Assembly (NCBI GenBank): GCA_963665295.1
Contig: OY762209.1
Location: forward strand, 4,288,001-4,352,000
Length of the DNA: 64,000 nt
Reading direction: 5' to 3'
Origin: Syntrophorhabdaceae bacterium
Lineage (GTDB): Bacteria; Desulfobacterota; Syntrophorhabdia; Syntrophorhabdales; Syntrophorhabdaceae
Shown piece after piece: positions 1-64,000 of the stretch. The notes beneath the pieces are model-generated. The model saw only the letters and a list, made by a program, of their open reading frames with translations, did no database searches and had not been told where the DNA came from. A program made the translations under genes and the position numbers. Each line of letters begins with the position of its first letter. The first letter of the stretch is position 1.

Positions 1-229
1 CAAACAAGACTTGGGATACTGCCCCGGTCTTCAGGGTGTTGCCGAGATCAGGAGAAATACGGGTATCCCCATTATCGGAATAGGAGGCATCAATCTCAAC
101 AATTGCCGTGCCGTTATTGACGCGGGCGCGCATGGTATCGCGGTCGTAACCGCCCTCACCATGGCGCAGGATATCCCCTCCTCCTGCAAATCCTTTTTCG
201 AACAGTTCGAGAAACCTTTATCGCCCTGA
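1..229 (+). CDS. thiE: Thiamine-phosphate synthase, C-terminal part (truncated by window edge)
   Basis: IPIIGIGGINLNN...VIDAGAHGIAVVTAL matches the C-terminus of the ThiE TIM barrel. Confidence 0.8.
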   Translation, partial: KQDLGYCPGLQGVAEIRRNTGIPIIGIGGINLNNCRAVIDAGAHGIAVVTALTMAQDIPSSCKSFFEQFEKPLSP

Positions 230-270
230 CCTTCTCCCCCTCCTGCCTGAGATCACTTCGAGAAAACTGC

Positions 271-298
271 TTGCAATTTTTTCTCCCCCTGTTATTAT
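271..298 (+). promoter_or_regulatory. Putative sigma-70 promoter of the kinase/activator pair
   Basis: TTGCAA (271-276), 16-nt spacer, TGT-TATTAT (extended -10, 293-298). Confidence 0.4.
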
Positions 299-422
299 AA
301 CTGAAATTGGTATAGACTTTTTACCGGTACTCCGGAGACTCATTCCGGTTTGCAGGAACATAAGTACTCGGAACGGCGACTGAATGGACCTTTAGTTAGA
401 AAAAAAAGGGGGGGTATCCAGC

Positions 423-2789
423 ATGTCGGCAGACGATGCAAGACCGTTGACAGAGGGACTTCGTGTGCATCAGACCGGATCACGAGCGCAGTACGAAGGG
501 ACGGGCAAAACGGAGCCCCACGCTTCTCGCGCCCTACCGCTGTCCCGCGTGGGAAGCTGGGAATACGATCTGTCCGCTACAACCGTGCTGTGGTCACCGG
601 AGCTGTTCTCCATCTTCGGGATCGACTCTGATGTCGGGCATCCCACTTACCCGGGCTTTCTCGCGAGAATTCATCCCGACGACAGGGAGACATTTGCAGA
701 GGCGGTCGAGGAAGCCATCACACACAACAAGCCTTTCCGCATCGACCTCAAGCTATTCCGGTCCGACGGCGTCCTGCGCCATATTATCAATCAGGGAAGC
801 ACCCATACCGGCAAAGACGGGAGCGTGGATCGCGTGTTCGGCTCGGTGGAGGATATTACCGAATGGATACAGACCGGGCAAGCCCTCCGGGAGAGCGAAG
901 CGAAGTATAGAAGCATCTTCGAAAACGCGGTCGAGGGCATCTTCCAGGTAACGCCCGAAGGACGCATACTCAGCGGCAACCCCGCAATGGCCCGTATTCT
1001 CGGTTATTCAACCGTTGACGAGATGATGGCGAACGCCGCCGACCTGGGCAAGATCCACATCATACCGGGCAGGGGTGAGGAATTCCCCGGCTTTCTTGAA
1101 AGACACGGAAAGGTAGAGGGTTTCGAAACCCGTTTCCTGAGGAAAGACGGCGTCACCATCTGGGCCATCATCAACGCTCGAACGGTAAAGGACGCAGCAG
1201 GGAAGACCGTGTACTTCGAGGGCTCCATTGAAGACATAACCTACCGGAAGCGGACCGAGGACGCGCTAAGGGAAAGCGAGGAACGTTATAGAGCGATAAT
1301 CGAACATTCCAACGACGGCGTCGCCATCATGTCGGGAGACAATCACGCCTTCGTCAATAAGAGGTTTCTGGAGATCTTCGGCTATGACCGGCCGGCGGAT
1401 GTTGTGGGTAAGCCCCTATCGCTCACCGCACACCACGATGACCGCGAAAGGGTCATAAGGTTTAACCGGCAGAGGCAAAGAAATGAGCCGGTGCCGTCCA
1501 TGTATGAGATGAAAGGGGTAAAGAAAAACGGCGACATCGTCTATGTCGAGGTTTCCGCGACGAATATTACGCTCCACGGGGAGCCTGCTTCCCTCGCCTA
1601 CCTGAGGGATGTGACCGGACGCAAGCAGTGGGGGAAAGAACTGGCCGAGAGTATGGAAAGAATCATACAGGCCAAGCAGGAATGGGAGTCTCTCGCCGAT
1701 TCTCTGAACGAGCTTATTTTCCTCCTCGACAGCAGGGGATATATCATTCGATCAAACCGGAGGATAGAGAACTGGGGACTCGGACATATTACGGACGTCA
1801 AGGGGAGAAGGCTTCATGACACCATGCATCCCTATTGCGCAAAACCTCACTGCTACCTCAGGACCTTCATGGCGAGCGCCCTGAAGGACTCCACCATAGG
1901 ACGCCCCGCCGAGATTGAAGTAAAGGATGACGTTTTGAAGCGCTACCTCGACATCAGGATGCGGCCGATCCCACTCGATATAAAAGCCGGGAGCCAACTG
2001 AGGGAAAGTTTCGCCGTCCTCGTCATCCATGATATTTCCGAACGTAAGAAGGCACAGGAATCGCTCTCGGCGGCCTACGAAGAATTGAAGGAGGCCCAGC
2101 AGGAATTGATCCGGATAGAAAAACTGGCCCTTTTAGGAAAGTTTTCCTCGGGTATAGCCCACGAAATCAGGAACCCCCTTGCGAATATCCGCGCGTCGGC
2201 CCAGTTCTGTCTGAACAAATATGAACTCGATGAAGAAATAAAGAAACACTTGAGGATTATGCTCCGGAACTCCGAACACGCAAACAAGATTATCAAGGAT
2301 TTGATAGACCTTGCAAAACCGAGCGAGGTGTCGCTTGTTCCCGGCAACATAAACCTCGTGGTGAACAAAGTATGTGACCTCGTAAAAACACGGTGCGAGA
2401 AACAGCATGTATTACTCCACAAGAAGATATCGAGAAGGCTCCCCCCTATTCTGATGGACGAAGAACGCATGGAAAAGGCCCTCCTCAATTTTGTCCTGAA
2501 TGCCCTCGATGCTATGCCCAAAGGCGGGAAGCTTGCCATCAACGCTTACCCCTATTTCAACAAACACGAAGTGGTGATAAGCATTCTCGATACAGGAAAG
2601 GGTATAGCGCCGGAACACATGGACAAGATATTCCACCCCTTTTTCACCACCAAGCGTACGGGCATCGGGTTGGGGTTATGCCTCGCCGATCAGGTCATAA
2701 CGTCTCACAAGGGAAGGCTTTCATTTCGCAGCGAACTTGGAGAGGGCACCGCCATCACGGTCAAATTACCCATATCAAGGGAAGGTTGA
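423..2789 (+). CDS. Cytoplasmic multi-PAS sensor histidine kinase (NtrB-like), probable gas-vesicle regulator
   Basis: About four PAS/PAC repeats; H-box GIAHEIRNPL; N-box LNFVLNALDAM; DTGKGI, FHPFFTTK and GIGLGL boxes; no TM helices. Confidence 0.9.
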   Translation: MSADDARPLTEGLRVHQTGSRAQYEGTGKTEPHASRALPLSRVGSWEYDLSATTVLWSPELFSIFGIDSDVGHPTYPGFLARIHPDDRETFAEAVEEAITHNKPFRIDLKLFRSDGVLRHIINQGSTHTGKDGSVDRVFGSVEDITEWIQTGQALRESEAKYRSIFENAVEGIFQVTPEGRILSGNPAMARILGYSTVDEMMANAADLGKIHIIPGRGEEFPGFLERHGKVEGFETRFLRKDGVTIWAIINARTVKDAAGKTVYFEGSIEDITYRKRTEDALRESEERYRAIIEHSNDGVAIMSGDNHAFVNKRFLEIFGYDRPADVVGKPLSLTAHHDDRERVIRFNRQRQRNEPVPSMYEMKGVKKNGDIVYVEVSATNITLHGEPASLAYLRDVTGRKQWGKELAESMERIIQAKQEWESLADSLNELIFLLDSRGYIIRSNRRIENWGLGHITDVKGRRLHDTMHPYCAKPHCYLRTFMASALKDSTIGRPAEIEVKDDVLKRYLDIRMRPIPLDIKAGSQLRESFAVLVIHDISERKKAQESLSAAYEELKEAQQELIRIEKLALLGKFSSGIAHEIRNPLANIRASAQFCLNKYELDEEIKKHLRIMLRNSEHANKIIKDLIDLAKPSEVSLVPGNINLVVNKVCDLVKTRCEKQHVLLHKKISRRLPPILMDEERMEKALLNFVLNALDAMPKGGKLAINAYPYFNKHEVVISILDTGKGIAPEHMDKIFHPFFTTKRTGIGLGLCLADQVITSHKGRLSFRSELGEGTAITVKLPISREG

Positions 2790-2802
2790 GGGAGGGGAGA
2801 AG

Positions 2803-4206
2803 TTGACGGAGAGAATCCTGGTCGTTGAAGACAACAAGGATATGCAGTTTCTTCTTTCCAGCATACTGACGAGCGAGGGATATGAAACGATCGTAGCGGG
2901 CGACGGCGCAAAGGCTCTCCAGGAAGCAAGAAAACGCCTACCCGACGTTGTTCTCCTCGATATACGGTTGCCGGGCATGAACGGCATGGCCGTCCTGGAG
3001 GAGCTTAAAAGGACCAACAAGGACGTCGCGGTCTGCATGCTCACGGCCTATGGGGATATCAAAGGCGCGGTTCAGGCCATGAAGCTGGGAGCCTTCGAAT
3101 ACATTACCAAACCCTTTGACAACGAGGAGCTTCTCATTGTGGTAAAAAGGGCGCTCCGGACCCGGTGCCTCAATAAAGAGGTGGAGTCTCTGAGAAAACA
3201 GTTGGGAGAAAAAACCTCCACCGATCTCATATCCCAACTCGTGGGAGAGAGTCCCGCCATCAAGCAGGTGCTGAAACAGGTCGATGTGGTTGCCCCCACA
3301 AATATGACGGTCGTACTTCAAGGGGAAAGCGGTACAGGGAAGGAACTTATTGCACAGTTGATACACCGGAAGAGCGCGAGAAGGGATGGCGCTTTTGTTG
3401 CCATAGACTGTGGCGCCATACCGGAATCCCTCGTTGAAAGCGAGCTTTTCGGTTACGAAAAAGGCGCATTCACAGGCGCGGATGCCCACAAGAAAGGTAA
3501 ATTCGAGCAGGCCGACGGGGGCGCAATCTTCCTCGATGAGATCACCAACCTTCCCGGCCCTGCTCAGGGAAAATTCCTTCGCGTCTTGCAGGAAAAAAGA
3601 TTGCAGCACCTGGGAGGCAAGAAGGATATAAAGGTTGACGTGCGGATTATAGCCGCTTCCAATATCGACCTTCCTGAGGCAGTCGGCTCGGGCAATTTCA
3701 GGAGCGACCTCTTTCACCGGCTCAACGAATTCCCCGTAAAACTCCCTCCCTTAAGAGAGAGGAAGGAGGACATTCCTTTCCTCGCAAACCGTTTTCTTGA
3801 CGAAGCGAAGGCGGAGTTCAATAAAGATGTACATAGTTTCTCTCCCGAGGCGATGCGGACCCTTCTCGACCATCATTGGCCGGGAAACGTACGGGAGTTG
3901 AGAAACGCCGTAAGAAGAGCGGTGCTCCTCTCGGATTCCATGGTGGTTGCCGAGGTCTACCCCACCCTCGCAGAGCCCGGTCCGGGGATGAACCATCAGT
4001 TGTCGGAAAAGTTGGACGTCCTCGCCCAATTGCGCAAGGGTTACTCCCTCCACGAAATTGCGCAGAAAGAGATCGACGGCTTCGAGAAGGCAATCATCGC
4101 CCAAACCCTGTCCATTACAGGAGGAAACAAAGTCAAAGCTGCGAAAATGCTCAAGATCGACCGTATGACCCTGTATTCGAAACTAAGAAAGTACCAGATC
4201 GAATGA
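2803..4206 (+). CDS. Sigma-54-dependent response regulator (NtrC family: REC-AAA+-Fis HTH)
   Basis: REC (VVLLDIRLP), GESGTGKE, GAFTGA, WPGNVRELRN, C-terminal GNKVKAAKMLKIDRMTLYSKL; TTG start at 2803 after GGAGGGGAG. Confidence 0.93.
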   Translation: MTERILVVEDNKDMQFLLSSILTSEGYETIVAGDGAKALQEARKRLPDVVLLDIRLPGMNGMAVLEELKRTNKDVAVCMLTAYGDIKGAVQAMKLGAFEYITKPFDNEELLIVVKRALRTRCLNKEVESLRKQLGEKTSTDLISQLVGESPAIKQVLKQVDVVAPTNMTVVLQGESGTGKELIAQLIHRKSARRDGAFVAIDCGAIPESLVESELFGYEKGAFTGADAHKKGKFEQADGGAIFLDEITNLPGPAQGKFLRVLQEKRLQHLGGKKDIKVDVRIIAASNIDLPEAVGSGNFRSDLFHRLNEFPVKLPPLRERKEDIPFLANRFLDEAKAEFNKDVHSFSPEAMRTLLDHHWPGNVRELRNAVRRAVLLSDSMVVAEVYPTLAEPGPGMNHQLSEKLDVLAQLRKGYSLHEIAQKEIDGFEKAIIAQTLSITGGNKVKAAKMLKIDRMTLYSKLRKYQIE

Positions 4207-4239
4207 TACCCTGATGAAGCGCGTCTGATTCGACCCCTG

Positions 4240-4275
4240 CTACATTGATGTAGAGCCGGCTCTACATCAATGTAG
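4240..4275. promoter_or_regulatory. Perfect 36-bp nested palindrome; candidate enhancer (UAS) for the sigma-54 activator
   Basis: CTACATTGATGTAGAGCCGGCTCTACATCAATGTAG is its own reverse complement; contains TGT-N12-ACA; lies ~140 bp upstream of a -24/-12 motif. Confidence 0.6.
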
Positions 4276-4415
4276 GGCGGATTCCGCACATAAACGCCGC
4301 CGACTGGAATCGTGCCCTCAAATCCGTACCGACTGCACCTTCTCTCTCACTAATAAACCTGTAATATCAATGAAAGGTCCGTATGCCGCGGAGCGGCGGC
4401 CATCCTTCGGCCCTG

Positions 4416-4431
4416 CGGCACGATCTATGCA
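4416..4431 (+). promoter_or_regulatory. Sigma-54 (-24/-12) promoter of the gvp operon
   Basis: CGGCACGATCTATGCA: GG-N10-GC with GGCACG core, directly downstream of a sigma-54 activator gene. Confidence 0.8.
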
Positions 4432-4499
4432 ATTGTAACCGGCATCAGCCACTTATTACTGGGGTTAAAGGCAAAGGCCAATGAGGGCAGTTAACCTGA

Positions 4500-4874
4500 A
4501 TGCCAACAATTCTGATTGTAGATGATAACGAGGATATGTGCCAGATAATATCGGATGTCATGAAGGCGGAGGGATATATGGTCGAAGTGGCATATGACGG
4601 CAGGTCCGCTATGAACGAGATACAGACAATGGCCTACGACCTAATGATCCTCGACTACAGACTCTTTGATTGCGATGGTCTCGAAATCCTGGAACAAGCA
4701 AAGCGGGCGGCGCCCCTCCTCAACACGATAATGATATCCGCTTATGGAAACGAGCCGGTGAAAGAAAGGGCTCGTGTATTAGGGGCGTGCGCTTTCTTTG
4801 ACAAGCCTTTTGCAGTGAACGATCTTTTGAAGGTAGTGAGAAAGGCGCTCGGCAAGAACCAGGGCGCCGAATAA
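4500..4874 (+). CDS. Single-domain response regulator (CheY-like receiver)
   Basis: ILIVDDN, LMILDYRL (phospho-Asp), MISAYG, FFDKPF; no output domain. Confidence 0.9.
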   Translation: MPTILIVDDNEDMCQIISDVMKAEGYMVEVAYDGRSAMNEIQTMAYDLMILDYRLFDCDGLEILEQAKRAAPLLNTIMISAYGNEPVKERARVLGACAFFDKPFAVNDLLKVVRKALGKNQGAE

Positions 4875-4940
4875 GACCGAGCCGGCAGGGTTGACCGTTT
4901 CCCTTCATAAAAAGACGGAATAAAAAAAAGGGGTGCAATC

Positions 4941-5147
4941 ATGGCAGTAGAAAAAGCAATCGGATCATCCAGTTTGGTCGAAGTCGTGGACAGAATCCTC
5001 GACAAGGGAGTAGTCGTCGATGCGTGGGTGAGAGTTTCTCTTGTAGGTATTGAGATTCTTGCCATCGAAGCCAGAGTCGTAGTGGCGTCGGTCGAGACCT
5101 ACCTCAAGTATGCCGAGGCTATCGGCCTGACCGCGACAGCAGCTTAA
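4941..5147 (+). CDS. gvpA: Major gas vesicle shell protein GvpA
   Basis: [60 protein letters not shown] is near-canonical GvpA. Confidence 0.98.
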
Positions 5148-5158
5148 CGCTCCATAAG

Positions 5159-5184
5159 CCGCTGCCCGAGAAGGGCAAAAGCGG
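5159..5184 (+). terminator. Stem-loop downstream of gvpA (partial terminator or mRNA-stabilising hairpin)
   Basis: CCGC-TGCCC-gagaa-GGGCA-aaa-GCGG followed by GTTCTT. Confidence 0.45.
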
Positions 5185-5284
5185 GTTCTTGCCGCGTCAC
5201 CCTCAAGCCTCAACGGCTCATGCCCGGGGGAACGGAAAGTGTGACACGCCAGGAGCCCAAAACCAAGCGTGAGGTAAGCCAAGC

Positions 5285-5959
5285 ATGGAAAACGCCCCCA
5301 ATTTAAAGGGTTTTGTGGATGAAATCATTTCTTCTTACGAAGACCGGCTGCGAAGCATCACCTCCATCATTGACAACACGCGCATGATCCTCGGTGAATT
5401 CCAGGAGTCCATGGCAAACACACGACAAGAAAGAGAAGACATGAAGATCCGGCTCCGGGACACGCTGGCAAAAAATGAGTCCCTCAGAAAGAAAGACTTC
5501 GACGCCATGATGAACACCATTCTCATGTCCCAGGACGACCGGGAGAAGGAAGTGAGAAGCCTGCTCGACAATTTTCTCATGGAGCAGAAAGAGATGACGA
5601 CAACTCTCAGGGAGGGTCTCAGCGGTTCCCGGGACGCCCTGAATCAGGATAATGCAAGCAGGCTCGCGGAATACCATCAGTTGCTGAAGCAAATTCTCGA
5701 TGATCAAGAACAGAGAAGACAGGAAGTTGTCGGCAAATTGAAGACATTCCAGAGGGAACAGAAGGAATTGTCCTACACGCTCGGGCAACTGCTCTCCAAG
5801 GGAAGGCAGCTGAGAATAAAGGATTTGAAATCCATGCTGAAGGGCTTCGAAATGCAGTCCCTGGAGAGGACGACGTACCGGATCAAACGGAAGGAGGACG
5901 TGCAGAGAATGCTTGACGTGTTCCGGCAGGAAAGAGTTGAGAGAAGGCTTTACAAATAA
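5285..5959 (+). CDS. Alpha-helical/coiled-coil protein, GvpC-like paralogue 1
   Basis: All-helical charged sequence; N-terminal LKGFVDEIISSYEDR resembles the N-termini of 5985 and 7194; lies between gvpA and gvpN. Confidence 0.55.
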   Translation: MENAPNLKGFVDEIISSYEDRLRSITSIIDNTRMILGEFQESMANTRQEREDMKIRLRDTLAKNESLRKKDFDAMMNTILMSQDDREKEVRSLLDNFLMEQKEMTTTLREGLSGSRDALNQDNASRLAEYHQLLKQILDDQEQRRQEVVGKLKTFQREQKELSYTLGQLLSKGRQLRIKDLKSMLKGFEMQSLERTTYRIKRKEDVQRMLDVFRQERVERRLYK

Positions 5960-5984
5960 AAGGCGTAGAGAAGAGGAGGTACAT

Positions 5985-7097
5985 ATGGAAGTAGGAAAAG
6001 GCATGAAAGACCTGGCGGATCAGATTCTCGCGTCTCACGAAGTGAGAATAAACACACTACTCGATCTGAAAAACAATACCATGAAGACCCTGCAGGATTT
6101 TGCCAAGGAGCGCGAGGTCATGGGCCGCGAACAGAGCCGGAACCTCCTGGACTTCACGAATAGCCTGTCCGGAAGCGTGGACTCACTCCTGGATGGTTTC
6201 CGAAAGGGCCACAAAGCCATGGGCGACGAGCAGTCGCGTCGCCTGAGAGGATCTATCCGGGATCTCACCAAAAGCACTTCCGACATGCGCAGCCGCTTTC
6301 TCAAAGAGCACCGTCATGTGAGCCGGGAGCAGGCCAAGTTCCTTGCGGATTTTGCGGGATACATTACCAGGAATGTCCATGACCTGTTGAAGGGGTTTCA
6401 CGCGGACCACCAGCAGATGAGCGACGAACAGGCAAAGAATCTCGCCGACTTCATGAACAATCTCACAAGGGATATGGCGGCTTCCGCGAACAGTCTCAAG
6501 CAGGCGCGGGAAAAGGCCGCGGATGAACTGAGAAAACACCTCTCGGACGAGGTCAAACGCATCCGGACCTATACAACAAGCACGCTCAACGAGTTCGAGA
6601 AGGAGCATGGGAAGATGAGTGCTTCCCTGAGAAAGGACCTCGACCAGTACGTGAATAACCTTACGAAGGACGTCTCCTCCCTCATTCGTCATTATCGCGA
6701 AGACATGAAAGAGGCGAAGGATTCCTGGTCCGAGATGTCCATGATCCTATCATCTCCGGGCACAAGAATGCCGGTGCCTTCTCTGCAGGTACGAGAGGAT
6801 GTCTCCACGGTAGACGAAGCTATCGAGAAAGAAGAAGCCGAGGAAAGACAGGGCCTGCCGGAAAGCGAGATAGAGGAAAAAGTACTTGGTTATATCAACC
6901 AGCACCCTGAAGGAGTCAAGGTGGGGTCTATGGAAACGGCACTCGGCATACCGAGAATGAGGTTGGGCATGAAGGCCAAGAAACTTCTCGAAGACGGGAA
7001 GGTCTGGAAGGAAGACAACGTATATTATCCGCTCGCAAGGTCCAAAGGTCCGGGCTTCACTATTCAGGGACCGGGTTTTTCTACAGAGACCCATTGA
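5985..7097 (+). CDS. gvpC: GvpC-like protein with six 33-aa repeats and a C-terminal winged-helix-like domain
   Basis: Six in-register 33-residue repeats (e.g. VHDLLKGFHADHQQMSDEQAKNLADFMNNLTRD), the period of cyanobacterial GvpC; ATG 5985 after GAGGAGG. Confidence 0.75.
   Translation: MEVGKGMKDLADQILASHEVRINTLLDLKNNTMKTLQDFAKEREVMGREQSRNLLDFTNSLSGSVDSLLDGFRKGHKAMGDEQSRRLRGSIRDLTKSTSDMRSRFLKEHRHVSREQAKFLADFAGYITRNVHDLLKGFHADHQQMSDEQAKNLADFMNNLTRDMAASANSLKQAREKAADELRKHLSDEVKRIRTYTTSTLNEFEKEHGKMSASLRKDLDQYVNNLTKDVSSLIRHYREDMKEAKDSWSEMSMILSSPGTRMPVPSLQVREDVSTVDEAIEKEEAEERQGLPESEIEEKVLGYINQHPEGVKVGSMETALGIPRMRLGMKAKKLLEDGKVWKEDNVYYPLARSKGPGFTIQGPGFSTETH
6078..6671 (+). repeat. Six tandem degenerate 99-nt / 33-aa GvpC-type repeats
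   Basis: Repeats start TMKT, VDSL, TSDM, VHDL, MAAS, TTST; each exactly 33 aa with an F..(E/D)(H/R)..M..EQ...L..F pattern. Confidence 0.85.
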
Positions 7098-7193
7098 GCC
7101 GGGAGCCCTTGAGAGACACGAGCGCCGGGACACGGACTGAAGACGCGTGCGATCCCGGCCCTCAAAGAACAGTATTTCGGGAGGAGGTTTAGC

Positions 7194-7526
7194 ATGGACG
7201 ACATATCCGGTGGTATGAGAAATCTATCCGACGACATTCTCACGAGCCACAGGGACAGAAAAGAAACGATAAAGAATCTGAAGACGGAATCTGATGCCAT
7301 CAGGAAAGATACGGCGCAATTTCTGGACCAATCCAGAAGACTGCGCGACGAAATGAGCAAGAGTCTCAGAGCAAACCTCAGGCAGGAAAGAGATCGCCTT
7401 CTCCAGGAAGTAACCACCATGAGGGATGATTTCAGAAGCAATGAAAGAAGGATCAGGGAGGACCTCGCGGAGGCCAAGCGGATCTGGACCGACATGAAGA
7501 ACATTTTGGGAGGAAAACCAAAATGA
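7194..7526 (+). CDS. Short GvpC-like paralogue 3
   Basis: Shares N-cap GM(K/R)xL(A/S)DxIL(A/T)SH..R and C-cap REDxxEAKxxW(S/T)(E/D)M with 5985; strong GGAGGAGG RBS. Confidence 0.65.
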   Translation: MDDISGGMRNLSDDILTSHRDRKETIKNLKTESDAIRKDTAQFLDQSRRLRDEMSKSLRANLRQERDRLLQEVTTMRDDFRSNERRIREDLAEAKRIWTDMKNILGGKPK

Positions 7527-8440
7527 TTGATGACAACACGACGATATTACAACCGACGGCCCTGCCCGACTTTGTGGAAACGAACTACATCAAGGAACTT
7601 ACCGAAAGGTCGATTGCCTATGTGCGGGCAGGTTTCCCGGTCCACTTCAGGGGCATATCAGGCACCGGAAAAACGACCCTCGCCATGCACGTGGCAAGCA
7701 AGATCGGCAGGCCTGTCGTCCTCATCCATGGAGACGAAGAATTTACCACTTCGAACCTCGTGGGGGGCGAATACGGTTACAGGATGAAAAAAGTGGTGGA
7801 CCGCTTCGTATCACGGGTACTCAAGACAGAGGAAGATATGGTCAAGCGCTGGGTTGATAACCGTCTCACGGTGGCGTGCAAATATGGTTTCACCCTCATT
7901 TACGACGAATTCACGCGGTCCCGCCCGGAGGCGAACAATATCCTTCTCTCCATACTTCAGGAACGGCTTATGGACCTGCCTGTCGGACGGGAGGCGGAAG
8001 GGCCGTATCTCAAGGTGCATGAGAACTTTACCGCCTTTTTCACGAGTAACCCTGAGGAATATGCCGGCGTACACAGAAGTCAGGACGCCTTGAGAGACCG
8101 GATGGTGACCATGGACCTCGATCACTTCGACTACGAAACAGAGGTTGCCATCACGCAGGCAAAATCGAAGCTCCCCCGCAAAGAAGTGGAAAGCATCGTC
8201 AAAATCGTGAGGGGGTTAAGGGAATCCGGCAAGTGCGAGTTTACCCCCACCGTCAGGGCGTGCATTATGATTGCCAAGACCATGAAGGTCGAAGGTATCA
8301 CGACGCGTAATTCCAACGGCTCTTTCAGCAGGATGTGTCAGGACGTGTTGGCCTCGGTCACAAGCAGAGTAGGTTCCAAGACAAATCAGACGAGGGTGAA
8401 GGAGATAGTCGAAGGTTTGGTAAAGACACATGTAAACTGA
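7523..8440 (+). CDS. gvpN: Gas vesicle AAA+ ATPase GvpN
   Basis: GFPVHFRGISGTGKTTLA, WVDNRLTVAC, YDEFTRSRPEANN, TSNPEEYAGVH.SQDALRDR. Confidence 0.96.
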   Translation: MIDDNTTILQPTALPDFVETNYIKELTERSIAYVRAGFPVHFRGISGTGKTTLAMHVASKIGRPVVLIHGDEEFTTSNLVGGEYGYRMKKVVDRFVSRVLKTEEDMVKRWVDNRLTVACKYGFTLIYDEFTRSRPEANNILLSILQERLMDLPVGREAEGPYLKVHENFTAFFTSNPEEYAGVHRSQDALRDRMVTMDLDHFDYETEVAITQAKSKLPRKEVESIVKIVRGLRESGKCEFTPTVRACIMIAKTMKVEGITTRNSNGSFSRMCQDVLASVTSRVGSKTNQTRVKEIVEGLVKTHVN

Positions 8441-8517
8441 AATCGGGAATTATCATACCTGTTCCGAGAAGACACATCCCGGGGGAAACGGGGCATTTGA
8501 CGCGGGAGGCCTTATAA

Positions 8518-8823
8518 ATGAAAGACCTGAAGGAAATCGCAACCATCAAGAACATAAGGAGCATGCATTCCATCGGCGCACGGTCCGTTCCGAAAGTCCA
8601 AAGGTCTCCTTATCTTGACCTCTATTCACTCAACAGGGAAAAAGACCGGTTGGAAAAAGAGGTCAAAGTGCTCGAAAAGAGAAAAACAATTACAGGCCGC
8701 ATGCTGAGCGATGTAATCAGACTCATTGCCGGGCTCCAAAAAGAGATCCGGGGCAGAACGGAGGTAAAGACCGTTAAGGATACCAAGATGAAACGCCTGA
8801 GAACGATGCCCATCCGATACTGA
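8518..8823 (+). CDS. gvpV: GvpV-like small basic coiled-coil protein
   Basis: YLDLYSLNREKDRLEKE motif and terminal Tyr resemble GvpV from memory; sits directly after gvpN. Confidence 0.55.
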   Translation: MKDLKEIATIKNIRSMHSIGARSVPKVQRSPYLDLYSLNREKDRLEKEVKVLEKRKTITGRMLSDVIRLIAGLQKEIRGRTEVKTVKDTKMKRLRTMPIRY

Positions 8824-8957
8824 GTCCCATGGGTGATGCGCGGCGGGCGGCATGGGTTCTCGCCTTGCCCGACAGTGGTCGGATATCACCGTCAGCCCCT
8901 CGGTAATATGAGGGCTCTCGATTAAAGAGAGAAATACGTGCAAAAGGGGAGAAGAAG

Positions 8958-9494
8958 ATGCCGACACATAAGAGCAGCAAGAAGGATGGCGACGCGTTCA
9001 ATATCGATGTGGGGCTCGGGAACCTGGGGTTGGGCGGAATCTTCAAGGGTATTGAAAAGCTGGTGGACCTCGCGTCGGAGTTGGAGAAGGCAGGAGGAGA
9101 GATAAAAAAGGAAGGCGATATAGACCTGAGCAACCTCAAGGAGGGCATGAAGGGTGTTTTCGGTTTCTCCGTGAAGACGGCCATGGGCGGAAGACCTGTA
9201 GTAGAACCCTTCGGGAATGTGCGAAAAACCCCCCAGGGGGCCAAAGTTGAAGAAGAAAGGGAACCCATAACCGACGTTTTCGATGAGAAGGACGAGATCC
9301 GGGTGTATCTGGAAATGCCGGGAATCAGCAAGAACGATGTAAAGATTGATCTCAAAGGGGACATACTCACTATTTCAGCTCAAAGCGGGAACAAGAAATA
9401 CCGTAAGGAAATTCTGCTTCCTGCGAAAGGAAAATCGGAGACACTTACATCCGGCTTTAAGAACGGCATTCTGGAAATAAGAATAAAGAAATGA
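8958..9494 (+). CDS. Small heat-shock protein (Hsp20/alpha-crystallin), GvpH-like
   Basis: REPITDVFDEKDEIRVYLEMPGI...FKNGILEIRI alpha-crystallin domain; long Gly/Phe-rich N-terminus. Confidence 0.88.
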   Translation: MPTHKSSKKDGDAFNIDVGLGNLGLGGIFKGIEKLVDLASELEKAGGEIKKEGDIDLSNLKEGMKGVFGFSVKTAMGGRPVVEPFGNVRKTPQGAKVEEEREPITDVFDEKDEIRVYLEMPGISKNDVKIDLKGDILTISAQSGNKKYRKEILLPAKGKSETLTSGFKNGILEIRIKK

Positions 9495-9506
9495 GTGGGA
9501 CCCCTG

Positions 9507-10445
9507 ATGGGACTAACCGGACTAAAGGACGCGCCTTTGAAACTGATTCTATTCGGCGGCAAGGGTGGTGTGGGGAAAACGACCTGCGCGGTCAGCGCGG
9601 GTTTATGCCTGGCTGAAGAGTTCAGCACCCTTATCGTCTCCACCGACCCCGCTCATTCCCTTTCGGACAGTTTGGAGCAGAAGTTCGGCGATGAGGTCAC
9701 CGCCGTTCTGAACGTGAAGAACTTGAGCGTCATAGAAATAAGTGCAAAAAAGGTGTTCTGCGCGTTCAAGGAAAAGCACGAGCAGGAGATAAGGAAGATT
9801 ATCGACACCTCCACGTATCTGGACCAGGAAGACACAGAGGCGGTTTTGAACCTCCCTATCCCCGGCATTGATGAGGTAATGGGCCTGAAGGTAATAATGG
9901 ACCTCTTGGAAGAAGGGCGGTTTGACAAGGTCGTGGTCGATATGGCCCCCACCGGCCATGCACTTCGTCTCCTGAAAGTACCGGCATTGCTTGACGACTG
10001 GATTAAGGTCGTGGCGAAACTCAGATGGAAGTATCGCTATATGATAACAACCTTCGCAGGCAAATACACGCCTGATGAAGGAGATGATTTCCTTCTTGAA
10101 ATGAAGAAGACCATCACCCGGATACATACGCTCTTCACGGACAGGAAACAGTGTGAATTCATCATGGTTACCATACCCGAAGCCATGGCGGTCCGCGAAA
10201 CGGAAAGGTTGATTAAGGAGTTGGGCTCATGTGGGATAGCGATCCGCCAGATAGCGGTCAACAACGTTACGCCCGAAAGCGAGAATTGCCGATTCTGCAT
10301 GGACAGACGGGAGCGACAGGAAGAATATATCGATTATCTGGAAAACCGCATGGGCAACGTCCGGACAACGGTCCTTCCTATGCAGTCGCGGGAAGTAAAA
10401 GGCCTGGCTGCACTAACAGGTTTTAAAGAATTGCTCTTTCAGTAG
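9507..10445 (+). CDS. Single-domain ArsA/GET3/TRC40-family ATPase (start 9495 or 9507)
   Basis: GGKGGVGKTT, STDPAHSLSD, PGIDE, DMAPTGH, C-terminal CRFC. Confidence 0.92.
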   Translation: MGLTGLKDAPLKLILFGGKGGVGKTTCAVSAGLCLAEEFSTLIVSTDPAHSLSDSLEQKFGDEVTAVLNVKNLSVIEISAKKVFCAFKEKHEQEIRKIIDTSTYLDQEDTEAVLNLPIPGIDEVMGLKVIMDLLEEGRFDKVVVDMAPTGHALRLLKVPALLDDWIKVVAKLRWKYRYMITTFAGKYTPDEGDDFLLEMKKTITRIHTLFTDRKQCEFIMVTIPEAMAVRETERLIKELGSCGIAIRQIAVNNVTPESENCRFCMDRRERQEEYIDYLENRMGNVRTTVLPMQSREVKGLAALTGFKELLFQ

Positions 10446-10496
10446 CTCAGAGTAGGCAGCAATTTAGGGGTATGCTCCAAGAATGAGGTGATCCGA

Positions 10497-12722
10497 ATGA
10501 AGGATAGCAAGAAAGAGCCTGCCATGGCTTTCAAAGTGAAAGAAGCCCTGCCTAAAGATGTGGGCAGAGCCATCGCGCGGATCGATCCTGACGATATGAA
10601 GGTCCTCGGCCTTGACGTGGGCGACATAGTGGAACTCTACGCCAAGAGAAAGGCCCCCGTGAGGATAATGCCCTGCTACGTTGAAGAGAGGGGAAAGCGG
10701 ATCATCCAGATGGATGGAATCGCCCGGGAAAATGCAAAGGTCGGCCTGGACGAAAAGGTGAAGATAAGACGGGCCACGCCCAAATCGGCGACACGAGTAA
10801 CCCTTGCGCCCTTGACCCTTTCGACCCTGGCCCAAAAAGGAAAGGATCAACGGTATATAGGGACGCTTATCGAAGGCCTGCCCGTCATCACCGGGGACCG
10901 GGTGCGGGTTACCCTCTTCGGCTCACGGTCAAGCGATTTCAAAGTTCTGGGCACGACACCCGATGGGGTGGTGGTGATAAATCCGGAGACGCAGATAAGA
11001 ATCGAATCGAAGGAGGCCGGCGAGACAAAGACCACGAAGGTTTCCTATGAAGATATAGGCGGCCTCGGTTATCAGATCCAGAGAATCAGGGAGATGATCG
11101 AACTCCCCTTGAAATATCCTCAGATATTCGAACGGCTCGGGATCGATCCCCCCAAAGGGGTGCTGCTCTATGGCCCCCCCGGAACGGGGAAGACCCTGAT
11201 CGCACGGGCGGTGACGAACGAGACGGACGCTTATTTCACCAACATCAGCGGACCTGAGATCATGGGTAAGTTTTACGGCGAGAGTGAAGGACGTTTGAGA
11301 AGTATATTTGAAGAAGCCCAGAAGAATACACCCGCCATCATATTCATCGACGAAATAGACGCCATCGCGCCCAAGAGAGAGGAAATGGGCGGCGAGAAGC
11401 AGGTTGAACGGCGCGTGGTAGCCCAACTCCTTTCGCTTCTCGATGGACTGCAGTCAAGGGGACAGGTCATCGTCATAGGGGCGACAAACATTCCGAATAC
11501 TCTCGATCCTGCCCTGAGGAGACCGGGGAGATTCGACAGAGAGATCGCGGTCCCTATTCCCGACAAGAACGGAAGGCTCCACATACTGCAAATCCATACA
11601 AGAGGCATGCCTCTTGCGGGAGAAGCTCAACAGGGAAACGGCGAGATATCAACCGGGGTTGATATCGATAAACTTGCGGAAATTACTCACGGTTTTGTGG
11701 GAGCGGACCTGGAAGCCCTGGCCCGGGAGGCCGCCATGTCGGCCCTCAGGAAGGTGTTGCCGAAGATCGACTTCACCATTGACGAAGTGCCTTATGACAC
11801 CCTTCTCAGCCTCGAAGTCACCATGGATGACTTTATGGAAGCAATGAAAGAGGTGGAGCCTTCGGCCATCAGAGAGGTATTCGTCGAGGTACCCGACGTG
11901 CGATGGGACGACGTGGGAGGCCTTGAGGGTGTCAAGCAGGAGTTAAAAGAAGCCGTTGAGTGGCCCATTAAATATGCCGACGTCTTCAAGGCAGTGAACA
12001 CTCATCCGGCAAAGGGGATTCTCCTTCATGGGGCCCCCGGCACCGGAAAAACCTTGCTTGCAAAAGCAGTCGCAAGCGAGACAAAGGTCAACTTCATTTC
12101 TGTAAAAGGTCCGGCCCTCATCTCCAAATTCATCGGCGAAAGCGAGAAGGGGGTTCGGGAGGTGTTTAAAACCGCAAAGCAAGCGTCCCCATCCATCATA
12201 TTTTTCGACGAGATAGATGCGGTTGCACCGAGGAGGGGCTCAGGTATCGGAGAATCGAATGTAACCGAGAGGGTGGTGAGCCAATTCCTCGCTGAAATGG
12301 ACGGTATCGAGGAACTCAAGGGAGTTGTGGTATTGGCGGCCACCAATCGGCTCGACATCATCGATCCCGCCCTTCTCAGGGGGGGCAGGTTTGATGTTAT
12401 TATCGAGCTCCCGCTACCCGACGAAGACGCGCGCTTCTCAATATTCCAAATTCATGCAAGCCGAAAACCCCTTGCTTCGGATGTGAATCTACGTGATTTT
12501 GCGAAGAAGACGGATGGCCTCGCAGGGTCGGACATAGAATTCCTGTGCCGGAAGGCCTCCATGCTCGCAATAAGGGAATTCATAAATCAGGCAGCCGGGG
12601 CCGGCAAGAAGAAAGGCGCATCAAAAGATAAGGCCGGTCTTAAGGTAGGCAAAAAGCACTTCGAAGAGGCTTTGGAGGTGGTGAGGCGTCAGAGGGCATC
12701 AGTCGATGAGGCAGACTTGTGA
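10497..12722 (+). CDS. CDC48/p97/VAT-family double-ring AAA+ ATPase
   Basis: N domain ([11 protein letters not shown]); D1 [35 protein letters not shown]2 [31 protein letters not shown] 10497 after GAGGTG. Confidence 0.95.
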
Positions 12723-12781
12723 CGACAAGCCGCAAAGGTGACTCCGCCGAAGTCCGACCTGAACGGGGGGATTGAGTTAAC

Positions 12782-12834
12782 GGGCCGGTCTCCGAGTGCG
12801 TCGCACGGGGGGTGCGGCAGCGGGAGACCGGCCC
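12782..12834. repeat. Intergenic 12-bp inverted repeat / long hairpin
   Basis: GGGCCGGTCTCC ... GGAGACCGGCCC with inner GTCGCAC/GTGCGGC stem. Confidence 0.6.
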
Positions 12835-12883
12835 CGGGGGTTGGCCGCATCGGCAAAGACAGAGAAAGGACCGGGGGGAATTT

Positions 12884-13906
12884 ATGAGCGGTATGGGCAA
12901 ATATATGTATGGTGTGATCAACTCCGACTGCCGCGGGGAAAGTTCAAAGGTCCCGGCCTCTCACGGCATGGTCTATACGATCCCTTATAAGGGCGTGTCC
13001 GCCGTGGTGAGCGACGCTGAGATGGTCGAGTACGCGAAGATGCCCGGGGACACTGCCGCACGGCACCTTGTCAATCACCAACTCGTACTCGAAAGGATGA
13101 TGAAGGACCACAACACCATTCCCATAAAATTGGGGACTTACCTGCTCAACGAGGGGGAAGTGACCCAAGCCCTGGCAAGGGGACATGGGGTGTTTCAGAA
13201 AGTCTTCAAAGAGATCGAAGGAAGGGTGGAGTTTAACGTCGTAGCGACATGGACCGATCTCAATACGATCATAAGAGAGGTCTCCAGGGACAAAGAAATA
13301 ACCGCGCTAAAGGAGGCTCTCCTCACCAACGCACAAGGGATAACCGTCGATGCCCAGATAAAGATCGGTATACTCATCAGAAACCATTTGAATACAATGA
13401 AAGCCGGATACTCAGGCGCCATACTGGATGCCCTGGAAGGTCTCGCCGAGAGGGCGAAGGATTACACCACGCCGGATGACGCGACCATCATGAACGCCGC
13501 CCTGCTTCTCGCAAGGGACGCCGAACCTCAATTCGACGAAAAACTCGAGGAACTGAGCGTCAGGTTTGAAGGGAAAGTCCACTTCAAGGTCATAGGACCC
13601 CTTCCCCCATACAACTTCTATACCCTTGAGATAAAAAAATTCCAGTTCGACGAGATCGATTGTGCGAGAAGGAAACTCGGTCTCCCGGACTTTGCAGTCA
13701 GGGACGATATCAAGAAAGCGTACAGGAAATATGCCTTTGACTGCCATCCGGACAGACAGAGCGAGAAGTGGAAAGCGGAGATGGAGTACGATGAAGCCGC
13801 CAAAGCGTATAAATTGCTCACCGAATACTGCCAGGACGACGCATGCTCCTTCAGGGCAGACGATTTCTTTAATAACTCCATAGCCATAAAGCTAAAGGGG
13901 CAGTAA
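12884..13906 (+). CDS. GvpL/GvpF-family protein fused to a C-terminal DnaJ J-domain
   Basis: KYMYGVI...HQLVLE...IPIKLGT...GPLPPYNF (GvpL/F), then LGL...IKKAYRKYAFDCHPD...AAKAYKLL (J-domain with HPD). Confidence 0.88.
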   Translation: MSGMGKYMYGVINSDCRGESSKVPASHGMVYTIPYKGVSAVVSDAEMVEYAKMPGDTAARHLVNHQLVLERMMKDHNTIPIKLGTYLLNEGEVTQALARGHGVFQKVFKEIEGRVEFNVVATWTDLNTIIREVSRDKEITALKEALLTNAQGITVDAQIKIGILIRNHLNTMKAGYSGAILDALEGLAERAKDYTTPDDATIMNAALLLARDAEPQFDEKLEELSVRFEGKVHFKVIGPLPPYNFYTLEIKKFQFDEIDCARRKLGLPDFAVRDDIKKAYRKYAFDCHPDRQSEKWKAEMEYDEAAKAYKLLTEYCQDDACSFRADDFFNNSIAIKLKGQ

Positions 13907-14673
13907 TGGAAAGAGAAGCCAAGTATATCTATTGCATCATCGGCGCGACACAGGACAGAACCTTCGGCCCTATCGGCCTTGGAGACAGGGGAGATGAGGT
14001 ATGCACCATCGGCATTGATGACCTTGCGATGGTGATAAGCAACCATCCGTTGACCAGACTTGTAGTCAATCGGGAGAATATTCTGGCCCACGAGAAGGTC
14101 ATCGAGGAGGTAATGAAGGAGTATGTCGTATTGCCCGTTCGGTTCTGCACCATTGCCACGGGAGCGGACGAGATAAGGAGCCTTCTGTCGAGGAGGTACC
14201 GCGAATTCAAGAACCTCCTGAAGGATATGGACCACAAGGTTGAACTCGGCGTGAAGGGCCTGTGGAGGGATATGAACGCCATCTTCAAAGAAATCACCGC
14301 GGAGAACAGCGAAATAGGCAAGATGAAAAGAAGATTGAAAGGAGACAAGGAGCAGAAACACATGGAGGCAAAGGTGGAACTCGGCAAGCTCGTTCAGGAT
14401 GCCCTCAAGCGCAAGAAGGACGAGGAGGCCGAAAAGGTGGTTGATGCGTTAAGGGCATCGGCCTTCGACTACACCCTCAATCACACTGCAGGTGATGAAA
14501 TGTTCATGAACGCTTCTTTTCTGGTGAGCAAGGGGCGGGAAAAGGAATTCGACAACATCATGGACGATCTGGGCGAAAAGTACAAGGGGAGGACTCGTTT
14601 TCTCTATGCGGGACCGTTGCCTCCTTACAACTTCGTGAATATTACGATACGCCAGGAAGAGTGGGAAAAGTGA
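13906..14673 (+). CDS. gvpF: GvpF/GvpL-family gas vesicle protein
   Basis: KYIYCII, AHEKVIEEVM, VLPVRFCT, VELGVKG, GPLPPYNFVNI. Confidence 0.9.
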   Translation: MEREAKYIYCIIGATQDRTFGPIGLGDRGDEVCTIGIDDLAMVISNHPLTRLVVNRENILAHEKVIEEVMKEYVVLPVRFCTIATGADEIRSLLSRRYREFKNLLKDMDHKVELGVKGLWRDMNAIFKEITAENSEIGKMKRRLKGDKEQKHMEAKVELGKLVQDALKRKKDEEAEKVVDALRASAFDYTLNHTAGDEMFMNASFLVSKGREKEFDNIMDDLGEKYKGRTRFLYAGPLPPYNFVNITIRQEEWEK

Positions 14674-14700
14674 AAGAAAGAACGACGCTGGGGAGGTTCC

Positions 14701-15471
14701 ATGGAAGAAGGGCTCTATATATATTGCATAGTTGAATCAAAGGAGCCCTGCTCCTTTGATATCGAGGGCATCGGAGGCAGGGGCGACAAGGTGTACACCG
14801 TATCGCTCGATCATATCGGCGCGGTAGTGAGCGCGTCTCCTGTCAAAAGATACTCGGTGGCGCGGGAGTACCTGATGGCCCATGAGCGGGTCATTGAAGA
14901 GGTCATGAAGACCCATACGGTCCTCCCCGTGAGGTTTGCCACTATTACGGAGAGCGAAGAGAAGATAAGAATGATCCTCGGGCGAGAGTATGCCCGTTTT
15001 GCAGGCCTCCTTAAACAGATGGCAGACAAGAAGGAGTTGGGGCTGAAGATGTTGTTCAAAGAGGATATGGTATACGGGGAACTCCTTGAAAAGTATGGCG
15101 ACGTAAAGACTCTGAAACAAAAAATAGAATCCCTTCCCGCCGAAAAATCATATCACCAGAGAATGGAGATAGGCCGCATGGTCGAGGCAGCGCTCCGGCG
15201 GGAGAAAGAATTCTACCGTGAATATGCCCTGAACAGACTGGCGCCCCTGTCCGTCGAGGTAAAGACAAACAAGGAATACGGAGACATGATGATCGTCAAC
15301 GCCTCATTTCTCGTGGTGAAAGAAAAGGAAAGGGAGTTTGACCTTGCAGTGCAGGAACTCGCAGACAAATGCGGGGATATGGTGAGGCTCAAATATGTGG
15401 GAACCCTACCGCCCTTCAACTTCGTGAATATTGTGATCAACACGGATGGAGGAAGCCAATGTTCATTATAG
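14701..15471 (+). CDS. gvpF: GvpF/GvpL-family gas vesicle protein
   Basis: LYIYCIV, AHERVIEEVM, VLPVRFAT, GTLPPFNFVNI; overlaps gvpG as in typical gvpFG pairs. Confidence 0.9.
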   Translation: MEEGLYIYCIVESKEPCSFDIEGIGGRGDKVYTVSLDHIGAVVSASPVKRYSVAREYLMAHERVIEEVMKTHTVLPVRFATITESEEKIRMILGREYARFAGLLKQMADKKELGLKMLFKEDMVYGELLEKYGDVKTLKQKIESLPAEKSYHQRMEIGRMVEAALRREKEFYREYALNRLAPLSVEVKTNKEYGDMMIVNASFLVVKEKEREFDLAVQELADKCGDMVRLKYVGTLPPFNFVNIVINTDGGSQCSL

Positions 15472-15698
15472 ACGACATACTCCTCTCGCCGTTAAGAGGT
15501 TTCATATGGTTGGGTGAGAAGATAAACGATGTGGTGGAGAGGGAGTTGTCCGACGAGGGGCTCATAAAGGAGCGCCTTATGGAACTGCAACTGCGTTTCG
15601 AATTGGATGCCATAGATGAGGAGACTTACACGAAACAGGAAAAAGTGCTCCTCGAGAGACTTAATGCGATCCACGGGGAAGGAGAGGAGGAGGTATAA
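15459..15698 (+). CDS. gvpG: Gas vesicle protein GvpG
   Basis: MFIIDDILLSPLRGFIWLGEKI...LMELQLRFELDAIDEE...EKVLLERL; ATG 15459 after GGAGG. Confidence 0.9.
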   Translation: MFIIDDILLSPLRGFIWLGEKINDVVERELSDEGLIKERLMELQLRFELDAIDEETYTKQEKVLLERLNAIHGEGEEEV

Positions 15699-15699
15699 A

Positions 15700-15963
15700 A
15701 TGGCGGATATCCAGGAAGCTACTCAGGCGCTTTGCGGGTTTTTGAAAAAGACTCTTTCAGTCGAAGATGCCAAAGCGATAAAGGTGTGTCATACACCTCA
15801 GGGATGGGAAGGGGACATCGAGGTGTATGAAGACAGCTCCTTCATCAAAACCATCGGGCTGCCGACACGGGTAAAAGACAGGAATATCTATAACGTAAAG
15901 GCAGACGAAAACCTGGAGGTTCAGGCGTATGAACGAAAACCCGCGAACCAGCCCCGGGAGTGA
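15700..15963 (+). CDS. gvpO: GvpO/GvpR-family gas vesicle protein
   Basis: GWEGDIEVYE...IYNVKADENLEVQAYER pattern of GvpO/R. Confidence 0.75.
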   Translation: MADIQEATQALCGFLKKTLSVEDAKAIKVCHTPQGWEGDIEVYEDSSFIKTIGLPTRVKDRNIYNVKADENLEVQAYERKPANQPRE

Positions 15964-15969
15964 CGGAAA

Positions 15970-16818
15970 ATGACGGGCCTGTATCTTTACTGCGTCCGGG
16001 GAGAGACCCGGAATCCTTTGCCCTTTCATGAAAGGGGAATCGACGGAAGAAGTGAGGTCTTTACAGTGGCCCATCGGGCGTTGGAGGCGGTCGTGAGCGA
16101 CGTTTCATTGCGGGAATTCACTTCCGAAGAGATACAAAGGCGAGCTGGAGAAGACCCGGGCTGGATAAAAGAACGTGCGGTGATTCATGAGCGGGTAATC
16201 GAGAACGCGATGAGAGGGGTTGATGAGCCGGTGAGCGTAATCCCCATGAGATTCGGTGTCATTTTCAAGACCATGGCGAACTTGAAGGCAAGACTGGATA
16301 AGGATTACTGCCGAATGAAGACCGTGCTGGCCAAAATAGACGGTAAGGAAGAGTGGAGCGTAAAGGCATACATGAAAGACAAGGAAAGGTTTGACGCCGT
16401 GGCGAGGGCAAGAAACCCCGGGATTACCGCAAAGGAGAGGCAAATCGCGTCCCTGCCCGAAGGTGTAGCCTACTTCATGGAAGAAGAGTTGAAAGAGGTT
16501 GTGGATGATGCGATAGAGAATGAACTGGCGGCCATACTGGAAGGTTCATTCGAGAGGTTGTCGGGGGAAGCGACGGAGTCCGTCAAAACAAGGGTCCTCG
16601 AAAAGGAGGTTACAGGAAGAACCGAGCAGATGGTTTTTAATTCCGCTTTCCTCGTCCGTCAGGACAAGGCGGACAGGTTCCACCACACCCTCGGAATGAT
16701 CGCCGGGGAATTTGAGGCAAAAGGACTCTGCGTTGAATTGACCGGGCCGTGGCCCGCCTTCAATTTCTGTCGGGAAAACGTCGCTACCGGAGAAAAGAGG
16801 GAAGATGAATCACACTAA
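15970..16818 (+). CDS. gvpL: GvpL/GvpF-family gas vesicle protein (GvpL/W-like)
   Basis: LYLYCV, HERVIE, VIPMRFG, GKEEWSVK, TGPWPAFNF. Confidence 0.85.
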   Translation: MTGLYLYCVRGETRNPLPFHERGIDGRSEVFTVAHRALEAVVSDVSLREFTSEEIQRRAGEDPGWIKERAVIHERVIENAMRGVDEPVSVIPMRFGVIFKTMANLKARLDKDYCRMKTVLAKIDGKEEWSVKAYMKDKERFDAVARARNPGITAKERQIASLPEGVAYFMEEELKEVVDDAIENELAAILEGSFERLSGEATESVKTRVLEKEVTGRTEQMVFNSAFLVRQDKADRFHHTLGMIAGEFEAKGLCVELTGPWPAFNFCRENVATGEKREDESH

Positions 16819-17335
16819 GAACGCGGCTCTCGTAGATGTGCTGGACAAGGTACTGGAAAAAGGCGCCGTTATCAGCGGCGACATGATGATAAGGGTGGCC
16901 GACGTGGACTTGGTATTCGTGGGTCTCAGGGTCTTTCTCGCTTCAGTCTCCAAAGCCCGGGAATTGTCCGGGGAAACCGGTTTTGACCAGGAAAGGGAAC
17001 CGACACCCGAGGATATTGCCTTCATGGAAAGGCTACAAAAGGAGATAAGAAAGGCCGAAGAAAATATCCCAAAGCTTATGAATGCGGACAATCCGAGAGA
17101 GACGGAGCAGGGCCTTGCCCGATTGATCCTGGCCATCATTGAACTCATAAGAAAATTGATGGAAAAGGAGGCCTTCAGAAGGGTCCGGAGCGGGACGATC
17201 GCTCCGGTGGAGATACAGAAACTCGGGCTGAGTCTGAAAGCGGTGAGGAAGAAGATGATGGAAATCCAGGCAATCTTCGGAATCAAGGACGAAGACCTCA
17301 AACTAAACCTTGGTCCCCTTGGCGATTTAACATAA
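16805..17335 (+). CDS. gvpK: Fusion of a GvpA/J/S-like domain and GvpK
   Basis: N-half LVDVLDKVLEKGAVISGD...VADVDL..VGLRVFLASV; C-half EQGLARLILAIIELIRKLMEKEA.RR...LGLSL...LNLGPLG. Confidence 0.88.
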   Translation: MNHTKNAALVDVLDKVLEKGAVISGDMMIRVADVDLVFVGLRVFLASVSKARELSGETGFDQEREPTPEDIAFMERLQKEIRKAEENIPKLMNADNPRETEQGLARLILAIIELIRKLMEKEAFRRVRSGTIAPVEIQKLGLSLKAVRKKMMEIQAIFGIKDEDLKLNLGPLGDLT

Positions 17336-17345
17336 GGAGAGTCCT

Positions 17346-17651
17346 ATGGCAGAACAACAGATGGTCCATGCGATACAGGCAACGAATCTGGCGGACATCC
17401 TGGAAAGGGTGCTGGACAAGGGGATTGTAATCGCGGGCGACATACAAATCAAGATTGCGGATATTGAACTCCTGACCATCAAGATAAGGCTTCTCATTGC
17501 GTCTGTGGACAAAGCCATGGAGATGGGGATCAACTGGTGGCAGCAGGACCCATACCTGTCCGACGGCAAAAAGGCAAAGGCAAAGGAAGAGGATAACGCG
17601 GCCTTAAGAAAACGGGTCAAGCTGCTGGAGGAGAAGATAAACCGCATGTAA
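17346..17651 (+). CDS. gvpJ: Gas vesicle protein GvpJ
   Basis: NLADILERVLDKGIVIAGDI.IKIADIELLTIKIRLLIASVDKAMEMGINWW. Confidence 0.95.
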   Translation: MAEQQMVHAIQATNLADILERVLDKGIVIAGDIQIKIADIELLTIKIRLLIASVDKAMEMGINWWQQDPYLSDGKKAKAKEEDNAALRKRVKLLEEKINRM

Positions 17652-17673
17652 CCGCGAACGGGCACGTGCGCAC

Positions 17674-18432
17674 GTGTTCCGTGAGGCGGGCAACACGGGA
17701 GGGGAAAAGATCATAGACAACTATGAACGCAGGCTTCTTTACGTTCCCATCATTCATACCGAGGCCGATCTGGGCTCCATGGGAGGGACGGTCGCAAAGA
17801 GCGGGCGCAGGCAGTTCGGGGACGCATTCTGGGATAGCCATGAAGAAACGGTCCGTGGTTTCTGGGATGCCCTTGCGAGATATTTTGATTCCATCGAGGT
17901 AGAGGGGTTCAAGGTATTTCAGGACGGCATGGTCGCCGAAGGCGACATGGGAAGGAAGATAGTTGAGGAAGTGCTCAAAACAGGGAGCAAAAACTACGAG
18001 CTTCTCGCAAGATTGCTCCATCGGGGAAGTATCCTGGTGAGAACCGAGGATATCGATCTTGTCAAAGAGGAACATAGATTACTCTCGGACATAGCCCACT
18101 CCAGGACGAAACCCGAAAGACTGCATGCCGCGCAGAAATACGAGCTATTGAAAAACAAGCTTCTTGACAGAAGAGACCGGTTTATCGCGGGAAGGATCGA
18201 TTGGACGCTGGGCAAGGGCGAAACGGGCATACTCTTTATCGGAGCATATCATAACGTAAAGGCCCATCTTCCGTCCGATGTCCGGGTGATTGAGATTAAA
18301 GACGCCGGCAGGGTGATGCAGTATCAGCGACTCCTGCCCGTGCACAACGCGCACAAGAAGCACTTTCAGGAACTTCGCCGGTACCTTACGGCCGAAGTGG
18401 AAACCATGGGAGAAGATATGAAAGGGACATAG
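17674..18432 (+). CDS. Hypothetical protein at end of gvp operon, TraB/Tiki-like C-terminal motif (start uncertain)
   Basis: 252-aa ORF; YVPIIH..D.GS near N-terminus; RRDRFIAGRI...GILFIGAYH. Confidence 0.6.
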   Translation: MFREAGNTGGEKIIDNYERRLLYVPIIHTEADLGSMGGTVAKSGRRQFGDAFWDSHEETVRGFWDALARYFDSIEVEGFKVFQDGMVAEGDMGRKIVEEVLKTGSKNYELLARLLHRGSILVRTEDIDLVKEEHRLLSDIAHSRTKPERLHAAQKYELLKNKLLDRRDRFIAGRIDWTLGKGETGILFIGAYHNVKAHLPSDVRVIEIKDAGRVMQYQRLLPVHNAHKKHFQELRRYLTAEVETMGEDMKGT

Positions 18433-18554
18433 GATGCCTTCCAGAGGGCCGCCTTCGGCGTGGATGCGGTCCTGAAAAGGATTGGAGGGGGCCCCAAAAA
18501 ACCGATGATTTCACGTGGTGGAGGCTGAAGCGGTTCCGGAAGGGAGATGGAGAG

Positions 18555-19676
18555 ATGTACCGCACTATTATTGAGAATCTCGCTGATGCAATACTTGTAG
18601 TCAATCCTCAGGGCCGTATTCTGTTTCTGAACAACGCCGCATCACGCTGGACGGGCTTTCACTCATCCGAGGACGCGAAAGGATGGGCCGTTACCGACGT
18701 CCTGAGTCCCCTCGACTCGGTTGTTCCCTGGAGCGAGTCCGTATTTCAGCACGCAGCAAGGAAGGGATTCCTCGGCAAGTGTAAAACCAAGGGGCGGGGA
18801 AACAGGGGCGCCATTGCGAAAGTCTATATCAGTGCGGCACAGCTTACGGACTCTCCCGTATACATTCTTACCGCAAGGGATATCACCGGACAGGACCGGA
18901 CCGACGAATGCGGCGCGCCGAGTCCGGCCCCTGATTCAATCGGAACCCTTGCGGGCGGCATTGCCCACGACTTCAATAACCTTCTTACCATCATTATGGG
19001 AAATATCTATATGGCGAAGAGATTCCTCACGGAGGACAACAATGCAAAGGGGAAACTCACCGAGGCGGAAAAGGCGTCCATGAGAGCCAAGGAACTGACG
19101 CGGCAAATCCTCGCCTATGCCGAAGGAGTGAAGCCGCTAAGGAAGCCGGTATGTCTCGGCGCCCTGATCAGGCATGCGGTGGCACGCGCCATAGCGGGAT
19201 CGGAGATAGAATGCAACTTCTCTGTCCCTGACGACCTTCCGGCTGTGGAGGCGGATGAGAAACAAATTCAACAAGCCGTCCACAGCATCATGATAAACGC
19301 ATGCGACGCCATGCCTCTCGGCGGAGTTGTGAATATTCGAGCCGAAAGCGTGGTCCATTGGCCCGATAACCTGCCTATCCCCGACGGCAAACCGTATGTC
19401 AAAATATCGATAGAAGATACGGGCCAGGGCATCCCGGAGAAATGTCTGTCCAGGATATTCGACCCCTACTTTACCACCAAAGAGATGGGGACCAGAAAAG
19501 GAACCGGTCTCGGGCTTTCGATCTGTTATTCGATCATAAAGAGCCATGGCGGCCACATAGAAGTGGCCACAAGCCCGGGGCTCGGAACCACATTTCACAT
19601 CTACCTGCCCGCCTCCGAACGTCACGTTGAAGCGCCGGCGAGTATTGACAAAGCCGTCCCGAACTGTCAGCCATAA
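18555..19676 (+). CDS. Orphan PAS histidine kinase
   Basis: One PAS; GGIAHDFNNLL; INACDAM; DTGQGI; FDPYFTTK; GTGLGL. Confidence 0.88.
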   Translation: MYRTIIENLADAILVVNPQGRILFLNNAASRWTGFHSSEDAKGWAVTDVLSPLDSVVPWSESVFQHAARKGFLGKCKTKGRGNRGAIAKVYISAAQLTDSPVYILTARDITGQDRTDECGAPSPAPDSIGTLAGGIAHDFNNLLTIIMGNIYMAKRFLTEDNNAKGKLTEAEKASMRAKELTRQILAYAEGVKPLRKPVCLGALIRHAVARAIAGSEIECNFSVPDDLPAVEADEKQIQQAVHSIMINACDAMPLGGVVNIRAESVVHWPDNLPIPDGKPYVKISIEDTGQGIPEKCLSRIFDPYFTTKEMGTRKGTGLGLSICYSIIKSHGGHIEVATSPGLGTTFHIYLPASERHVEAPASIDKAVPNCQP

Positions 19677-19820
19677 CCGTTCAAGCCTTTCGAAGGAGGC
19701 GATCCGATCCGGACCGGCGAAAGCATACGGCAAAAGCGATCCCCAACCCCCTTCATGAGGCTATCTCCCAATCCCCGGGGGCCAAAAACGCAGTAACCGG
19801 AACAAGCGCAAAAGAATTGG

Positions 19821-19849
19821 TTGACAACCGTTCCATGAGCAATTAGTAT
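19821..19849 (+). promoter_or_regulatory. Sigma-70 promoter of thyX
   Basis: TTGACA-N17-TAGTAT. Confidence 0.65.
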
Positions 19850-19893
19850 TTTCAATTCTGCGCCGATACGGCATAAATGGAAAAGGGTCACCC

Positions 19894-20622
19894 ATGGAAA
19901 GCAAACTGAAGGTCGTACTGATCAGTCACACTCCCGATCCGGAACAAACGGTGGCGGCGGCTGCGCGTCTTTGCTATCGTTCCGGCGGAGTCGATACCCT
20001 GAAGGACGACAAACTCGAGGGGCAAACAAGATCTTTCCTCGCCAAACTTGTGGACATGGGCCACATGAGTCCCATTGAACACGCGTCATTCACCTTTGCC
20101 ATAGAGGGTATATCGCGGGCGTGCTCCCACCAGTTGGTCCGCCACAGGCTCGCCTCTTACAGTCAGCAATCCCAGAGATACGTGGGCAAGACGTCGGGGT
20201 TTCACTACATAGTCCCGCCTTCCATAGGCGACGATCCCGAGTTGAGGACGCGGTTCGAATCTTTCATGAAGGAAGCACAGAAAACGTACAATTATCTGGC
20301 CACCCGGCTTGAAGAAAAAGGCCTGAAAGGCGAATCAGTCCGCGAAGATGCGCGGTTTGTCCTGCCGAATGCGACGGAAACCAAGATCATGGTCACCATG
20401 AACGCGAGGGAACTTCTCCATTTCTTCCGGCAGAGGTGCTGCAACAGGGCGCAATGGGAGATACGCGGGATGGCTACGGAGATGCTGAAACTGGTCAGGA
20501 ATGCGGCGCCCGCCCTGTTCCGCACCGCCGGGCCTGGATGCATGAATGGCCCGTGCCCGGAAGGGGCGTATTCGTGCGGAAAGATAAAAGACGTAAAGAA
20601 ATACTTCCGTAATCTCTCATAA
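19894..20622 (+). CDS. thyX: FAD-dependent thymidylate synthase
   Basis: GHMSPIEH, SHQLVRHRLASYSQQSQRY (RHRx7S), EDARFVLPNA, AQWEIR. Confidence 0.97.
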   Translation: MESKLKVVLISHTPDPEQTVAAAARLCYRSGGVDTLKDDKLEGQTRSFLAKLVDMGHMSPIEHASFTFAIEGISRACSHQLVRHRLASYSQQSQRYVGKTSGFHYIVPPSIGDDPELRTRFESFMKEAQKTYNYLATRLEEKGLKGESVREDARFVLPNATETKIMVTMNARELLHFFRQRCCNRAQWEIRGMATEMLKLVRNAAPALFRTAGPGCMNGPCPEGAYSCGKIKDVKKYFRNLS

Positions 20623-20637
20623 AAAGATAAAGAACCA

Positions 20638-21180
20638 CTATTTTTCAAGGACAAGGGGCAAAGAGGAACCGGCCTCCAGGGCCTTGAGGACAGTCTCACG
20701 CATCTTTCCGGAGCCAATATCCTCCTTGCCGGTGATGGACTCGATATCAATTCGCACCACGGCGGTTATGGCAACTTTGTTTTCGGGAAATTTCTCCTGG
20801 GCTCTCAAGGGTTCGTATTTCTTCATGAGCATTCCAAGGGCACGCACCTTTTCTTCCTCGTCCGCGACCAGCGCCGCCCGCCCCGCGATAATCACGCTCC
20901 TGTAAAGATAGTCGGTTCCGCACGGGTCACCTGCCCTTCTCGCATAAGCGATGGGTTGATCAACCTCGAAGCATACTCTCGGATCCCGCTCGATGTCATC
21001 AATCTTCTCCCCCTGTGACGCGCCGTGGAAGTAGACGGCATTTCCGTAATATACAAAGTTAAGGGGTTTTATCACAGGATACCCTTCCTTCCCGACCGTT
21101 CCAAGCCTCCCCACATGGGCCGAGTTCAGCAAATCGACTATAATGCCTATGTCTTTTATCTCTTTTCCCGCAACACGCAT
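20638..21180 (-). CDS. Pyridoxamine 5'-phosphate oxidase-like flavin-binding protein (NimA-like)
   Basis: VGRLGT..YPVIKPLNFVY..YFHGASQGEK..RVCFEVD..YRSVIIAG..ITGK. Confidence 0.85.
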   Translation of the reverse strand: MRVAGKEIKDIGIIVDLLNSAHVGRLGTVGKEGYPVIKPLNFVYYGNAVYFHGASQGEKIDDIERDPRVCFEVDQPIAYARRAGDPCGTDYLYRSVIIAGRAALVADEEEKVRALGMLMKKYEPLRAQEKFPENKVAITAVVRIDIESITGKEDIGSGKMRETVLKALEAGSSLPLVLEK

Positions 21181-21211
21181 AGAGAGTCTCCTATGTTCTT
21201 CATCGTGATTG

Positions 21212-23479
21212 TCAGCGCTTCTTTGACTGGATCACAGTAAATGTCTTCTTCGTCCCGGGCTTCAACGCAAGGGTTACATCGATCTTTCCCGTCCGGTTCC
21301 TACTTGAGTCGGAAAACAGCACGTCGTACGTCACCGAGCCTCCGTCGGTACCCGTTGCACCGGAAATTATCTGAATCCAGTCGGTGTTGTTCGTTGCAGC
21401 GTTCCACCGGCAGTCCGAAGGGATCACGGCGACACTGAAGACGTTGCCCCCATGGGCCTCACTATCGAAGGATACCCGCGAAGGCTTAAGGCTCTTAAGG
21501 GCACATGTCTTTCCTTTTTGCCGCACCTCCAGGGTATCTCCCCCTATCATGACCACCCCCGACCTCTCAAAGGAACTGGCATTGCCTGATGCCTTGATCT
21601 TTACCGAACCCTTGCCCTTTTTCATCGACAACCCGGAATGGGCGAGCCAACTTCCGTCGGGCACGGTTATGACCGGAGAAGCGCACGTGGCACTGTCGGC
21701 CGATATCTTAACAGTCACACTCCCTCCATTCGCTCCGAAATCTGTCTGCCTCGCGGAAACGATGGAATAGGAACAGGTTCCGAAAGACGCGGTCTCTGAT
21801 CGGCTTTGGTCCATGGTCACCAGGCATTTGCCGGTCCCGCTGCACACAGGGCCACCCCATCCTTCAAAAGAAGAACCCGGAGCGGGCACTGCCACAAGGG
21901 CGACATCGGTGCCGGCCAAGAAGCCATGTACGCAAGTCTCTCCACAATCTACACCGTCCGGAGCACTCTTCACGGACCCCGTCCCTGTCCCCGTTCTGGA
22001 AACGGTGAGGAGAAAGGTCTCCGACGGACCGGCGCCGAGAACATACGATGCGCCCCGCCCCACCTTTGACACTCCCCATCTTATGTGCATGTACCCTTTC
22101 GTTCCCCAGACAGCCCCCCAACTGTTCCGCAATATCCAATAGCGACCCTCGTCGTCCCAGCCGACAAGATTGATCAGGTGGTTGACATGCCCGCCGCAAG
22201 AGGTGCTTTCGTCCGTGGCAAACGTGCCGAACAGGTAGTTGTGAAACCATTCGCCCACGCATACCCCTGCAGCAACGGGCCCATACTGATAGATGGCGCT
22301 CTTGATCTCGTCCACGGTAGGCACGGTGGACTCCGAGCCGGAAATAAACTTCCAGCCCTTCAGCACATAAGGCTTGCGATAATTCCTGGTACAGGAGCCC
22401 TCAAAAGAGGCGTAAGGTTTTTCGGCTTCAAGGACCGCGCCTGCGACCCTCTGGATACTCCCCGGCACGTCATAGTGATATTTATGGGCGGTAAGGCCTC
22501 CGTTGCACGTCCAATGGTCCGTGTTGCAGTCCAGCAGAAACTGCTCCGAAAGGTTGACGTTTGCTATGCCGTTCTTCCAAAGGGCCGACTCCATGACACC
22601 CACCGTACCAAAGGCCCAGCAACCTCCACAGATGCCCTGATTGCGCACGGGGGTGACAATGCCGTAGTCCCGCCAGTCGAAGTGAGCAGGTAAACCGGAA
22701 ACCGACTCCAGCTGAGAGTCTTCAACGCCGGCCTCATCCTCTAACAGCGGAGCGAGGGTGCCGGGTGCATCGGGATCGCTCAGATCGAGTTTCGCGGGGA
22801 ATGAAGGGAAGACGATCTTCAGCCGGCGCAGAGGGGAGACGTCCTCCCAGCCTCGTTTATACAAAAGTTTTACGGAACACGGACCCGTACCGGCAGAAAC
22901 CAGGCGGATAACCTGCCTTTCAGGTGTACCGTAACCGGGCGTGTGTTTCTGGTATTCGGCAGGAGCGCTCTCCACCATGGAACTGTTGCCCGCTGAACGC
23001 CATCGGTAGCCGGTGGAAGGGTTTGATTCCAGGACAATGACCATACTCTTCCCTTCGGAAACTCCCGTGATCTCAACCTCGGTCTCACCGCCCAGGAGAT
23101 CGAATTCCGGCCGTGCCACCCCGTAAAGGAGACTGCGGAGGTGCTGCACGTCACTCTTGCCCGAGACGCTCAGGGAGTAGGTCATCTTCTCTTCGGTTCT
23201 CGCGGAGACATGCGCCCCGGCCACAGCGCCCGCAGCATTCAGTTTCGTTGTCAGGGCATCGACATGGAGGGTTCCGGCACGCTGCGAGTCCGACTCTCCG
23301 CGAACCCCTTCACCCGCAGGAACGGTCAGTTCGGCATGAAGGGTCCATTCCACAACGGGCGATGTTTCAGCGCCATCCTCCAGGGCGACTGCCATGGCGC
23401 TGCCCGCAAGGTATACCGCTGTTATAAGGATAACGACGACAGCGAGGGCCGCCTTGCGTCCGAAAGTATCGAAAATCAC
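21212..23479 (-). CDS. Secreted papain-like (C1A) cysteine peptidase with chagasin-like (I42) domain, InlB-B-like repeat and BACON-like domains (start uncertain; ORF open to 23596)
   Basis: Signal-like hydrophobic stretch; ESNPSTGYRW; FDWRD..VRNQGICGGCWAF; NHLINLVGW; YWILRNSWG..WG..GY; C-terminal beta-rich repeats. Confidence 0.85.
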   Translation of the reverse strand: MIFDTFGRKAALAVVVILITAVYLAGSAMAVALEDGAETSPVVEWTLHAELTVPAGEGVRGESDSQRAGTLHVDALTTKLNAAGAVAGAHVSARTEEKMTYSLSVSGKSDVQHLRSLLYGVARPEFDLLGGETEVEITGVSEGKSMVIVLESNPSTGYRWRSAGNSSMVESAPAEYQKHTPGYGTPERQVIRLVSAGTGPCSVKLLYKRGWEDVSPLRRLKIVFPSFPAKLDLSDPDAPGTLAPLLEDEAGVEDSQLESVSGLPAHFDWRDYGIVTPVRNQGICGGCWAFGTVGVMESALWKNGIANVNLSEQFLLDCNTDHWTCNGGLTAHKYHYDVPGSIQRVAGAVLEAEKPYASFEGSCTRNYRKPYVLKGWKFISGSESTVPTVDEIKSAIYQYGPVAAGVCVGEWFHNYLFGTFATDESTSCGGHVNHLINLVGWDDEGRYWILRNSWGAVWGTKGYMHIRWGVSKVGRGASYVLGAGPSETFLLTVSRTGTGTGSVKSAPDGVDCGETCVHGFLAGTDVALVAVPAPGSSFEGWGGPVCSGTGKCLVTMDQSRSETASFGTCSYSIVSARQTDFGANGGSVTVKISADSATCASPVITVPDGSWLAHSGLSMKKGKGSVKIKASGNASSFERSGVVMIGGDTLEVRQKGKTCALKSLKPSRVSFDSEAHGGNVFSVAVIPSDCRWNAATNNTDWIQIISGATGTDGGSVTYDVLFSDSSRNRTGKIDVTLALKPGTKKTFTVIQSKKR

Positions 23480-23592
23480 GGTCGCACCGGGAAATCGCAA
23501 TCTTGTCGTCTTAGGAGAATGTTCACTTTCAAGGATTATATAAAATCGCCGGATCGGCTTCAACAGGTTTGTTCGGAGGTCCCATTTTTCCC

Positions 23593-24486
23593 TCACAACC
23601 CGGGCTTTGTCATGTGCCCCTGGAATTGTTCCTTGAACTTCTTCAGTACCCTGCTTTCTATCTGCCTCACCCGCTCTCGCGAGATCCGGAATGCGGCGCC
23701 TATTTCCCGGAGGGTGTGAGGTTGCTCCGCCATGGTGCGGTGATCGAATATGAACATCTCCTTATCATTCAAGGTACTCTTGAACTCCTTCACCTTTCTG
23801 GAGAGTATCTCCGATTCCTCCTTGCGGCTCACTATGTCCTCCACATCCTCATCAGTCCCCATCGTGTCCATAATTGTATCATCGCTCCCGTCATGGACCG
23901 GCGCTTCGAGAGAAATGTCGGTAAAAGTCAGTCTTTGTTCCATGCAATCGACTTCCGTTTCTTTCACCTCGAGGATGCCTGCAAGGATCTTGGGGGCGGG
24001 GTATATGCCGAGGGCTTCGAGTTTCTGTTTCTCCTTGTTAAGTCTGTAGAAGAGTTTCCTCTGGCTTTGTGTGGTCCCCACTTTGACCAGACTCCACGAA
24101 TCCATGATGTGCTTCAGAATATAGGCCCTGATCCAGAAAGAAGCGTAGGTCGAAAACTTCGTTCCCTTGTAGGGATTATATTTCCTTACCGCATGGAGCA
24201 GCCCCACGTTGCCTTCCTGGATCAGGTCGAGAATGTTGAGGTACGAATTATAGTACTCAAGGGATATCTTGACCACCAGCCTGAGATTCGCCATAACGAG
24301 CTTCTGGGCTGCCTCGAGATCTTTGTTCTCAAATACCTGCCGCGATATTTCAAGTTCTTTCTCCCTTGTGAGGACCGCGTATTTCGACACCTCGGCAAGG
24401 TACGTCTTCAGCGGATCAAAAGGTATGGGCAGACTTGCGTCGTCTTTGGAAACTCCCGCGTTGTCAACGATCGTATCGCCTATCAT
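23593..24486 (-). CDS. rpoH: RpoH (sigma-32)-like RNA polymerase sigma factor
   Basis: Region 2 (NLRLVVKI, DLIQEGNVGL, FSTYASFWIRA); RpoH-box-like VKVGTTQSQRKLFYRL; region 4 TLREIG..SRERVRQIE. Confidence 0.85.
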   Translation of the reverse strand: MIGDTIVDNAGVSKDDASLPIPFDPLKTYLAEVSKYAVLTREKELEISRQVFENKDLEAAQKLVMANLRLVVKISLEYYNSYLNILDLIQEGNVGLLHAVRKYNPYKGTKFSTYASFWIRAYILKHIMDSWSLVKVGTTQSQRKLFYRLNKEKQKLEALGIYPAPKILAGILEVKETEVDCMEQRLTFTDISLEAPVHDGSDDTIMDTMGTDEDVEDIVSRKEESEILSRKVKEFKSTLNDKEMFIFDHRTMAEQPHTLREIGAAFRISRERVRQIESRVLKKFKEQFQGHMTKPGL

Positions 24487-24928
24487 TAATGCCGTCTCTC
24501 CCTAGGAATAAGAGCCGTTTCCAGACAAGGGGGATAAGAATCTCCATTCCTTCCGGAGTCCACCTGCCTGCAGGTCGCACGCGTCTTCCGGCGGCAGCGT
24601 CTGCTTCTCAAAACAGGCCGGGATCGCGAGAAATACAGACCGACAATGACGATTGGCCTGTTTAAGCCATTATTAAATATAAGCATTCTTTTCGTCATTG
24701 TCATAGCAGGCGTTGTTTTTGTGCATCAATAGCAAAGCGTGGCAGTAGGTCTGCCCCGGCGATGCACAAAATGACGGAACCGGTTTTGCGAAAGGCGCTT
24801 TCGTCAACCGACTTGACGGCCGCGAAAGCCAATGGATATTCCTGGCGTGGTTTTATTGTGCGCTGAATGCGTATGAAATACGAATGGCCTAATCCGGGCT
24901 ACTTCCGAAAACATCCAAGGACCTGTTC

Positions 24929-24950
24929 GGGCGGGAGTATATCCCCGCCC
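24929..24950 (-). terminator. Hairpin downstream of tatA
   Basis: GGGCGGG-agtatatc-CCCGCCC. Confidence 0.4.
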
Positions 24951-24963
24951 CTCCTCTATGCTT

Positions 24964-25155
24964 TTATGCTTTGGGTTTCTCTTTGTCGTCCCTTTTGAGA
25001 TTCTTCTCTTCCTCGTCCGGTTCGTGTACCGATTTTTTAAAACCCTTTATGGCCTTGCCGACTGCTCCCCCTATCTCGGGGAGCTTCCCCGCCCCAAAGA
25101 CGAGAACCACTATGATGAGGATAATTATGAGTTCAGGCGCTCCAAGTCCGAACAT
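24964..25155 (-). CDS. tatA: Twin-arginine translocase TatA/E subunit
   Basis: [41 protein letters not shown]. Confidence 0.96.
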
Positions 25156-25631
25156 GCGTCGCTCCCTCCTTTTCTCTTAGGTATACTATCACTTCCCCCA
25201 TTAGTCAACACCGTATTGTTCGTAGATCTATCCATCGTTCTTCTCTCCACGCCTGATTCCCGGATTTAGGATGCTTTGACGCAGGGGCCCCGGTCCGCCC
25301 GGCAATAAGATCCGCGGCCTCATCCTCCCGCACGGGAAACACGACCACCTCCCGGCGAATCCCGTTCTTCAGATGATAAGGCCGCGAAAATCAAATACTG
25401 CCGATATCCACCGTGGCGCCGGCAGCGCGATTAACTGCTTCGACCGTACTATTTTTTATCCGTCCTATGTGCTTTTTTGTTGATAATTATTTGGAATTGC
25501 GCGAGAATTTATCTAGGATCATGTGGTAGAAGTGTGGTCGGATCAATATAATGCCGGTATCAAGCTAACTCGGGCCCATCCCCTGTTCTGCACAGAATCC
25601 GGCACAATCCACAATTTCCCAGGAGGTTTTT

Positions 25632-27197
25632 ATGAGCGAAGATACAAAGAAACCAAAAGATTTGTCGAGACGCGATTTCCTCAAGACAACAGGTGGTGCA
25701 GCGGCAATTGCGGGCATGGCTGTGGGAGGCCTCGCCTCTACTGCTAAGGACGCGGCTGCCGCATGGGACCCCATGCCCAAGAAATGGAACGAGACTTATG
25801 ATGTGGTCGTTATCGGAAGCGGATTTGCAGGGCTCGCCGCCGCCTACGAGGCAAAGAAAGCCGGTGCGTCCGTAGTAATTCTCGAGAAGATGCGCACCCC
25901 TGGGGGCAATTCGATTATCAATGGCGGCATCATCGCCGCAGCAGGCTCTCCCCTCCAGGCTCAGAAAGGCCTTAAGGATTCTCCTCAACAGCTTTACGAC
26001 GACATGCTTCGTGAGGGCCTTGGCCTCAACCATCCCGATCTCGTGAAACTGATGGCGGATGCTTCCGTTCCGACAGTCATGTGGACCATCAATGAACTGG
26101 GAGTCAAATACACGGATGTACTCGTGCAGGAAGGCGGCCATGCCGTACCCCGGAGCTATCAAACATATAACAGCAGCGGTTCAGCTATTGTCCAGCCGCA
26201 GCTCGCAAAACTTAAAGCCCTGGGTGTCGAACCCAAGACGCAGATGTACCTGCAGAAGATACTCAGAGATAAAGACGGCCGCGTTAAAGGAGTCGAGGTC
26301 CGCGAAGGATATGTCTTCCCCAAGGCCGACAGCGGCAAAGTAAAATACATAAAAGCCAAGAAGGCAGTCGTGCTCGCTTACGGCGGCTTCGGCCAGGATG
26401 TGGCTTTCCGTATGATTCAGGATCCCAAACTCACATCCCTCTTCGAAAGCACCAACCAGCCGGGCGCCACGGCCGAGGGTATCAGGGAAGCCCTGAGAAT
26501 CGGTTGTACCCCTGTTCAGCTTGACTGGATACAGGTCGGCCCATGGGCCAGCCCCGACGAGAAGGGCTTCGGACTCGGTCCCCACTTTGCCCAGGAAGCC
26601 GCGGCAATGTACGGCGTCTGGATCAACACCAAGACCGGAAAGCGGTTCATCAGCGAGCTCGCCAACCGGAAACTCCGGGCAGACAAGATTATGGAACTGG
26701 GCAACAAGGGAGAGAAATGTATCGCTATAGCCGATGAAAACGGCGCTTCCTGGGTAAAATCAAAGCTGCCCAAACTCCTTGAGAGCGGCGTTGTCAAGAA
26801 ATACAATACCATCGAGGAACTCGCAAAGGCTTATAATGTTCCCGCCGACGCCCTGAAACAGACGATCGAGAACTACAACAAGTTCGTGGCCCAGGGTAAA
26901 GACGACGAATTCAGCCGCTACATGAACAAGAACGCGAAACCTATCGCAACGGCGCCTTTTTACGCCATGCGGCTCCTGCCCAAAATCCACTACTGTATGG
27001 GTGGGGTCAACATCAATACCAAATCGCAGGCCCTGGACATCACGGGCGACAAGCCGATTCCCGGTCTCTATGCTGCCGGCGAGTCTGTAGGAGGCGTCCA
27101 CGGTGCGGTCCGCCTCGGTAGCAACTCGACCCTGGCCTGTCTCGTCTTTGGCCGTATAGCAGGCGAGAACGCAGCGAAGGAAAAAGCCTGGGGTTAG
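25632..27197 (+). CDS. Tat-exported flavocytochrome c flavoprotein subunit (fumarate/urocanate/methacrylate reductase family)
   Basis: SRRDFLK Tat motif; VIGSGFAGLAAA; GGHAVPR; HYCMGGV; GLYAAGE..GGVHGAVRLG. Confidence 0.92.
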   Translation: MSEDTKKPKDLSRRDFLKTTGGAAAIAGMAVGGLASTAKDAAAAWDPMPKKWNETYDVVVIGSGFAGLAAAYEAKKAGASVVILEKMRTPGGNSIINGGIIAAAGSPLQAQKGLKDSPQQLYDDMLREGLGLNHPDLVKLMADASVPTVMWTINELGVKYTDVLVQEGGHAVPRSYQTYNSSGSAIVQPQLAKLKALGVEPKTQMYLQKILRDKDGRVKGVEVREGYVFPKADSGKVKYIKAKKAVVLAYGGFGQDVAFRMIQDPKLTSLFESTNQPGATAEGIREALRIGCTPVQLDWIQVGPWASPDEKGFGLGPHFAQEAAAMYGVWINTKTGKRFISELANRKLRADKIMELGNKGEKCIAIADENGASWVKSKLPKLLESGVVKKYNTIEELAKAYNVPADALKQTIENYNKFVAQGKDDEFSRYMNKNAKPIATAPFYAMRLLPKIHYCMGGVNINTKSQALDITGDKPIPGLYAAGESVGGVHGAVRLGSNSTLACLVFGRIAGENAAKEKAWG

Positions 27198-27228
27198 GCA
27201 CTTAAGTCAACGCAACTGTACGCAAACA

Positions 27229-27259
27229 AGGGAAGAAAGCGGGTTCCGCTTTCTTCCCT
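27229..27259 (+). terminator. 14-bp perfect hairpin between flavoprotein and cytochrome genes
   Basis: AGGGAAGAAAGCGG-gtt-CCGCTTTCTTCCCT followed by GTCTT. Confidence 0.65.
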
Positions 27260-27332
27260 GTCTTCACGCTGAGGGAACCGATTCCGGGAAGCACAGTGAC
27301 CCTCCGCAGCACGAGGAGGAAAGGAGTTGAGA

Positions 27333-27875
27333 ATGAGACAAGGTATTTACAACAAGAACCGGGGAAAACGTAACGGCGCCCTTCTCGTTGGTCTTTGCCT
27401 GGCCGTCCTCCTGCTCGTCGGGACCGCCGTTTCCACAATGGCCGCACCTAAGCGCATAGCGACAGCAAAACCGGGTGATTGCGCGGCCTGTCATGGAAGT
27501 CAGAAAGTCCTCCCCCAGGACCATAAAGATACAAAGGGGATGTCTTACCAGGGTTGTCTTGAATGCCACGAAAAGACGGGGGCCGGGAGTCTTCGCACAA
27601 AACTTCCTGCGAGCCACACCCACCAGCTTGCCGGGGTGACGTGCGTCAAATGCCACGGCAAGACCAAGACACCGAAAGAAGTCAAGATGAAGCAGTGCGT
27701 GGTCTGCCACTCCACGGATAAGGTCGCAGAGAAGACCGCGCAAGTGAAGCCGCAGAACCCGCATGAGTCGCCCCATTACGGGAAAACCCTCGACTGCAAC
27801 GTATGCCACCATCAGCATGCGAAGTCGGAGAATTTCTGCAGTCAGTGCCACAAATTCGATTTCGTAGTGCCATAG
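27333..27875 (+). CDS. Periplasmic hexaheme cytochrome c (c3-like), partner of the flavoprotein
   Basis: Signal peptide plus six CxxCH: CAACH, CLECH, CVKCH, CVVCH, CNVCH, CSQCH. Confidence 0.93.
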   Translation: MRQGIYNKNRGKRNGALLVGLCLAVLLLVGTAVSTMAAPKRIATAKPGDCAACHGSQKVLPQDHKDTKGMSYQGCLECHEKTGAGSLRTKLPASHTHQLAGVTCVKCHGKTKTPKEVKMKQCVVCHSTDKVAEKTAQVKPQNPHESPHYGKTLDCNVCHHQHAKSENFCSQCHKFDFVVP

Positions 27876-28052
27876 GCAAGAATATGTAATTATTTTAATT
27901 ATATAGGGCAACTTCTTCACAACTTGTGTCAGGTAATTTATGACCTGCGGGCCCTCAAGAATAAACCGCCCTCCTGAGAAGGGGACATGGGCTCGACCTT
28001 CGAACTCCACGAGGTCGGGAACCGGCACTCCAGTCTCAGAAGGGCGGTTCTT

Positions 28053-28625
28053 TTACTCGACCCAAGCCGTGAGCGAATATCTCCACCCGCACCGGTCAAT
28101 CCGCGCGGTAAGGCCGTAACCAGCGAGGAACCGTTTCAGTGTCTCAGGGCTGAAGAAGCCGGCGGGTTCCCCGATCAGTCTCTCCGCAACAGAGATAAAC
28201 CTGCCCGCCATGTGATCCGGGTCAATGTCAAATACAAACAGAACGCCTCCACGCTTCATAACCCGCACTGATTCCTGGAGCGCGTTACCGACATTGTCAA
28301 AATGATGAAGTGCGTCGCCTGTAAAGACCGCATCGAACAGCCCGGTCTTGAACGGCATCTCTTCGGCAACGCCGGCCACCCTCCCCAGGGCAGGCCTCCC
28401 CTGCCTGAGCATCCCCATGGCGGGATCCAGCACCACACAGCGCAGGTCTCTCTTCCTCCGGAGCGCAAGATCCGCAAGTATTCCTGTGCCGCCTCCCAGA
28501 TCGAGCACCAGGGCCTCCGGCCCCAGCGAATTTACCACTTCCCCCAGGCGGTCGCGCACCTTTTGCGGGTACATGGCGTTCCCGAACCTCTTGAAGAGAA
28601 AACCCAGTCGGTTAAAGGGCATCAT
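28053..28625 (-). CDS. Class I SAM-dependent methyltransferase (UbiE-like)
   Basis: VLDLGGGTG; VLDP..GML; GVAEEMPF..FDAV..DALHHF; RVMKRGG. Confidence 0.88.
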   Translation of the reverse strand: MMPFNRLGFLFKRFGNAMYPQKVRDRLGEVVNSLGPEALVLDLGGGTGILADLALRRKRDLRCVVLDPAMGMLRQGRPALGRVAGVAEEMPFKTGLFDAVFTGDALHHFDNVGNALQESVRVMKRGGVLFVFDIDPDHMAGRFISVAERLIGEPAGFFSPETLKRFLAGYGLTARIDRCGWRYSLTAWVE

Positions 28626-28691
28626 ATATACACCATAATACGAGGTTTCGTAATTGTGAAGCCGCCGGTTGAGTCGAATCCGGAAGCAGGA

Positions 28692-30038
28692 TCAAAGACT
28701 GTCCGACGGACGCCGGATCAGGGTTATGTGCAGGTCCATGACATTGGTGCCCGTGGGGCCCGTCATGAACAGGCCGCCGCTTTGTTTAAAAAAATTATAG
28801 GAATCATTATTGTTCAGGTACCATTCCGGGTCGAGTCCCAATTCCCTTGCGCGGGTCACGGTAGACCCGTCGACGATCGCGCCCGCCGCATCGGTGGGTC
28901 CGTCGGTCCCGTCGGTACCTGCGGAAAGAAAAGTGATGCCCTCGACACCTTCGATTTCCATGGCAAACGCCAGGGCAAGCTCCGTATTTCTCCCTCCCAA
29001 GCCCTTTCCTGTTACCGTCACCGTGGGTTCTCCGCCCGAAATGAGGCATCCTTCCCTACCCCCGGGGCCTTCTGCACTCCTCAACACCTCAAGACGTTTC
29101 TTCGCCCTGTCCGCGAGTCGGCGCGCAACAGTCCTGGCTTCGCCCTCTATTTCGGTAGACAGCACCTCGGAAGAATAGCCCAAAGCCTCCGCCTTTTCCT
29201 TTGCCGTATTAGTCGCCATTTTGTTGTTTCCCACGATAATGTTGTCCACCCCTGCAAAAATAGGGTTTCCCTCTTTCGGGGTCTCCGGCTCCTTCCCTTC
29301 CGTGCCTCTCCTCAGCAGGGTGAGGACGGACCGGGGCGTCTCTTCAACCAATCCATATTTTGCGATCACCTCACAGGCGTCTGCATAGGTGGTATTGTCG
29401 GGGGCCGTGGGTCCCGACGCAATCACGTCCAGCCTGTCCCCTATGACATCCGAAAGGATGAGGGACAGGGTTTTCCCGGGATGTATGAGGCCGGTAAGTC
29501 TCCCGCCCTTCACCGCGGAGATGTGTTTTCTCACGGCGTTAATCTCATTGATACCCGCCCCTCCCTTGAGAAGCAATCTCGTAACCTCCTGCTTCTCCGC
29601 CAGGGTTACATCCCCGTAAGGAGCAACGAAGAGCGCCGAGCCTCCCCCCGAGATAAGGCACGTAACGAGAGTGCGGGGGTCACCCCGGGCCACCATCGCC
29701 ATAGCCTGCTTCGTCGCTGCGTATCCCTTCAGGTCAGGGACAGGGTGTCCCGCTTCCCGGACAACAATGCGGTCCGGCAGGGCATCCCGGCCTGTGTGGC
29801 CGTATTTGGTGATCACCATTCCAGAGATGATCGCATCGCGGGCATGGTCGATAAGAGCCCTCGTCATTGGATATGCCGCTTTGCCGAAGCTTATAAGGAT
29901 TATCTTGTGAAAACGACCGGATCTGAAAAAGGAGGTAACCATTTCTGCGTGGGACTTCACCGCCTGATAAGGGTCGACCGCCTCCAGAGCAGCGTAAAAG
30001 ATGTCTCTTACCGCATCCTTTTGTTCCGTACCGCTCAT
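28692..30038 (-). CDS. Glycerate kinase type 2 (MOFRL family)
   Basis: GKAAYPM, EAGHPVPD, LISGGGSAL, RKHISAVKGG, SDVIGD, GGRNTE, GTDGTDGPT, TGPTGTNVMD; ATG 30038 with AGGAG RBS. Confidence 0.93.
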   Translation of the reverse strand: MSGTEQKDAVRDIFYAALEAVDPYQAVKSHAEMVTSFFRSGRFHKIILISFGKAAYPMTRALIDHARDAIISGMVITKYGHTGRDALPDRIVVREAGHPVPDLKGYAATKQAMAMVARGDPRTLVTCLISGGGSALFVAPYGDVTLAEKQEVTRLLLKGGAGINEINAVRKHISAVKGGRLTGLIHPGKTLSLILSDVIGDRLDVIASGPTAPDNTTYADACEVIAKYGLVEETPRSVLTLLRRGTEGKEPETPKEGNPIFAGVDNIIVGNNKMATNTAKEKAEALGYSSEVLSTEIEGEARTVARRLADRAKKRLEVLRSAEGPGGREGCLISGGEPTVTVTGKGLGGRNTELALAFAMEIEGVEGITFLSAGTDGTDGPTDAAGAIVDGSTVTRARELGLDPEWYLNNNDSYNFFKQSGGLFMTGPTGTNVMDLHITLIRRPSDSL

Positions 30039-30078
30039 ATCTCCTCTACGGTATGCCGTCTTGAACCACCCGGGCGTC

Positions 30079-30912
30079 TCATACGTCAATCGGTTTGAAT
30101 ATGAGTACTATGCCCATGACGACAAACACCATGGTCTCAGCGGCGGGTCCCCAGAACCTCCCGGTTATGGCCATGACCATACCAAGAAGAAAGGCGGACA
30201 CAAAGGTGCCCCTCACGTTCCCGAGACCGCCCACAAGGACCACTGCAAAACTGATAAGAAGGACCATCATGCCCATGTAAGGATGGACTGATGTAATAGG
30301 CGCGTAAAGAACCCCGCCCAAAGCCGCAAGGCAGCTTCCAATGATGAATATGTAGGAAAAGTACTTGTCCACGCTTATGCCGAGACCGCGTACCGCGTCC
30401 TTATCCTCGAGAGAGGCCACTACGATCTTTCCCACCATGGTCTTCTTGAAGAAGATGGAGAGACCGAGGAATATGACGATGGCGAGGGCGATAATGATCA
30501 GTCTGTAAAGGGGGAGCGTTACTCCCGCCAGGGAAATATCTATTCCCACAGGGTCGGAAAGGGGAATAGGCGCCGCGCCCCATATCCATTTTATGAGGTC
30601 GATTCCGATGAGGACCACCGCATAGGTGGCGATAATGGCGTAGTCAATAGAAACCCCGTAAAGCTTTCTTATCACGAAGCGCTCAATTACATAGCTTACC
30701 GGGACCACCGCGGCCACCGCCAGCGCGGCTCCGAGAATAAAGTTCTCTCTCACCACCGGCAGGGCGGTTACCAGCAGATATGCGCCCACCGTATATATAA
30801 GACCGTGGGCAAAATTAACGATCCTCATCGTCCCGAAAGTGAGAGACAGGCCTATGCTTATAATGTAAAGGATAGCCCCGATTGTCAGTCCGTACGCGAT
30901 TGTATTTATCAT
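30079..30912 (-). CDS. Branched-chain amino acid-type ABC transporter permease (LivH-like)
   Basis: GLSLTFGTMRIVNFAHG; multiple TM; VLVGGLG. Confidence 0.92.
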   Translation of the reverse strand: MINTIAYGLTIGAILYIISIGLSLTFGTMRIVNFAHGLIYTVGAYLLVTALPVVRENFILGAALAVAAVVPVSYVIERFVIRKLYGVSIDYAIIATYAVVLIGIDLIKWIWGAAPIPLSDPVGIDISLAGVTLPLYRLIIIALAIVIFLGLSIFFKKTMVGKIVVASLEDKDAVRGLGISVDKYFSYIFIIGSCLAALGGVLYAPITSVHPYMGMMVLLISFAVVLVGGLGNVRGTFVSAFLLGMVMAITGRFWGPAAETMVFVVMGIVLIFKPIDV

Positions 30913-31901
30913 GGTAGCCTCGTCGTTGCGTTGGCTTTACCCTTGAATCGTTCCACTATGTACCCCCAGATCCCCGTTCTGAACCGGAATACTATAATGA
31001 GCAGGGCAAAACCGAGAAACATCTCCCATCTCGGGATATAGGACGCGAGATAGTTGCTGAGGGTCATATAGAGGACCCCCCCTATTATGGCGCCGTAGAG
31101 GCTTCCCGCCCCGCCTATGAGGGCCGCAAATATTACTTCCACCGCCCTTGACGGGTCGATAAAGCTCGGCGTGACATACCCGTAGTTCAGGATAGACAGG
31201 GCCCCTGCAAAGGCCGAGATGGAGGTAGATATTATGAAGGTCACCCACTTGTATGCGAATGTGTTGTATCCAAGGAATTTGACACGGGTTTCGTTTTCCT
31301 TTATCGATCTTATGAGTACGCCGTACGGTGAAGACGTAAGCTTCTTCAACAGGTAAAAGGTGGCGAGGAGACACAGGAGGACAAATCCGAATATGATGGG
31401 CTTCTTTCCGAAATCCACGAAACCCATCTTGCTGAAATAGGCCGACATGCCATCCTCTCCTCCGGTATACCTCGAAAAGGCTACGATCACGAGGAAATAA
31501 CCCACCTGGTCGAATGCCAGGTTGATAAGGGCAAAGCACGCGCCCGAGGTCCTCACGATGATCGGTCCAAGAATGATCCCCACCAGTGCTCCGGCACAGA
31601 TTCCCGCAAGGATGGCGAGAAAAGGGTTTTTTGATACATGTTCCGTGAAGAGAGTGAGTGCGTACGCCCCTGTCCCGAGATAGAGCATGTGACCGAACGA
31701 AAGCCGACCCATGTACCCGTAAAGCAGGTTGTAACCCAATACAAACACGCAGAATATTATGAAATCCGTCGTCCGGTTGAGGCCCAGAACAGGGAGCAGG
31801 GCCACGAAGCCCGCGGCGATTATCACAATATCAATAAAACTTCTCGGGCCGGTTGTTTTGTACAGACTTTCCTTATTCTGCAGCCTGTTCACCTGCTCCA
31901 T
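30909..31901 (-). CDS. Branched-chain amino acid-type ABC transporter permease (LivM-like); start approximate
   Basis: GYNLLYGYMGRLSFGH; TGGEDG; SPYG...IKENETR..FLGY. Confidence 0.9.
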   Translation of the reverse strand: MEQVNRLQNKESLYKTTGPRSFIDIVIIAAGFVALLPVLGLNRTTDFIIFCVFVLGYNLLYGYMGRLSFGHMLYLGTGAYALTLFTEHVSKNPFLAILAGICAGALVGIILGPIIVRTSGACFALINLAFDQVGYFLVIVAFSRYTGGEDGMSAYFSKMGFVDFGKKPIIFGFVLLCLLATFYLLKKLTSSPYGVLIRSIKENETRVKFLGYNTFAYKWVTFIISTSISAFAGALSILNYGYVTPSFIDPSRAVEVIFAALIGGAGSLYGAIIGGVLYMTLSNYLASYIPRWEMFLGFALLIIVFRFRTGIWGYIVERFKGKANATTRLP

Positions 31902-32006
31902 CCTCCTATGCCTTCCTTTAGTGGGGTCCGGCGGCTCTATCCGGGCGGATCGCACGCATGCCCGGATGGGGTCCGTCGAACCCCGGGGGGAAGTATAATC
32001 CTTAAC

Positions 32007-32669
32007 CTAGACGAGACTGTTCAGAAAATCCTTGTAATTCATAACCTGTCCAATTTTCGGGAAAATATACTTTTCAGCGTACTCCTGCTCCGTGTCGGTG
32101 TCGGTTCCCGTGCAATCGCCGATGACGATGACTCTGTAGCCTTTGTCGTAAGCCGACCGGGAAGTGGACTCGACGCACCAGTTTGTATGGAATCCCACAA
32201 TTGCCACCCACTCGATCATGTTCACCCTCAACGTGTAATCGAGGGCAGTGGACCAGAAGGCATCGAGGGTCTTCTTGCCCCTCACTATCAGGTCACCTTG
32301 TTTAGGTGTCAGTTCCGGTATTATTTCCGGACCGGGAGTTCCCGCCACCCATGCGCCTGTCACCGCTTTCCCGTGAATCTGCCATCCCGTGGGCATGTCA
32401 ATCTCAAGTCCACGGAGACCGCCCATGCCTGGCCCCTCCTTGTCTATTTCGGGAAATCCCGGCTCAAAGGCCTCGAAGGGCACATAGATGATCTTTTTCA
32501 CCTTTCCTCTCGCCTTGCCGATCAGGTCAACCAGATTGGGTATTACGTTCCGTTTTTCAAGCTGCTCCGCAATGAACTGGTACATGGAACCACCCGGCTT
32601 CAGGAAATCGTACTGCGGCTCAATCAACACTATAGCGGTTTTTGACGCCTCGATCTTTTGTCCATTCAT
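32007..32669 (-). CDS. Isochorismatase-family cysteine hydrolase
   Basis: TAIVLIEPQYDF; GKKTLDAF; GFHTNWCVESTSRSAYDKGY. Confidence 0.88.
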   Translation of the reverse strand: MNGQKIEASKTAIVLIEPQYDFLKPGGSMYQFIAEQLEKRNVIPNLVDLIGKARGKVKKIIYVPFEAFEPGFPEIDKEGPGMGGLRGLEIDMPTGWQIHGKAVTGAWVAGTPGPEIIPELTPKQGDLIVRGKKTLDAFWSTALDYTLRVNMIEWVAIVGFHTNWCVESTSRSAYDKGYRVIVIGDCTGTDTDTEQEYAEKYIFPKIGQVMNYKDFLNSLV

Positions 32670-32680
32670 GATTGTCCTCC

Positions 32681-33370
32681 TTACAAATATTGTTCCAATT
32701 TATTTTTGTTCCCTATTTCGGACTTGTCCGTAAGCTCCATTATGACCTTCCCTTCACGCATCATAGTCACTTTATCCGCGAGCATGCCCACAACAGAGAG
32801 GTTTTGTTCGACTATTATCATGGAAACTTTGCCCTTCATCATTGCAAGAACGTTCAATATATCGTTTATCGTCCCCGCTGCCAACCCTTCGGTGGGCTCA
32901 TCAATAAGAAGAAGTCTCGGATTGCCTATCAGCGCCCGTCCTATGAGGAGTATCTGCCTCTGCCCTCCACTCAGACTCCCTGCCCTCGAGTCCAGGAATT
33001 TCTCGATCTTCGGATAGATACTCACCACCTTTCCTATGGCATCGGACATCTTCTCTTTTGTGGGATACGCGGCCAGCTCAAGGTTCTCCCTTACTGTAAG
33101 CTGAGAAAAAACCCTCTTGTCCTGAAAAACATAACGGATGCCCATGAGGGCGATCTTTTCCGGCAGGACACCTGTAATCTCCTTTTCCTCAAAAACGATG
33201 GACCCTCCGGAAGGTCTCAGGAAACCCGCAATCGACTTAAGCAGCGTCGTCTTTCCCGCACCGTTCCGTCCCGCGACAAATGCCATCTCGCCGTCCGCCA
33301 CGCTGAGACCTATCCCGTGAAGAACCTTGGCGTGCCCATAGGAAACATCCAGGTTTCTTACACTGAGCAT
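32681..33370 (-). CDS. ABC transporter ATP-binding protein (LivF-like)
   Basis: GRNGAGKTT; LSGGQRQ; LLIDEPTEGL. Confidence 0.93.
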   Translation of the reverse strand: MLSVRNLDVSYGHAKVLHGIGLSVADGEMAFVAGRNGAGKTTLLKSIAGFLRPSGGSIVFEEKEITGVLPEKIALMGIRYVFQDKRVFSQLTVRENLELAAYPTKEKMSDAIGKVVSIYPKIEKFLDSRAGSLSGGQRQILLIGRALIGNPRLLLIDEPTEGLAAGTINDILNVLAMMKGKVSMIIVEQNLSVVGMLADKVTMMREGKVIMELTDKSEIGNKNKLEQYL

Positions 33371-34137
33371 ACCAGACCCTCCTCTTTCCCCCAGTACACT
33401 TCCCGCACCAGGGCGTTACACAGGACTTCTTCCGGTAGGCCCTGGGCTATCAGCCTGCCTTCATGCATGACACAAAGCCTGTCAACGAGACTCACAATTC
33501 TCGATATCTTGTGCTCGATAAGGAGGAGGGAGAACTTATCCTTCACCCCTTCGATAATCTTTGAGACTTCCACTATTTCGGAATCGCTCAAACCGGCAAA
33601 AGGTTCGTCAAGAAGCAATACCTTCGGATTGAGCGAAAGGGCAACGGCTATCTCCAGTTTCCGTTTGTCCCCGTAGGAAAGCTCAGATGTCATAAGGTAC
33701 GCTTTATGGGCAATCCCCATGGTCTCAAGAGCCTTGAGACATATGTCGGCTATGTGGGACTGGTGCGCGTCGGCAAAGAAGAACCTTCCTGCCGATCCGT
33801 GGGTCTTGCCGAACCTGATCGTGGAGAGTATCAGATTATCCATGACAGGCAAAGAATCAAAGACAGAGACAAGTTGAAAGGTCCTCACGAGTCCCATCAT
33901 CACCCTTTTATGAGGCGGAACAGCAGTGATCTCCTTGCCTGCGAAGAAGATCCGGCCCTCAGTGGGCGGGAAAAGTCCCGTAAGGAGGTTGAAAAAGGTT
34001 GTCTTGCCTGCCCCGTTCGGACCGATTATCCCTATAGCCTCGCCTTCGGTCATCTGAAAGTCTACGCCGTCAACGGCAGCCAATCCGTTAAACCGGATCG
34101 TGACCCCTTTTGTCTCTATAAAGCCATGATCTTTCAT
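33358..34137 (-). CDS. ABC transporter ATP-binding protein (LivG-like)
   Basis: [34 protein letters not shown]. Confidence 0.93.
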
Positions 34138-34158
34138 AATCCCTCGTTCAAAGGATCA

Positions 34159-34185
34159 GAGGGGCGCGACTGCGCCGCGCCCCTC
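34159..34185 (-). terminator. Hairpin after the substrate-binding protein gene (mRNA stabiliser/attenuator)
   Basis: GAGGGGCGCG-actgcgc-CGCGCCCCTC. Confidence 0.55.
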
Positions 34186-34190
34186 ATTCA

Positions 34191-35450
34191 TTAATACCCC
34201 AGAGAAGAGAGGCTCGGGAGGTAATCTTCGCCCGTATAGGCGCCGATGACCTTCACGAGGTCCCACTTTTTGTCCTTTCTCTCTTTTGCGCCTTTGCCCA
34301 TTACCACGTATGCCCCGTATTTAAAGAGCGGTTCGTGGTCGGCTCTCCAGACTCCCTGTCCCTTCATGGAGTCGAACCTGGGATTTGCCATCAGGGCCTT
34401 TGCCATGGCTTTTCCATCTGTTGACTGAGCAAGTTCCATCGCCCGCACCGCTTCTTTGACTCCTTCATAAGCCATGGCCGAATACGGGTCCGGGGGATAC
34501 TTGTATTCCTTCTCGAATTTCTTCGCAAAAGCATCCGAACTCTTCACGATAGCCGCATCAGGAAAGCCTTTCATATCATAGTACCAGGACATGAGCGAGT
34601 ATACACCTTCGAGGGCTTCCGGCGGAACGCCGCTTCCGAAAGCATTCGTCATCCAGTCAAACCATATCTTCGTCTTCTTCTTCAGACCTGTCTCATAGGT
34701 CTGTTTCAGCACGTTGATCGCGTCCACGCCCCAATGGGCCAGCATAACTATATCCGGTTTCTTCTCGCCGATCTTCAACAGATAGGAGGTGTAATCGCTC
34801 GTCCCTACCGGTGACTCCACATATTCCACCTTTATGCCGCGCTTCTCAAAAGCGGCCTTTGCCCCTGCCCACTGATCACGCCCGAAGGCATAGGCAGGCC
34901 CGAAGAATATGATGTTCTTGTAACCCAGTTTGTCAACTATATAGGAGGCTCCCGCGTATCCGGCCGAGTATGCGCTGCCGTGAACTGCAAAGGTGGTCTC
35001 CGCTATTTCATTCTTCTCGAACATGGTAGCCGCTACAACGTTCACCGGAAAGTACGCGATGGGGGTCTTTTTTACCTCCTTGTTCAAGGCCGCGGACAAG
35101 GGGGCAAAGGTCTGCCCTACTATGGCGTTCACCTTGTTCTCGTCCACCAATTCCCTGAACCGGCGTATGGCGATATCCGGCTTCGATTCATCGTCTTTCA
35201 CAAAGAACTCGATGGGGATCTTCTTTCCGCCCATCTTCACCCCGCCGGCAGCGTTCAATTCCTTGATGGCGAGTTTTGCTCCGTCAAGCTGAAGCGGTCC
35301 GATGGGCGACGCCGCGCCGGTAAGGCCGAACATGAGCCCGATTCTGACCTTGTCAGGCTGGGCTGCCCGAGCATTGTCCGCAATCACACCACCGGCCACG
35401 ACAAAACAGATCAGGGAAAAAATCATCAACAACTTCGTCTTTGTGCACAT
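34191..35450 (-). CDS. ABC transporter periplasmic substrate-binding protein (LivK-like)
   Basis: Signal peptide; VRIGLMFGLTG; LAIKELNAAGG; DDESKP. Confidence 0.92.
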   Translation of the reverse strand: MCTKTKLLMIFSLICFVVAGGVIADNARAAQPDKVRIGLMFGLTGAASPIGPLQLDGAKLAIKELNAAGGVKMGGKKIPIEFFVKDDESKPDIAIRRFRELVDENKVNAIVGQTFAPLSAALNKEVKKTPIAYFPVNVVAATMFEKNEIAETTFAVHGSAYSAGYAGASYIVDKLGYKNIIFFGPAYAFGRDQWAGAKAAFEKRGIKVEYVESPVGTSDYTSYLLKIGEKKPDIVMLAHWGVDAINVLKQTYETGLKKKTKIWFDWMTNAFGSGVPPEALEGVYSLMSWYYDMKGFPDAAIVKSSDAFAKKFEKEYKYPPDPYSAMAYEGVKEAVRAMELAQSTDGKAMAKALMANPRFDSMKGQGVWRADHEPLFKYGAYVVMGKGAKERKDKKWDLVKVIGAYTGEDYLPSLSSLGY

Positions 35451-35463
35451 AACGGTTGCCTCC

Positions 35464-36180
35464 TCATTTTGGTTTTATACCCGTTTCCTCTTTCCTTCCA
35501 ATAGCCTTCTCGCTGGACACCTCCTTCCAATCGGCGGTTTCCATGCTCCTTTGTATCTGAGCTATCATCTTGAGGTTATGATTACGAAAGGCAGCTTCCG
35601 CTTTCTCCTGATCCCTCAACCTGAATGCCTCGACTATCCGGACATGATCGTCGTACAGGCTCGAGAGCACCGGGCTGACGTGTGTCGCAATGGGCCTCAT
35701 TTTGTTCTTCACTGCTTCAAGCATCTCCTGAAGTATCTTGTTGCCGCTCGCTTCATACACCAAGGCATGGAAATCATAGTCCAGTCGCGAGTAGCCTATG
35801 AGGTCCTCCTTTTCCACGACCTTCTTCTGCTCCTCCACACACTTGACCATCTTCTTTACAAGTTTCTCATCCGCATTGGGAATGGCAAGCCTTGCAGCCA
35901 ATCCTTCAAGTACCTCCCGCACTGTATAAAGCTCAATGGCCATTGTGGGGGTCAGAGAAGCCATAAACACCCCGCGGTTGGGCACGTTTTCGAGCAATCC
36001 TTCCTGGATCAGCCGGTGAACCGCTTCCCATACCGGCGTCCTGCTTGCACCGACTTCCTTCGCGATCTGTTCGACGTTTATGCGCATGCCGGGGCCAAAA
36101 CGCTGGTTTGCGATCATGTCCTTAAGAATGGTATAGACCTGCCCGCTTAGCCTCTGTCTACTCACCTTCACCTGCATCAT
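35464..36180 (-). CDS. GntR-family (FCD) transcriptional regulator
   Basis: GASRTPVWEA...LIQEGL wHTH; LEGLAARLA, DYDFH, SGN, H..I FCD motifs. Confidence 0.93.
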   Translation of the reverse strand: MMQVKVSRQRLSGQVYTILKDMIANQRFGPGMRINVEQIAKEVGASRTPVWEAVHRLIQEGLLENVPNRGVFMASLTPTMAIELYTVREVLEGLAARLAIPNADEKLVKKMVKCVEEQKKVVEKEDLIGYSRLDYDFHALVYEASGNKILQEMLEAVKNKMRPIATHVSPVLSSLYDDHVRIVEAFRLRDQEKAEAAFRNHNLKMIAQIQRSMETADWKEVSSEKAIGRKEETGIKPK

Positions 36181-36186
36181 ACTCTA

Positions 36187-36214
36187 ATTATATTCACGTC
36201 AAGGATAAAGTCAA
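36187..36214 (-). promoter_or_regulatory. Sigma-70 promoter of gntR operon (probably leaderless)
   Basis: Minus strand TTGACT-N16-TATAAT; ATG begins 6 nt after the -10 box. Confidence 0.65.
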
Positions 36215-36218
36215 GTTC

Positions 36219-36250
36219 TTTCATGAAATATATTTCATATTTCATGAAAT
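36219..36250. promoter_or_regulatory. Overlapping palindromes; candidate GntR operator
   Basis: TTTCATGAAA, ATGAAATATATTTCAT and ATTTCATGAAAT built from an ATTTCAT/ATGAAAT unit, next to the -35 box. Confidence 0.6.
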
Positions 36251-36391
36251 TATTTGTACTCGCCGCGCAGTTCCTTGCAGCGTGGGGCTACAGACGAAAC
36301 GGCGCAAGGCTCGCTCCGGCCGCCGGATGAGGACAAATAATCCGAAGGCCGCCCGGTCCGGAACCGGGACGAGGGAGAAACGTTATCTGCC

Positions 36392-36420
36392 TTGAAAAAG
36401 GGGGCATAAACTGTTATTAT
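36392..36420 (+). promoter_or_regulatory. Sigma-70 promoter of thiL operon
   Basis: TTGAAA-N17-TATTAT with TG extension. Confidence 0.55.
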
Positions 36421-36432
36421 TTTTCATCAATC

Positions 36433-37401
36433 ATGGAAATCCCCGAAAATGAGCTCATAAACCGACTCAAGCGGTTCGAGAGGACGAGCAAAACGACCAT
36501 ACGGGGCATAGGGGATGACGGGGCTGTTGTCGATATGCCTCAAGGCGCCTATGTGTTCGTTCAGGATACGGTGGTCGAGCATGTCCATTTCGAGTTCGCC
36601 TTCATGGACCCCCGCGCGGTCGGCAAAAAAGCGCTTTACGTCAACGTGTCCGACATTCTCTCCATGGGTGCCCTCCCCCTTTACTTCCTTGTCACCATAG
36701 GCATACCCCCCGGCATGTCCTACCGTGACATTCTGAAGCTGTATGGGGGCATGGCGCAGGTTGCGAAAGAATTTAACCTGGACCTTCTCGGCGGCGACAC
36801 CTCGTCTGCAAAATCCGATTTCTTCATCGACGTTTCCATGGTGGGAAGAGTCGTCAATGGCGACAGGTATCTCGGAAGAAACGGCGCGCAAGAAGGAGAC
36901 CTGATCGGCGTCACGGGACCGCTCGGAGAAAGCGCGTACGGTCTTTTCCTTTTAAAAGAGGGGCGCACGCGCACAGGAAAGAACAGGTTCATCGAGCGAT
37001 ATGTGAACCCCAAGCCCCCTTACGGGGTATGGAAGGAGCTGATGGACCAGGGCATACCTTCCGGCATGATGGATATCAGCGACGGCCTCATCATCGACAT
37101 GGAAAGGATGATGAAGGAGAGCAAGAAAGGGGCGCATGTACATTTCGAACAGGTCCCCGTCCCCCACGAACTCGTCCGTCGGAAGAAGGAGACCCTCGCT
37201 CTTTCCGGTGGAGAGGATTACCAATTTCTCTTTACTTTTCCTCCGGACAGACTCGCCGCGGTTGAGACATTGCAGCAGAAGGGAGTGCCCATCTCAGTAA
37301 TCGGCCGGGTCGTAAAGGGCCGGGGGGTGAAACTCTTTAAAAATGGTCATGTTATGTCAATTACGTCAAAAGGTTATGAGCACTTTGGAGACAACACATG
37401 A
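36433..37401 (+). CDS. thiL: Thiamine-monophosphate kinase
   Basis: GIGDDGAV; NVSDILSMGA.P; GGDT; MMDISDGL; ALSGGEDYQ. Confidence 0.95.
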   Translation: MEIPENELINRLKRFERTSKTTIRGIGDDGAVVDMPQGAYVFVQDTVVEHVHFEFAFMDPRAVGKKALYVNVSDILSMGALPLYFLVTIGIPPGMSYRDILKLYGGMAQVAKEFNLDLLGGDTSSAKSDFFIDVSMVGRVVNGDRYLGRNGAQEGDLIGVTGPLGESAYGLFLLKEGRTRTGKNRFIERYVNPKPPYGVWKELMDQGIPSGMMDISDGLIIDMERMMKESKKGAHVHFEQVPVPHELVRRKKETLALSGGEDYQFLFTFPPDRLAAVETLQQKGVPISVIGRVVKGRGVKLFKNGHVMSITSKGYEHFGDNT

Positions 37402-38357
37402 AGAAAGCTACATATGTTGTTGATATTAAGGCTGAATATTCTGATGTTAACGATTTTTTTGTTGTGGTAAAGAAGGGTGTCTTTTCGAGCAAGAATAACA
37501 GCAGGTATATGAGCGTGGCACTCCGTGACAAGACCGGTGTTATTGAGGGCAAAATATGGGACCGTGTAGACGAACTGAACGGTCTTTTCGATAAGAACGA
37601 TATCGTTCGCATCAAGGGCAAGACCCGCATGTACCAGCAGAAACCTCAGATTACCATAACAGACATACGAAAGGTCGAGGAAGGCCTTCCCCTTGAAGCG
37701 ATGAGGGATTTTTATCCGGAAAACGAAGGCGGGGCGGAGCATATCAGAAAACAGTACGGCCTGCTGGTAGAGGGTGTTAAGGACCCCCACATACGGAAGC
37801 TCTTTGCTGCCCTGGAGACAAGAAAAGACATGATCGAGAGGTTCTTCCTCTTCCCCGCATCGGTAGGGGTCCACCACATGTACATGGGCGGTCTCCTGGA
37901 ACACTCCGTATCCATGGCAAGAATGGGCGCTCACACCGCCACCGTGCTCGGGGGGAACCGGGACATTATAGTCGCGGGTTGTCTCCTCCATGATATCGGA
38001 AAGATCGACGAGATGGAACTGCAGGGGGGGTTCAAATACTCGGATAAAGGCAGGCTTTTAGGCCACATCGCCCTGGGCGTAATAATGCTCGAGGCCCTGG
38101 TCGGGGGAATTGACGGGTTTCCCAAGGAAACCGCGGATATTCTCTCTCATATCATCATCAGTCACCACGGCATCGAAGAGTGGGGTTCACCCAAGAAACC
38201 GATGTGTGTGGAAGCTCTCATAGTCCATTATCTCGATGACCTCGATGCCAAGGTCATGGGGGTGAAGGAACATTTCAAAGGAACCCTGGAAGGCGAGCGG
38301 TGGTCCGAGTACCACAGGCTTTATGAGTCCTACTTTTACAGGCTGCCGGAAAGGTAA
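37398..38357 (+). CDS. OB-fold + HD domain 3'-5' exoribonuclease (YhaM family)
   Basis: LRDKTG.IEGKIW OB fold; PAS..VHH.YMGGLLEH; LLHDIGK; SHHG..EWGSP; DDLDAK. Confidence 0.88.
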   Translation: MKKATYVVDIKAEYSDVNDFFVVVKKGVFSSKNNSRYMSVALRDKTGVIEGKIWDRVDELNGLFDKNDIVRIKGKTRMYQQKPQITITDIRKVEEGLPLEAMRDFYPENEGGAEHIRKQYGLLVEGVKDPHIRKLFAALETRKDMIERFFLFPASVGVHHMYMGGLLEHSVSMARMGAHTATVLGGNRDIIVAGCLLHDIGKIDEMELQGGFKYSDKGRLLGHIALGVIMLEALVGGIDGFPKETADILSHIIISHHGIEEWGSPKKPMCVEALIVHYLDDLDAKVMGVKEHFKGTLEGERWSEYHRLYESYFYRLPER

Positions 38358-38359
38358 GC

Positions 38360-39097
38360 ATGGAGATCAGAAGGGTATTCGTCGATAAGCTGAAGATAAA
38401 GAACGGCATGGCCCTTCTCGCGGGCCCCATGTACAAATACATTATAAGCGTGCTTAGAAAGGCCGTGGGGGACCGGATAGACCTCATCGACGGGAAGGGA
38501 TATCTCTATCGCTGTATCATTAACAGCATCAAAAGCAAGGAGTTGTATCTCCAGGTCCTCGATGCGGAGCAACACCCTGAAGAAAAAAGACCCAAAGTTA
38601 CCCTGTGCGTGAGCCCTATCAAGGGCCCCCGCATGGATTGGCTTGTTGAAAAGGCTACCGAGTTACGGGTAGACAAAATAGTCCCCACTCTTTTCAAGCG
38701 AACAGTCGTAAGGTTTGAAGAAAAAGAGAAAGAGAAATGTGAAAGGTGGAAAAGAATTACCATAGAGGCATCGCGCCAGTCGGGGCGGTTCACCATACCG
38801 GAGGTCGCGGAGCCAACCCCGTTAAGGGGTATCCTTCCCTACGTCACTGAAGTTGCGAATCGATGGGCCTTCTACGAAAAGGAGAAACAGACCACCATGA
38901 AGGACCTCATCACTGTCCAGACCGACGGGGAGATCTGCGTCGTGATAGGCCCCGAAGGCGGTATCGAGGAGTCGGAAATTGACTGGTTGAAGGAAAACGG
39001 CTTTGCGTCGTGCACACTGGGAGAAAGCATCTTCCGGTCCGAGACCACACCCCTCGTGGTACTCTCCATTATTCTCCACGAATACAGCAAGAGATGA
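38360..39097 (+). CDS. rsmE: 16S rRNA m3U1498 methyltransferase
   Basis: SVLR..GD; EKATEL; EASRQSGR; IGPEGG; LGESIFRSET. Confidence 0.93.
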   Translation: MEIRRVFVDKLKIKNGMALLAGPMYKYIISVLRKAVGDRIDLIDGKGYLYRCIINSIKSKELYLQVLDAEQHPEEKRPKVTLCVSPIKGPRMDWLVEKATELRVDKIVPTLFKRTVVRFEEKEKEKCERWKRITIEASRQSGRFTIPEVAEPTPLRGILPYVTEVANRWAFYEKEKQTTMKDLITVQTDGEICVVIGPEGGIEESEIDWLKENGFASCTLGESIFRSETTPLVVLSIILHEYSKR

Positions 39098-39546
39098 ACA
39101 GGGCCCCCTTCTTTTTGAGATTTATCGCCCTGGCCATCGATATGATGATAGTGGCTTTCTTTTCGGGGATGGTGTTCATAGCCGCTCTCTCGGGTTACCA
39201 TATGGGCGCGGGACAGTTGACTTTCCCCGGTCTTTCTTGTATCCTCTTCATTTCTTCCATAGTCTCTTTCTTTATTTTTCTCTTTTATTTTACCTATCTC
39301 ACCATGGAAGAAGGCGCGACAATAGGGAAAAGTATTGCAGGGATAAGGGTGATAATACGAAACAGGATAGGTGTGGGCATGAGACCGGGGTTCGTAAGAA
39401 GCCTTGTTCGCGCCGTGGCATACATCCTTTCAGTGTCCGCCTGTTTTCTGGGCTTTCTTATGGCCCTCGTTTTCAGGGGATGGACTCTCCACGACATAAT
39501 TGCAGGTACACAGGTGGTGAGGGCGGACGCAGAGGAGGAACCATGA
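39094..39546 (+). CDS. RDD family membrane protein
   Basis: RFIALAID; GATIGK..AGIRV; LHDIIAGTQVV. Confidence 0.88.
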   Translation: MNRAPFFLRFIALAIDMMIVAFFSGMVFIAALSGYHMGAGQLTFPGLSCILFISSIVSFFIFLFYFTYLTMEEGATIGKSIAGIRVIIRNRIGVGMRPGFVRSLVRAVAYILSVSACFLGFLMALVFRGWTLHDIIAGTQVVRADAEEEP

Positions 39547-40181
39547 ACAGGAATGGGAAGGCGGGATGGGGATGCCTCATATTCTTACTCATATGTGTTC
39601 TTGTGGCAGTGGGGCTTTCGGTCCACCCCATCAGTCTGAGATTTATAGGGAACCAGTTCCGGCACGAGGACAGGGTCTCTCCGTCTGACGCCCTGTACAT
39701 TCCCCGCTTTGAGGAAGACAGAAACGGCGAGCTTTACGTAGACGCGTTCAGAGAGTATTGGGCGGGAAGTGGCCGGGTCATTTACATGGAAGACGACAAA
39801 CTTTTCGGCGTAAGCATCCTTGAGTCGGTCCACCGCATGGCGCGGACCAGAGGCATCAAGGAAGCTGTGGTTAAGAAGATGGATATAGAAGGAGAAGGCA
39901 GCCTGGGAGTCCAAAAGGCGAAAAGACGTTTTGCCGCGATGGGTTATAAGAGCGTGGTCGTACTCGTACCCGAGTACGCATCCAGAAGGTTCCATATCCT
40001 GTTCGGCAAAACCACGGGTGATGGAAAGACGGTTTTCCTCATCAAGCCCGTGACCGTCTCCTACTACAAAAGAGACAGATGGTGGAAGGATGCACAATCA
40101 AGGATCATCCTGCTCGGGGAGATGTTCCGTTTGGGATCCGTGTGCGTTGACCAATTTAAATATGGAGAGACCAAGGGGTGA
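39543..40181 (+). CDS. Membrane-anchored hypothetical protein (YdcF/DUF218-like)
   Basis: N-terminal TM; SVVVLVPEYASRR; WWK...E motif. Confidence 0.6.
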   Translation: MNRNGKAGWGCLIFLLICVLVAVGLSVHPISLRFIGNQFRHEDRVSPSDALYIPRFEEDRNGELYVDAFREYWAGSGRVIYMEDDKLFGVSILESVHRMARTRGIKEAVVKKMDIEGEGSLGVQKAKRRFAAMGYKSVVVLVPEYASRRFHILFGKTTGDGKTVFLIKPVTVSYYKRDRWWKDAQSRIILLGEMFRLGSVCVDQFKYGETKG

Positions 40182-40284
40182 GCCCTCCGGCCGGGTAGAA
40201 GAGTTACGTCTCCGGCCTCACGCTCGTCTCTTGCCGGGCATTCCGGGCCTCGCCGCTAAAATTAGGAACACTGGTACTTGTTGA

Positions 40285-41337
40285 ATGGAAGAACTTGCCG
40301 CATCCATAGCCTTCTCGAGGCTGAAAAGTCTCAGCAGAATAAAGAAAAGACAGATACTTGACGGTCTTCCCTCGATCGCCCCTCTGTTTGAAGGCCGGGT
40401 ACGTCTTCAGGACGATGCGGTGAAGCAGGAGATATCGGCCTTCAGGAGATGGGACGATATCGATGCGGAACTGACTGCCCTCGCGAATATGGGGGCAGAA
40501 GTGATAACAATAAAGGATAGCACCTATCCGGTCGGTCTCAGGGCCATTCCGGACCCGCCTCTTGTCCTCTACAGGAAGGGGTCCTTCCCTATGGAAGGCG
40601 ATACCATCGCAATAGTCGGGTCAAGGCGGGCAACGGACGAAGGCATGAACCTTTCGGAAAAGATTGCGGATACTCTTTCGGCCCTTGGGGTAACCGTGGT
40701 GAGCGGTCTTGCGAGGGGCATAGACGCCTATGCCCACAAAGGGGCTTTGAGAGGCAAAGGAAAGACCATCGCAGTCCTGGGGTGTGGTTTGAACATATGC
40801 TATCCCTGGGAAAACAGGCGACTCTTCGACCGCATAGGGGAGGAAGGGGCGATAGTGAGCGAATATGGTCTTGGAGAAAAACCGCTTCCCCACCATTTTC
40901 CCGAAAGAAACAGGATCATTGCAGGTCTTTCAAAAGGCGTCCTCGTCATAGAAGCGTCGGAAAAGAGCGGATCCCTCATAACCGCAAGGCTTGGCAATGA
41001 GTACGGAAAAGCCGTAATGGCCATCCCCGGAAGCATATTCAACGAGGGATACAAAGGGACCAACGCCCTTATCAAACAGGGTGCAAGGCTCGTTGACAAC
41101 ATCGAGGATATCATCGCCGAGTGTTTTCCCGGCCTTAAGATAATAAAAGAACAGGCGATTGATATGGACAGCAGAGAAGGTTATATTTATTCAATTATCG
41201 GTCCGCATAGAATTCACGTGGATGATGTGATAGAAAAGAGTAATATGCCGGCAAAGGAAGTGATGGCGGTTCTCACCATGCTTGAGATGAAAGAAGCAAT
41301 ACGTGAAGTGGCCGGAGGATTCTATATCAGAAAATGA
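40285..41337 (+). CDS. dprA: DNA-processing protein DprA
   Basis: YP..L..IPDPP.VLY.KG; AIVGSR; VSGLARGID; FPERNRII; SGSLITA. Confidence 0.96.
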   Translation: MEELAASIAFSRLKSLSRIKKRQILDGLPSIAPLFEGRVRLQDDAVKQEISAFRRWDDIDAELTALANMGAEVITIKDSTYPVGLRAIPDPPLVLYRKGSFPMEGDTIAIVGSRRATDEGMNLSEKIADTLSALGVTVVSGLARGIDAYAHKGALRGKGKTIAVLGCGLNICYPWENRRLFDRIGEEGAIVSEYGLGEKPLPHHFPERNRIIAGLSKGVLVIEASEKSGSLITARLGNEYGKAVMAIPGSIFNEGYKGTNALIKQGARLVDNIEDIIAECFPGLKIIKEQAIDMDSREGYIYSIIGPHRIHVDDVIEKSNMPAKEVMAVLTMLEMKEAIREVAGGFYIRK

Positions 41338-41379
41338 TGAGGCCGAAAAGTAAGGGAGTTACGCGGAGGCAGAGAACGA

Positions 41380-43611
41380 ATGGGTAAGTCACTATTGATT
41401 GTTGAGTCGCCGACCAAGATGAAGACACTTTCAAAGTTTCTCGGCAAGGATTTCACCATAAAGGCAACCTACGGCCATATCAAGGACCTGCCGAAGAGTA
41501 AGATAGGTGTGGACATTGAAAAAGGGTTTAACCCTCACTTTGTCCTGGTAAAAGGAAAGGCCAAGGCCGTCGACGAGATAAAGAAGTTCAGCGCCGAAGC
41601 GGACAACATATACATAGGTTCCGACCCCGACCGGGAGGGCGAAGCGATTGCATTCCATGTCGCGGAGGTAGTAGGCAAGAAGAAGAACGTAAAAAGAGTG
41701 CTCTTTCACGAGATCACAAAGAAAGGCGTACTGGACGCCCTCGCGAATCCCACCGATCTCGACGTTTCAAAATACGACGCGCAGAAGACACGCAGGATAC
41801 TCGACCGTCTCGTGGGCTACAAAATAAGTCCCTTATTGTGGGAGAAGGTTAGTTACGGACTCTCCGCAGGCAGGGTGCAGTCTGTCGCGTTAAGACTCAT
41901 CTGCGACAGAGAGGAAGAAATCGAGGGTTTTGTAAAGGAGGAATACTGGGTAGTAGACGCCGACCTCAAGCTTCCCTCGGGAGAACGCTTCAAAGCTACC
42001 CTCGAAAAAAAGGGAGATGAGAAGATCAAAGTCTCTTCCCGAAAGGAGGCGGATGAGATAAAACGCGCCGTAGAAGGCAGCGAATTTATTATCTCCGCCA
42101 TACAGATAAAGGAGAAGAACGTACTGCCCCAGCCTGCATTCATTACGAGCAGACTGCAGCAGGAGGCTTCACGGAAACTGAGGTTCTCCCCGAAAAGAAC
42201 CATGATGCTGGCCCAGAAACTCTATGAGGGCGTAGAGATGGGAGAAGAAGGTCTCACCGGTCTCATCACCTATATGAGAACGGACTCGGTCCGGGTCTCG
42301 GCCGAGGCAGTAAGCGCCGCGCGACAGTATATAGGCGACTCCTACGGCAAGGAGTATCTCCCCAAGACCCCTCACATCTTCAAAAACAGGAAATCAGCCC
42401 AGGATGCTCATGAGGCGATCAGGCCGGCCTATGTCGAAATCACGCCGGAGAAGGTGAAGCCTTATCTCGATAAGGATTTGTTTGCCCTGTACGACCTCAT
42501 ATGGAAACGGTTCATTGCTTCCCAGATGGCCCATAAGAGGCTGAAAGTGAAGGTAGCGGATGTGGCGGCAGGTGATTACACCTTTGTCGCAAGAGGTTCG
42601 CACGTGCTCTTTGACGGGTTCACGAAGGTTTACGAAGAAGAAGTCGTCCCCACCGGGGAAGAGGCAGACCAGAATAAACCGGAAACCTCATATCTGCCCG
42701 ACATGAAAACCGGCATGAACGTCACTCTCATGGAAACCATCCTGAATCAGCGTTTTACTATGCCTCCGCCAAGGTTCACCGAGGCGTCCCTCATAAAGAC
42801 CCTGGAAACGAGAGGTATCGGCAGGCCCTCCACGTATGCCACTATTGTAAGCACGGTGCAGGATAGGAGCTACGCAAAAAAGGATAAAGGCAAACTCGTA
42901 CCGACGCTCCTCGGCAAGACCGTCAACAGCCTCATGAAGGGTTTCTTCCCCACAATCGTGGATGTTGATTTTACCGCAAAACTTGAAGAAAAACTCGACC
43001 AGATAGAAGGGGGCAAGGCAAACTGGGTAAATTCCCTCGAGAAGTTCTACCACTCCCTTCAGAAAGAGCTTACAGTCGCCCAGGAAGGGATGAAGAGCCT
43101 CAAGAAGGAGGAAAAGGAGACCGATATTCTCTGCGAGAAGTGTGGCAAGAATATGGTACTCAGGTGGGGCAAGAACGGGGAGTACATCGCCTGTAGTGGA
43201 AAGCCGGCCTGCAAGAATAAGAAGAATGTCTCGGTTGACAGCGAAGGGAATATCAAGATCGTTCAGGCCGAGGTTAAAGGGAAGTGTGAGGCCTGCGGGG
43301 GTGACCTCATAGAAAAAACGGGCAGGTTCGGTAGGTTCCTTGCGTGCAGCAATTATCCCACGTGCAAGCATACGGAACCTTATTCCCTCGGTTTCACATG
43401 CCCGAATGAAGGCTGTACAGGGAAACTGGTGGAGAAGGTTTCGAAGATGAAAAAGAAGTTCACCGCGTGCTCGCGATATCCCGACTGCTCCTTCGCCACC
43501 AACGCGGAGCCCACCGAAGGCCCGTGTCCGTCATGCGGGGCACCGACCCTCTTCCTGTACAGGAAACTCCTCTCCTGTCTTCGCAAGGAATGCGGATGGA
43601 AATCCAAGTAG
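41380..43611 (+). CDS. topA: DNA topoisomerase I
   Basis: IVESPTK; DPDREGE; SAGRVQS; LITYMRTDS; GIGRPSTY; C-terminal zinc ribbons. Confidence 0.98.
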   Translation: MGKSLLIVESPTKMKTLSKFLGKDFTIKATYGHIKDLPKSKIGVDIEKGFNPHFVLVKGKAKAVDEIKKFSAEADNIYIGSDPDREGEAIAFHVAEVVGKKKNVKRVLFHEITKKGVLDALANPTDLDVSKYDAQKTRRILDRLVGYKISPLLWEKVSYGLSAGRVQSVALRLICDREEEIEGFVKEEYWVVDADLKLPSGERFKATLEKKGDEKIKVSSRKEADEIKRAVEGSEFIISAIQIKEKNVLPQPAFITSRLQQEASRKLRFSPKRTMMLAQKLYEGVEMGEEGLTGLITYMRTDSVRVSAEAVSAARQYIGDSYGKEYLPKTPHIFKNRKSAQDAHEAIRPAYVEITPEKVKPYLDKDLFALYDLIWKRFIASQMAHKRLKVKVADVAAGDYTFVARGSHVLFDGFTKVYEEEVVPTGEEADQNKPETSYLPDMKTGMNVTLMETILNQRFTMPPPRFTEASLIKTLETRGIGRPSTYATIVSTVQDRSYAKKDKGKLVPTLLGKTVNSLMKGFFPTIVDVDFTAKLEEKLDQIEGGKANWVNSLEKFYHSLQKELTVAQEGMKSLKKEEKETDILCEKCGKNMVLRWGKNGEYIACSGKPACKNKKNVSVDSEGNIKIVQAEVKGKCEACGGDLIEKTGRFGRFLACSNYPTCKHTEPYSLGFTCPNEGCTGKLVEKVSKMKKKFTACSRYPDCSFATNAEPTEGPCPSCGAPTLFLYRKLLSCLRKECGWKSK

Positions 43612-44921
43612 TCGGCGGGGGCCTCGCCGGTACGGAGGCCGCCTATCAGATAGCCCGGAGGGGTCAGAAAGTCCGTCTTTATGAAATGCGTCCGGAGACT
43701 TTTACGCCGGCCCATAAAACATCTTTTCTCTCTGAACTCGTGTGCAGCAACTCCTTGAAGTCCCAGGACCTTTCCAATGCTCACGGGCTTCTCAAAGAGG
43801 AACTCCGCAGGCTGGACTCCATTGTATTGAGGTGCGCCGGCATGAGTTCGATACCGGGCGGCAAAGCGCTCGTGGTGGACAGGAACGTCTTTGCCGGGAA
43901 AATCACGGAAGAGATCGAGGCCCACCCTCTTATTGAGGTAATTCGACACGAGATCACGGACATACCCGACGGCATTACGATAATCGCCACGGGCCCCCTC
44001 ACCAGTGACACGCTGGCGGCACGAATAAGCGAGATTACCGGTACGGACCGCCTCTCCTTCTTCGACGCCATTTCTCCCATCATAGACGGCGAGTCGATCG
44101 ACATGAACACTGCCTTCTTTGGATCACGGTATGCGGGCGGGACTGACGACTATCTGAACTGCCCATTCACGGAGGACCAGTATAACGCCTTCTACGATGC
44201 CCTTATCAGCGCCGAGCGGGTTGCCCTCCACGACTTTGAGAAGACGTCGTATTTCGAGGGCTGCCTTCCCATAGAGGTTATGGCGGAAAGAGGCAGAAAG
44301 ACCCTTGCCTACGGACCCATGAAACCTGTGGGTCTGCTCCACCCCTCGACCGGAAAGAGATCTCACGCCATCCTGCAACTGAGGAGAGAGGATGCCACGG
44401 GCACCATGTACAATATGGTGGGCTTTCAGACGAAATTAACCTACCCTGAACAGGAACGGGTCTTCAGAATGATCCCCGGGCTGGAGCACGCAGTCTTTCT
44501 CAGGCATGGGAGTATCCACCGTAATACCTACATAGACTCTCCTTCAATTCTCACCCCGAAGCTCAACCTGGAAGGAAAGGAGAATATCTTCTTCGCAGGA
44601 CAGATAACCGGTGTGGAAGGATATATTGAATCGACCGCCATGGGCCTTCTCGCGGGCATATCCTCATACATGCACCTCAAGGGACTACCTTACGAGCCCC
44701 CCTCCGAGGATACCTGCGTGGGAGCGCTGTTGCACTACATAACGACAAAAAGAAAGGGTTTCCAACCCATGAATGTCAACTTCGGCCTTTTGCCGAACTA
44801 CAACAAGAAAGAGAAGGAGCTGGTCATAGAACGTGCCCTCGACTCGATCTCTCTCTGGAAAGAAACACACGGGGCGGGTCATCGTCCCGGCGACGGAGGT
44901 AGCGATGAGCTCAAAGATTGA
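43596..44921 (+). CDS. trmFO: Folate/FAD-dependent tRNA m5U54 methyltransferase
   Basis: VVGGGLAGTEAA; ELVCSNSL; YFEGCLPIE; GPMKPVGL; HRNTY; AGQITGVEGY. Confidence 0.96.
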   Translation: MEIQVVGGGLAGTEAAYQIARRGQKVRLYEMRPETFTPAHKTSFLSELVCSNSLKSQDLSNAHGLLKEELRRLDSIVLRCAGMSSIPGGKALVVDRNVFAGKITEEIEAHPLIEVIRHEITDIPDGITIIATGPLTSDTLAARISEITGTDRLSFFDAISPIIDGESIDMNTAFFGSRYAGGTDDYLNCPFTEDQYNAFYDALISAERVALHDFEKTSYFEGCLPIEVMAERGRKTLAYGPMKPVGLLHPSTGKRSHAILQLRREDATGTMYNMVGFQTKLTYPEQERVFRMIPGLEHAVFLRHGSIHRNTYIDSPSILTPKLNLEGKENIFFAGQITGVEGYIESTAMGLLAGISSYMHLKGLPYEPPSEDTCVGALLHYITTKRKGFQPMNVNFGLLPNYNKKEKELVIERALDSISLWKETHGAGHRPGDGGSDELKD

Positions 44922-45882
44922 AGCATTGAAAGAAAAGGCCCTCAAGGGACTGATCGGTACGGAGGAGGCCATGACCCTCTACGACGAGGGCGCAAGGCAC
45001 CCATACCTTCTTATGGCCTACGCGTCAGAGATCAGGGAACACTTTAAAGGGAAGGCAATAAGCCTCTGCAGCATAATAAACGCGAAGTCCGGCATCTGTC
45101 CCGAAAACTGCCGGTTCTGCGCCCAGTCCGCCCACTACGCAACCGATGCGCCGGTATACCCCCTTGTGAGTGCTGATGAAATACTCGATAAGGCACGGTC
45201 CGCAAAAGACTCCGGCGCCCATTTTTTCGGGATTGTCACGAGCGGCACCTCGGTTGAGCGGGAAGAAGAATGGAATGTGATCTACAAGGCCATCGCCGGT
45301 ATGAACGGGTTTGGCATCAAACCATGTGGCTCCCTGGGTATGCTTGACGGCCGGCAGGCTCGGCGGCTCAAGGAAGCGGGACTCGCGCGGTACCATCACA
45401 ATCTGGAGACTTCGAGAAGCTTTTTTCCTAACATTTGCAGCACTCATGAATACGACGAAGACACGGGCACCGTGAAGGCGGCGAAAGAAGCGGGACTCTC
45501 GGTATGCTCGGGCGGCATCATAGGCCTCGGAGAGACCATGGAACAGAGAATAGAGATGGCCATAACCCTTAAGGAGCTTGACGTCGATTCCGTACCCATC
45601 AACATCCTGAACCCCATATCAGGGACTCCTCTCATGGATACGCCCGCGCTGACCCCATTGGAGATACTCATTACCGTTGCCCTCTACAGGTTCATCCTCT
45701 CCGACAAGGACATCAAACTTTGCGGCGGGAAGGAGAGAAACCTGAGACAGCTTCTGCCTCTCGGAATTATTGCCGGCTGCAACTCCTTCATGACAGGAAA
45801 TTACCTGACTACGGAGGGCAGGGATACGACTCACGACCTTGAGATGATCCGGGACCTGGGATTCACCGCCTCTTCCACATGA
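44905..45882 (+). CDS. bioB: Biotin synthase (radical SAM)
   Basis: INAKSGICPENCRFCAQS; YHHNLETS; CSGGIIGLGE; SVPINIL; GNYLTT.G. Confidence 0.95.
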   Translation: MSSKIEALKEKALKGLIGTEEAMTLYDEGARHPYLLMAYASEIREHFKGKAISLCSIINAKSGICPENCRFCAQSAHYATDAPVYPLVSADEILDKARSAKDSGAHFFGIVTSGTSVEREEEWNVIYKAIAGMNGFGIKPCGSLGMLDGRQARRLKEAGLARYHHNLETSRSFFPNICSTHEYDEDTGTVKAAKEAGLSVCSGGIIGLGETMEQRIEMAITLKELDVDSVPINILNPISGTPLMDTPALTPLEILITVALYRFILSDKDIKLCGGKERNLRQLLPLGIIAGCNSFMTGNYLTTEGRDTTHDLEMIRDLGFTASST

Positions 45883-45891
45883 TATTGCCTG

Positions 45892-45920
45892 CCGGGGTTG
45901 GGCTGTCGGCACAACCCCGG
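45892..45920. terminator. Hairpin between convergent bioB and pilC
   Basis: CCGGGGTTG ... CAACCCCGG. Confidence 0.5.
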
Positions 45921-45936
45921 GGAACCACCGGCACCT

Positions 45937-47142
45937 TTATCCCACGACCGAACCGAGCTTGAAAATGGGGAGGTACATGGCTATTATGAGTCCGCCGAGT
46001 ATTACACCCAGGAACATCATGATCATGGGCTCCATGAGGGCCGTAAGGTTCGTCACCATGGTATCCACGTCATCCTCATAAAAATCAGCTACTTTATTGA
46101 GCATATTGTCGAGCGCCCCTGTGGACTCTCCCACCTGAACCATCTGTACGACCATGGGAGGGAATATCCCACTCTGCTCAAGAGGTTCGGACATGCTCTT
46201 CCCTTCACTGATACGCAGGCGGGCTGTTACAAGGGCGTCTTCCACGATCTTATTGCCCGCAACTTTTGCGACTATTACGAGGCTCTCAAGGATTGCGACA
46301 CCGCTTGAAAGGAGTGTGGCAAGCGTCCTGGTCACCCGCGCCACGGAGGACTTTACCGCCAGGACCCCGAAGAGGGGTATCTTGAGGATCAGCCGGTCGA
46401 CCTGCCTTCTCCCTTTTTCCGTACGGTAATATCTCTTGAAGAGAAAGACGGCGATAATCAGGGCTCCGATCATGTAGTGGATGCTGGATTTCACCATCCT
46501 GCTCATATTTACTACCAGTTGTGTGGGCGCGGGAAGGGATGCGCCCATCTCCTTGAACATGTTTTCAAAGACGGGTATCACGAAGATGAGAAGGACCATC
46601 ACTACCCCGATCGCGACGACGATAATGCTTATAGGATAGATCATGGCGGACTTGACCTTCTTTTTCAACTTCTCGATCTTCTCCATATAGGTGGCCAGAC
46701 GTATGAGGACAGTGTCAAGGGTGCCGCCCTCCTCGCCTGCTACCACGAGGTTGATATAGAGGGAATCAAAACACTGAGGGTAATCCTTAAGCGCATCAGC
46801 GAACCTGAACCCTCCTTCAATCTTCTCCTTTATTTCCCGCACGATCAGTTTGAGGTTCTTGTCTTCCGTCTGGTTCGCCAGGATATCGAGAGATTGGACA
46901 AGAGGAAGACCCGAGGTGATCATGGTAGCGAGTTGGCGCGTGAAAACGACCACGCTCAGGGTCTTTACCTTCTTTTTGCGCAGAGACCCTGCCTTTGCCG
47001 CCCCTTTCTGTTCATTGCATTTGACGAGTATTATCCCGTCTTTCCTCAGGTCGGCCCTGAGAGTGGATGAAGAGTCGGTACGTGTAGTCCCGGTCCTGAT
47101 CTCGCCCCTCAGAGTCTTGCCTTCCCACTCAAATAATGCCAT
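45937..47142 (-). CDS. pilC: Type IV pilus / T2SS inner-membrane platform protein (PilC/GspF)
   Basis: FTRQLATMITSGLPL; AGEEGGTL; KSAMIYP; VGESTGAL; AMYLPIF. Confidence 0.93.
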   Translation of the reverse strand: MALFEWEGKTLRGEIRTGTTRTDSSSTLRADLRKDGIILVKCNEQKGAAKAGSLRKKKVKTLSVVVFTRQLATMITSGLPLVQSLDILANQTEDKNLKLIVREIKEKIEGGFRFADALKDYPQCFDSLYINLVVAGEEGGTLDTVLIRLATYMEKIEKLKKKVKSAMIYPISIIVVAIGVVMVLLIFVIPVFENMFKEMGASLPAPTQLVVNMSRMVKSSIHYMIGALIIAVFLFKRYYRTEKGRRQVDRLILKIPLFGVLAVKSSVARVTRTLATLLSSGVAILESLVIVAKVAGNKIVEDALVTARLRISEGKSMSEPLEQSGIFPPMVVQMVQVGESTGALDNMLNKVADFYEDDVDTMVTNLTALMEPMIMMFLGVILGGLIIAMYLPIFKLGSVVG

Positions 47143-47257
47143 GCGCCGCGCCTGCCTTATCGCCGGGCCGGGTCATACAACCCGTCCCCTCGTTCTACCG
47201 CTATAGTTTCATTCACTGCCTGTTACGTCCGCAATGACATTGGTCACCTTTACACGG

Positions 47258-47301
47258 AAAAAGGGTCGGAGCAGGACCTTCCAGTCCCGGTTCCGACCCT
47301 T
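47258..47301 (-). terminator. Intrinsic terminator after degP
   Basis: AAGGGTCGGA ... TCCGACCCTT stem, with a T-run on the minus strand. Confidence 0.6.
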
Positions 47302-47324
47302 CCGGATCTTTGTCGTAACCGTTC

Positions 47325-48788
47325 CTATTCTCTCATCACTGCGTAGAATGTGGCGTTATCTCTTGTGATAAGCAGCACCACCCCTTCTTTAAGGTTGGCC
47401 TTTTTCATCGCTTCCTTGAAATCAACCAGATTCCTCACCGACTTCCTTCCAATCTCTTTTATGACATCACCCGACCTGATATCCGCGCCCTGCGCCGGGC
47501 TCCCGGGCTGGACATCGGTCACTATGACGCCCCTCTTGTCCTTCAAATTCAGATGCTTTGCAATATCAGGGGTAATATTCTGGACAACAAGACCGAAAAA
47601 GTCTTTTTCCACCTCGGGCTTTTTCGAGGCAGCCGCTCCTTCATCCTTCATTTCCCCTATCACCACTTCCGCCTCAAGGCGCTTCCCTTCCCTCAGGATT
47701 CCCACCTTAACCTTCTTGCCAAGTTCCGTGGCGCCCACAAGCTTGGGAAGTTGGTCCATCTCCTTTATCTGTTTGCCATTATAGGAAACGATTACATCGC
47801 CCCTCTTGATGCCCGCTTTGTCTGCCGGACTGCCCTCGGCTACATCCGAGACAAGGGCCCCTTCAGTCTCCTTCAGGCCAAAACTCTTTGCGATATCGGG
47901 TGTCACCTTCTGTATTATCACTCCAAGCCAACCCCTGACCACTTTGCCTTTTGTCTTCAACTGAGGTAGAAGGTCCCTGACCACATTGATGGGGATCGCA
48001 AAGCCGATACCCTGCCCTCCCGAGACGATGGCAGTGTTTATCCCCACCACTTCTCCAGCCAGGTTGAACAAGGGGCCGCCGCTGTTCCCGGGGTTGATGG
48101 ATGCATCGGTCTGGATGAAATCGTCATAAGGGCCCGCCCCTATGACCCTGCCTTTTGCGCTCACAATCCCCTGGGTCACGGTATGCTCAAGACCAAAGGG
48201 GTTGCCGATGGCAAGAACCCAGTCACCTACTTCAAGCTTGTCCGAATCGCCGAAAGGCGCAACGGGCAGGTCCTGTTTTGCGTTTATCTTTATCAACGCT
48301 ATGTCCGTCTTGGGGTCCTTACCGATCACCGTGGCGTCGTATTCCTTTCCGTCCGTCAGCTTCACCTTTATGGTCTGCGCCTTCTCCACCACATGGTTGT
48401 TGGTAAGAATATACCCTTCCCTGTCGATAATGAAGCCCGACCCGAGGCTCCGTTGTTTGAACTCTCTCTTCGGCATATCTCCAAAAAACTTTTCAAAGAA
48501 ATCCTCTCCGAAAAAGTCTCTGAACCGGTCCTGCGGCCCCATAATCCCGCCGCCGAAGTCCGGCCCTTTTGTCACCGTGGTAGTACTGATATTGACAATT
48601 GCAGATCTCACCTGTTTGACAAGAGGGCTGAAGCTGGGTAAACCCTTGTCGTAGGCGACGGTCCTTACGGCCGCCCTGGTGGCGTCGAAGGTGGTTTCCC
48701 TGGAGACCACCTTGCCTCTCGCATATGCGAAGACCAAAGCCATTACGACAAGTAACCCTATTGTCAGATGCCACCGTTTGTTTCTCAT
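47325..48788 (-). CDS. degP: DegP/DegQ (HtrA) serine protease with two PDZ domains
   Basis: SLGSGFII; TNNHVV; TDIAL; IQTDASINPGNSGGPL; two PDZ. Confidence 0.93.
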   Translation of the reverse strand: MRNKRWHLTIGLLVVMALVFAYARGKVVSRETTFDATRAAVRTVAYDKGLPSFSPLVKQVRSAIVNISTTTVTKGPDFGGGIMGPQDRFRDFFGEDFFEKFFGDMPKREFKQRSLGSGFIIDREGYILTNNHVVEKAQTIKVKLTDGKEYDATVIGKDPKTDIALIKINAKQDLPVAPFGDSDKLEVGDWVLAIGNPFGLEHTVTQGIVSAKGRVIGAGPYDDFIQTDASINPGNSGGPLFNLAGEVVGINTAIVSGGQGIGFAIPINVVRDLLPQLKTKGKVVRGWLGVIIQKVTPDIAKSFGLKETEGALVSDVAEGSPADKAGIKRGDVIVSYNGKQIKEMDQLPKLVGATELGKKVKVGILREGKRLEAEVVIGEMKDEGAAASKKPEVEKDFFGLVVQNITPDIAKHLNLKDKRGVIVTDVQPGSPAQGADIRSGDVIKEIGRKSVRNLVDFKEAMKKANLKEGVVLLITRDNATFYAVMRE

Positions 48789-48800
48789 AGATCCCTCCGA

Positions 48801-50201
48801 TTATAAAGGCAATTTGATTGAAAACAGACTTCCGTCCGAAGGCTGGCTTTGCACCTGGATAGAGCCTTTGTGGGCTTCGGCGATCCATCTGCTTATGGAC
48901 AAACCGAGACCGCTTCCGCCCTCCCTTCTCCTGGATCTATCCGCCTGATAGAATCTGTCAAAAACGTATTTTATGTCGTCCTCCGATATTCCCACACCGT
49001 TGTCTTTTACATTAACCTGAATATAACCATCCTTCGCAAAAGAGGAAACCTCCACCTTCCCTCCTTTCTGCGTATACTTGATCCCGTTCTCGACGATATT
49101 CAGAAGCATTCTCCGGAGTTTCAATTCATCCCCTTTAATCCTCGTATCATCCAACTCGTTGAAGGCGAGGTCGATCTCCTTTTTTTCTGCAAAGATCCTC
49201 ATATCGACGCACACGTCGATAATGAGGTCCCTCAAAGCGACATCCGTGACATTCAGTTTCACATCTTTCGGATCAGCCTTGGAGAGAAGCAGCAGATCGT
49301 CGATGATCTTCGTCATTCTATCCACCTCTTCAAGGCTGCTTAGGAGGAGCTTCTTGTAGTCCTCCTTGTCTCTGTCTTTTCGAAGCGCCACTTCCGTCTC
49401 GCCCTTCAATATGGTAAGAGGGGTCTTAAGCTCATGGGATACATCGAGGCTGAACTGGTTGATGCGGAGAAAGGCGTCTTTCAACCTGCTTATCATGGCA
49501 TTGAATGTCTGGGCGAGCCTTGTTATCTCGTCCCTTCTGCTCCCTATATCAATCCTTTCGTCCAGGTTTGTCGACGATATCTTGACCGCGGCTTTTCTAA
49601 TCTGGTCAACGGGTTTAAGGGCCTTCTTCGCCATAAAATAGCCGACCATCACGGTAGCGCTCAGGGAGGTGGGGATGCCGATAACCAATACGATGAGGAG
49701 CTTTGTCATGGTCTCCTCAAAATCTTCGAGAGACGTACCCACCTGCACTATACTGGTCACTTTCTTGTTCTCCATTATAGGCAAGGTGATCATTCGAAGT
49801 CTCGGCCGCTTGTCGCCGATAGTCTCGTAGACGATCTCTCCCTTAAAGGCCCGTTCAAGGGTGTTGAAGCTCGTAGGCACCGTCACGGCCTCCAGGTCGT
49901 TCATTTTGGCCCCGATCCTGCCCGTTGTGTCAATTATCTGTATGAACTTCCCTTTCGGCTTCCTTCCCAGCACGTTCTCCAGGTATCGTTCGAAGTTGCC
50001 GAATACGCTCTGGGCGTGAGTCTCCGTTATGGAAGACGACAAGACCTGCGCAATAGACTGGAGTTTGGTATCGATGCTCTTCTGGAGGCTGTTATTGAAA
50101 TATACGTAAACGCCGCACGAGAAGACCACGAGAATCAGCGCGAGAATGGCGCCATACCAGATCGTCAGCTTCCATTTTATAGGGAGATTAAGTTTCTTCA
50201 T
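48801..50201 (-). CDS. Membrane HAMP histidine kinase (CusS/heavy-metal-sensor-like)
   Basis: Two TM, HAMP, DVSHELKTPL, NIVENGIKY, FDRFYQAD, GSGLGL. Confidence 0.92.
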   Translation of the reverse strand: MKKLNLPIKWKLTIWYGAILALILVVFSCGVYVYFNNSLQKSIDTKLQSIAQVLSSSITETHAQSVFGNFERYLENVLGRKPKGKFIQIIDTTGRIGAKMNDLEAVTVPTSFNTLERAFKGEIVYETIGDKRPRLRMITLPIMENKKVTSIVQVGTSLEDFEETMTKLLIVLVIGIPTSLSATVMVGYFMAKKALKPVDQIRKAAVKISSTNLDERIDIGSRRDEITRLAQTFNAMISRLKDAFLRINQFSLDVSHELKTPLTILKGETEVALRKDRDKEDYKKLLLSSLEEVDRMTKIIDDLLLLSKADPKDVKLNVTDVALRDLIIDVCVDMRIFAEKKEIDLAFNELDDTRIKGDELKLRRMLLNIVENGIKYTQKGGKVEVSSFAKDGYIQVNVKDNGVGISEDDIKYVFDRFYQADRSRRREGGSGLGLSISRWIAEAHKGSIQVQSQPSDGSLFSIKLPL

Positions 50202-50868
50202 TCTCTTCTTTGAGGATGTAGCCTATGCCCCTTACAGTATGAATATATCTCCTCGTCGAGAGTGAATCGAGTTTTTTTCTCAGAAAATTGACATATACAT
50301 CGACGATATTCGTCGAGTCCCCCTTATTCTGCCACACGTACTCGGCAATCTCGTTCCTCGTAAGCGGCCGTTCACAATTCTTGAGCATGAACTCCATGAT
50401 AAGAAACTCTTTTTCTGTAAGCTCCACTTCCTTCGAATCCATGCTCAGCTTCCGGTTGTAAGGGTCCAGGGACACGTGCCCATATTCCAGTGTGTGTACA
50501 TCGGCCTGCCGCGTCCTTCGCAACAGCGCCCTGATCCTGGCAAGCAGCTCATCGAAAGAGAAAGGCTTGGTCAGGTAGTCGTCACTCCCCGTATCAAGAC
50601 CTTTTACCACATCTTCCTTCGAACTCTTGGCGGTGATGATCAGTACCGGCGTATTCACCCCTCTGGAGCGCAGCCTCTTGAGTACCTCTAGTCCGTCGAT
50701 CTCCGGTATCATGAGGTCAAGAAGGACAATGTCATAGGTCGAAGCCAGAAGCCTTTCCAGCCCCTCCCTGCCGTCATAGGCCACATCGACGTCATACCCT
50801 TCTTCTTCCAGGCCCTTGCTGACAAAACTGGCCACTTTCGCTTCATCTTCAACGATAAGAACTTTCAT
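50188..50868 (-). CDS. OmpR-family response regulator
   Basis: VLIVEDE; LLDLMIP; DDYLTKPF; NIVDVYV..LRKK; TVRGIGY. Confidence 0.94.
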   Translation of the reverse strand: MKVLIVEDEAKVASFVSKGLEEEGYDVDVAYDGREGLERLLASTYDIVLLDLMIPEIDGLEVLKRLRSRGVNTPVLIITAKSSKEDVVKGLDTGSDDYLTKPFSFDELLARIRALLRRTRQADVHTLEYGHVSLDPYNRKLSMDSKEVELTEKEFLIMEFMLKNCERPLTRNEIAEYVWQNKGDSTNIVDVYVNFLRKKLDSLSTRRYIHTVRGIGYILKEENEET

Positions 50869-51139
50869 GGGGTTATTATATATCAAAACAAGAAAAAAGC
50901 CTATACTTTCGGGATGAGTCCCGTTGTTTTACGCAATAAGGCGGCCCCGGCGCGGCAAGGCCGGGAGAGGCACGGAGCAGACGCCTGCGTCATGGCCCCG
51001 CAGGTGCGACAGGACGGGCCAAAATAGTTTGACAAAACTGCGTTAATGCTATAAGTATAAAGGGTTGCCGATTCAAAGTCAGGCTGAAAATCAGAGGGAA
51101 TCGCTTCATTATCTTACGCAGGGGAGGTATCGAACACCT

Positions 51140-52690
51140 ATGAGCCTAATGGAAGCGTACGTAATAACGTTTACCGCAAGTTTCTGCAGCCTAGTCATAG
51201 AGATGGTCGCCGGCCGTATAATGGCGCCCTTCGTGGGCGTCTCCATTTACACGTGGACCAGTATCATAGGCGTGATACTTGCCGGCATCAGTGTGGGCGC
51301 CTACATCGGCGGCAAATTGGTAGACCGTTTCCCCCAGAGAAAAACCCTCGGGTGGCTCCTTCTTCTTTCAGGCATAACGGCCCTTTCCATCATTCCTCTC
51401 ACCTACATGGTGGCGGCATACCGTTTCCCCCTCTCACTCATGCTGCGCATATTCGTGGTCACCACGATCATCTTCTTTATCCCCGGCTGCGTCCTTGGCA
51501 CCATTTCTCCCGTTGTGGTGAGGCTCACTCTCAAAAACATCGATAATGCAGGCAATGTCATAGGCAAGATATACGCCCTGTCGACCCTCGGAGCCATCAT
51601 AGGCACCTTTGTCACAGGGTTTTTTCTTATCTCATGGATGGGGACACAGAAGATCATCCTCCTCATGGGGGTAATACTTCTCGTCGCCGCGCTTCTCTCG
51701 GGCTCCCTGTTCAAGACGAAAAAGGCGGTGGCCATGTTTGTGATCGTCGCCCTTCCATGCATGTGGGGCGTATACCATTTCCTTTACAAGGTCCCCCTGA
51801 GACAGGGTATTTTTTATTATACCGAAAGCGATTACTTTACCATCAAGCTCTCAAAAACAGTCAGTTCGGACCGGCAGACCCCGCTCCGGGCAATGGTGCT
51901 CGACAACCTGATACATTCCTACGTCTGTCTTGAAAACCCCCTCCACATTGAATATGAGTACGAGAGGATCTATTCGGACGTCCTCAAATGGAGGTTCAGG
52001 AAAGATGAACCTTTTAAAAGTCTCACTATTGGGGGCGGCGGATATACGTTTCCGAGATATATGGAGGTAGTGTACCCCAAATCCCAGATTGACGTGGTGG
52101 AGATAGATCCGGAAGTGACACGCATTGTATACGACCAACTGGGTTTGTCGAAGAACACGAGGATCAGAAGCTACAATACGGACGGCAGATGGTTTGTCAT
52201 GAACACCAAAGACAAGTATGACCTCATCTTTACGGACGCGTATAACGATCTTTCCATACCCTATCACCTGACGACCAGGGAGTTCCTACAACAGTTAAAG
52301 GATGTCCTCAATCCCAACGGCCTGGTCATGTCTAATATTATCGACAATTTCCAGAAAGGGGCCTTCCTCCCTTCCTATATCAGAACCCTCAGGGAAGTCT
52401 TCGGCGATAAGAACGTGTTTCTCCTTTCCGTAAGCCCTGATTTCAAGAACACCCGCATAAGCACCTTCATTGTAATCGCCGGAAACGGCAATATCGACAT
52501 CGCAGACTTCGATAAGCATGTGAAAACATATTCGCAAGGCCGGATTGCCTCCGCCGTGGTGCCCCAGAACCTCATAGATGACTTTCTTAGAACCCGTCAT
52601 TCAATCGTCATAAGGGACGACTACGCCCCCATAGATAACCTTATCGCACCAATCTTCGAGGAAAGATTCGGGTACAACAGGAAGAGTTAA
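51140..52690 (+). CDS. Fused membrane (MFS-like)/spermidine synthase-like protein
   Basis: About seven TM N-terminal helices (IEMVAGR..P.VG.S..TW); IGGGGY; VEIDPEV; DGRWF; DAY; DDYAPID. Confidence 0.88.
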   Translation: MSLMEAYVITFTASFCSLVIEMVAGRIMAPFVGVSIYTWTSIIGVILAGISVGAYIGGKLVDRFPQRKTLGWLLLLSGITALSIIPLTYMVAAYRFPLSLMLRIFVVTTIIFFIPGCVLGTISPVVVRLTLKNIDNAGNVIGKIYALSTLGAIIGTFVTGFFLISWMGTQKIILLMGVILLVAALLSGSLFKTKKAVAMFVIVALPCMWGVYHFLYKVPLRQGIFYYTESDYFTIKLSKTVSSDRQTPLRAMVLDNLIHSYVCLENPLHIEYEYERIYSDVLKWRFRKDEPFKSLTIGGGGYTFPRYMEVVYPKSQIDVVEIDPEVTRIVYDQLGLSKNTRIRSYNTDGRWFVMNTKDKYDLIFTDAYNDLSIPYHLTTREFLQQLKDVLNPNGLVMSNIIDNFQKGAFLPSYIRTLREVFGDKNVFLLSVSPDFKNTRISTFIVIAGNGNIDIADFDKHVKTYSQGRIASAVVPQNLIDDFLRTRHSIVIRDDYAPIDNLIAPIFEERFGYNRKS

Positions 52691-52788
52691 CCTGGGCAAG
52701 ACTCCGGAATCGCCGTCCTTTTCGCGGGAATTCCATCACGGGATACGCGCCGGGACAAGAGATATGAGCCGTTTTATATAACAAACTA

Positions 52789-52817
52789 TTGATTTAATCC
52801 GCGCTTTCTTTTATTAT
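52789..52817 (+). promoter_or_regulatory. Sigma-70 promoter of tRNA-Gly
   Basis: TTGATT-N17-TATTAT. Confidence 0.55.
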
Positions 52818-52827
52818 AATAACAGGT

Positions 52828-52903
52828 GCGGGCATAACTCAGTTGGTAGAGTGCAAGCTTCCCAAGCTTGATGCCGCGGGTTCGAGCCCCGTTGCCCGCT
52901 CCA
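52828..52903 (+). tRNA. tRNA-Gly (CCC)
   Basis: GCGGGCA/TGCCCGC acceptor; AGTTGGTAGA D-loop; CAAGC-TTCCCAA-GCTTG anticodon arm; GGTTCGAG T-loop; TCCA end. Confidence 0.97.
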
Positions 52904-52915
52904 TTCAACAAAGCC

Positions 52916-53155
52916 TCACAGATCGTCAAGAGAGCAGCCGGGGTATTTACCCTCAACTATCTCCCTCCCAAACCTGAAGCAATGCCCCATTGCCTCTGTC
53001 TTTGAGGTGAACGCATTACAGGCAAAGAAACTCCTCGTCGACGCGGCACTTTCCGTACCCCGTGAAATGAACACCCTTATCCTCCAGCCCGTCGATCCGT
53101 CGAGCTGGTAAGGAACCGCCTCTATACAATATCCCCTGTAAATAAGCCTCTCCAT
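52916..53155 (-). CDS. Small hypothetical protein
   Basis: 79-aa ORF with AGGAGG RBS; YRGYCIEAVPYQ...W...FGREIVEG. Confidence 0.6.
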   Translation of the reverse strand: MERLIYRGYCIEAVPYQLDGSTGWRIRVFISRGTESAASTRSFFACNAFTSKTEAMGHCFRFGREIVEGKYPGCSLDDL

Positions 53156-53386
53156 AACCCCTCCTCACATGCGACCGGGTTCGAGCGTCATCTCGGCGCC
53201 AGACGAAACCCTGCCTCTCTGCTTCCGGTCTACAGGATAGAATGCAACCGCCGCCTTTGCAAAAGACATTTTATCTCTCCACCCAGGTGGCTGCCGCGGT
53301 CGTCACACGCTGCACGGCATGTCAGGCGGATCGGGGGTCTTGAACGCAAGGCTCTCTGAAGGACGAAATCCGCGGCTAAACAGAAG

Positions 53387-53432
53387 CCCGGATACGGCAG
53401 TCGAAGTGTTCACCTTCCCCGCCGTATCCGGG
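53387..53432 (-). terminator. 12-bp inverted repeat downstream of the Cache gene
   Basis: CCCGGATACGGC ... GCCGTATCCGGG. Confidence 0.55.
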
Positions 53433-53437
53433 TGACT

Positions 53438-53887
53438 TCATTTGTATAAACCACAAGCTACGAATACATCCGTGCCTTCGACCCTTTTGACGTACGTGTC
53501 CTTTGGCTGCACCTTTGCGGTTACCGGGTTGGTCCAGCTATAAGAGACCCAACCACCGCCTTTCTTTGCAATTTCAATCATTTCTTTTGCAAAGGGTTTG
53601 CCGGTTGCATCCTTTGCCTCTTTCCAGTTGTTCCCCGCAAGCTTCGGATTACCTCCATTGGCGAGCATCTTCCCGTCCAGATTCATGGCGTAGACGTAGA
53701 GGTCGCCTTTGACATACTGTCCTTTGGGATTGTTGAATTCAGCCAACGCCTTCTCCATTCCCCCCGTCTTGACATATACCGCCGCCTTCTCCGCCAGGGC
53801 TTTAGCTTCTTCAGCCGTGGCCCCGTAGGCTACCGACAGTGTACACAAGAAAGCTATTATTGCAAAACCGAAAAGAATCTTTTTCAT
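53438..53887 (-). CDS. Secreted stand-alone single Cache domain protein
   Basis: Signal peptide; KGDLYVY; KDATGKPF..EM; GGGWVSYSWTNP...PK.TYV. Confidence 0.88.
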   Translation of the reverse strand: MKKILFGFAIIAFLCTLSVAYGATAEEAKALAEKAAVYVKTGGMEKALAEFNNPKGQYVKGDLYVYAMNLDGKMLANGGNPKLAGNNWKEAKDATGKPFAKEMIEIAKKGGGWVSYSWTNPVTAKVQPKDTYVKRVEGTDVFVACGLYK

Positions 53888-53940
53888 CTCCAATCTCCTT
53901 AAACACCCATTCGGACCGCTCTTGTCCCACTCGCCGCAAC

Positions 53941-55089
53941 TCAGGATGTCTGCAAAAGCGCCTTTCCGATGAGGGTCTTCTCCACTTCTTTTGTGCCTTC
54001 GAAAATCTCAAGTACCTTGGCGTCTCTCCAATAATGCGCAACATCATACTCTTCCAGGATGCCGTATCCTCCGTGAAGCTGGATCGCTTCGTCGGCTACC
54101 TTGACCGCAAGCTCACAAGTATACCACTTGGCCATGGCGATAAGCGTATGGTCCACCTCACCGTTGTCCACCTTCATCGCCGCGCGGTAGAGAAGACTCC
54201 TGCCTGCCTCGACAAGGGTCGCCATCTCCGCGATCTTTGCCTGAACGATCTGAAGCCTTGCGAGAGGTCCCCCAAAGGCTTTTCTCTTTTTCACGTGATC
54301 TATGGCCTTGTCGAGTGCGCCCTGGGCTGTGCCTATGGCCAGCCCTCCGCCCCCTTCGAGGCGGGCCCTGTTGAAGAATTCCATAAGCTGATAGAAGCCC
54401 TTTCCTTCCACGCCCACGAGGTTCGACTGGGGGACCCTCACGTCTTTGAACGTGCACTCCCCTGTGTCGGAACAGCGTATGGAGAGCTTCCCGTGGAGTT
54501 TGGTGGCTTCGTACCCGGGCCTGTTCGTTTCCACTATGATGGTGCTTAGCCTGTTATGCTTCTTCGGGTTGGTGGGGTCGGTAACACAGAGCACCAGGAG
54601 GTAGTCGGCAATATTGGCGTTGGTGATGAACATCTTGTTGCCGGAGATTATGTAGTCGTTCCCGTCTTTCACCGCAGTGGTCGTGATCGCCGCCACGTCG
54701 CTTCCCGCGTCGGGCTCGGTGGACGCCATGCCGCATCTCATCTCTCCCCTGACTATGGGGGGAAGGAATTTGTGCTTCTGCTCCTCCGTGCCGAAGAGCT
54801 TGATGAGTTGAGTTCCGAAATAACATGCCACCATGCACTGGGCAAGGCCCGTGTCCACGCGGGCAAACTCCTCTATAATGAGACATTGATCGAGATGTCC
54901 CAGTCCGGCTCCGCCGTATTCCTCTTCTATGAATACGCCGAGAAAGCCCAGTTCCGCGGCCTTCTTCCAGAGTCTGTCGTCGAACTGCTCCTTCGCGTCC
55001 AGTTCCCTCGCGATATCCTTGAATTCCTTTTCCGCAAATTCCCGCGCCGCCTGTTTGATGTCTCTTTGTTCCGCCGTAAGTTCAACCAT
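53941..55089 (-). CDS. Acyl-CoA dehydrogenase
   Basis: STEPDAGSD; ISGNKMFITN; RKAFG; IQLHGGYG; RDAKVLEIFEGT. Confidence 0.96.
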   Translation of the reverse strand: MVELTAEQRDIKQAAREFAEKEFKDIARELDAKEQFDDRLWKKAAELGFLGVFIEEEYGGAGLGHLDQCLIIEEFARVDTGLAQCMVACYFGTQLIKLFGTEEQKHKFLPPIVRGEMRCGMASTEPDAGSDVAAITTTAVKDGNDYIISGNKMFITNANIADYLLVLCVTDPTNPKKHNRLSTIIVETNRPGYEATKLHGKLSIRCSDTGECTFKDVRVPQSNLVGVEGKGFYQLMEFFNRARLEGGGGLAIGTAQGALDKAIDHVKKRKAFGGPLARLQIVQAKIAEMATLVEAGRSLLYRAAMKVDNGEVDHTLIAMAKWYTCELAVKVADEAIQLHGGYGILEEYDVAHYWRDAKVLEIFEGTKEVEKTLIGKALLQTS

Positions 55090-55354
55090 CTATAAATCCT
55101 CCTTTATCAGATAACCTTGCCGCCGCGTTACTTTCCGCATCCGGTTCGGTAATGCCATATACAATGGTAGCCAACCCGTTTATAGGTGGCGGCACGTTCT
55201 CCTTCTGCGCTTTGATTTATGAGGGGACCGGCCGCGTTTGTATCCAAGATTGATTCTCCTGTTAGTAGTGTCAAATCACCTTCTCCCACAACGATCCTAC
55301 CTCGTTTGCTCCGAAATTGCAGTCAGGTCGCAGGTCTCACCTTCCTGAGATTTT

Positions 55355-55413
55355 GGAGCCGGGTCTCCCTGCGTTGGCGGGGGAGTCGTCCACCGAGGGG
55401 GAGACCCGGCTCC
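55355..55413. repeat. 15-bp perfect inverted repeat (terminator-like or REP-like)
   Basis: GGAGCCGGGTCTCCC ... GGGAGACCCGGCTCC, 29-nt loop. Confidence 0.6.
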
Positions 55414-55437
55414 TGGTAAGGGGGGTTTATGCGTATA

Positions 55438-56103
55438 TCAACGACCGGACGGTGGCGCTTTCACGGGCATCAATGGCTTTCCGACCCACAGGTGGATGTG
55501 TACAAGTTCACCGAGGGCATGGGCCAACATATACAGGCCCCAGGTCATGGCCATGAAACATGTCCAGGCGGCGAGGGGTTTAAACTCGTGGTAACCGATC
55601 TCCGCAAGGCCGATGCTGAATAGGATGATAAAGCCCAACGGCGATATGAAGAACACAAACAGGGGAGCCCTGAGAAACGCCAGTCCCCATAGCCCCATAA
55701 ACATTCCCAGCATCATATTCAGGTAACCGAGAATAGGTACCGGTGATCCCAGCTTCAGGCTCACCATGAGGAATGAGAAGCCCGGCGCGAGCATAAAGAG
55801 ACAACCCATGGCCGCGAGCAGGTTCCCTCTTACCCCTACTCCTCTCCTCAGCTCAATTATCCCCGAGACAAGCTGCGCGATGCCGCCGGCCAGACAGATA
55901 GGAAAGATCATGGGTGCATTCTCTTTAGGGAGCATACCCCAGAACTGAAGCCACAATATGAGGGTTATCATCGCAAAAGCAGCAAATCCCAATGGCGCCG
56001 CGCTCGCCCATAGCGGTTCCGGTGGTGCGGGTGTCGGTGGCTGGTATATCGGATACCCAACATTGAACGGGCTGGTGCCCGGTTGTTCTGTAGGTGCGCT
56101 CAT
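55438..56103 (-). CDS. SatP/YaaH (GPR1/FUN34) family carboxylate channel-like membrane protein
   Basis: ASAAPLGFAAFAM (cf. NPAPLGL); GGIAQLVSGIIEL; six TM. Confidence 0.72.
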   Translation of the reverse strand: MSAPTEQPGTSPFNVGYPIYQPPTPAPPEPLWASAAPLGFAAFAMITLILWLQFWGMLPKENAPMIFPICLAGGIAQLVSGIIELRRGVGVRGNLLAAMGCLFMLAPGFSFLMVSLKLGSPVPILGYLNMMLGMFMGLWGLAFLRAPLFVFFISPLGFIILFSIGLAEIGYHEFKPLAAWTCFMAMTWGLYMLAHALGELVHIHLWVGKPLMPVKAPPSGR

Positions 56104-56158
56104 GTGTCCTCCTTAATTATTTTTGAACTCTCCAGATCCTTTCCAATTCCCTGTGCTC

Positions 56159-57730
56159 TCACCTCCCATACTGTTCCCGCAACTCCCTTTTCAGTATCTT
56201 TCCTGCCGCGTTACGGGGCAGCGCCACGACGATATGCACCGTCTTCGGCACTTTGTATCCTGCCACCTTTCCCTTGCAATAGTTCGTCAACTCCGCCGGT
56301 TGAATGGCTTCACCCTCTCTAAGGACGCAAACGGCGGTCACTGCCTCGCCCCAGACGGGATGGGGCGTGCCTATGACACACGATTCCTTCACGGAAGGGT
56401 GAGTGTGGAGGACCTTTTCCACTTCTGCGGGATACACATTTTCCCCACCCGTAATAATCATATCTTTAAGCCGGTCGATAACCCGGATGTACCCTCTTTC
56501 GTCGATAGAGCACACGTCTTCGGTATGGAACCATTCGCCTTTGAATGCCTTGGCGGTCTCTTTTTCCTTTCTCCAGTAGCCCAGCCCCATGCCGGGGCCC
56601 CTGATGATCATTTCACCCGTGCCTCCGGGAGGGACAACATTGCCTTTTTCATCGACAACGAGTATTTCCATGTCGTAACTTGCCCTGCCGCAAGACTCGA
56701 GGATATTATAGTCACCTCTCAGGAAAGCTTCTTTGATGTCTCTCGCAGACAGATTGGTGGTGACTCCGGTCGATTCGGTCGTACCGTGATGTTCTCCCAG
56801 TATATTGCCGAAAAGATCAATAAACTGTTTGTAGACCGAGGGGATAATCCCCGCCCCCGCGAACCAGAGAGTTCTCCAACTGGAGACGTTGTATTTTGCC
56901 CGATCAGGGGAATCAAGAATCATCATTACCATGGGGGTTGCAAACATGCCCGCAGTCAACTCCTCCTGTTCAGTGGCAGACAGGAACAGAGGCACATCCC
57001 ACCTTGAAAATATGTAGGCCGGGCATGCGGTATAGAAACTGCCGAAAAAGGTATAGTGGGCGGTAATATGGTACATGGGGCAGACAATGAAGACACGGTC
57101 GTCCATAGTGAGGTTATTGTTCTTGGAGCAGACCCGGCCCGCATGATAGTAATTCGCATGGGTCTGCATAACCCCCTTCGGGAGCCCCGTGGTGCCGCTG
57201 GTGTACATGAGCATTGCAATATCGTCTTCGAAAATCTCGACCGTCTGTTCTTGAGGCGACGCACTCGCTATAAGCTCCTCATAGTCATACCATCCCTGGG
57301 GCCTCTTTTCAGGCGCGCCGAAGTAAATGAAGGTCTTTATCGACGGGAGGGATGACTTTATGCTTTCTACGATCTCCACAAACTGCTGCTGTACGAAGAG
57401 AATTGTGGGTTCCGCATCGGAGAGCACGGCGGCTATTTCCGGTGGAGCCAGCCTGAAATTACAGACCACGAAGATCAGACCCGCATTGGGAACGTTAATG
57501 GCCGACTCCATGTACTCAAAGCTGTTCTGACTGAGTATGGCAACCCGGTCTCCTTTCTTCGCCCCCAAGCCATGCAAAGCGTTTCCCATCCTGTTCGCCC
57601 TGTCTTTCATCGTCTGATACGTAAAAACCCTGTCTCCCTCCACCTCCTTCATCGCGGTTCGTTCAGGGTAAAGCATTGCGTTGCGGTTGAGTAACGTCCT
57701 GATAGTAGAGAATGTTTTTGCTTCCGTCAT
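56159..57730 (-). CDS. Acyl-CoA synthetase / long-chain fatty acid-CoA ligase (AMP-binding)
   Basis: MYTSGTTGLPKG; HGTTE; WFHTED; DRLKDMIITGGENVYP.EVE; YKVPK; GKILK. Confidence 0.94.
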   Translation of the reverse strand: MTEAKTFSTIRTLLNRNAMLYPERTAMKEVEGDRVFTYQTMKDRANRMGNALHGLGAKKGDRVAILSQNSFEYMESAINVPNAGLIFVVCNFRLAPPEIAAVLSDAEPTILFVQQQFVEIVESIKSSLPSIKTFIYFGAPEKRPQGWYDYEELIASASPQEQTVEIFEDDIAMLMYTSGTTGLPKGVMQTHANYYHAGRVCSKNNNLTMDDRVFIVCPMYHITAHYTFFGSFYTACPAYIFSRWDVPLFLSATEQEELTAGMFATPMVMMILDSPDRAKYNVSSWRTLWFAGAGIIPSVYKQFIDLFGNILGEHHGTTESTGVTTNLSARDIKEAFLRGDYNILESCGRASYDMEILVVDEKGNVVPPGGTGEMIIRGPGMGLGYWRKEKETAKAFKGEWFHTEDVCSIDERGYIRVIDRLKDMIITGGENVYPAEVEKVLHTHPSVKESCVIGTPHPVWGEAVTAVCVLREGEAIQPAELTNYCKGKVAGYKVPKTVHIVVALPRNAAGKILKRELREQYGR

Positions 57731-57777
57731 TCTTCTCCTCCTGCTTGGTCGGTATTTGCGCTATTTTGCTCTTTCCA

Positions 57778-57793
57778 AGCAATAACAGTGCCG
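57778..57793 (-). promoter_or_regulatory. Sigma-54 (-24/-12) promoter of the acyl-CoA ligase operon
   Basis: Minus strand CGGCACTGTTATTGCT, GG-N10-GC. Confidence 0.8.
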
Positions 57794-57857
57794 TTGTCAC
57801 ATTTCCCTTTTCCTTGTGACTTTTAGCAATTTAAACACTTTTTCTTGGGCGTGAGAC

Positions 57858-57921
57858 CTGTATATACTGTATACAAGCTGTATGGGAATTAGTCATGAAC
57901 CTGTATTAAAAGTATCCACAG
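57858..57921. promoter_or_regulatory. Candidate enhancer sites for the divergent sigma-54 activator
   Basis: Four CTGTAT copies (57858, 57867, 57878, 57901), including TGTATATACTGTATACA (TGT-N11-ACA). Confidence 0.45.
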
Positions 57922-58009
57922 AAAATTTCCGGGTGATTGAAGGTCTATCGTTTCCCGGCAAGAATTATCCTTTGAAATAGTATATAATGATTTCATCACC
58001 ATCCTTTGC

Positions 58010-60355
58010 GTGAGGCGGGTCAGGGTGAACACCGGAAAAAAGACAACAAACTGCCGGTCGGAAGAGACGAAGGAGGGCGGATTGCGTCATAGTGGCGGAT
58101 CAGCATATCGGCTCCTTTTTGAAAGCATCGACGACATCGTTTTCCTCATCAGGGGGGAAGCGTTCGTCGACTGCAACACCCGGGCCCTCAAGGTTTTCAA
58201 GTGCGCCATGGAGGACGTGGTGGGCCGGTCCCTCAAGGAGTTGTCACCTCTGCTGCAACCTGATGGAACTACTTCCGAAGAGGCACTTTCGGAAAAGATC
58301 GCCCTCGCCTCGTCCGGAGAACCTTGTGAATTCAAGTGGCGTTGCCTCAGATATGATCACACCGCTTTCGATGCCCGCGTGAGGCTTCACCCCATCACGT
58401 TGGGAGGTAGGAAGCTTCTTCAAGCGGTAATTCACGATATCACCGAAGGCGCCCACGCCGAAGAGGCGCTACGGGAATCGGAGAACAAGTTCAGAGATTT
58501 GTCCGAAAAATCGGTGGTCGGAGTATATCTCATACAGGATTGGGTTTTTAAATACGGAAACCCCAAGCTTGCGGAGATATTCGGTTACCCCCTGCCGGAC
58601 CTCGCAACCAGGATCGGACCGGTAGACGTGGTCTCTCCGGCGGATTGGCCCATGGTGCGGGAACATATACGACAACGGATATCGGGCGAAGCCAGCTCCA
58701 TCCATTCGGAGTTCAGGTTGGTTACCCGCGATGGGCAGATTAAGAATGTCGAAGTCTATGGCTCCCGGACCACCTATAAAGGAAGACCGGCGGTTATCGG
58801 GACACTACTCGACATGACGGAGCGAAAAAAGGCCGAAGAGCGTCTCAAGGAGGCGGAGCAAAAATACCGGAGCATATTTGAAAATGCCGTGGAGGGCATC
58901 TTTCAGACCACCCCTGACGGGCAGATGATCTCGGCGAATCCGGCCCATGCGAAGATGCTAGGGTTTGACTCGCCTGAAGAACTTATTGTCACTCTCACCG
59001 ATATCACCCATCAAACCTATGTTCAGGCGGAGCGTCGTCAGGAGTTCATGGGCATATTGGAAAGGGACGGCGTCGCCATGGGATTCGAGTGCGAGCTTTA
59101 CAAGAAAGATGGCAGCAGGATATGGTCATCCCTGAACGCCCGCCGCGTGTGTGATGAGGCGGGCAAGACACTCTTCTACGAAGGCACCATCGAGGACGTT
59201 ACAGAGAAGAAGAAGGTGGAGAACGACCTCCGTCTCTTGAACGAATTCAACACGGCCATTATAGACCATGCCCCGGTGGCGATCTTCACCCTCGACAAGA
59301 ATGGGGTATTTACCAGTATAAACCCCGCCCTCGCAAACCTTTCAGGTCTGGGGTCACGGGCAGGAGAAAAATTGATCGGCTTCAACTGGCTCAAGAACCC
59401 CTATACCATACAGTGTGGTCTCGCCACCCATATTGAAGCAGGCCTGAAAGGCAAACCCTTTCAACTCTGGGACTTCCCTTTCATGACGTACAAGGGCGAC
59501 CGGAATATCTTTATGGACTTCAAGGGCGTTCCCCTGAAGGGGAAAAATGGGGAAATCGAGGGACTCCTCTGTATCATAGAGGAGACGACCGACCGGGTGA
59601 GAATCCGCGCAAAACTGATGCAAGAGGCCAAGATGTCGGCCATAGGGCGGCTCGCCGGCGGCGTCGCCCACGAACTGAACAACCCACTCGGCACCCTTGT
59701 CGCGTACTCGGAGCGCGCATACGGTTGGCTTGACCTCTTCGAGGGGCGCGCGCCTAAACCCACGGAGATCGAGAAGCTCAGAGGCTATCTCACCATAATC
59801 CAGGAGGAGGCGTTTCGCTGCAAAGGCGTCACCACCGACATCCTCAGTCTTTTTCAGAAGGAGGGCCTGGAGATCGTTGAACTCAATCTCAACGAGTTGA
59901 TCGGCAACCTTCTGGAGCATATGAATATCGACAAGTCCCATATGAGGATCGTGAAGGAAGAGTCTTCCTCTTTACCCTGGGTCTTAGGAGACGTGAGCGC
60001 CCTCCGGCAGGTCTTCGTAAATCTTATAGGCAACGCTGTTGACGCCGCCGAAGGGAGGGCGAACGCCACTATCTGGATCAGGGCCGCTGCCTTCGATGAT
60101 CACGTGGTGGTCGAGATAGAGGATAACGGGACGGGTATCCCTGATTCCATTGTGGACAAGATTTTCGAACCCTTTTTCACGACGAAAGAATCAAAGAGCG
60201 GGATTGGATTGGGGTTGACTTTATGTTACGATCTCGTAAACGATATGGGAGGAACCATCAAGGTAGTGAGCAAGCCCGGGCACGGAACCGTTTTTTCGGT
60301 CGCTCTTCCCACTCGGAGAGGACTAAAACTGAACGGGAGGTCCGGCAATAGATGA
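58010..60355 (+). CDS. Cytoplasmic multi-PAS histidine kinase (start 58010 or 58025)
   Basis: About four PAS; GGVAHELNNPL; NLIGNAVDA; DNGTGI; FEPFFTTK; GIGLGL. Confidence 0.92.
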   Translation: MRRVRVNTGKKTTNCRSEETKEGGLRHSGGSAYRLLFESIDDIVFLIRGEAFVDCNTRALKVFKCAMEDVVGRSLKELSPLLQPDGTTSEEALSEKIALASSGEPCEFKWRCLRYDHTAFDARVRLHPITLGGRKLLQAVIHDITEGAHAEEALRESENKFRDLSEKSVVGVYLIQDWVFKYGNPKLAEIFGYPLPDLATRIGPVDVVSPADWPMVREHIRQRISGEASSIHSEFRLVTRDGQIKNVEVYGSRTTYKGRPAVIGTLLDMTERKKAEERLKEAEQKYRSIFENAVEGIFQTTPDGQMISANPAHAKMLGFDSPEELIVTLTDITHQTYVQAERRQEFMGILERDGVAMGFECELYKKDGSRIWSSLNARRVCDEAGKTLFYEGTIEDVTEKKKVENDLRLLNEFNTAIIDHAPVAIFTLDKNGVFTSINPALANLSGLGSRAGEKLIGFNWLKNPYTIQCGLATHIEAGLKGKPFQLWDFPFMTYKGDRNIFMDFKGVPLKGKNGEIEGLLCIIEETTDRVRIRAKLMQEAKMSAIGRLAGGVAHELNNPLGTLVAYSERAYGWLDLFEGRAPKPTEIEKLRGYLTIIQEEAFRCKGVTTDILSLFQKEGLEIVELNLNELIGNLLEHMNIDKSHMRIVKEESSSLPWVLGDVSALRQVFVNLIGNAVDAAEGRANATIWIRAAAFDDHVVVEIEDNGTGIPDSIVDKIFEPFFTTKESKSGIGLGLTLCYDLVNDMGGTIKVVSKPGHGTVFSVALPTRRGLKLNGRSGNR

Positions 60356-61725
60356 TCCGTGTTCTGATCGTAGACGATGAAGCTAGACTGGTAGAGGCAT
60401 TTCGCGAACAGTTAACGGAAGAGAAAATGCGGGTCCACACCGCATTCCGCGCAGCTGAGGCCCTCTCCCTCGTGAAGAAGGAGACCATCGACGTGGCGGT
60501 TCTCGATATAAACCTTCCCGACATGGACGGTGTCGAACTGCTCACAAAGATCAAACAGAGCGAACCTACCATAGAAGTGATAATGCTCACCGGTTTCGCG
60601 TCAATCACCACGGCGATCCGCTCTATGAAACTGGGAGCGTATGATTATCTCACCAAACCGTGCAAGATGTCCGAACTTTCGAAGGTAATTCTGAAAGCTT
60701 ACGAAAAGAAGATGCTCACTGTGAAAACCATCGTCCTGGAGGAGCAACTCCACAGGGTCGGTGCCCATGACGATTTCATCGGTGTAAGCGATGCCATGAC
60801 AAGAGTAAAGAACACAATATCATTGGTGGCCCCATCCAAGGCCCCTGTCCTCGTCCTGGGAGAAACAGGCACGGGAAAGGAACTCGCCGCCATGGCCATA
60901 CACGACTTGAGCCCCCGGTCAGCGCAACCTTTTGTGACGATCAACTCCAGCACGTTGCAGGAAACTATGCTCGAAAGCGAACTCTTCGGATATAAGAAGG
61001 GCGCCTTTACAGGCGCGGACAGTGACAAGATCGGCCTTCTCGAGATAGCGAATCGCGGCACTTTCTTCGTCGACGAAGTGGGCGACATGGGCCTCAGTAT
61101 ACAGGCCAAGCTTCTCAGGGCCCTTGAGACCGGAGCCTTCAGAAAGCTCGGCGATATCAAGGAAATAAAGGTCGACGTCCGGTTCATATTTGCCACAAAC
61201 AAGGACCTCAAGGTGGAGGTTCAGGAGGGACGGTTCCGGAAGGACCTGTTCTTTCGCATAAATACTTTTGTCATTATCCTCCCTCCTCTACGGGACAAAA
61301 CGGAAGATATCCCTTTGTTGGTCAACTATTTCCTCGCCAAGTTTTCCAAGGGAACGTGGAAGAAGCGTTTCTCCCCGGAAGCAATGAATCTGCTCACCAC
61401 CTATGACTGGCCTGGAAACGTAAGGGAACTCGCCAATGTAATCGAGAGGTCCGTCCTGATGAGCAGCCACCGTGAAGAAATACTTGCGGATGATCTTACG
61501 GAAGGGATACTGAACACCGTTTCATACGAAAAGGATATGGTGGACCCCCGGCCGGCGGCGACGATCATGCCCCTTGCCCGTATGGAGGCAGAATATATTC
61601 AGCGCGTCCTCTCTTCCGTGCGGGGGAACAAAAGTAAGGCCGCCCGTCTCCTGGGAATCAGCCGTAAAGCCCTCTACGATAAGATCGGGGCAGGTATGGA
61701 CGAGACGGACAACGCCTCTGCCTGA
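60352..61725 (+). CDS. Sigma-54-dependent response regulator (NtrC/AtoC family)
   Basis: REC; GETGTGKE; GAFTGA; WPGNVREL; GNKSKAARLLGISRKALY. Confidence 0.94.
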   Translation: MIRVLIVDDEARLVEAFREQLTEEKMRVHTAFRAAEALSLVKKETIDVAVLDINLPDMDGVELLTKIKQSEPTIEVIMLTGFASITTAIRSMKLGAYDYLTKPCKMSELSKVILKAYEKKMLTVKTIVLEEQLHRVGAHDDFIGVSDAMTRVKNTISLVAPSKAPVLVLGETGTGKELAAMAIHDLSPRSAQPFVTINSSTLQETMLESELFGYKKGAFTGADSDKIGLLEIANRGTFFVDEVGDMGLSIQAKLLRALETGAFRKLGDIKEIKVDVRFIFATNKDLKVEVQEGRFRKDLFFRINTFVIILPPLRDKTEDIPLLVNYFLAKFSKGTWKKRFSPEAMNLLTTYDWPGNVRELANVIERSVLMSSHREEILADDLTEGILNTVSYEKDMVDPRPAATIMPLARMEAEYIQRVLSSVRGNKSKAARLLGISRKALYDKIGAGMDETDNASA

Positions 61726-61749
61726 CCTGCGTGACACGGGCGCTTCGTT

Positions 61750-62109
61750 CTAATTCCCGCCCTTGCTCCGCTCTTCCGCTTCCCTCATCCTCAGTTCAAG
61801 AAGGGCGTAACGCTGAATCAACTCTTTGTTAACTTCCTTCACTTTAGATATGGCCATTGAATAATGCATCAGGAGAAATATAAGAAACACGAAGACAATC
61901 CCGAAGACGGCTGTAAGGTAGTAGAACCCGGTAATCCTGCTGATCAATCCTACCAATCCAGGCCAAAGACTGAGGATAGCGATAGCCGAAGATGTGAGAA
62001 GCCACAAAATCGCATATTCCTCTCTCAGCCGCTCCTTCCTGATAAGCTCGAAGGTGGCCGCGAAGAATGCGAGACTTATGATGCCGATAAAGACCTGTAT
62101 CAACAACAT
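61750..62109 (-). CDS. DUF2304-like small membrane protein
   Basis: Three TM with LREEYAILW and a C-terminal coiled coil; typical partner of GT2 genes. Confidence 0.75.
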   Translation of the reverse strand: MLLIQVFIGIISLAFFAATFELIRKERLREEYAILWLLTSSAIAILSLWPGLVGLISRITGFYYLTAVFGIVFVFLIFLLMHYSMAISKVKEVNKELIQRYALLELRMREAEERSKGGN

Positions 62110-62117
62110 ATTCCCCC

Positions 62118-62816
62118 CTAAGATTTCTTGAAAAGATCAATAAACATGGCAAGCAATACCTTCCCCATATAGTATGCGGCGCGAAGGGGAGTGATTGATG
62201 ATATACCGAACATGCGGTTCTTCATCTTTGTTGCCATCTCCATGACTTTAAAGTGACTCTTGTAGGCAAAAACCAGAGATTCCGGCTCGGGGTAATCCTG
62301 AGGGTACCGGTAGGCAAAGAGCTCAAGGACCTTCCTGTTTATCGCCCTGAATCCGCTTGTCGGATCCTTCACGACAAGGCCCGTCGTCATTTTCAGAAAG
62401 AGAGATATTATCCTTATCCCCACATCCCTCATCACTGATATCTGGTAGCGCGTGTCCTCCACAAACCGGGAGCCGATCACAATATCAACCCCGTCTTCGA
62501 ACAAGGGCCTCACTAACCCCGCAATCTCCTCAGTGGGGTGCTGTCCGTCTCCATCCACCTGCACGCAAGCGTCGTAGCCGTTTGCGAGGGCGTACTTATA
62601 ACCCGTCTGTACCGCCCCTCCGATGCCGAGGTTACAGGGCAATTCGATTACTATGGCTCCACTTTTTTTGGCTTCTTCGGATGTTCTGTCGGATGAACTG
62701 TCGTTGACTACTACCACGTCATAACCGGCACCCAGGGCTTTCACCCCTCTCACCACATCCCCTATGGTGTGTTCCTCGTTGTATGCCGGGATTATGACTG
62801 CTGTCCGCCTATTCAT
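62118..62816 (-). CDS. Glycosyltransferase family 2 (DPM1-like)
   Basis: IIPAYNEE; VVNDSSSD; NLGIGGAVQTG; VDGDGQH; IGSRF; DPTSGFRA. Confidence 0.93.
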   Translation of the reverse strand: MNRRTAVIIPAYNEEHTIGDVVRGVKALGAGYDVVVVNDSSSDRTSEEAKKSGAIVIELPCNLGIGGAVQTGYKYALANGYDACVQVDGDGQHPTEEIAGLVRPLFEDGVDIVIGSRFVEDTRYQISVMRDVGIRIISLFLKMTTGLVVKDPTSGFRAINRKVLELFAYRYPQDYPEPESLVFAYKSHFKVMEMATKMKNRMFGISSITPLRAAYYMGKVLLAMFIDLFKKS

Positions 62817-62828
62817 TGGGCTGCTGTG

Positions 62829-62899
62829 CTGGGGGACCAGGATTCGAACCTAGATAGCCAGATCCAGAGCCTGGCGTCCTGCCGTTAGACGATCCCCCA
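62829..62899 (-). tRNA. tRNA-Gln (CTG), CCA not encoded
   Basis: TGGGGGA/TCCCCCA acceptor; CCAGG-CTCTGGA-TCTGG anticodon arm; GGTTCGAATCC T-arm; discriminator G followed by CAC. Confidence 0.95.
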
Positions 62900-62915
62900 A
62901 AATCCATATGTGATG

Positions 62916-63290
62916 TCAGCTATCCTTCTTTTCTTTCTTCTGGGTAAGCTCAACTATCGCCATCGGGGCATTGTCGCCTTTCCTGTTCCCAATCTTGAGG
63001 ACTCTCGTATATCCGCCATTTATCGCGGCGTATCGATCCCCTATGTCACTGAAAAGCTTCTTTACCATGTCCTTGTCTCTAAGAAATCCGAAAACAAGTC
63101 TCATGGCGTGCTCGTCTTTTCTCTTTGCAAAGGTGATCAGCCGGTCGGCTACCCTTCTCAACTCCATTGCCTTCATGGTCGTCGTTTTTATACTCTCATG
63201 ATTAAAGAGGGAATTTGCAAGATTCATGAGAAGTGCCCTTCTGTGGCTCTTTCTTCTGTTTAATGTTTTTATTGTCCTTAAATGCCTCAT
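62916..63290 (-). CDS. rplQ: 50S ribosomal protein L17
   Basis: MRH...LNR..SHRRAL; IKTT; GGYTRVLK..RKGDNAPMA. Confidence 0.97.
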   Translation of the reverse strand: MRHLRTIKTLNRRKSHRRALLMNLANSLFNHESIKTTTMKAMELRRVADRLITFAKRKDEHAMRLVFGFLRDKDMVKKLFSDIGDRYAAINGGYTRVLKIGNRKGDNAPMAIVELTQKKEKKDS

Positions 63291-63299
63291 GATAAACCT

Positions 63300-64000
63300 C
63301 TATATGTGATCTTTTCGTTTTAACGCTATCTTGTCCAATTCCTCTCTTGAAGGAAAATTATCCACCTTTATCCCAAGCCTGAGACCCATGCATGACAGAA
63401 TCTCTTTTATCTCATTCAACGACTTCCTACCAAAATTCTTCGTCATAAGGATCTCCTGTTCCGTCTTCTGAACAAGCTCCCCAATGTACTTTATGTCCGC
63501 GTTCTTCAAGCAATTCGCACTTCTCACGGACAACTCCAGTTCGTCCACGCTTCTGTAAAGGTTTTCGTTGAACGACTGTTTGTCAAGAACCTTATCTTCT
63601 CCGGCCTCCATATCCTCAAGGTCTTCAAAGCTAATGAACACACGCATCTGCTCCTTGATTATTTTCGCCGCAAATGAAAGGGCATCCAGGGGATTCACGC
63701 TTCCGTTGGTCCATATCTCCATGGTCAGCTTGTCATAATCCGTTCTGAACCCCACCCTCGCCGGTGTCACGTTGTAACTTACCTTCTTAATGGGGGAGAA
63801 TATGGCATCCACTGGAATAGTTCCGATAGGATCGCCCTCATCCCTGTTCTGATCGGCAGCAACATATCCCCTGCCCATCTTCACCTTCATTTCCATGTAT
63901 AATCTCGCATCATCGCTAAGGTTCGCGATGTGATGGTCGGGATTGACAATCTCCACCCCGCCTTCATACGTGATATCACTTGCCTTTACCTCGCCGCCAA
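63300..64000 (-). CDS. rpoA: RNA polymerase alpha subunit (3' part, truncated by window edge)
   Basis: GRGYV; IPVDAIFSP; RTDYDKL; ELELSVRSANCLKNA; KNFGRKSL.EIK. Confidence 0.98.
   Translation of the reverse strand, partial: GGEVKASDITYEGGVEIVNPDHHIANLSDDARLYMEMKVKMGRGYVAADQNRDEGDPIGTIPVDAIFSPIKKVSYNVTPARVGFRTDYDKLTMEIWTNGSVNPLDALSFAAKIIKEQMRVFISFEDLEDMEAGEDKVLDKQSFNENLYRSVDELELSVRSANCLKNADIKYIGELVQKTEQEILMTKNFGRKSLNEIKEILSCMGLRLGIKVDNFPSREELDKIALKRKDHI

Follow-up and report, generated by a model that had tools for sequence, protein, structure and literature searches.

The 64,000-nucleotide stretch of Syntrophorhabdaceae DNA analysed here (the window) carries, inside a gas-vesicle (gvp) operon, four genes that we consider rather likely to specify an accessory kit of co-transcribed chaperones serving the GvpA/J shell subunits, which are very hydrophobic. 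The kit would, on the same footing, consist of a near-universal core, a GvpH-type small heat-shock protein (sHsp) and a Cdc48/GvpZ ATPase, and two optional parts, a Get3-like ATPase and a GvpF paralogue carrying a J-domain (GvpF-J). Vesicles can probably form without it.

Domain searches identified a PAS histidine kinase gene (423-2789), which precedes the gene for an NtrC-type, GvrA-like sigma54 activator (2737..4206, + strand); a single-domain response regulator gene (4500-4874) follows the activator and stands before gvpA. The presumed client is the major shell protein encoded by gvpA (4941..5147, +; NF006874, 130 bits, cut-off 100). Further along lie gvpN, encoding an AAA+ ATPase (7523..8440, +; TIGR02640, 329.5 bits, cut-off 266.8), and a small basic gvpV-like ORF (8518..8823, +), which matched no family and is named from its position after gvpN. 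As the first-pass annotation had claimed, four co-oriented genes lie between gvpV and gvpF (13906-14673), all on the + strand: hsp20 (8958..9494), the gene for the single-domain Get3/TRC40-like ATPase (9495..10445), cdc48, for a double-ring AAA+ ATPase of the Cdc48/VAT family (10488..12722), and gvpF-J (12884..13906). Family profiles then give gvpF, gvpF, gvpG, a gvpO-like gene, gvpL, a gvpJ-K fusion and gvpJ/S (13906..17651, +), after which stands a conserved unnamed gene of these clusters (17674..18432, +) with only a weak TraB/GumN hint. A region search yielded only nine proteins. Spacings within the block are 0 bp (hsp20-arsA), 42 bp (arsA-cdc48) and 161 bp (cdc48-gvpF-J). The last is measured to ATG 12884, the most likely gvpF-J start (340 aa) rather than GTG 12812, because a purine-rich run lies just upstream and a database copy is also 340 aa long. 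gvpF-J and the downstream gvpF overlap by 1 bp. The GC and GC3 of the block equal those of neighbouring genes, and thus give no sign of recent separate insertion.

A sigma54-type -24/-12 promoter-like site with two mismatches to consensus (4416..4430, +) lies ahead of both the response-regulator gene and gvpA. Among 37 relatives, 17 have such a motif no more than 800 bp before gvpA, against 0.25 expected from shuffling; none of 60 loci has one before hsp20. No + strand terminator-like site was found within 4200-15481, sigma70 promoters were not in excess (7 versus 10.2 expected), and heat-shock motifs were not enriched upstream of hsp20 (sigma32-like 1/81, CIRCE 0/81). The 4416..4430 site is the putative start of one long gvp transcript, on which the block would be co-transcribed.

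The Hsp20 product matches HSP20 (PF00011, 35 bits) and scores 134.7 bits with the archaeal Hsp20 model NF041800, just below its cut-off of 140; it has no PF05455 match at E ≤ 0.001. Its best plasmid homologue (35% identity) is annotated gvpH and matches Pfam GvpH (PF05455); the window protein also shares 41% identity with the Hsp20 that takes the place of gvpH in a Serratia-order cluster. GvpH keeps GvpM soluble (PMC4390858).

The product of 9495-10445 is a single-domain ArsA_ATPase (TIGR00345, 253.7 bits, cut-off 135) with the motifs GKGGVGKT, DPAH, PTGH and CxxC (here CRFC) and a long hydrophobic insert. Its single SIMIBI ATPase domain, switch I/II and CxxC, the last present in 35 of 36 single-domain ArsA rows, place it with Get3/TRC40. 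The insert region measures 73 residues, whereas an ars-operon ArsA has 59 in one half and 47 in the other; Leu118 stands at the position of Cys115 of that protein, and columns of the putative hydrophobic groove appear conserved at positions 156-214. With archaeal (3UG6, 3ZQ6) and yeast Get3/TRC40 it has in common the single SIMIBI domain, the CxxC, the helical insert and hydrophobic groove residues, and it scores 184-142 bits to Get3/TRC40 structures versus 117 bits to E. coli ArsA (1F48); unlike them, it is encoded in a gas-vesicle operon. In a tree that included rows without gvp linkage, single-domain ArsAs formed a clade (support 98) apart from the genome's two other paralogues. Hsp20 together with an ArsA-family ATPase was described by Castillo & Saier (2010) in gvp clusters with several GvpF/L paralogues, from Bacteroidetes/Chlorobi, Geobacter, cyanobacteria and Acidobacteria; they proposed that the ATPase energises a biogenesis step and that Hsp20 acts as a chaperone (PMC2963123). 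However, those ArsAs are two-domain proteins (~600 aa), whereas the window ATPase is single-domain and belongs to a separate clade, and neither Cdc48 nor DnaJ occurs in their text.

The 10488-12722 product consists of CDC48_N (PF02359), CDC48_2 (PF02933) and two AAA domains (PF00004), and reaches 951 bits with TIGR01243 (cut-off 803). Its Walker motifs, its aromatic pore loops and its Arg fingers are intact in both D1 and D2. Among 81 Cdc48 rows, fixed patterns recovered two Walker A motifs in 81, two Walker B motifs in 77, pore loops in 73 (D1) and 69 (D2) and Arg fingers in 81 and 72. Archaeal VAT and eukaryotic p97/Cdc48, which are the closest solved structures (best PDB match VAT 5G4F, 751 bits), share its N-D1-D2 architecture and likewise carry Walker motifs, aromatic pore loops and Arg fingers. 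The window protein differs from them in its organelle-operon setting, in lacking an HbYX-like C-terminal end (0 of 81 Cdc48s) and in a host that appears to have HslV in place of a 20S proteasome: the genome's single PF00227 match reads as HslV, which we take it to be from its N-terminal motif, and no 20S subunit was found. A proteasome-feeding role was rejected on the HbYX and 20S results. The gvp-associated type-I Cdc48s form a clade with a support of 99 in the second of two trees, which left out L157 (a wrong-frame ORF) and, for size, 28 other rows. The Cdc48s of type-II (Serratia-order) clusters form a separate clade, and the sisterhood of the two types is not resolved (SH-like 94 in the first tree, unresolved in the second).

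The Hsp20-Cdc48 pair is very probably the GvpH-GvpZ pair of Serratia, an identification drawn from gene order and a primer-encoded peptide rather than from the GvpZ sequence itself. One related locus (L113) has the order RR-sigma54, Hsp20, Cdc48, F, F, PAS-HK, RR, matching the Serratia gvp order, and its PAS histidine kinase, sigma54 activator and response-regulator gene types are likewise gvp-linked. The peptide encoded by primer gvpZ_3F aligned to position 471 of the Cdc48 profile, the D2-start motif, with 23.3 bits, a score that 0 of 150 shuffles reached; primer gvpF2_5F mapped 7 residues further on (7/150 shuffles), and gvpH_3R mapped in D1 without significance (36/150 shuffles). The published Serratia gvpZ deletion allele probably keeps D2 and may not be null. 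The Serratia cluster has in common with the window an sHsp followed by a probable Cdc48 (here after ArsA), GvpF paralogues and regulator types (PMC4982088), but in the window the block is embedded in the gvpA operon, has a Get3-like ATPase as well, and bears a J-domain fused to its first GvpF. The accessible part of the Serratia paper (PMC4982088) names the regulators gvrA/B/C, calls GvpZ a protein of unknown function and reports that gvpH and gvpZ deletions still form vesicles, with shape and stability unchanged in dgvpH. Ultrasound signals in E. coli at 37 °C, from the accessible part of PMC10344784, were 45-51 dB for wild type, 34-50 for dgvpZ, 38-48 for dgvpH and 5-14 for the GFP control. 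The first-pass annotation had named a lack of vesicle phenotype in deletions as speaking against its reading, and this is in part what is seen: Serratia vesicles are intact, and the E. coli signal is only modestly lower. A family name for GvpZ may already stand in the GvpZ tree of PMC4982088 or the files of PMC10344784; neither gvpZ nor cdc48 occurs in the supplements of PMC11778176 and PMC5601083.

GvpF-J combines a GvpL/F domain (PF06386, 172.9 bits) with a DnaJ domain (PF00226, 40.1 bits, cut-off 27.8) and a short beta/alpha tail, the J-domain and tail being C-terminal additions to an ordinary GvpF/GvpL. In the predicted structure (pLDDT 93, pTM 0.84) the GvpF/L domain spans residues ~4-250, and the N-terminal 250 residues match the GvpF fold of Anabaena (6L5D) and Microcystis (4QSG) proteins (Foldseek E 4e-17, target TM 0.81). 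The J-domain helices (13646..13828, +) have the J fold, a basic helix II and an intact HPD (13745-13753) between helices II and III; the domain aligns in register with E. coli DnaJ, and the model lies within an rmsd of 1.0-2.0 Å of most solved J-domains among the matches listed. HPD was present in 52 of 52 complete GvpF-J proteins ascertained through Cdc48 (row L013, a non-J GvpL/F, being dropped), in 75 of 75 from metagenomes and in 140 of 143 of a third set, which was drawn with a profile itself containing HPD. Because sequences of alignment A1 had been filtered for HPD, the invariance of the motif there was not counted. A metagenome scan with the single GvpF-J protein gave no match, and a closer alignment as query gave matches. 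On the GvpF domain alone, J-fused GvpFs form one clade (support 99/98), separate from ordinary GvpF/GvpL. Octadecabacter arcticus, whose strain 238 has the gene as OA238_RS28000, is a cultured carrier.

A housekeeping DnaK is present in the host genome. Of 183 loci, 10 contain a co-oriented DnaK paralogue, and every one of these also has GvpF-J; the seven full-length cluster DnaKs form one clade (99), and in one locus (L129) the cluster DnaK abuts gvpF-J. GvpF-J, with its J-domain, suggests that Hsp70 may take part in building or recycling vesicles. In the literature GvpF acts like a chaperone and is the primary partner of GvpA (PMC11445434); the complex prediction of GvpF-J with GvpA, made with alignments, scored 0.25 against a mark of 0.32, which speaks neither for nor against binding. 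GvpF-J is the new part of the block and appears to be undescribed: the open-access full texts searched contained no description of a gvp Cdc48 link or of the GvpF J fusion. The novelty first claimed for the whole block narrows to this protein, since Hsp20 with ArsA is published (PMC2963123) and Hsp20-Cdc48 is very probably GvpH-GvpZ. The literature thus already names or mentions three of the four genes, which look like helpers, not essentials.

The predicted gvp linkage of homologues was seen at 69 of the 80 closest Cdc48 loci, and the predicted gvp-associated clades were recovered for Cdc48, single-domain ArsA and J-fused GvpF alike. The 11 remaining Cdc48 loci comprise five from Synergistota and six short contigs on which hsp20, arsA or the conserved ORF of these clusters is still seen. 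Within the phylum, Cdc48 (E ≤ 1e-100) occurred in 19 of 20 gvpN+ versus 15 of 280 gvpN- genomes, these being related genomes whose kin are not independent; in the sole gvpN+ genome without it (G155) the contig ends right after arsA, cutting the cluster. In metagenome loci with at least 300 bp upstream, Cdc48 was the next gene upstream of GvpF-J in 62 of 66, and it precedes a GvpF paralogue in both cluster types. Because the arrangement recurs in many phyla, it is far beyond chance.

A fixed four-part module, as first proposed, did not hold. Among 42 long gvp-linked loci ascertained through Cdc48, Hsp20 was present in 39, GvpF-J in 36, adjacent ArsA in 19 and all four in 19, the last spanning 7 named phyla; ArsA was missing in 19 and is thus optional. 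All four parts were present in 25 of 35 metagenome loci ascertained through GvpF-J with at least 5 kb upstream, and the J fusion in only 8 of the 20 gvpN+ genomes. Serratia-order clusters have no J-domain on the GvpFs adjoining Cdc48, and the gas-vacuolate Octadecabacter cluster has Hsp20 and GvpF-J without Cdc48 or ArsA, which counts against the kit. The five Synergistota Cdc48s nest in the gvp clade at loci without gvp genes. GvpA was not found in the four of these five genomes searched with a GvpA protein query (own genome as control), a search used instead of an earlier PF00741 search of all five that had no working control. This Cdc48 can therefore serve without vesicles. Haloarchaeal Hsp20-Cdc48 pairs (Halobacterium, Natrinema) likewise had no gvp gene inside 2-3 kb.

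We infer the clients and the order of steps in the chaperone kit as follows. The GvpF domain of GvpF-J would bind new GvpA-family subunits, like ordinary GvpF, and its J-domain would trigger DnaK (here the housekeeping protein, in some relatives the cluster paralogue) to load or release them. A Get3-like dimer could shield hydrophobic helices in an ATP-gated groove, the sHsp would capture off-pathway aggregates, and the Cdc48 hexamer would thread trapped subunits through its pore for refolding or hand-off, not to a 20S proteasome. Shell-protein expression is proteotoxic (PMC12848028), and the kit would raise vesicle yield or quality or limit toxicity.

There is a modest chance that the recruited sHsp-Cdc48 pair, with the Get3-like ATPase as holdase, instead provides general damage control for the proteome, co-expressed while shell proteins are made in very large amounts, making no specific contact with Gvp proteins and leaving only GvpF-J specific to vesicles. 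The Hsp20's best score, with the archaeal model, the haloarchaeal pairs, the Synergistota Cdc48s and the mild Serratia and E. coli deletion phenotypes all fit this, but no heat-shock promoter signal was found before hsp20 in the 81 loci, all parts fall in gvp-associated clades, a GvpF paralogue directly follows Cdc48 in both cluster types, and haloarchaeal GvpH binds GvpM directly (PMC4390858). A role in organelle turnover, with Cdc48 (and GvpF-J/DnaK as adaptor) extracting GvpA from mature or collapsed vesicles for recycling or to switch buoyancy off, is improbable. It would account for vesicles still forming in the deletions, and it draws on the intact AAA rings, pore loops and Arg fingers, the nearness to VAT and p97, and the precedent of auxilin, J-proteins with Hsp70 disassembling coats in other systems. 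The sigma54-type site before gvpA, with none before the block, suggests instead co-expression with the synthesis genes, and GvpF is early-acting in the literature (PMC11445434). We allow a small chance that GvpF-J, DnaK and Cdc48/GvpZ form an organelle-specific bi-chaperone machine both feeding and dismantling the shell; the published gvpZ deletion would have missed this role because formation only was scored and D2 was probably left in frame.

It is very improbable that the four parts form an obligate pathway matching GET, p97 and Hsp70 of eukaryotes: the loci with all four parts favour it, but ArsA is adjacent in fewer than half of the long loci and absent from as many, the J fusion is patchy among gvpN+ genomes, and HbYX, a 20S subunit and strong deletion phenotypes are all missing. 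The first-pass analogy with GET and p97 is loose, weakened by HbYX-less Cdc48s and by a PF00227 protein that reads as HslV, not 20S. The clusters that carry their own DnaK do support the first-pass reading. It is scarcely credible that the ATPase is an arsenic-efflux ArsA or a vesicle-unrelated membrane-insertion GET factor riding along. Its family name (PF02374) and the single predicted transmembrane segments of GvpG and of GvpM (PMC2963123) would suit these readings; against them stand the CxxC, the 73-residue insert, the protein's own clade in gvp clusters and the absence of ars genes among ORFs annotated in window 1-24.5 kb. Arsenic efflux was rejected on the single domain, Leu118 for Cys115 and the gvp context.

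The weight of the chaperone kit is tempered by half of the block being already in print and by the mild deletions of its Serratia counterparts. How insoluble GvpA stays on pathway and whether vesicles are actively dismantled are open questions in the field. GvpF-J offers a direct genetic handle on Hsp70 involvement, including in the cultured gas-vacuolate Octadecabacter arcticus 238, and recognising GvpZ as a Cdc48 would offer a testable mechanism for a gene so far orphaned in a model system and in a widely used acoustic reporter. Were the bi-chaperone machine real, anaerobic bacteria would recycle collapsed vesicles or turn buoyancy off with ATP. Since many gvp clusters either do not work in E. 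coli or are toxic there (PMC10344784, PMC12848028), a portable chaperone kit could be of value in engineering acoustic reporters.

The four genes that the first-pass annotation had described as co-oriented inside the gas vesicle (gvp) operon were borne out: tightly spaced on the + strand, they are flanked upstream by a gvpV-like ORF and downstream by the gvpF-F-G-O-L-K-J block. They encode an Hsp20 (8958-9494; Pfam/NCBIfam HSP20), a one-domain ArsA-family, Get3-like ATPase (9495-10445; ArsA_ATPase/TIGR00345), a Cdc48 (10488-12722; CDC48_N, CDC48_2 and two AAA domains; TIGR01243 at 951 bits, cut-off 803) and GvpF-J, a GvpL/F domain with a C-terminal J-domain (DnaJ at 40.1 bits, cut-off 27.8), whose gene ends at 13906 and probably starts at ATG 12884, giving a product of 340 aa. 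The source genome is one contig and 98% complete. Neither another gvp cluster nor another full Cdc48 is found in it, but it has two further ArsA-family genes and a canonical DnaK. The nearest relatives of the Cdc48 (82%) come from Syntrophorhabdales-type genomes. None of seven sampled same-family genomes had gvpN over the cut-off or Cdc48, so the gvp cluster is patchy in the family.

No terminator-like site was found on the + strand of window 4200-15481. An NtrC-type activator gene is followed by a sigma54-type site at 4416-4430. In 17/37 relatives (0.25 expected) such a motif lay no more than 800 bp upstream of gvpA. It was absent upstream of hsp20 (0/60), arsA (0/35) and gvpF-J (0/59), and found once in 77 upstream of cdc48 (expected 0.9); heat-shock motifs were not enriched upstream of hsp20. 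The simplest reading of these signals is that gvp genes and block would form one long transcript.

Several other features of the region were recorded. An unnamed 252-aa protein (17674-18432), kept in both cluster types described below, has relatives sometimes relocated beside Cdc48 or between Hsp20 and Cdc48 (L016, L021 and L293, loci fetched from elsewhere); its sole matches were to unnamed Atlas clusters and, below threshold, to TraB/GumN, and it may be a fifth part of the kit. The gvpC position (5285-7526) holds three helical ORFs of 224, 394 and 110 aa that are related to one another and gave no hit to Pfam GvpC; the 110-aa ORF resembles part of the 394-aa one. At 16805-17335 a GvpJ-type domain and GvpK are fused in one ORF, two separate genes in many relatives. 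At 21212-24486 (- strand), about 3 kb beyond the gvp cluster, a papain-family protease that carries its own chagasin inhibitor domain adjoins an RpoH-like sigma factor.

Linkage of Cdc48 homologues to gvp genes, expected of a dedicated role, was found. When the best 80 of 475 confirmed relatives were fetched, gvp genes were seen in 69 loci; six others were short contigs that nevertheless carried hsp20, arsA or the conserved cluster ORF, and the remaining five were Synergistota without gvp genes. Of 300 genomes sampled from the phylum, 20 had gvpN (17 over cut-off, 3 partial), and Cdc48 (E ≤ 1e-100) was encoded in 19/20 of these versus 15/280 others, counts that include non-independent kin. In the single exception, a contig end truncates the cluster after arsA. 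The top ArsA matches in this sample also sit in gvp clusters and outscored the unlinked family-wide paralogue. Sampling by gvpN brought out a second cluster type, hsp20-cdc48-gvpF-gvpF without J-domain, in some cases accompanied by a tandem ArsA at another place; 8/20 gvpN genomes had a J-fused GvpF. Among metagenome loci ascertained by GvpF-J (80 of 287 kept), the preceding gene was Cdc48 in 62/66 with at least 300 bp upstream, and all four parts were present in 25/35 with at least 5 kb upstream.

Cdc48s from window-like clusters (type I) were monophyletic (SH-aLRT 99), giving the gvp-associated clade that a dedicated Cdc48 implied. The unlinked Synergistota Cdc48s (L063, L066, L077, L078, L080) nest within it, and GvpA was not found in four of their genomes, with the source genome as positive control; these Cdc48s were probably kept after loss of the gvp cluster. 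Type-II Cdc48s, from the second cluster type, formed a separate clade (99), sister to type I with FastTree support of 94, a relation left open by IQ-TREE on 40 of FastTree's 69 rows. Both Walker A motifs were present in 81/81 Cdc48 rows, pore loops in 73/81 and 69/81, and Arg fingers in 81/81 and 72/81. An HbYX C-terminal end was found in 0/81. The source genome has one PF00227 match, which we take to be HslV.

Single-domain gvp ArsAs were likewise monophyletic (98) and apart from the genome's paralogues. The block's ATPase scored higher against archaeal and yeast Get3/TRC40 than against E. coli ArsA. Its insert region is 73 residues long; an ars-operon ArsA has 59 and 47 there, and Cys115 where the block's protein has Leu. 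CxxC occurred in 35/36 single-domain ArsA-family rows, and hydrophobic groove positions are conserved in single-domain gvp ArsAs. On a Nostoc sphaeroides plasmid (L182:5983-9766), a tandem ArsA-family ATPase that lacks CxxC and a further AAA ATPase come after a cyanobacterial gvp cluster.

The predicted structure of GvpF-J (pLDDT 93, pTM 0.84) combines a GvpF domain (6L5D, 4QSG) with a canonical J-domain. HPD was retained in 52/52 complete Cdc48-ascertained proteins (a 53rd row is a non-J paralogue), 75/75 complete metagenome proteins and 140/143 full-length 50%-cluster representatives, the last a profile-biased set. In 53 loci, GvpF-J was seen across 17 named phyla. In trees of just the GvpF domain the J-fused proteins formed one clade (100; 99/98 when Octadecabacter was included), making a single fusion event the simplest reading. 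The plasmid of Octadecabacter arcticus 238, a cultured gas-vacuolate type strain, encodes an HPD-bearing GvpF-J (L294:9280-10362, OA238_RS28000) annotated only as GvpL/GvpF family; the available part of PMC3646047 describes the organism as gas-vacuolate and its cluster without mention of a J-domain.

Querying 183 loci with the source genome's DnaK gave matches in 11: one opposite-strand housekeeping copy and 10 co-oriented paralogues inside gvp clusters or at their ends, accompanied by GvpF-J in 10/10. The seven full-length copies (L007:19704-21494; L024:19156-20994; L027; L047; L116; L119:13645-15477; L129:568-2493) are 43-50% identical to housekeeping DnaK, keep the ATPase motifs and form one clade (99); cut copies occur in L023, L026 and L070. 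In L129, dnaK begins at the gvpF-J stop. Among linked, Cdc48-ascertained loci with at least 9 kb downstream, cluster DnaK was present in 7/30 with J versus 0/3 without, numbers too small to test. In the window, the gvp cluster encodes no such paralogue. The L024 cluster, which also has GvpF-J and DnaK, contains an ORF with a DnaJ-type zinc-finger (CXXCXGXG) domain (14594-15370). Long (357-379 aa) GvpA/J-domain proteins lie upstream of cluster dnaK at L007:18626-19765, L026:10934-12073 and L070:18910-19983, two with weak GRAM/PH-like matches in the extension.

Serratia GvpZ and GvpH are probable counterparts of the block's Cdc48 and Hsp20. Locus L113 has the order sigma54 activator, Hsp20, Cdc48, F, F, PAS kinase, response regulator. 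The primer at the 3' junction of the Serratia gvpZ deletion (PMC4982088 supplement) encodes VRWEDV, which scored 23.3 bits at position 471 of the Cdc48 profile (0/150 shuffles) and at most 8.3 bits on five other profiles. The gvpF2 flank primer maps 7 residues beyond (7/150 shuffles), and the gvpH flank primer in D1, not significantly. From this gene order and these primers GvpZ is very likely a Cdc48; the in-frame deletion appears to fuse its first residues to the point where D2 begins, so that some 260 residues would be left, and may not be a null allele. In the accessible parts of the literature, gvpH and gvpZ fall outside the genes required for Serratia vesicles (Tashiro et al., PMC4982088), and Hurt et al. 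2023 report lowered signal in E. coli when one or the other is deleted: at 37 °C, wild type gave 45-51 dB and GFP 5-14, the gvpZ deletion 34-50 and the gvpH deletion 38-48 (PMC10344784, part of the supplement). Excerpts elsewhere have GvpM kept soluble by GvpH (PMC4390858) and GvpF as primary chaperone-like partner of GvpA (PMC11445434), and touch on proteotoxic stress (PMC12848028) and hsp20 near gvp genes (PMC7325909).

The first-pass annotation knew of no description of the four-part module. Castillo & Saier 2010 had already found hsp20 and ArsA homologues of two domains in the gvp clusters of four phyla, proposing a chaperone and an energising role respectively; neither Cdc48 nor DnaJ is mentioned in their text (PMC2963123). 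For gvp-linked Cdc48 as such, the Get3 reading and the J fusion, no description was found in open-access full text. To a specialist, two things should be new and testable: the GvpF-J family, sometimes accompanied by a dedicated DnaK, and GvpZ as a very likely Cdc48 whose published deletion is probably incomplete.

The block is real and conserved; as a fixed four-part module it did not hold. All four parts occurred together in 19/42 long gvp-linked loci (7 named phyla): Hsp20 preceded Cdc48 in 39, GvpF-J was present in 36, and ArsA was adjacent in 19 and anywhere in 23. The Octadecabacter arcticus cluster has Hsp20 and GvpF-J without Cdc48 and ArsA; in Methylosinus and Methylocella, Hsp20 and Cdc48 are present and the stretches examined contain no ArsA. 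The common core is sHsp and Cdc48, the Get3-like ATPase and GvpF-J being optional. With such variation, an obligate GET + p97 + Hsp70 pathway is very improbable, and, with ArsA in gvp clusters as a clade of its own, it is scarcely credible that ArsA is unrelated to vesicles. That a stress pair was recruited for general damage control draws support from haloarchaeal Hsp20-Cdc48 pairs without nearby gvp genes; we regard it as unlikely. Vesicle turnover is a distinctly doubtful alternative.

We lean towards the block being an accessory kit for gas vesicle subunits. It is real, conserved and already partly published; its make-up is not fixed, and its role is probably accessory. Beside the observed domain content, motifs, clades, gvp linkage and DnaK co-location, its clients and step order are proposed from family knowledge. 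The GvpF domain of GvpF-J would hold new GvpA-family subunits while its HPD recruits DnaK, the Get3-like dimer would shield hydrophobic helices, the sHsp would catch aggregates, and Cdc48 would extract trapped subunits for refolding, not proteasomal decay.
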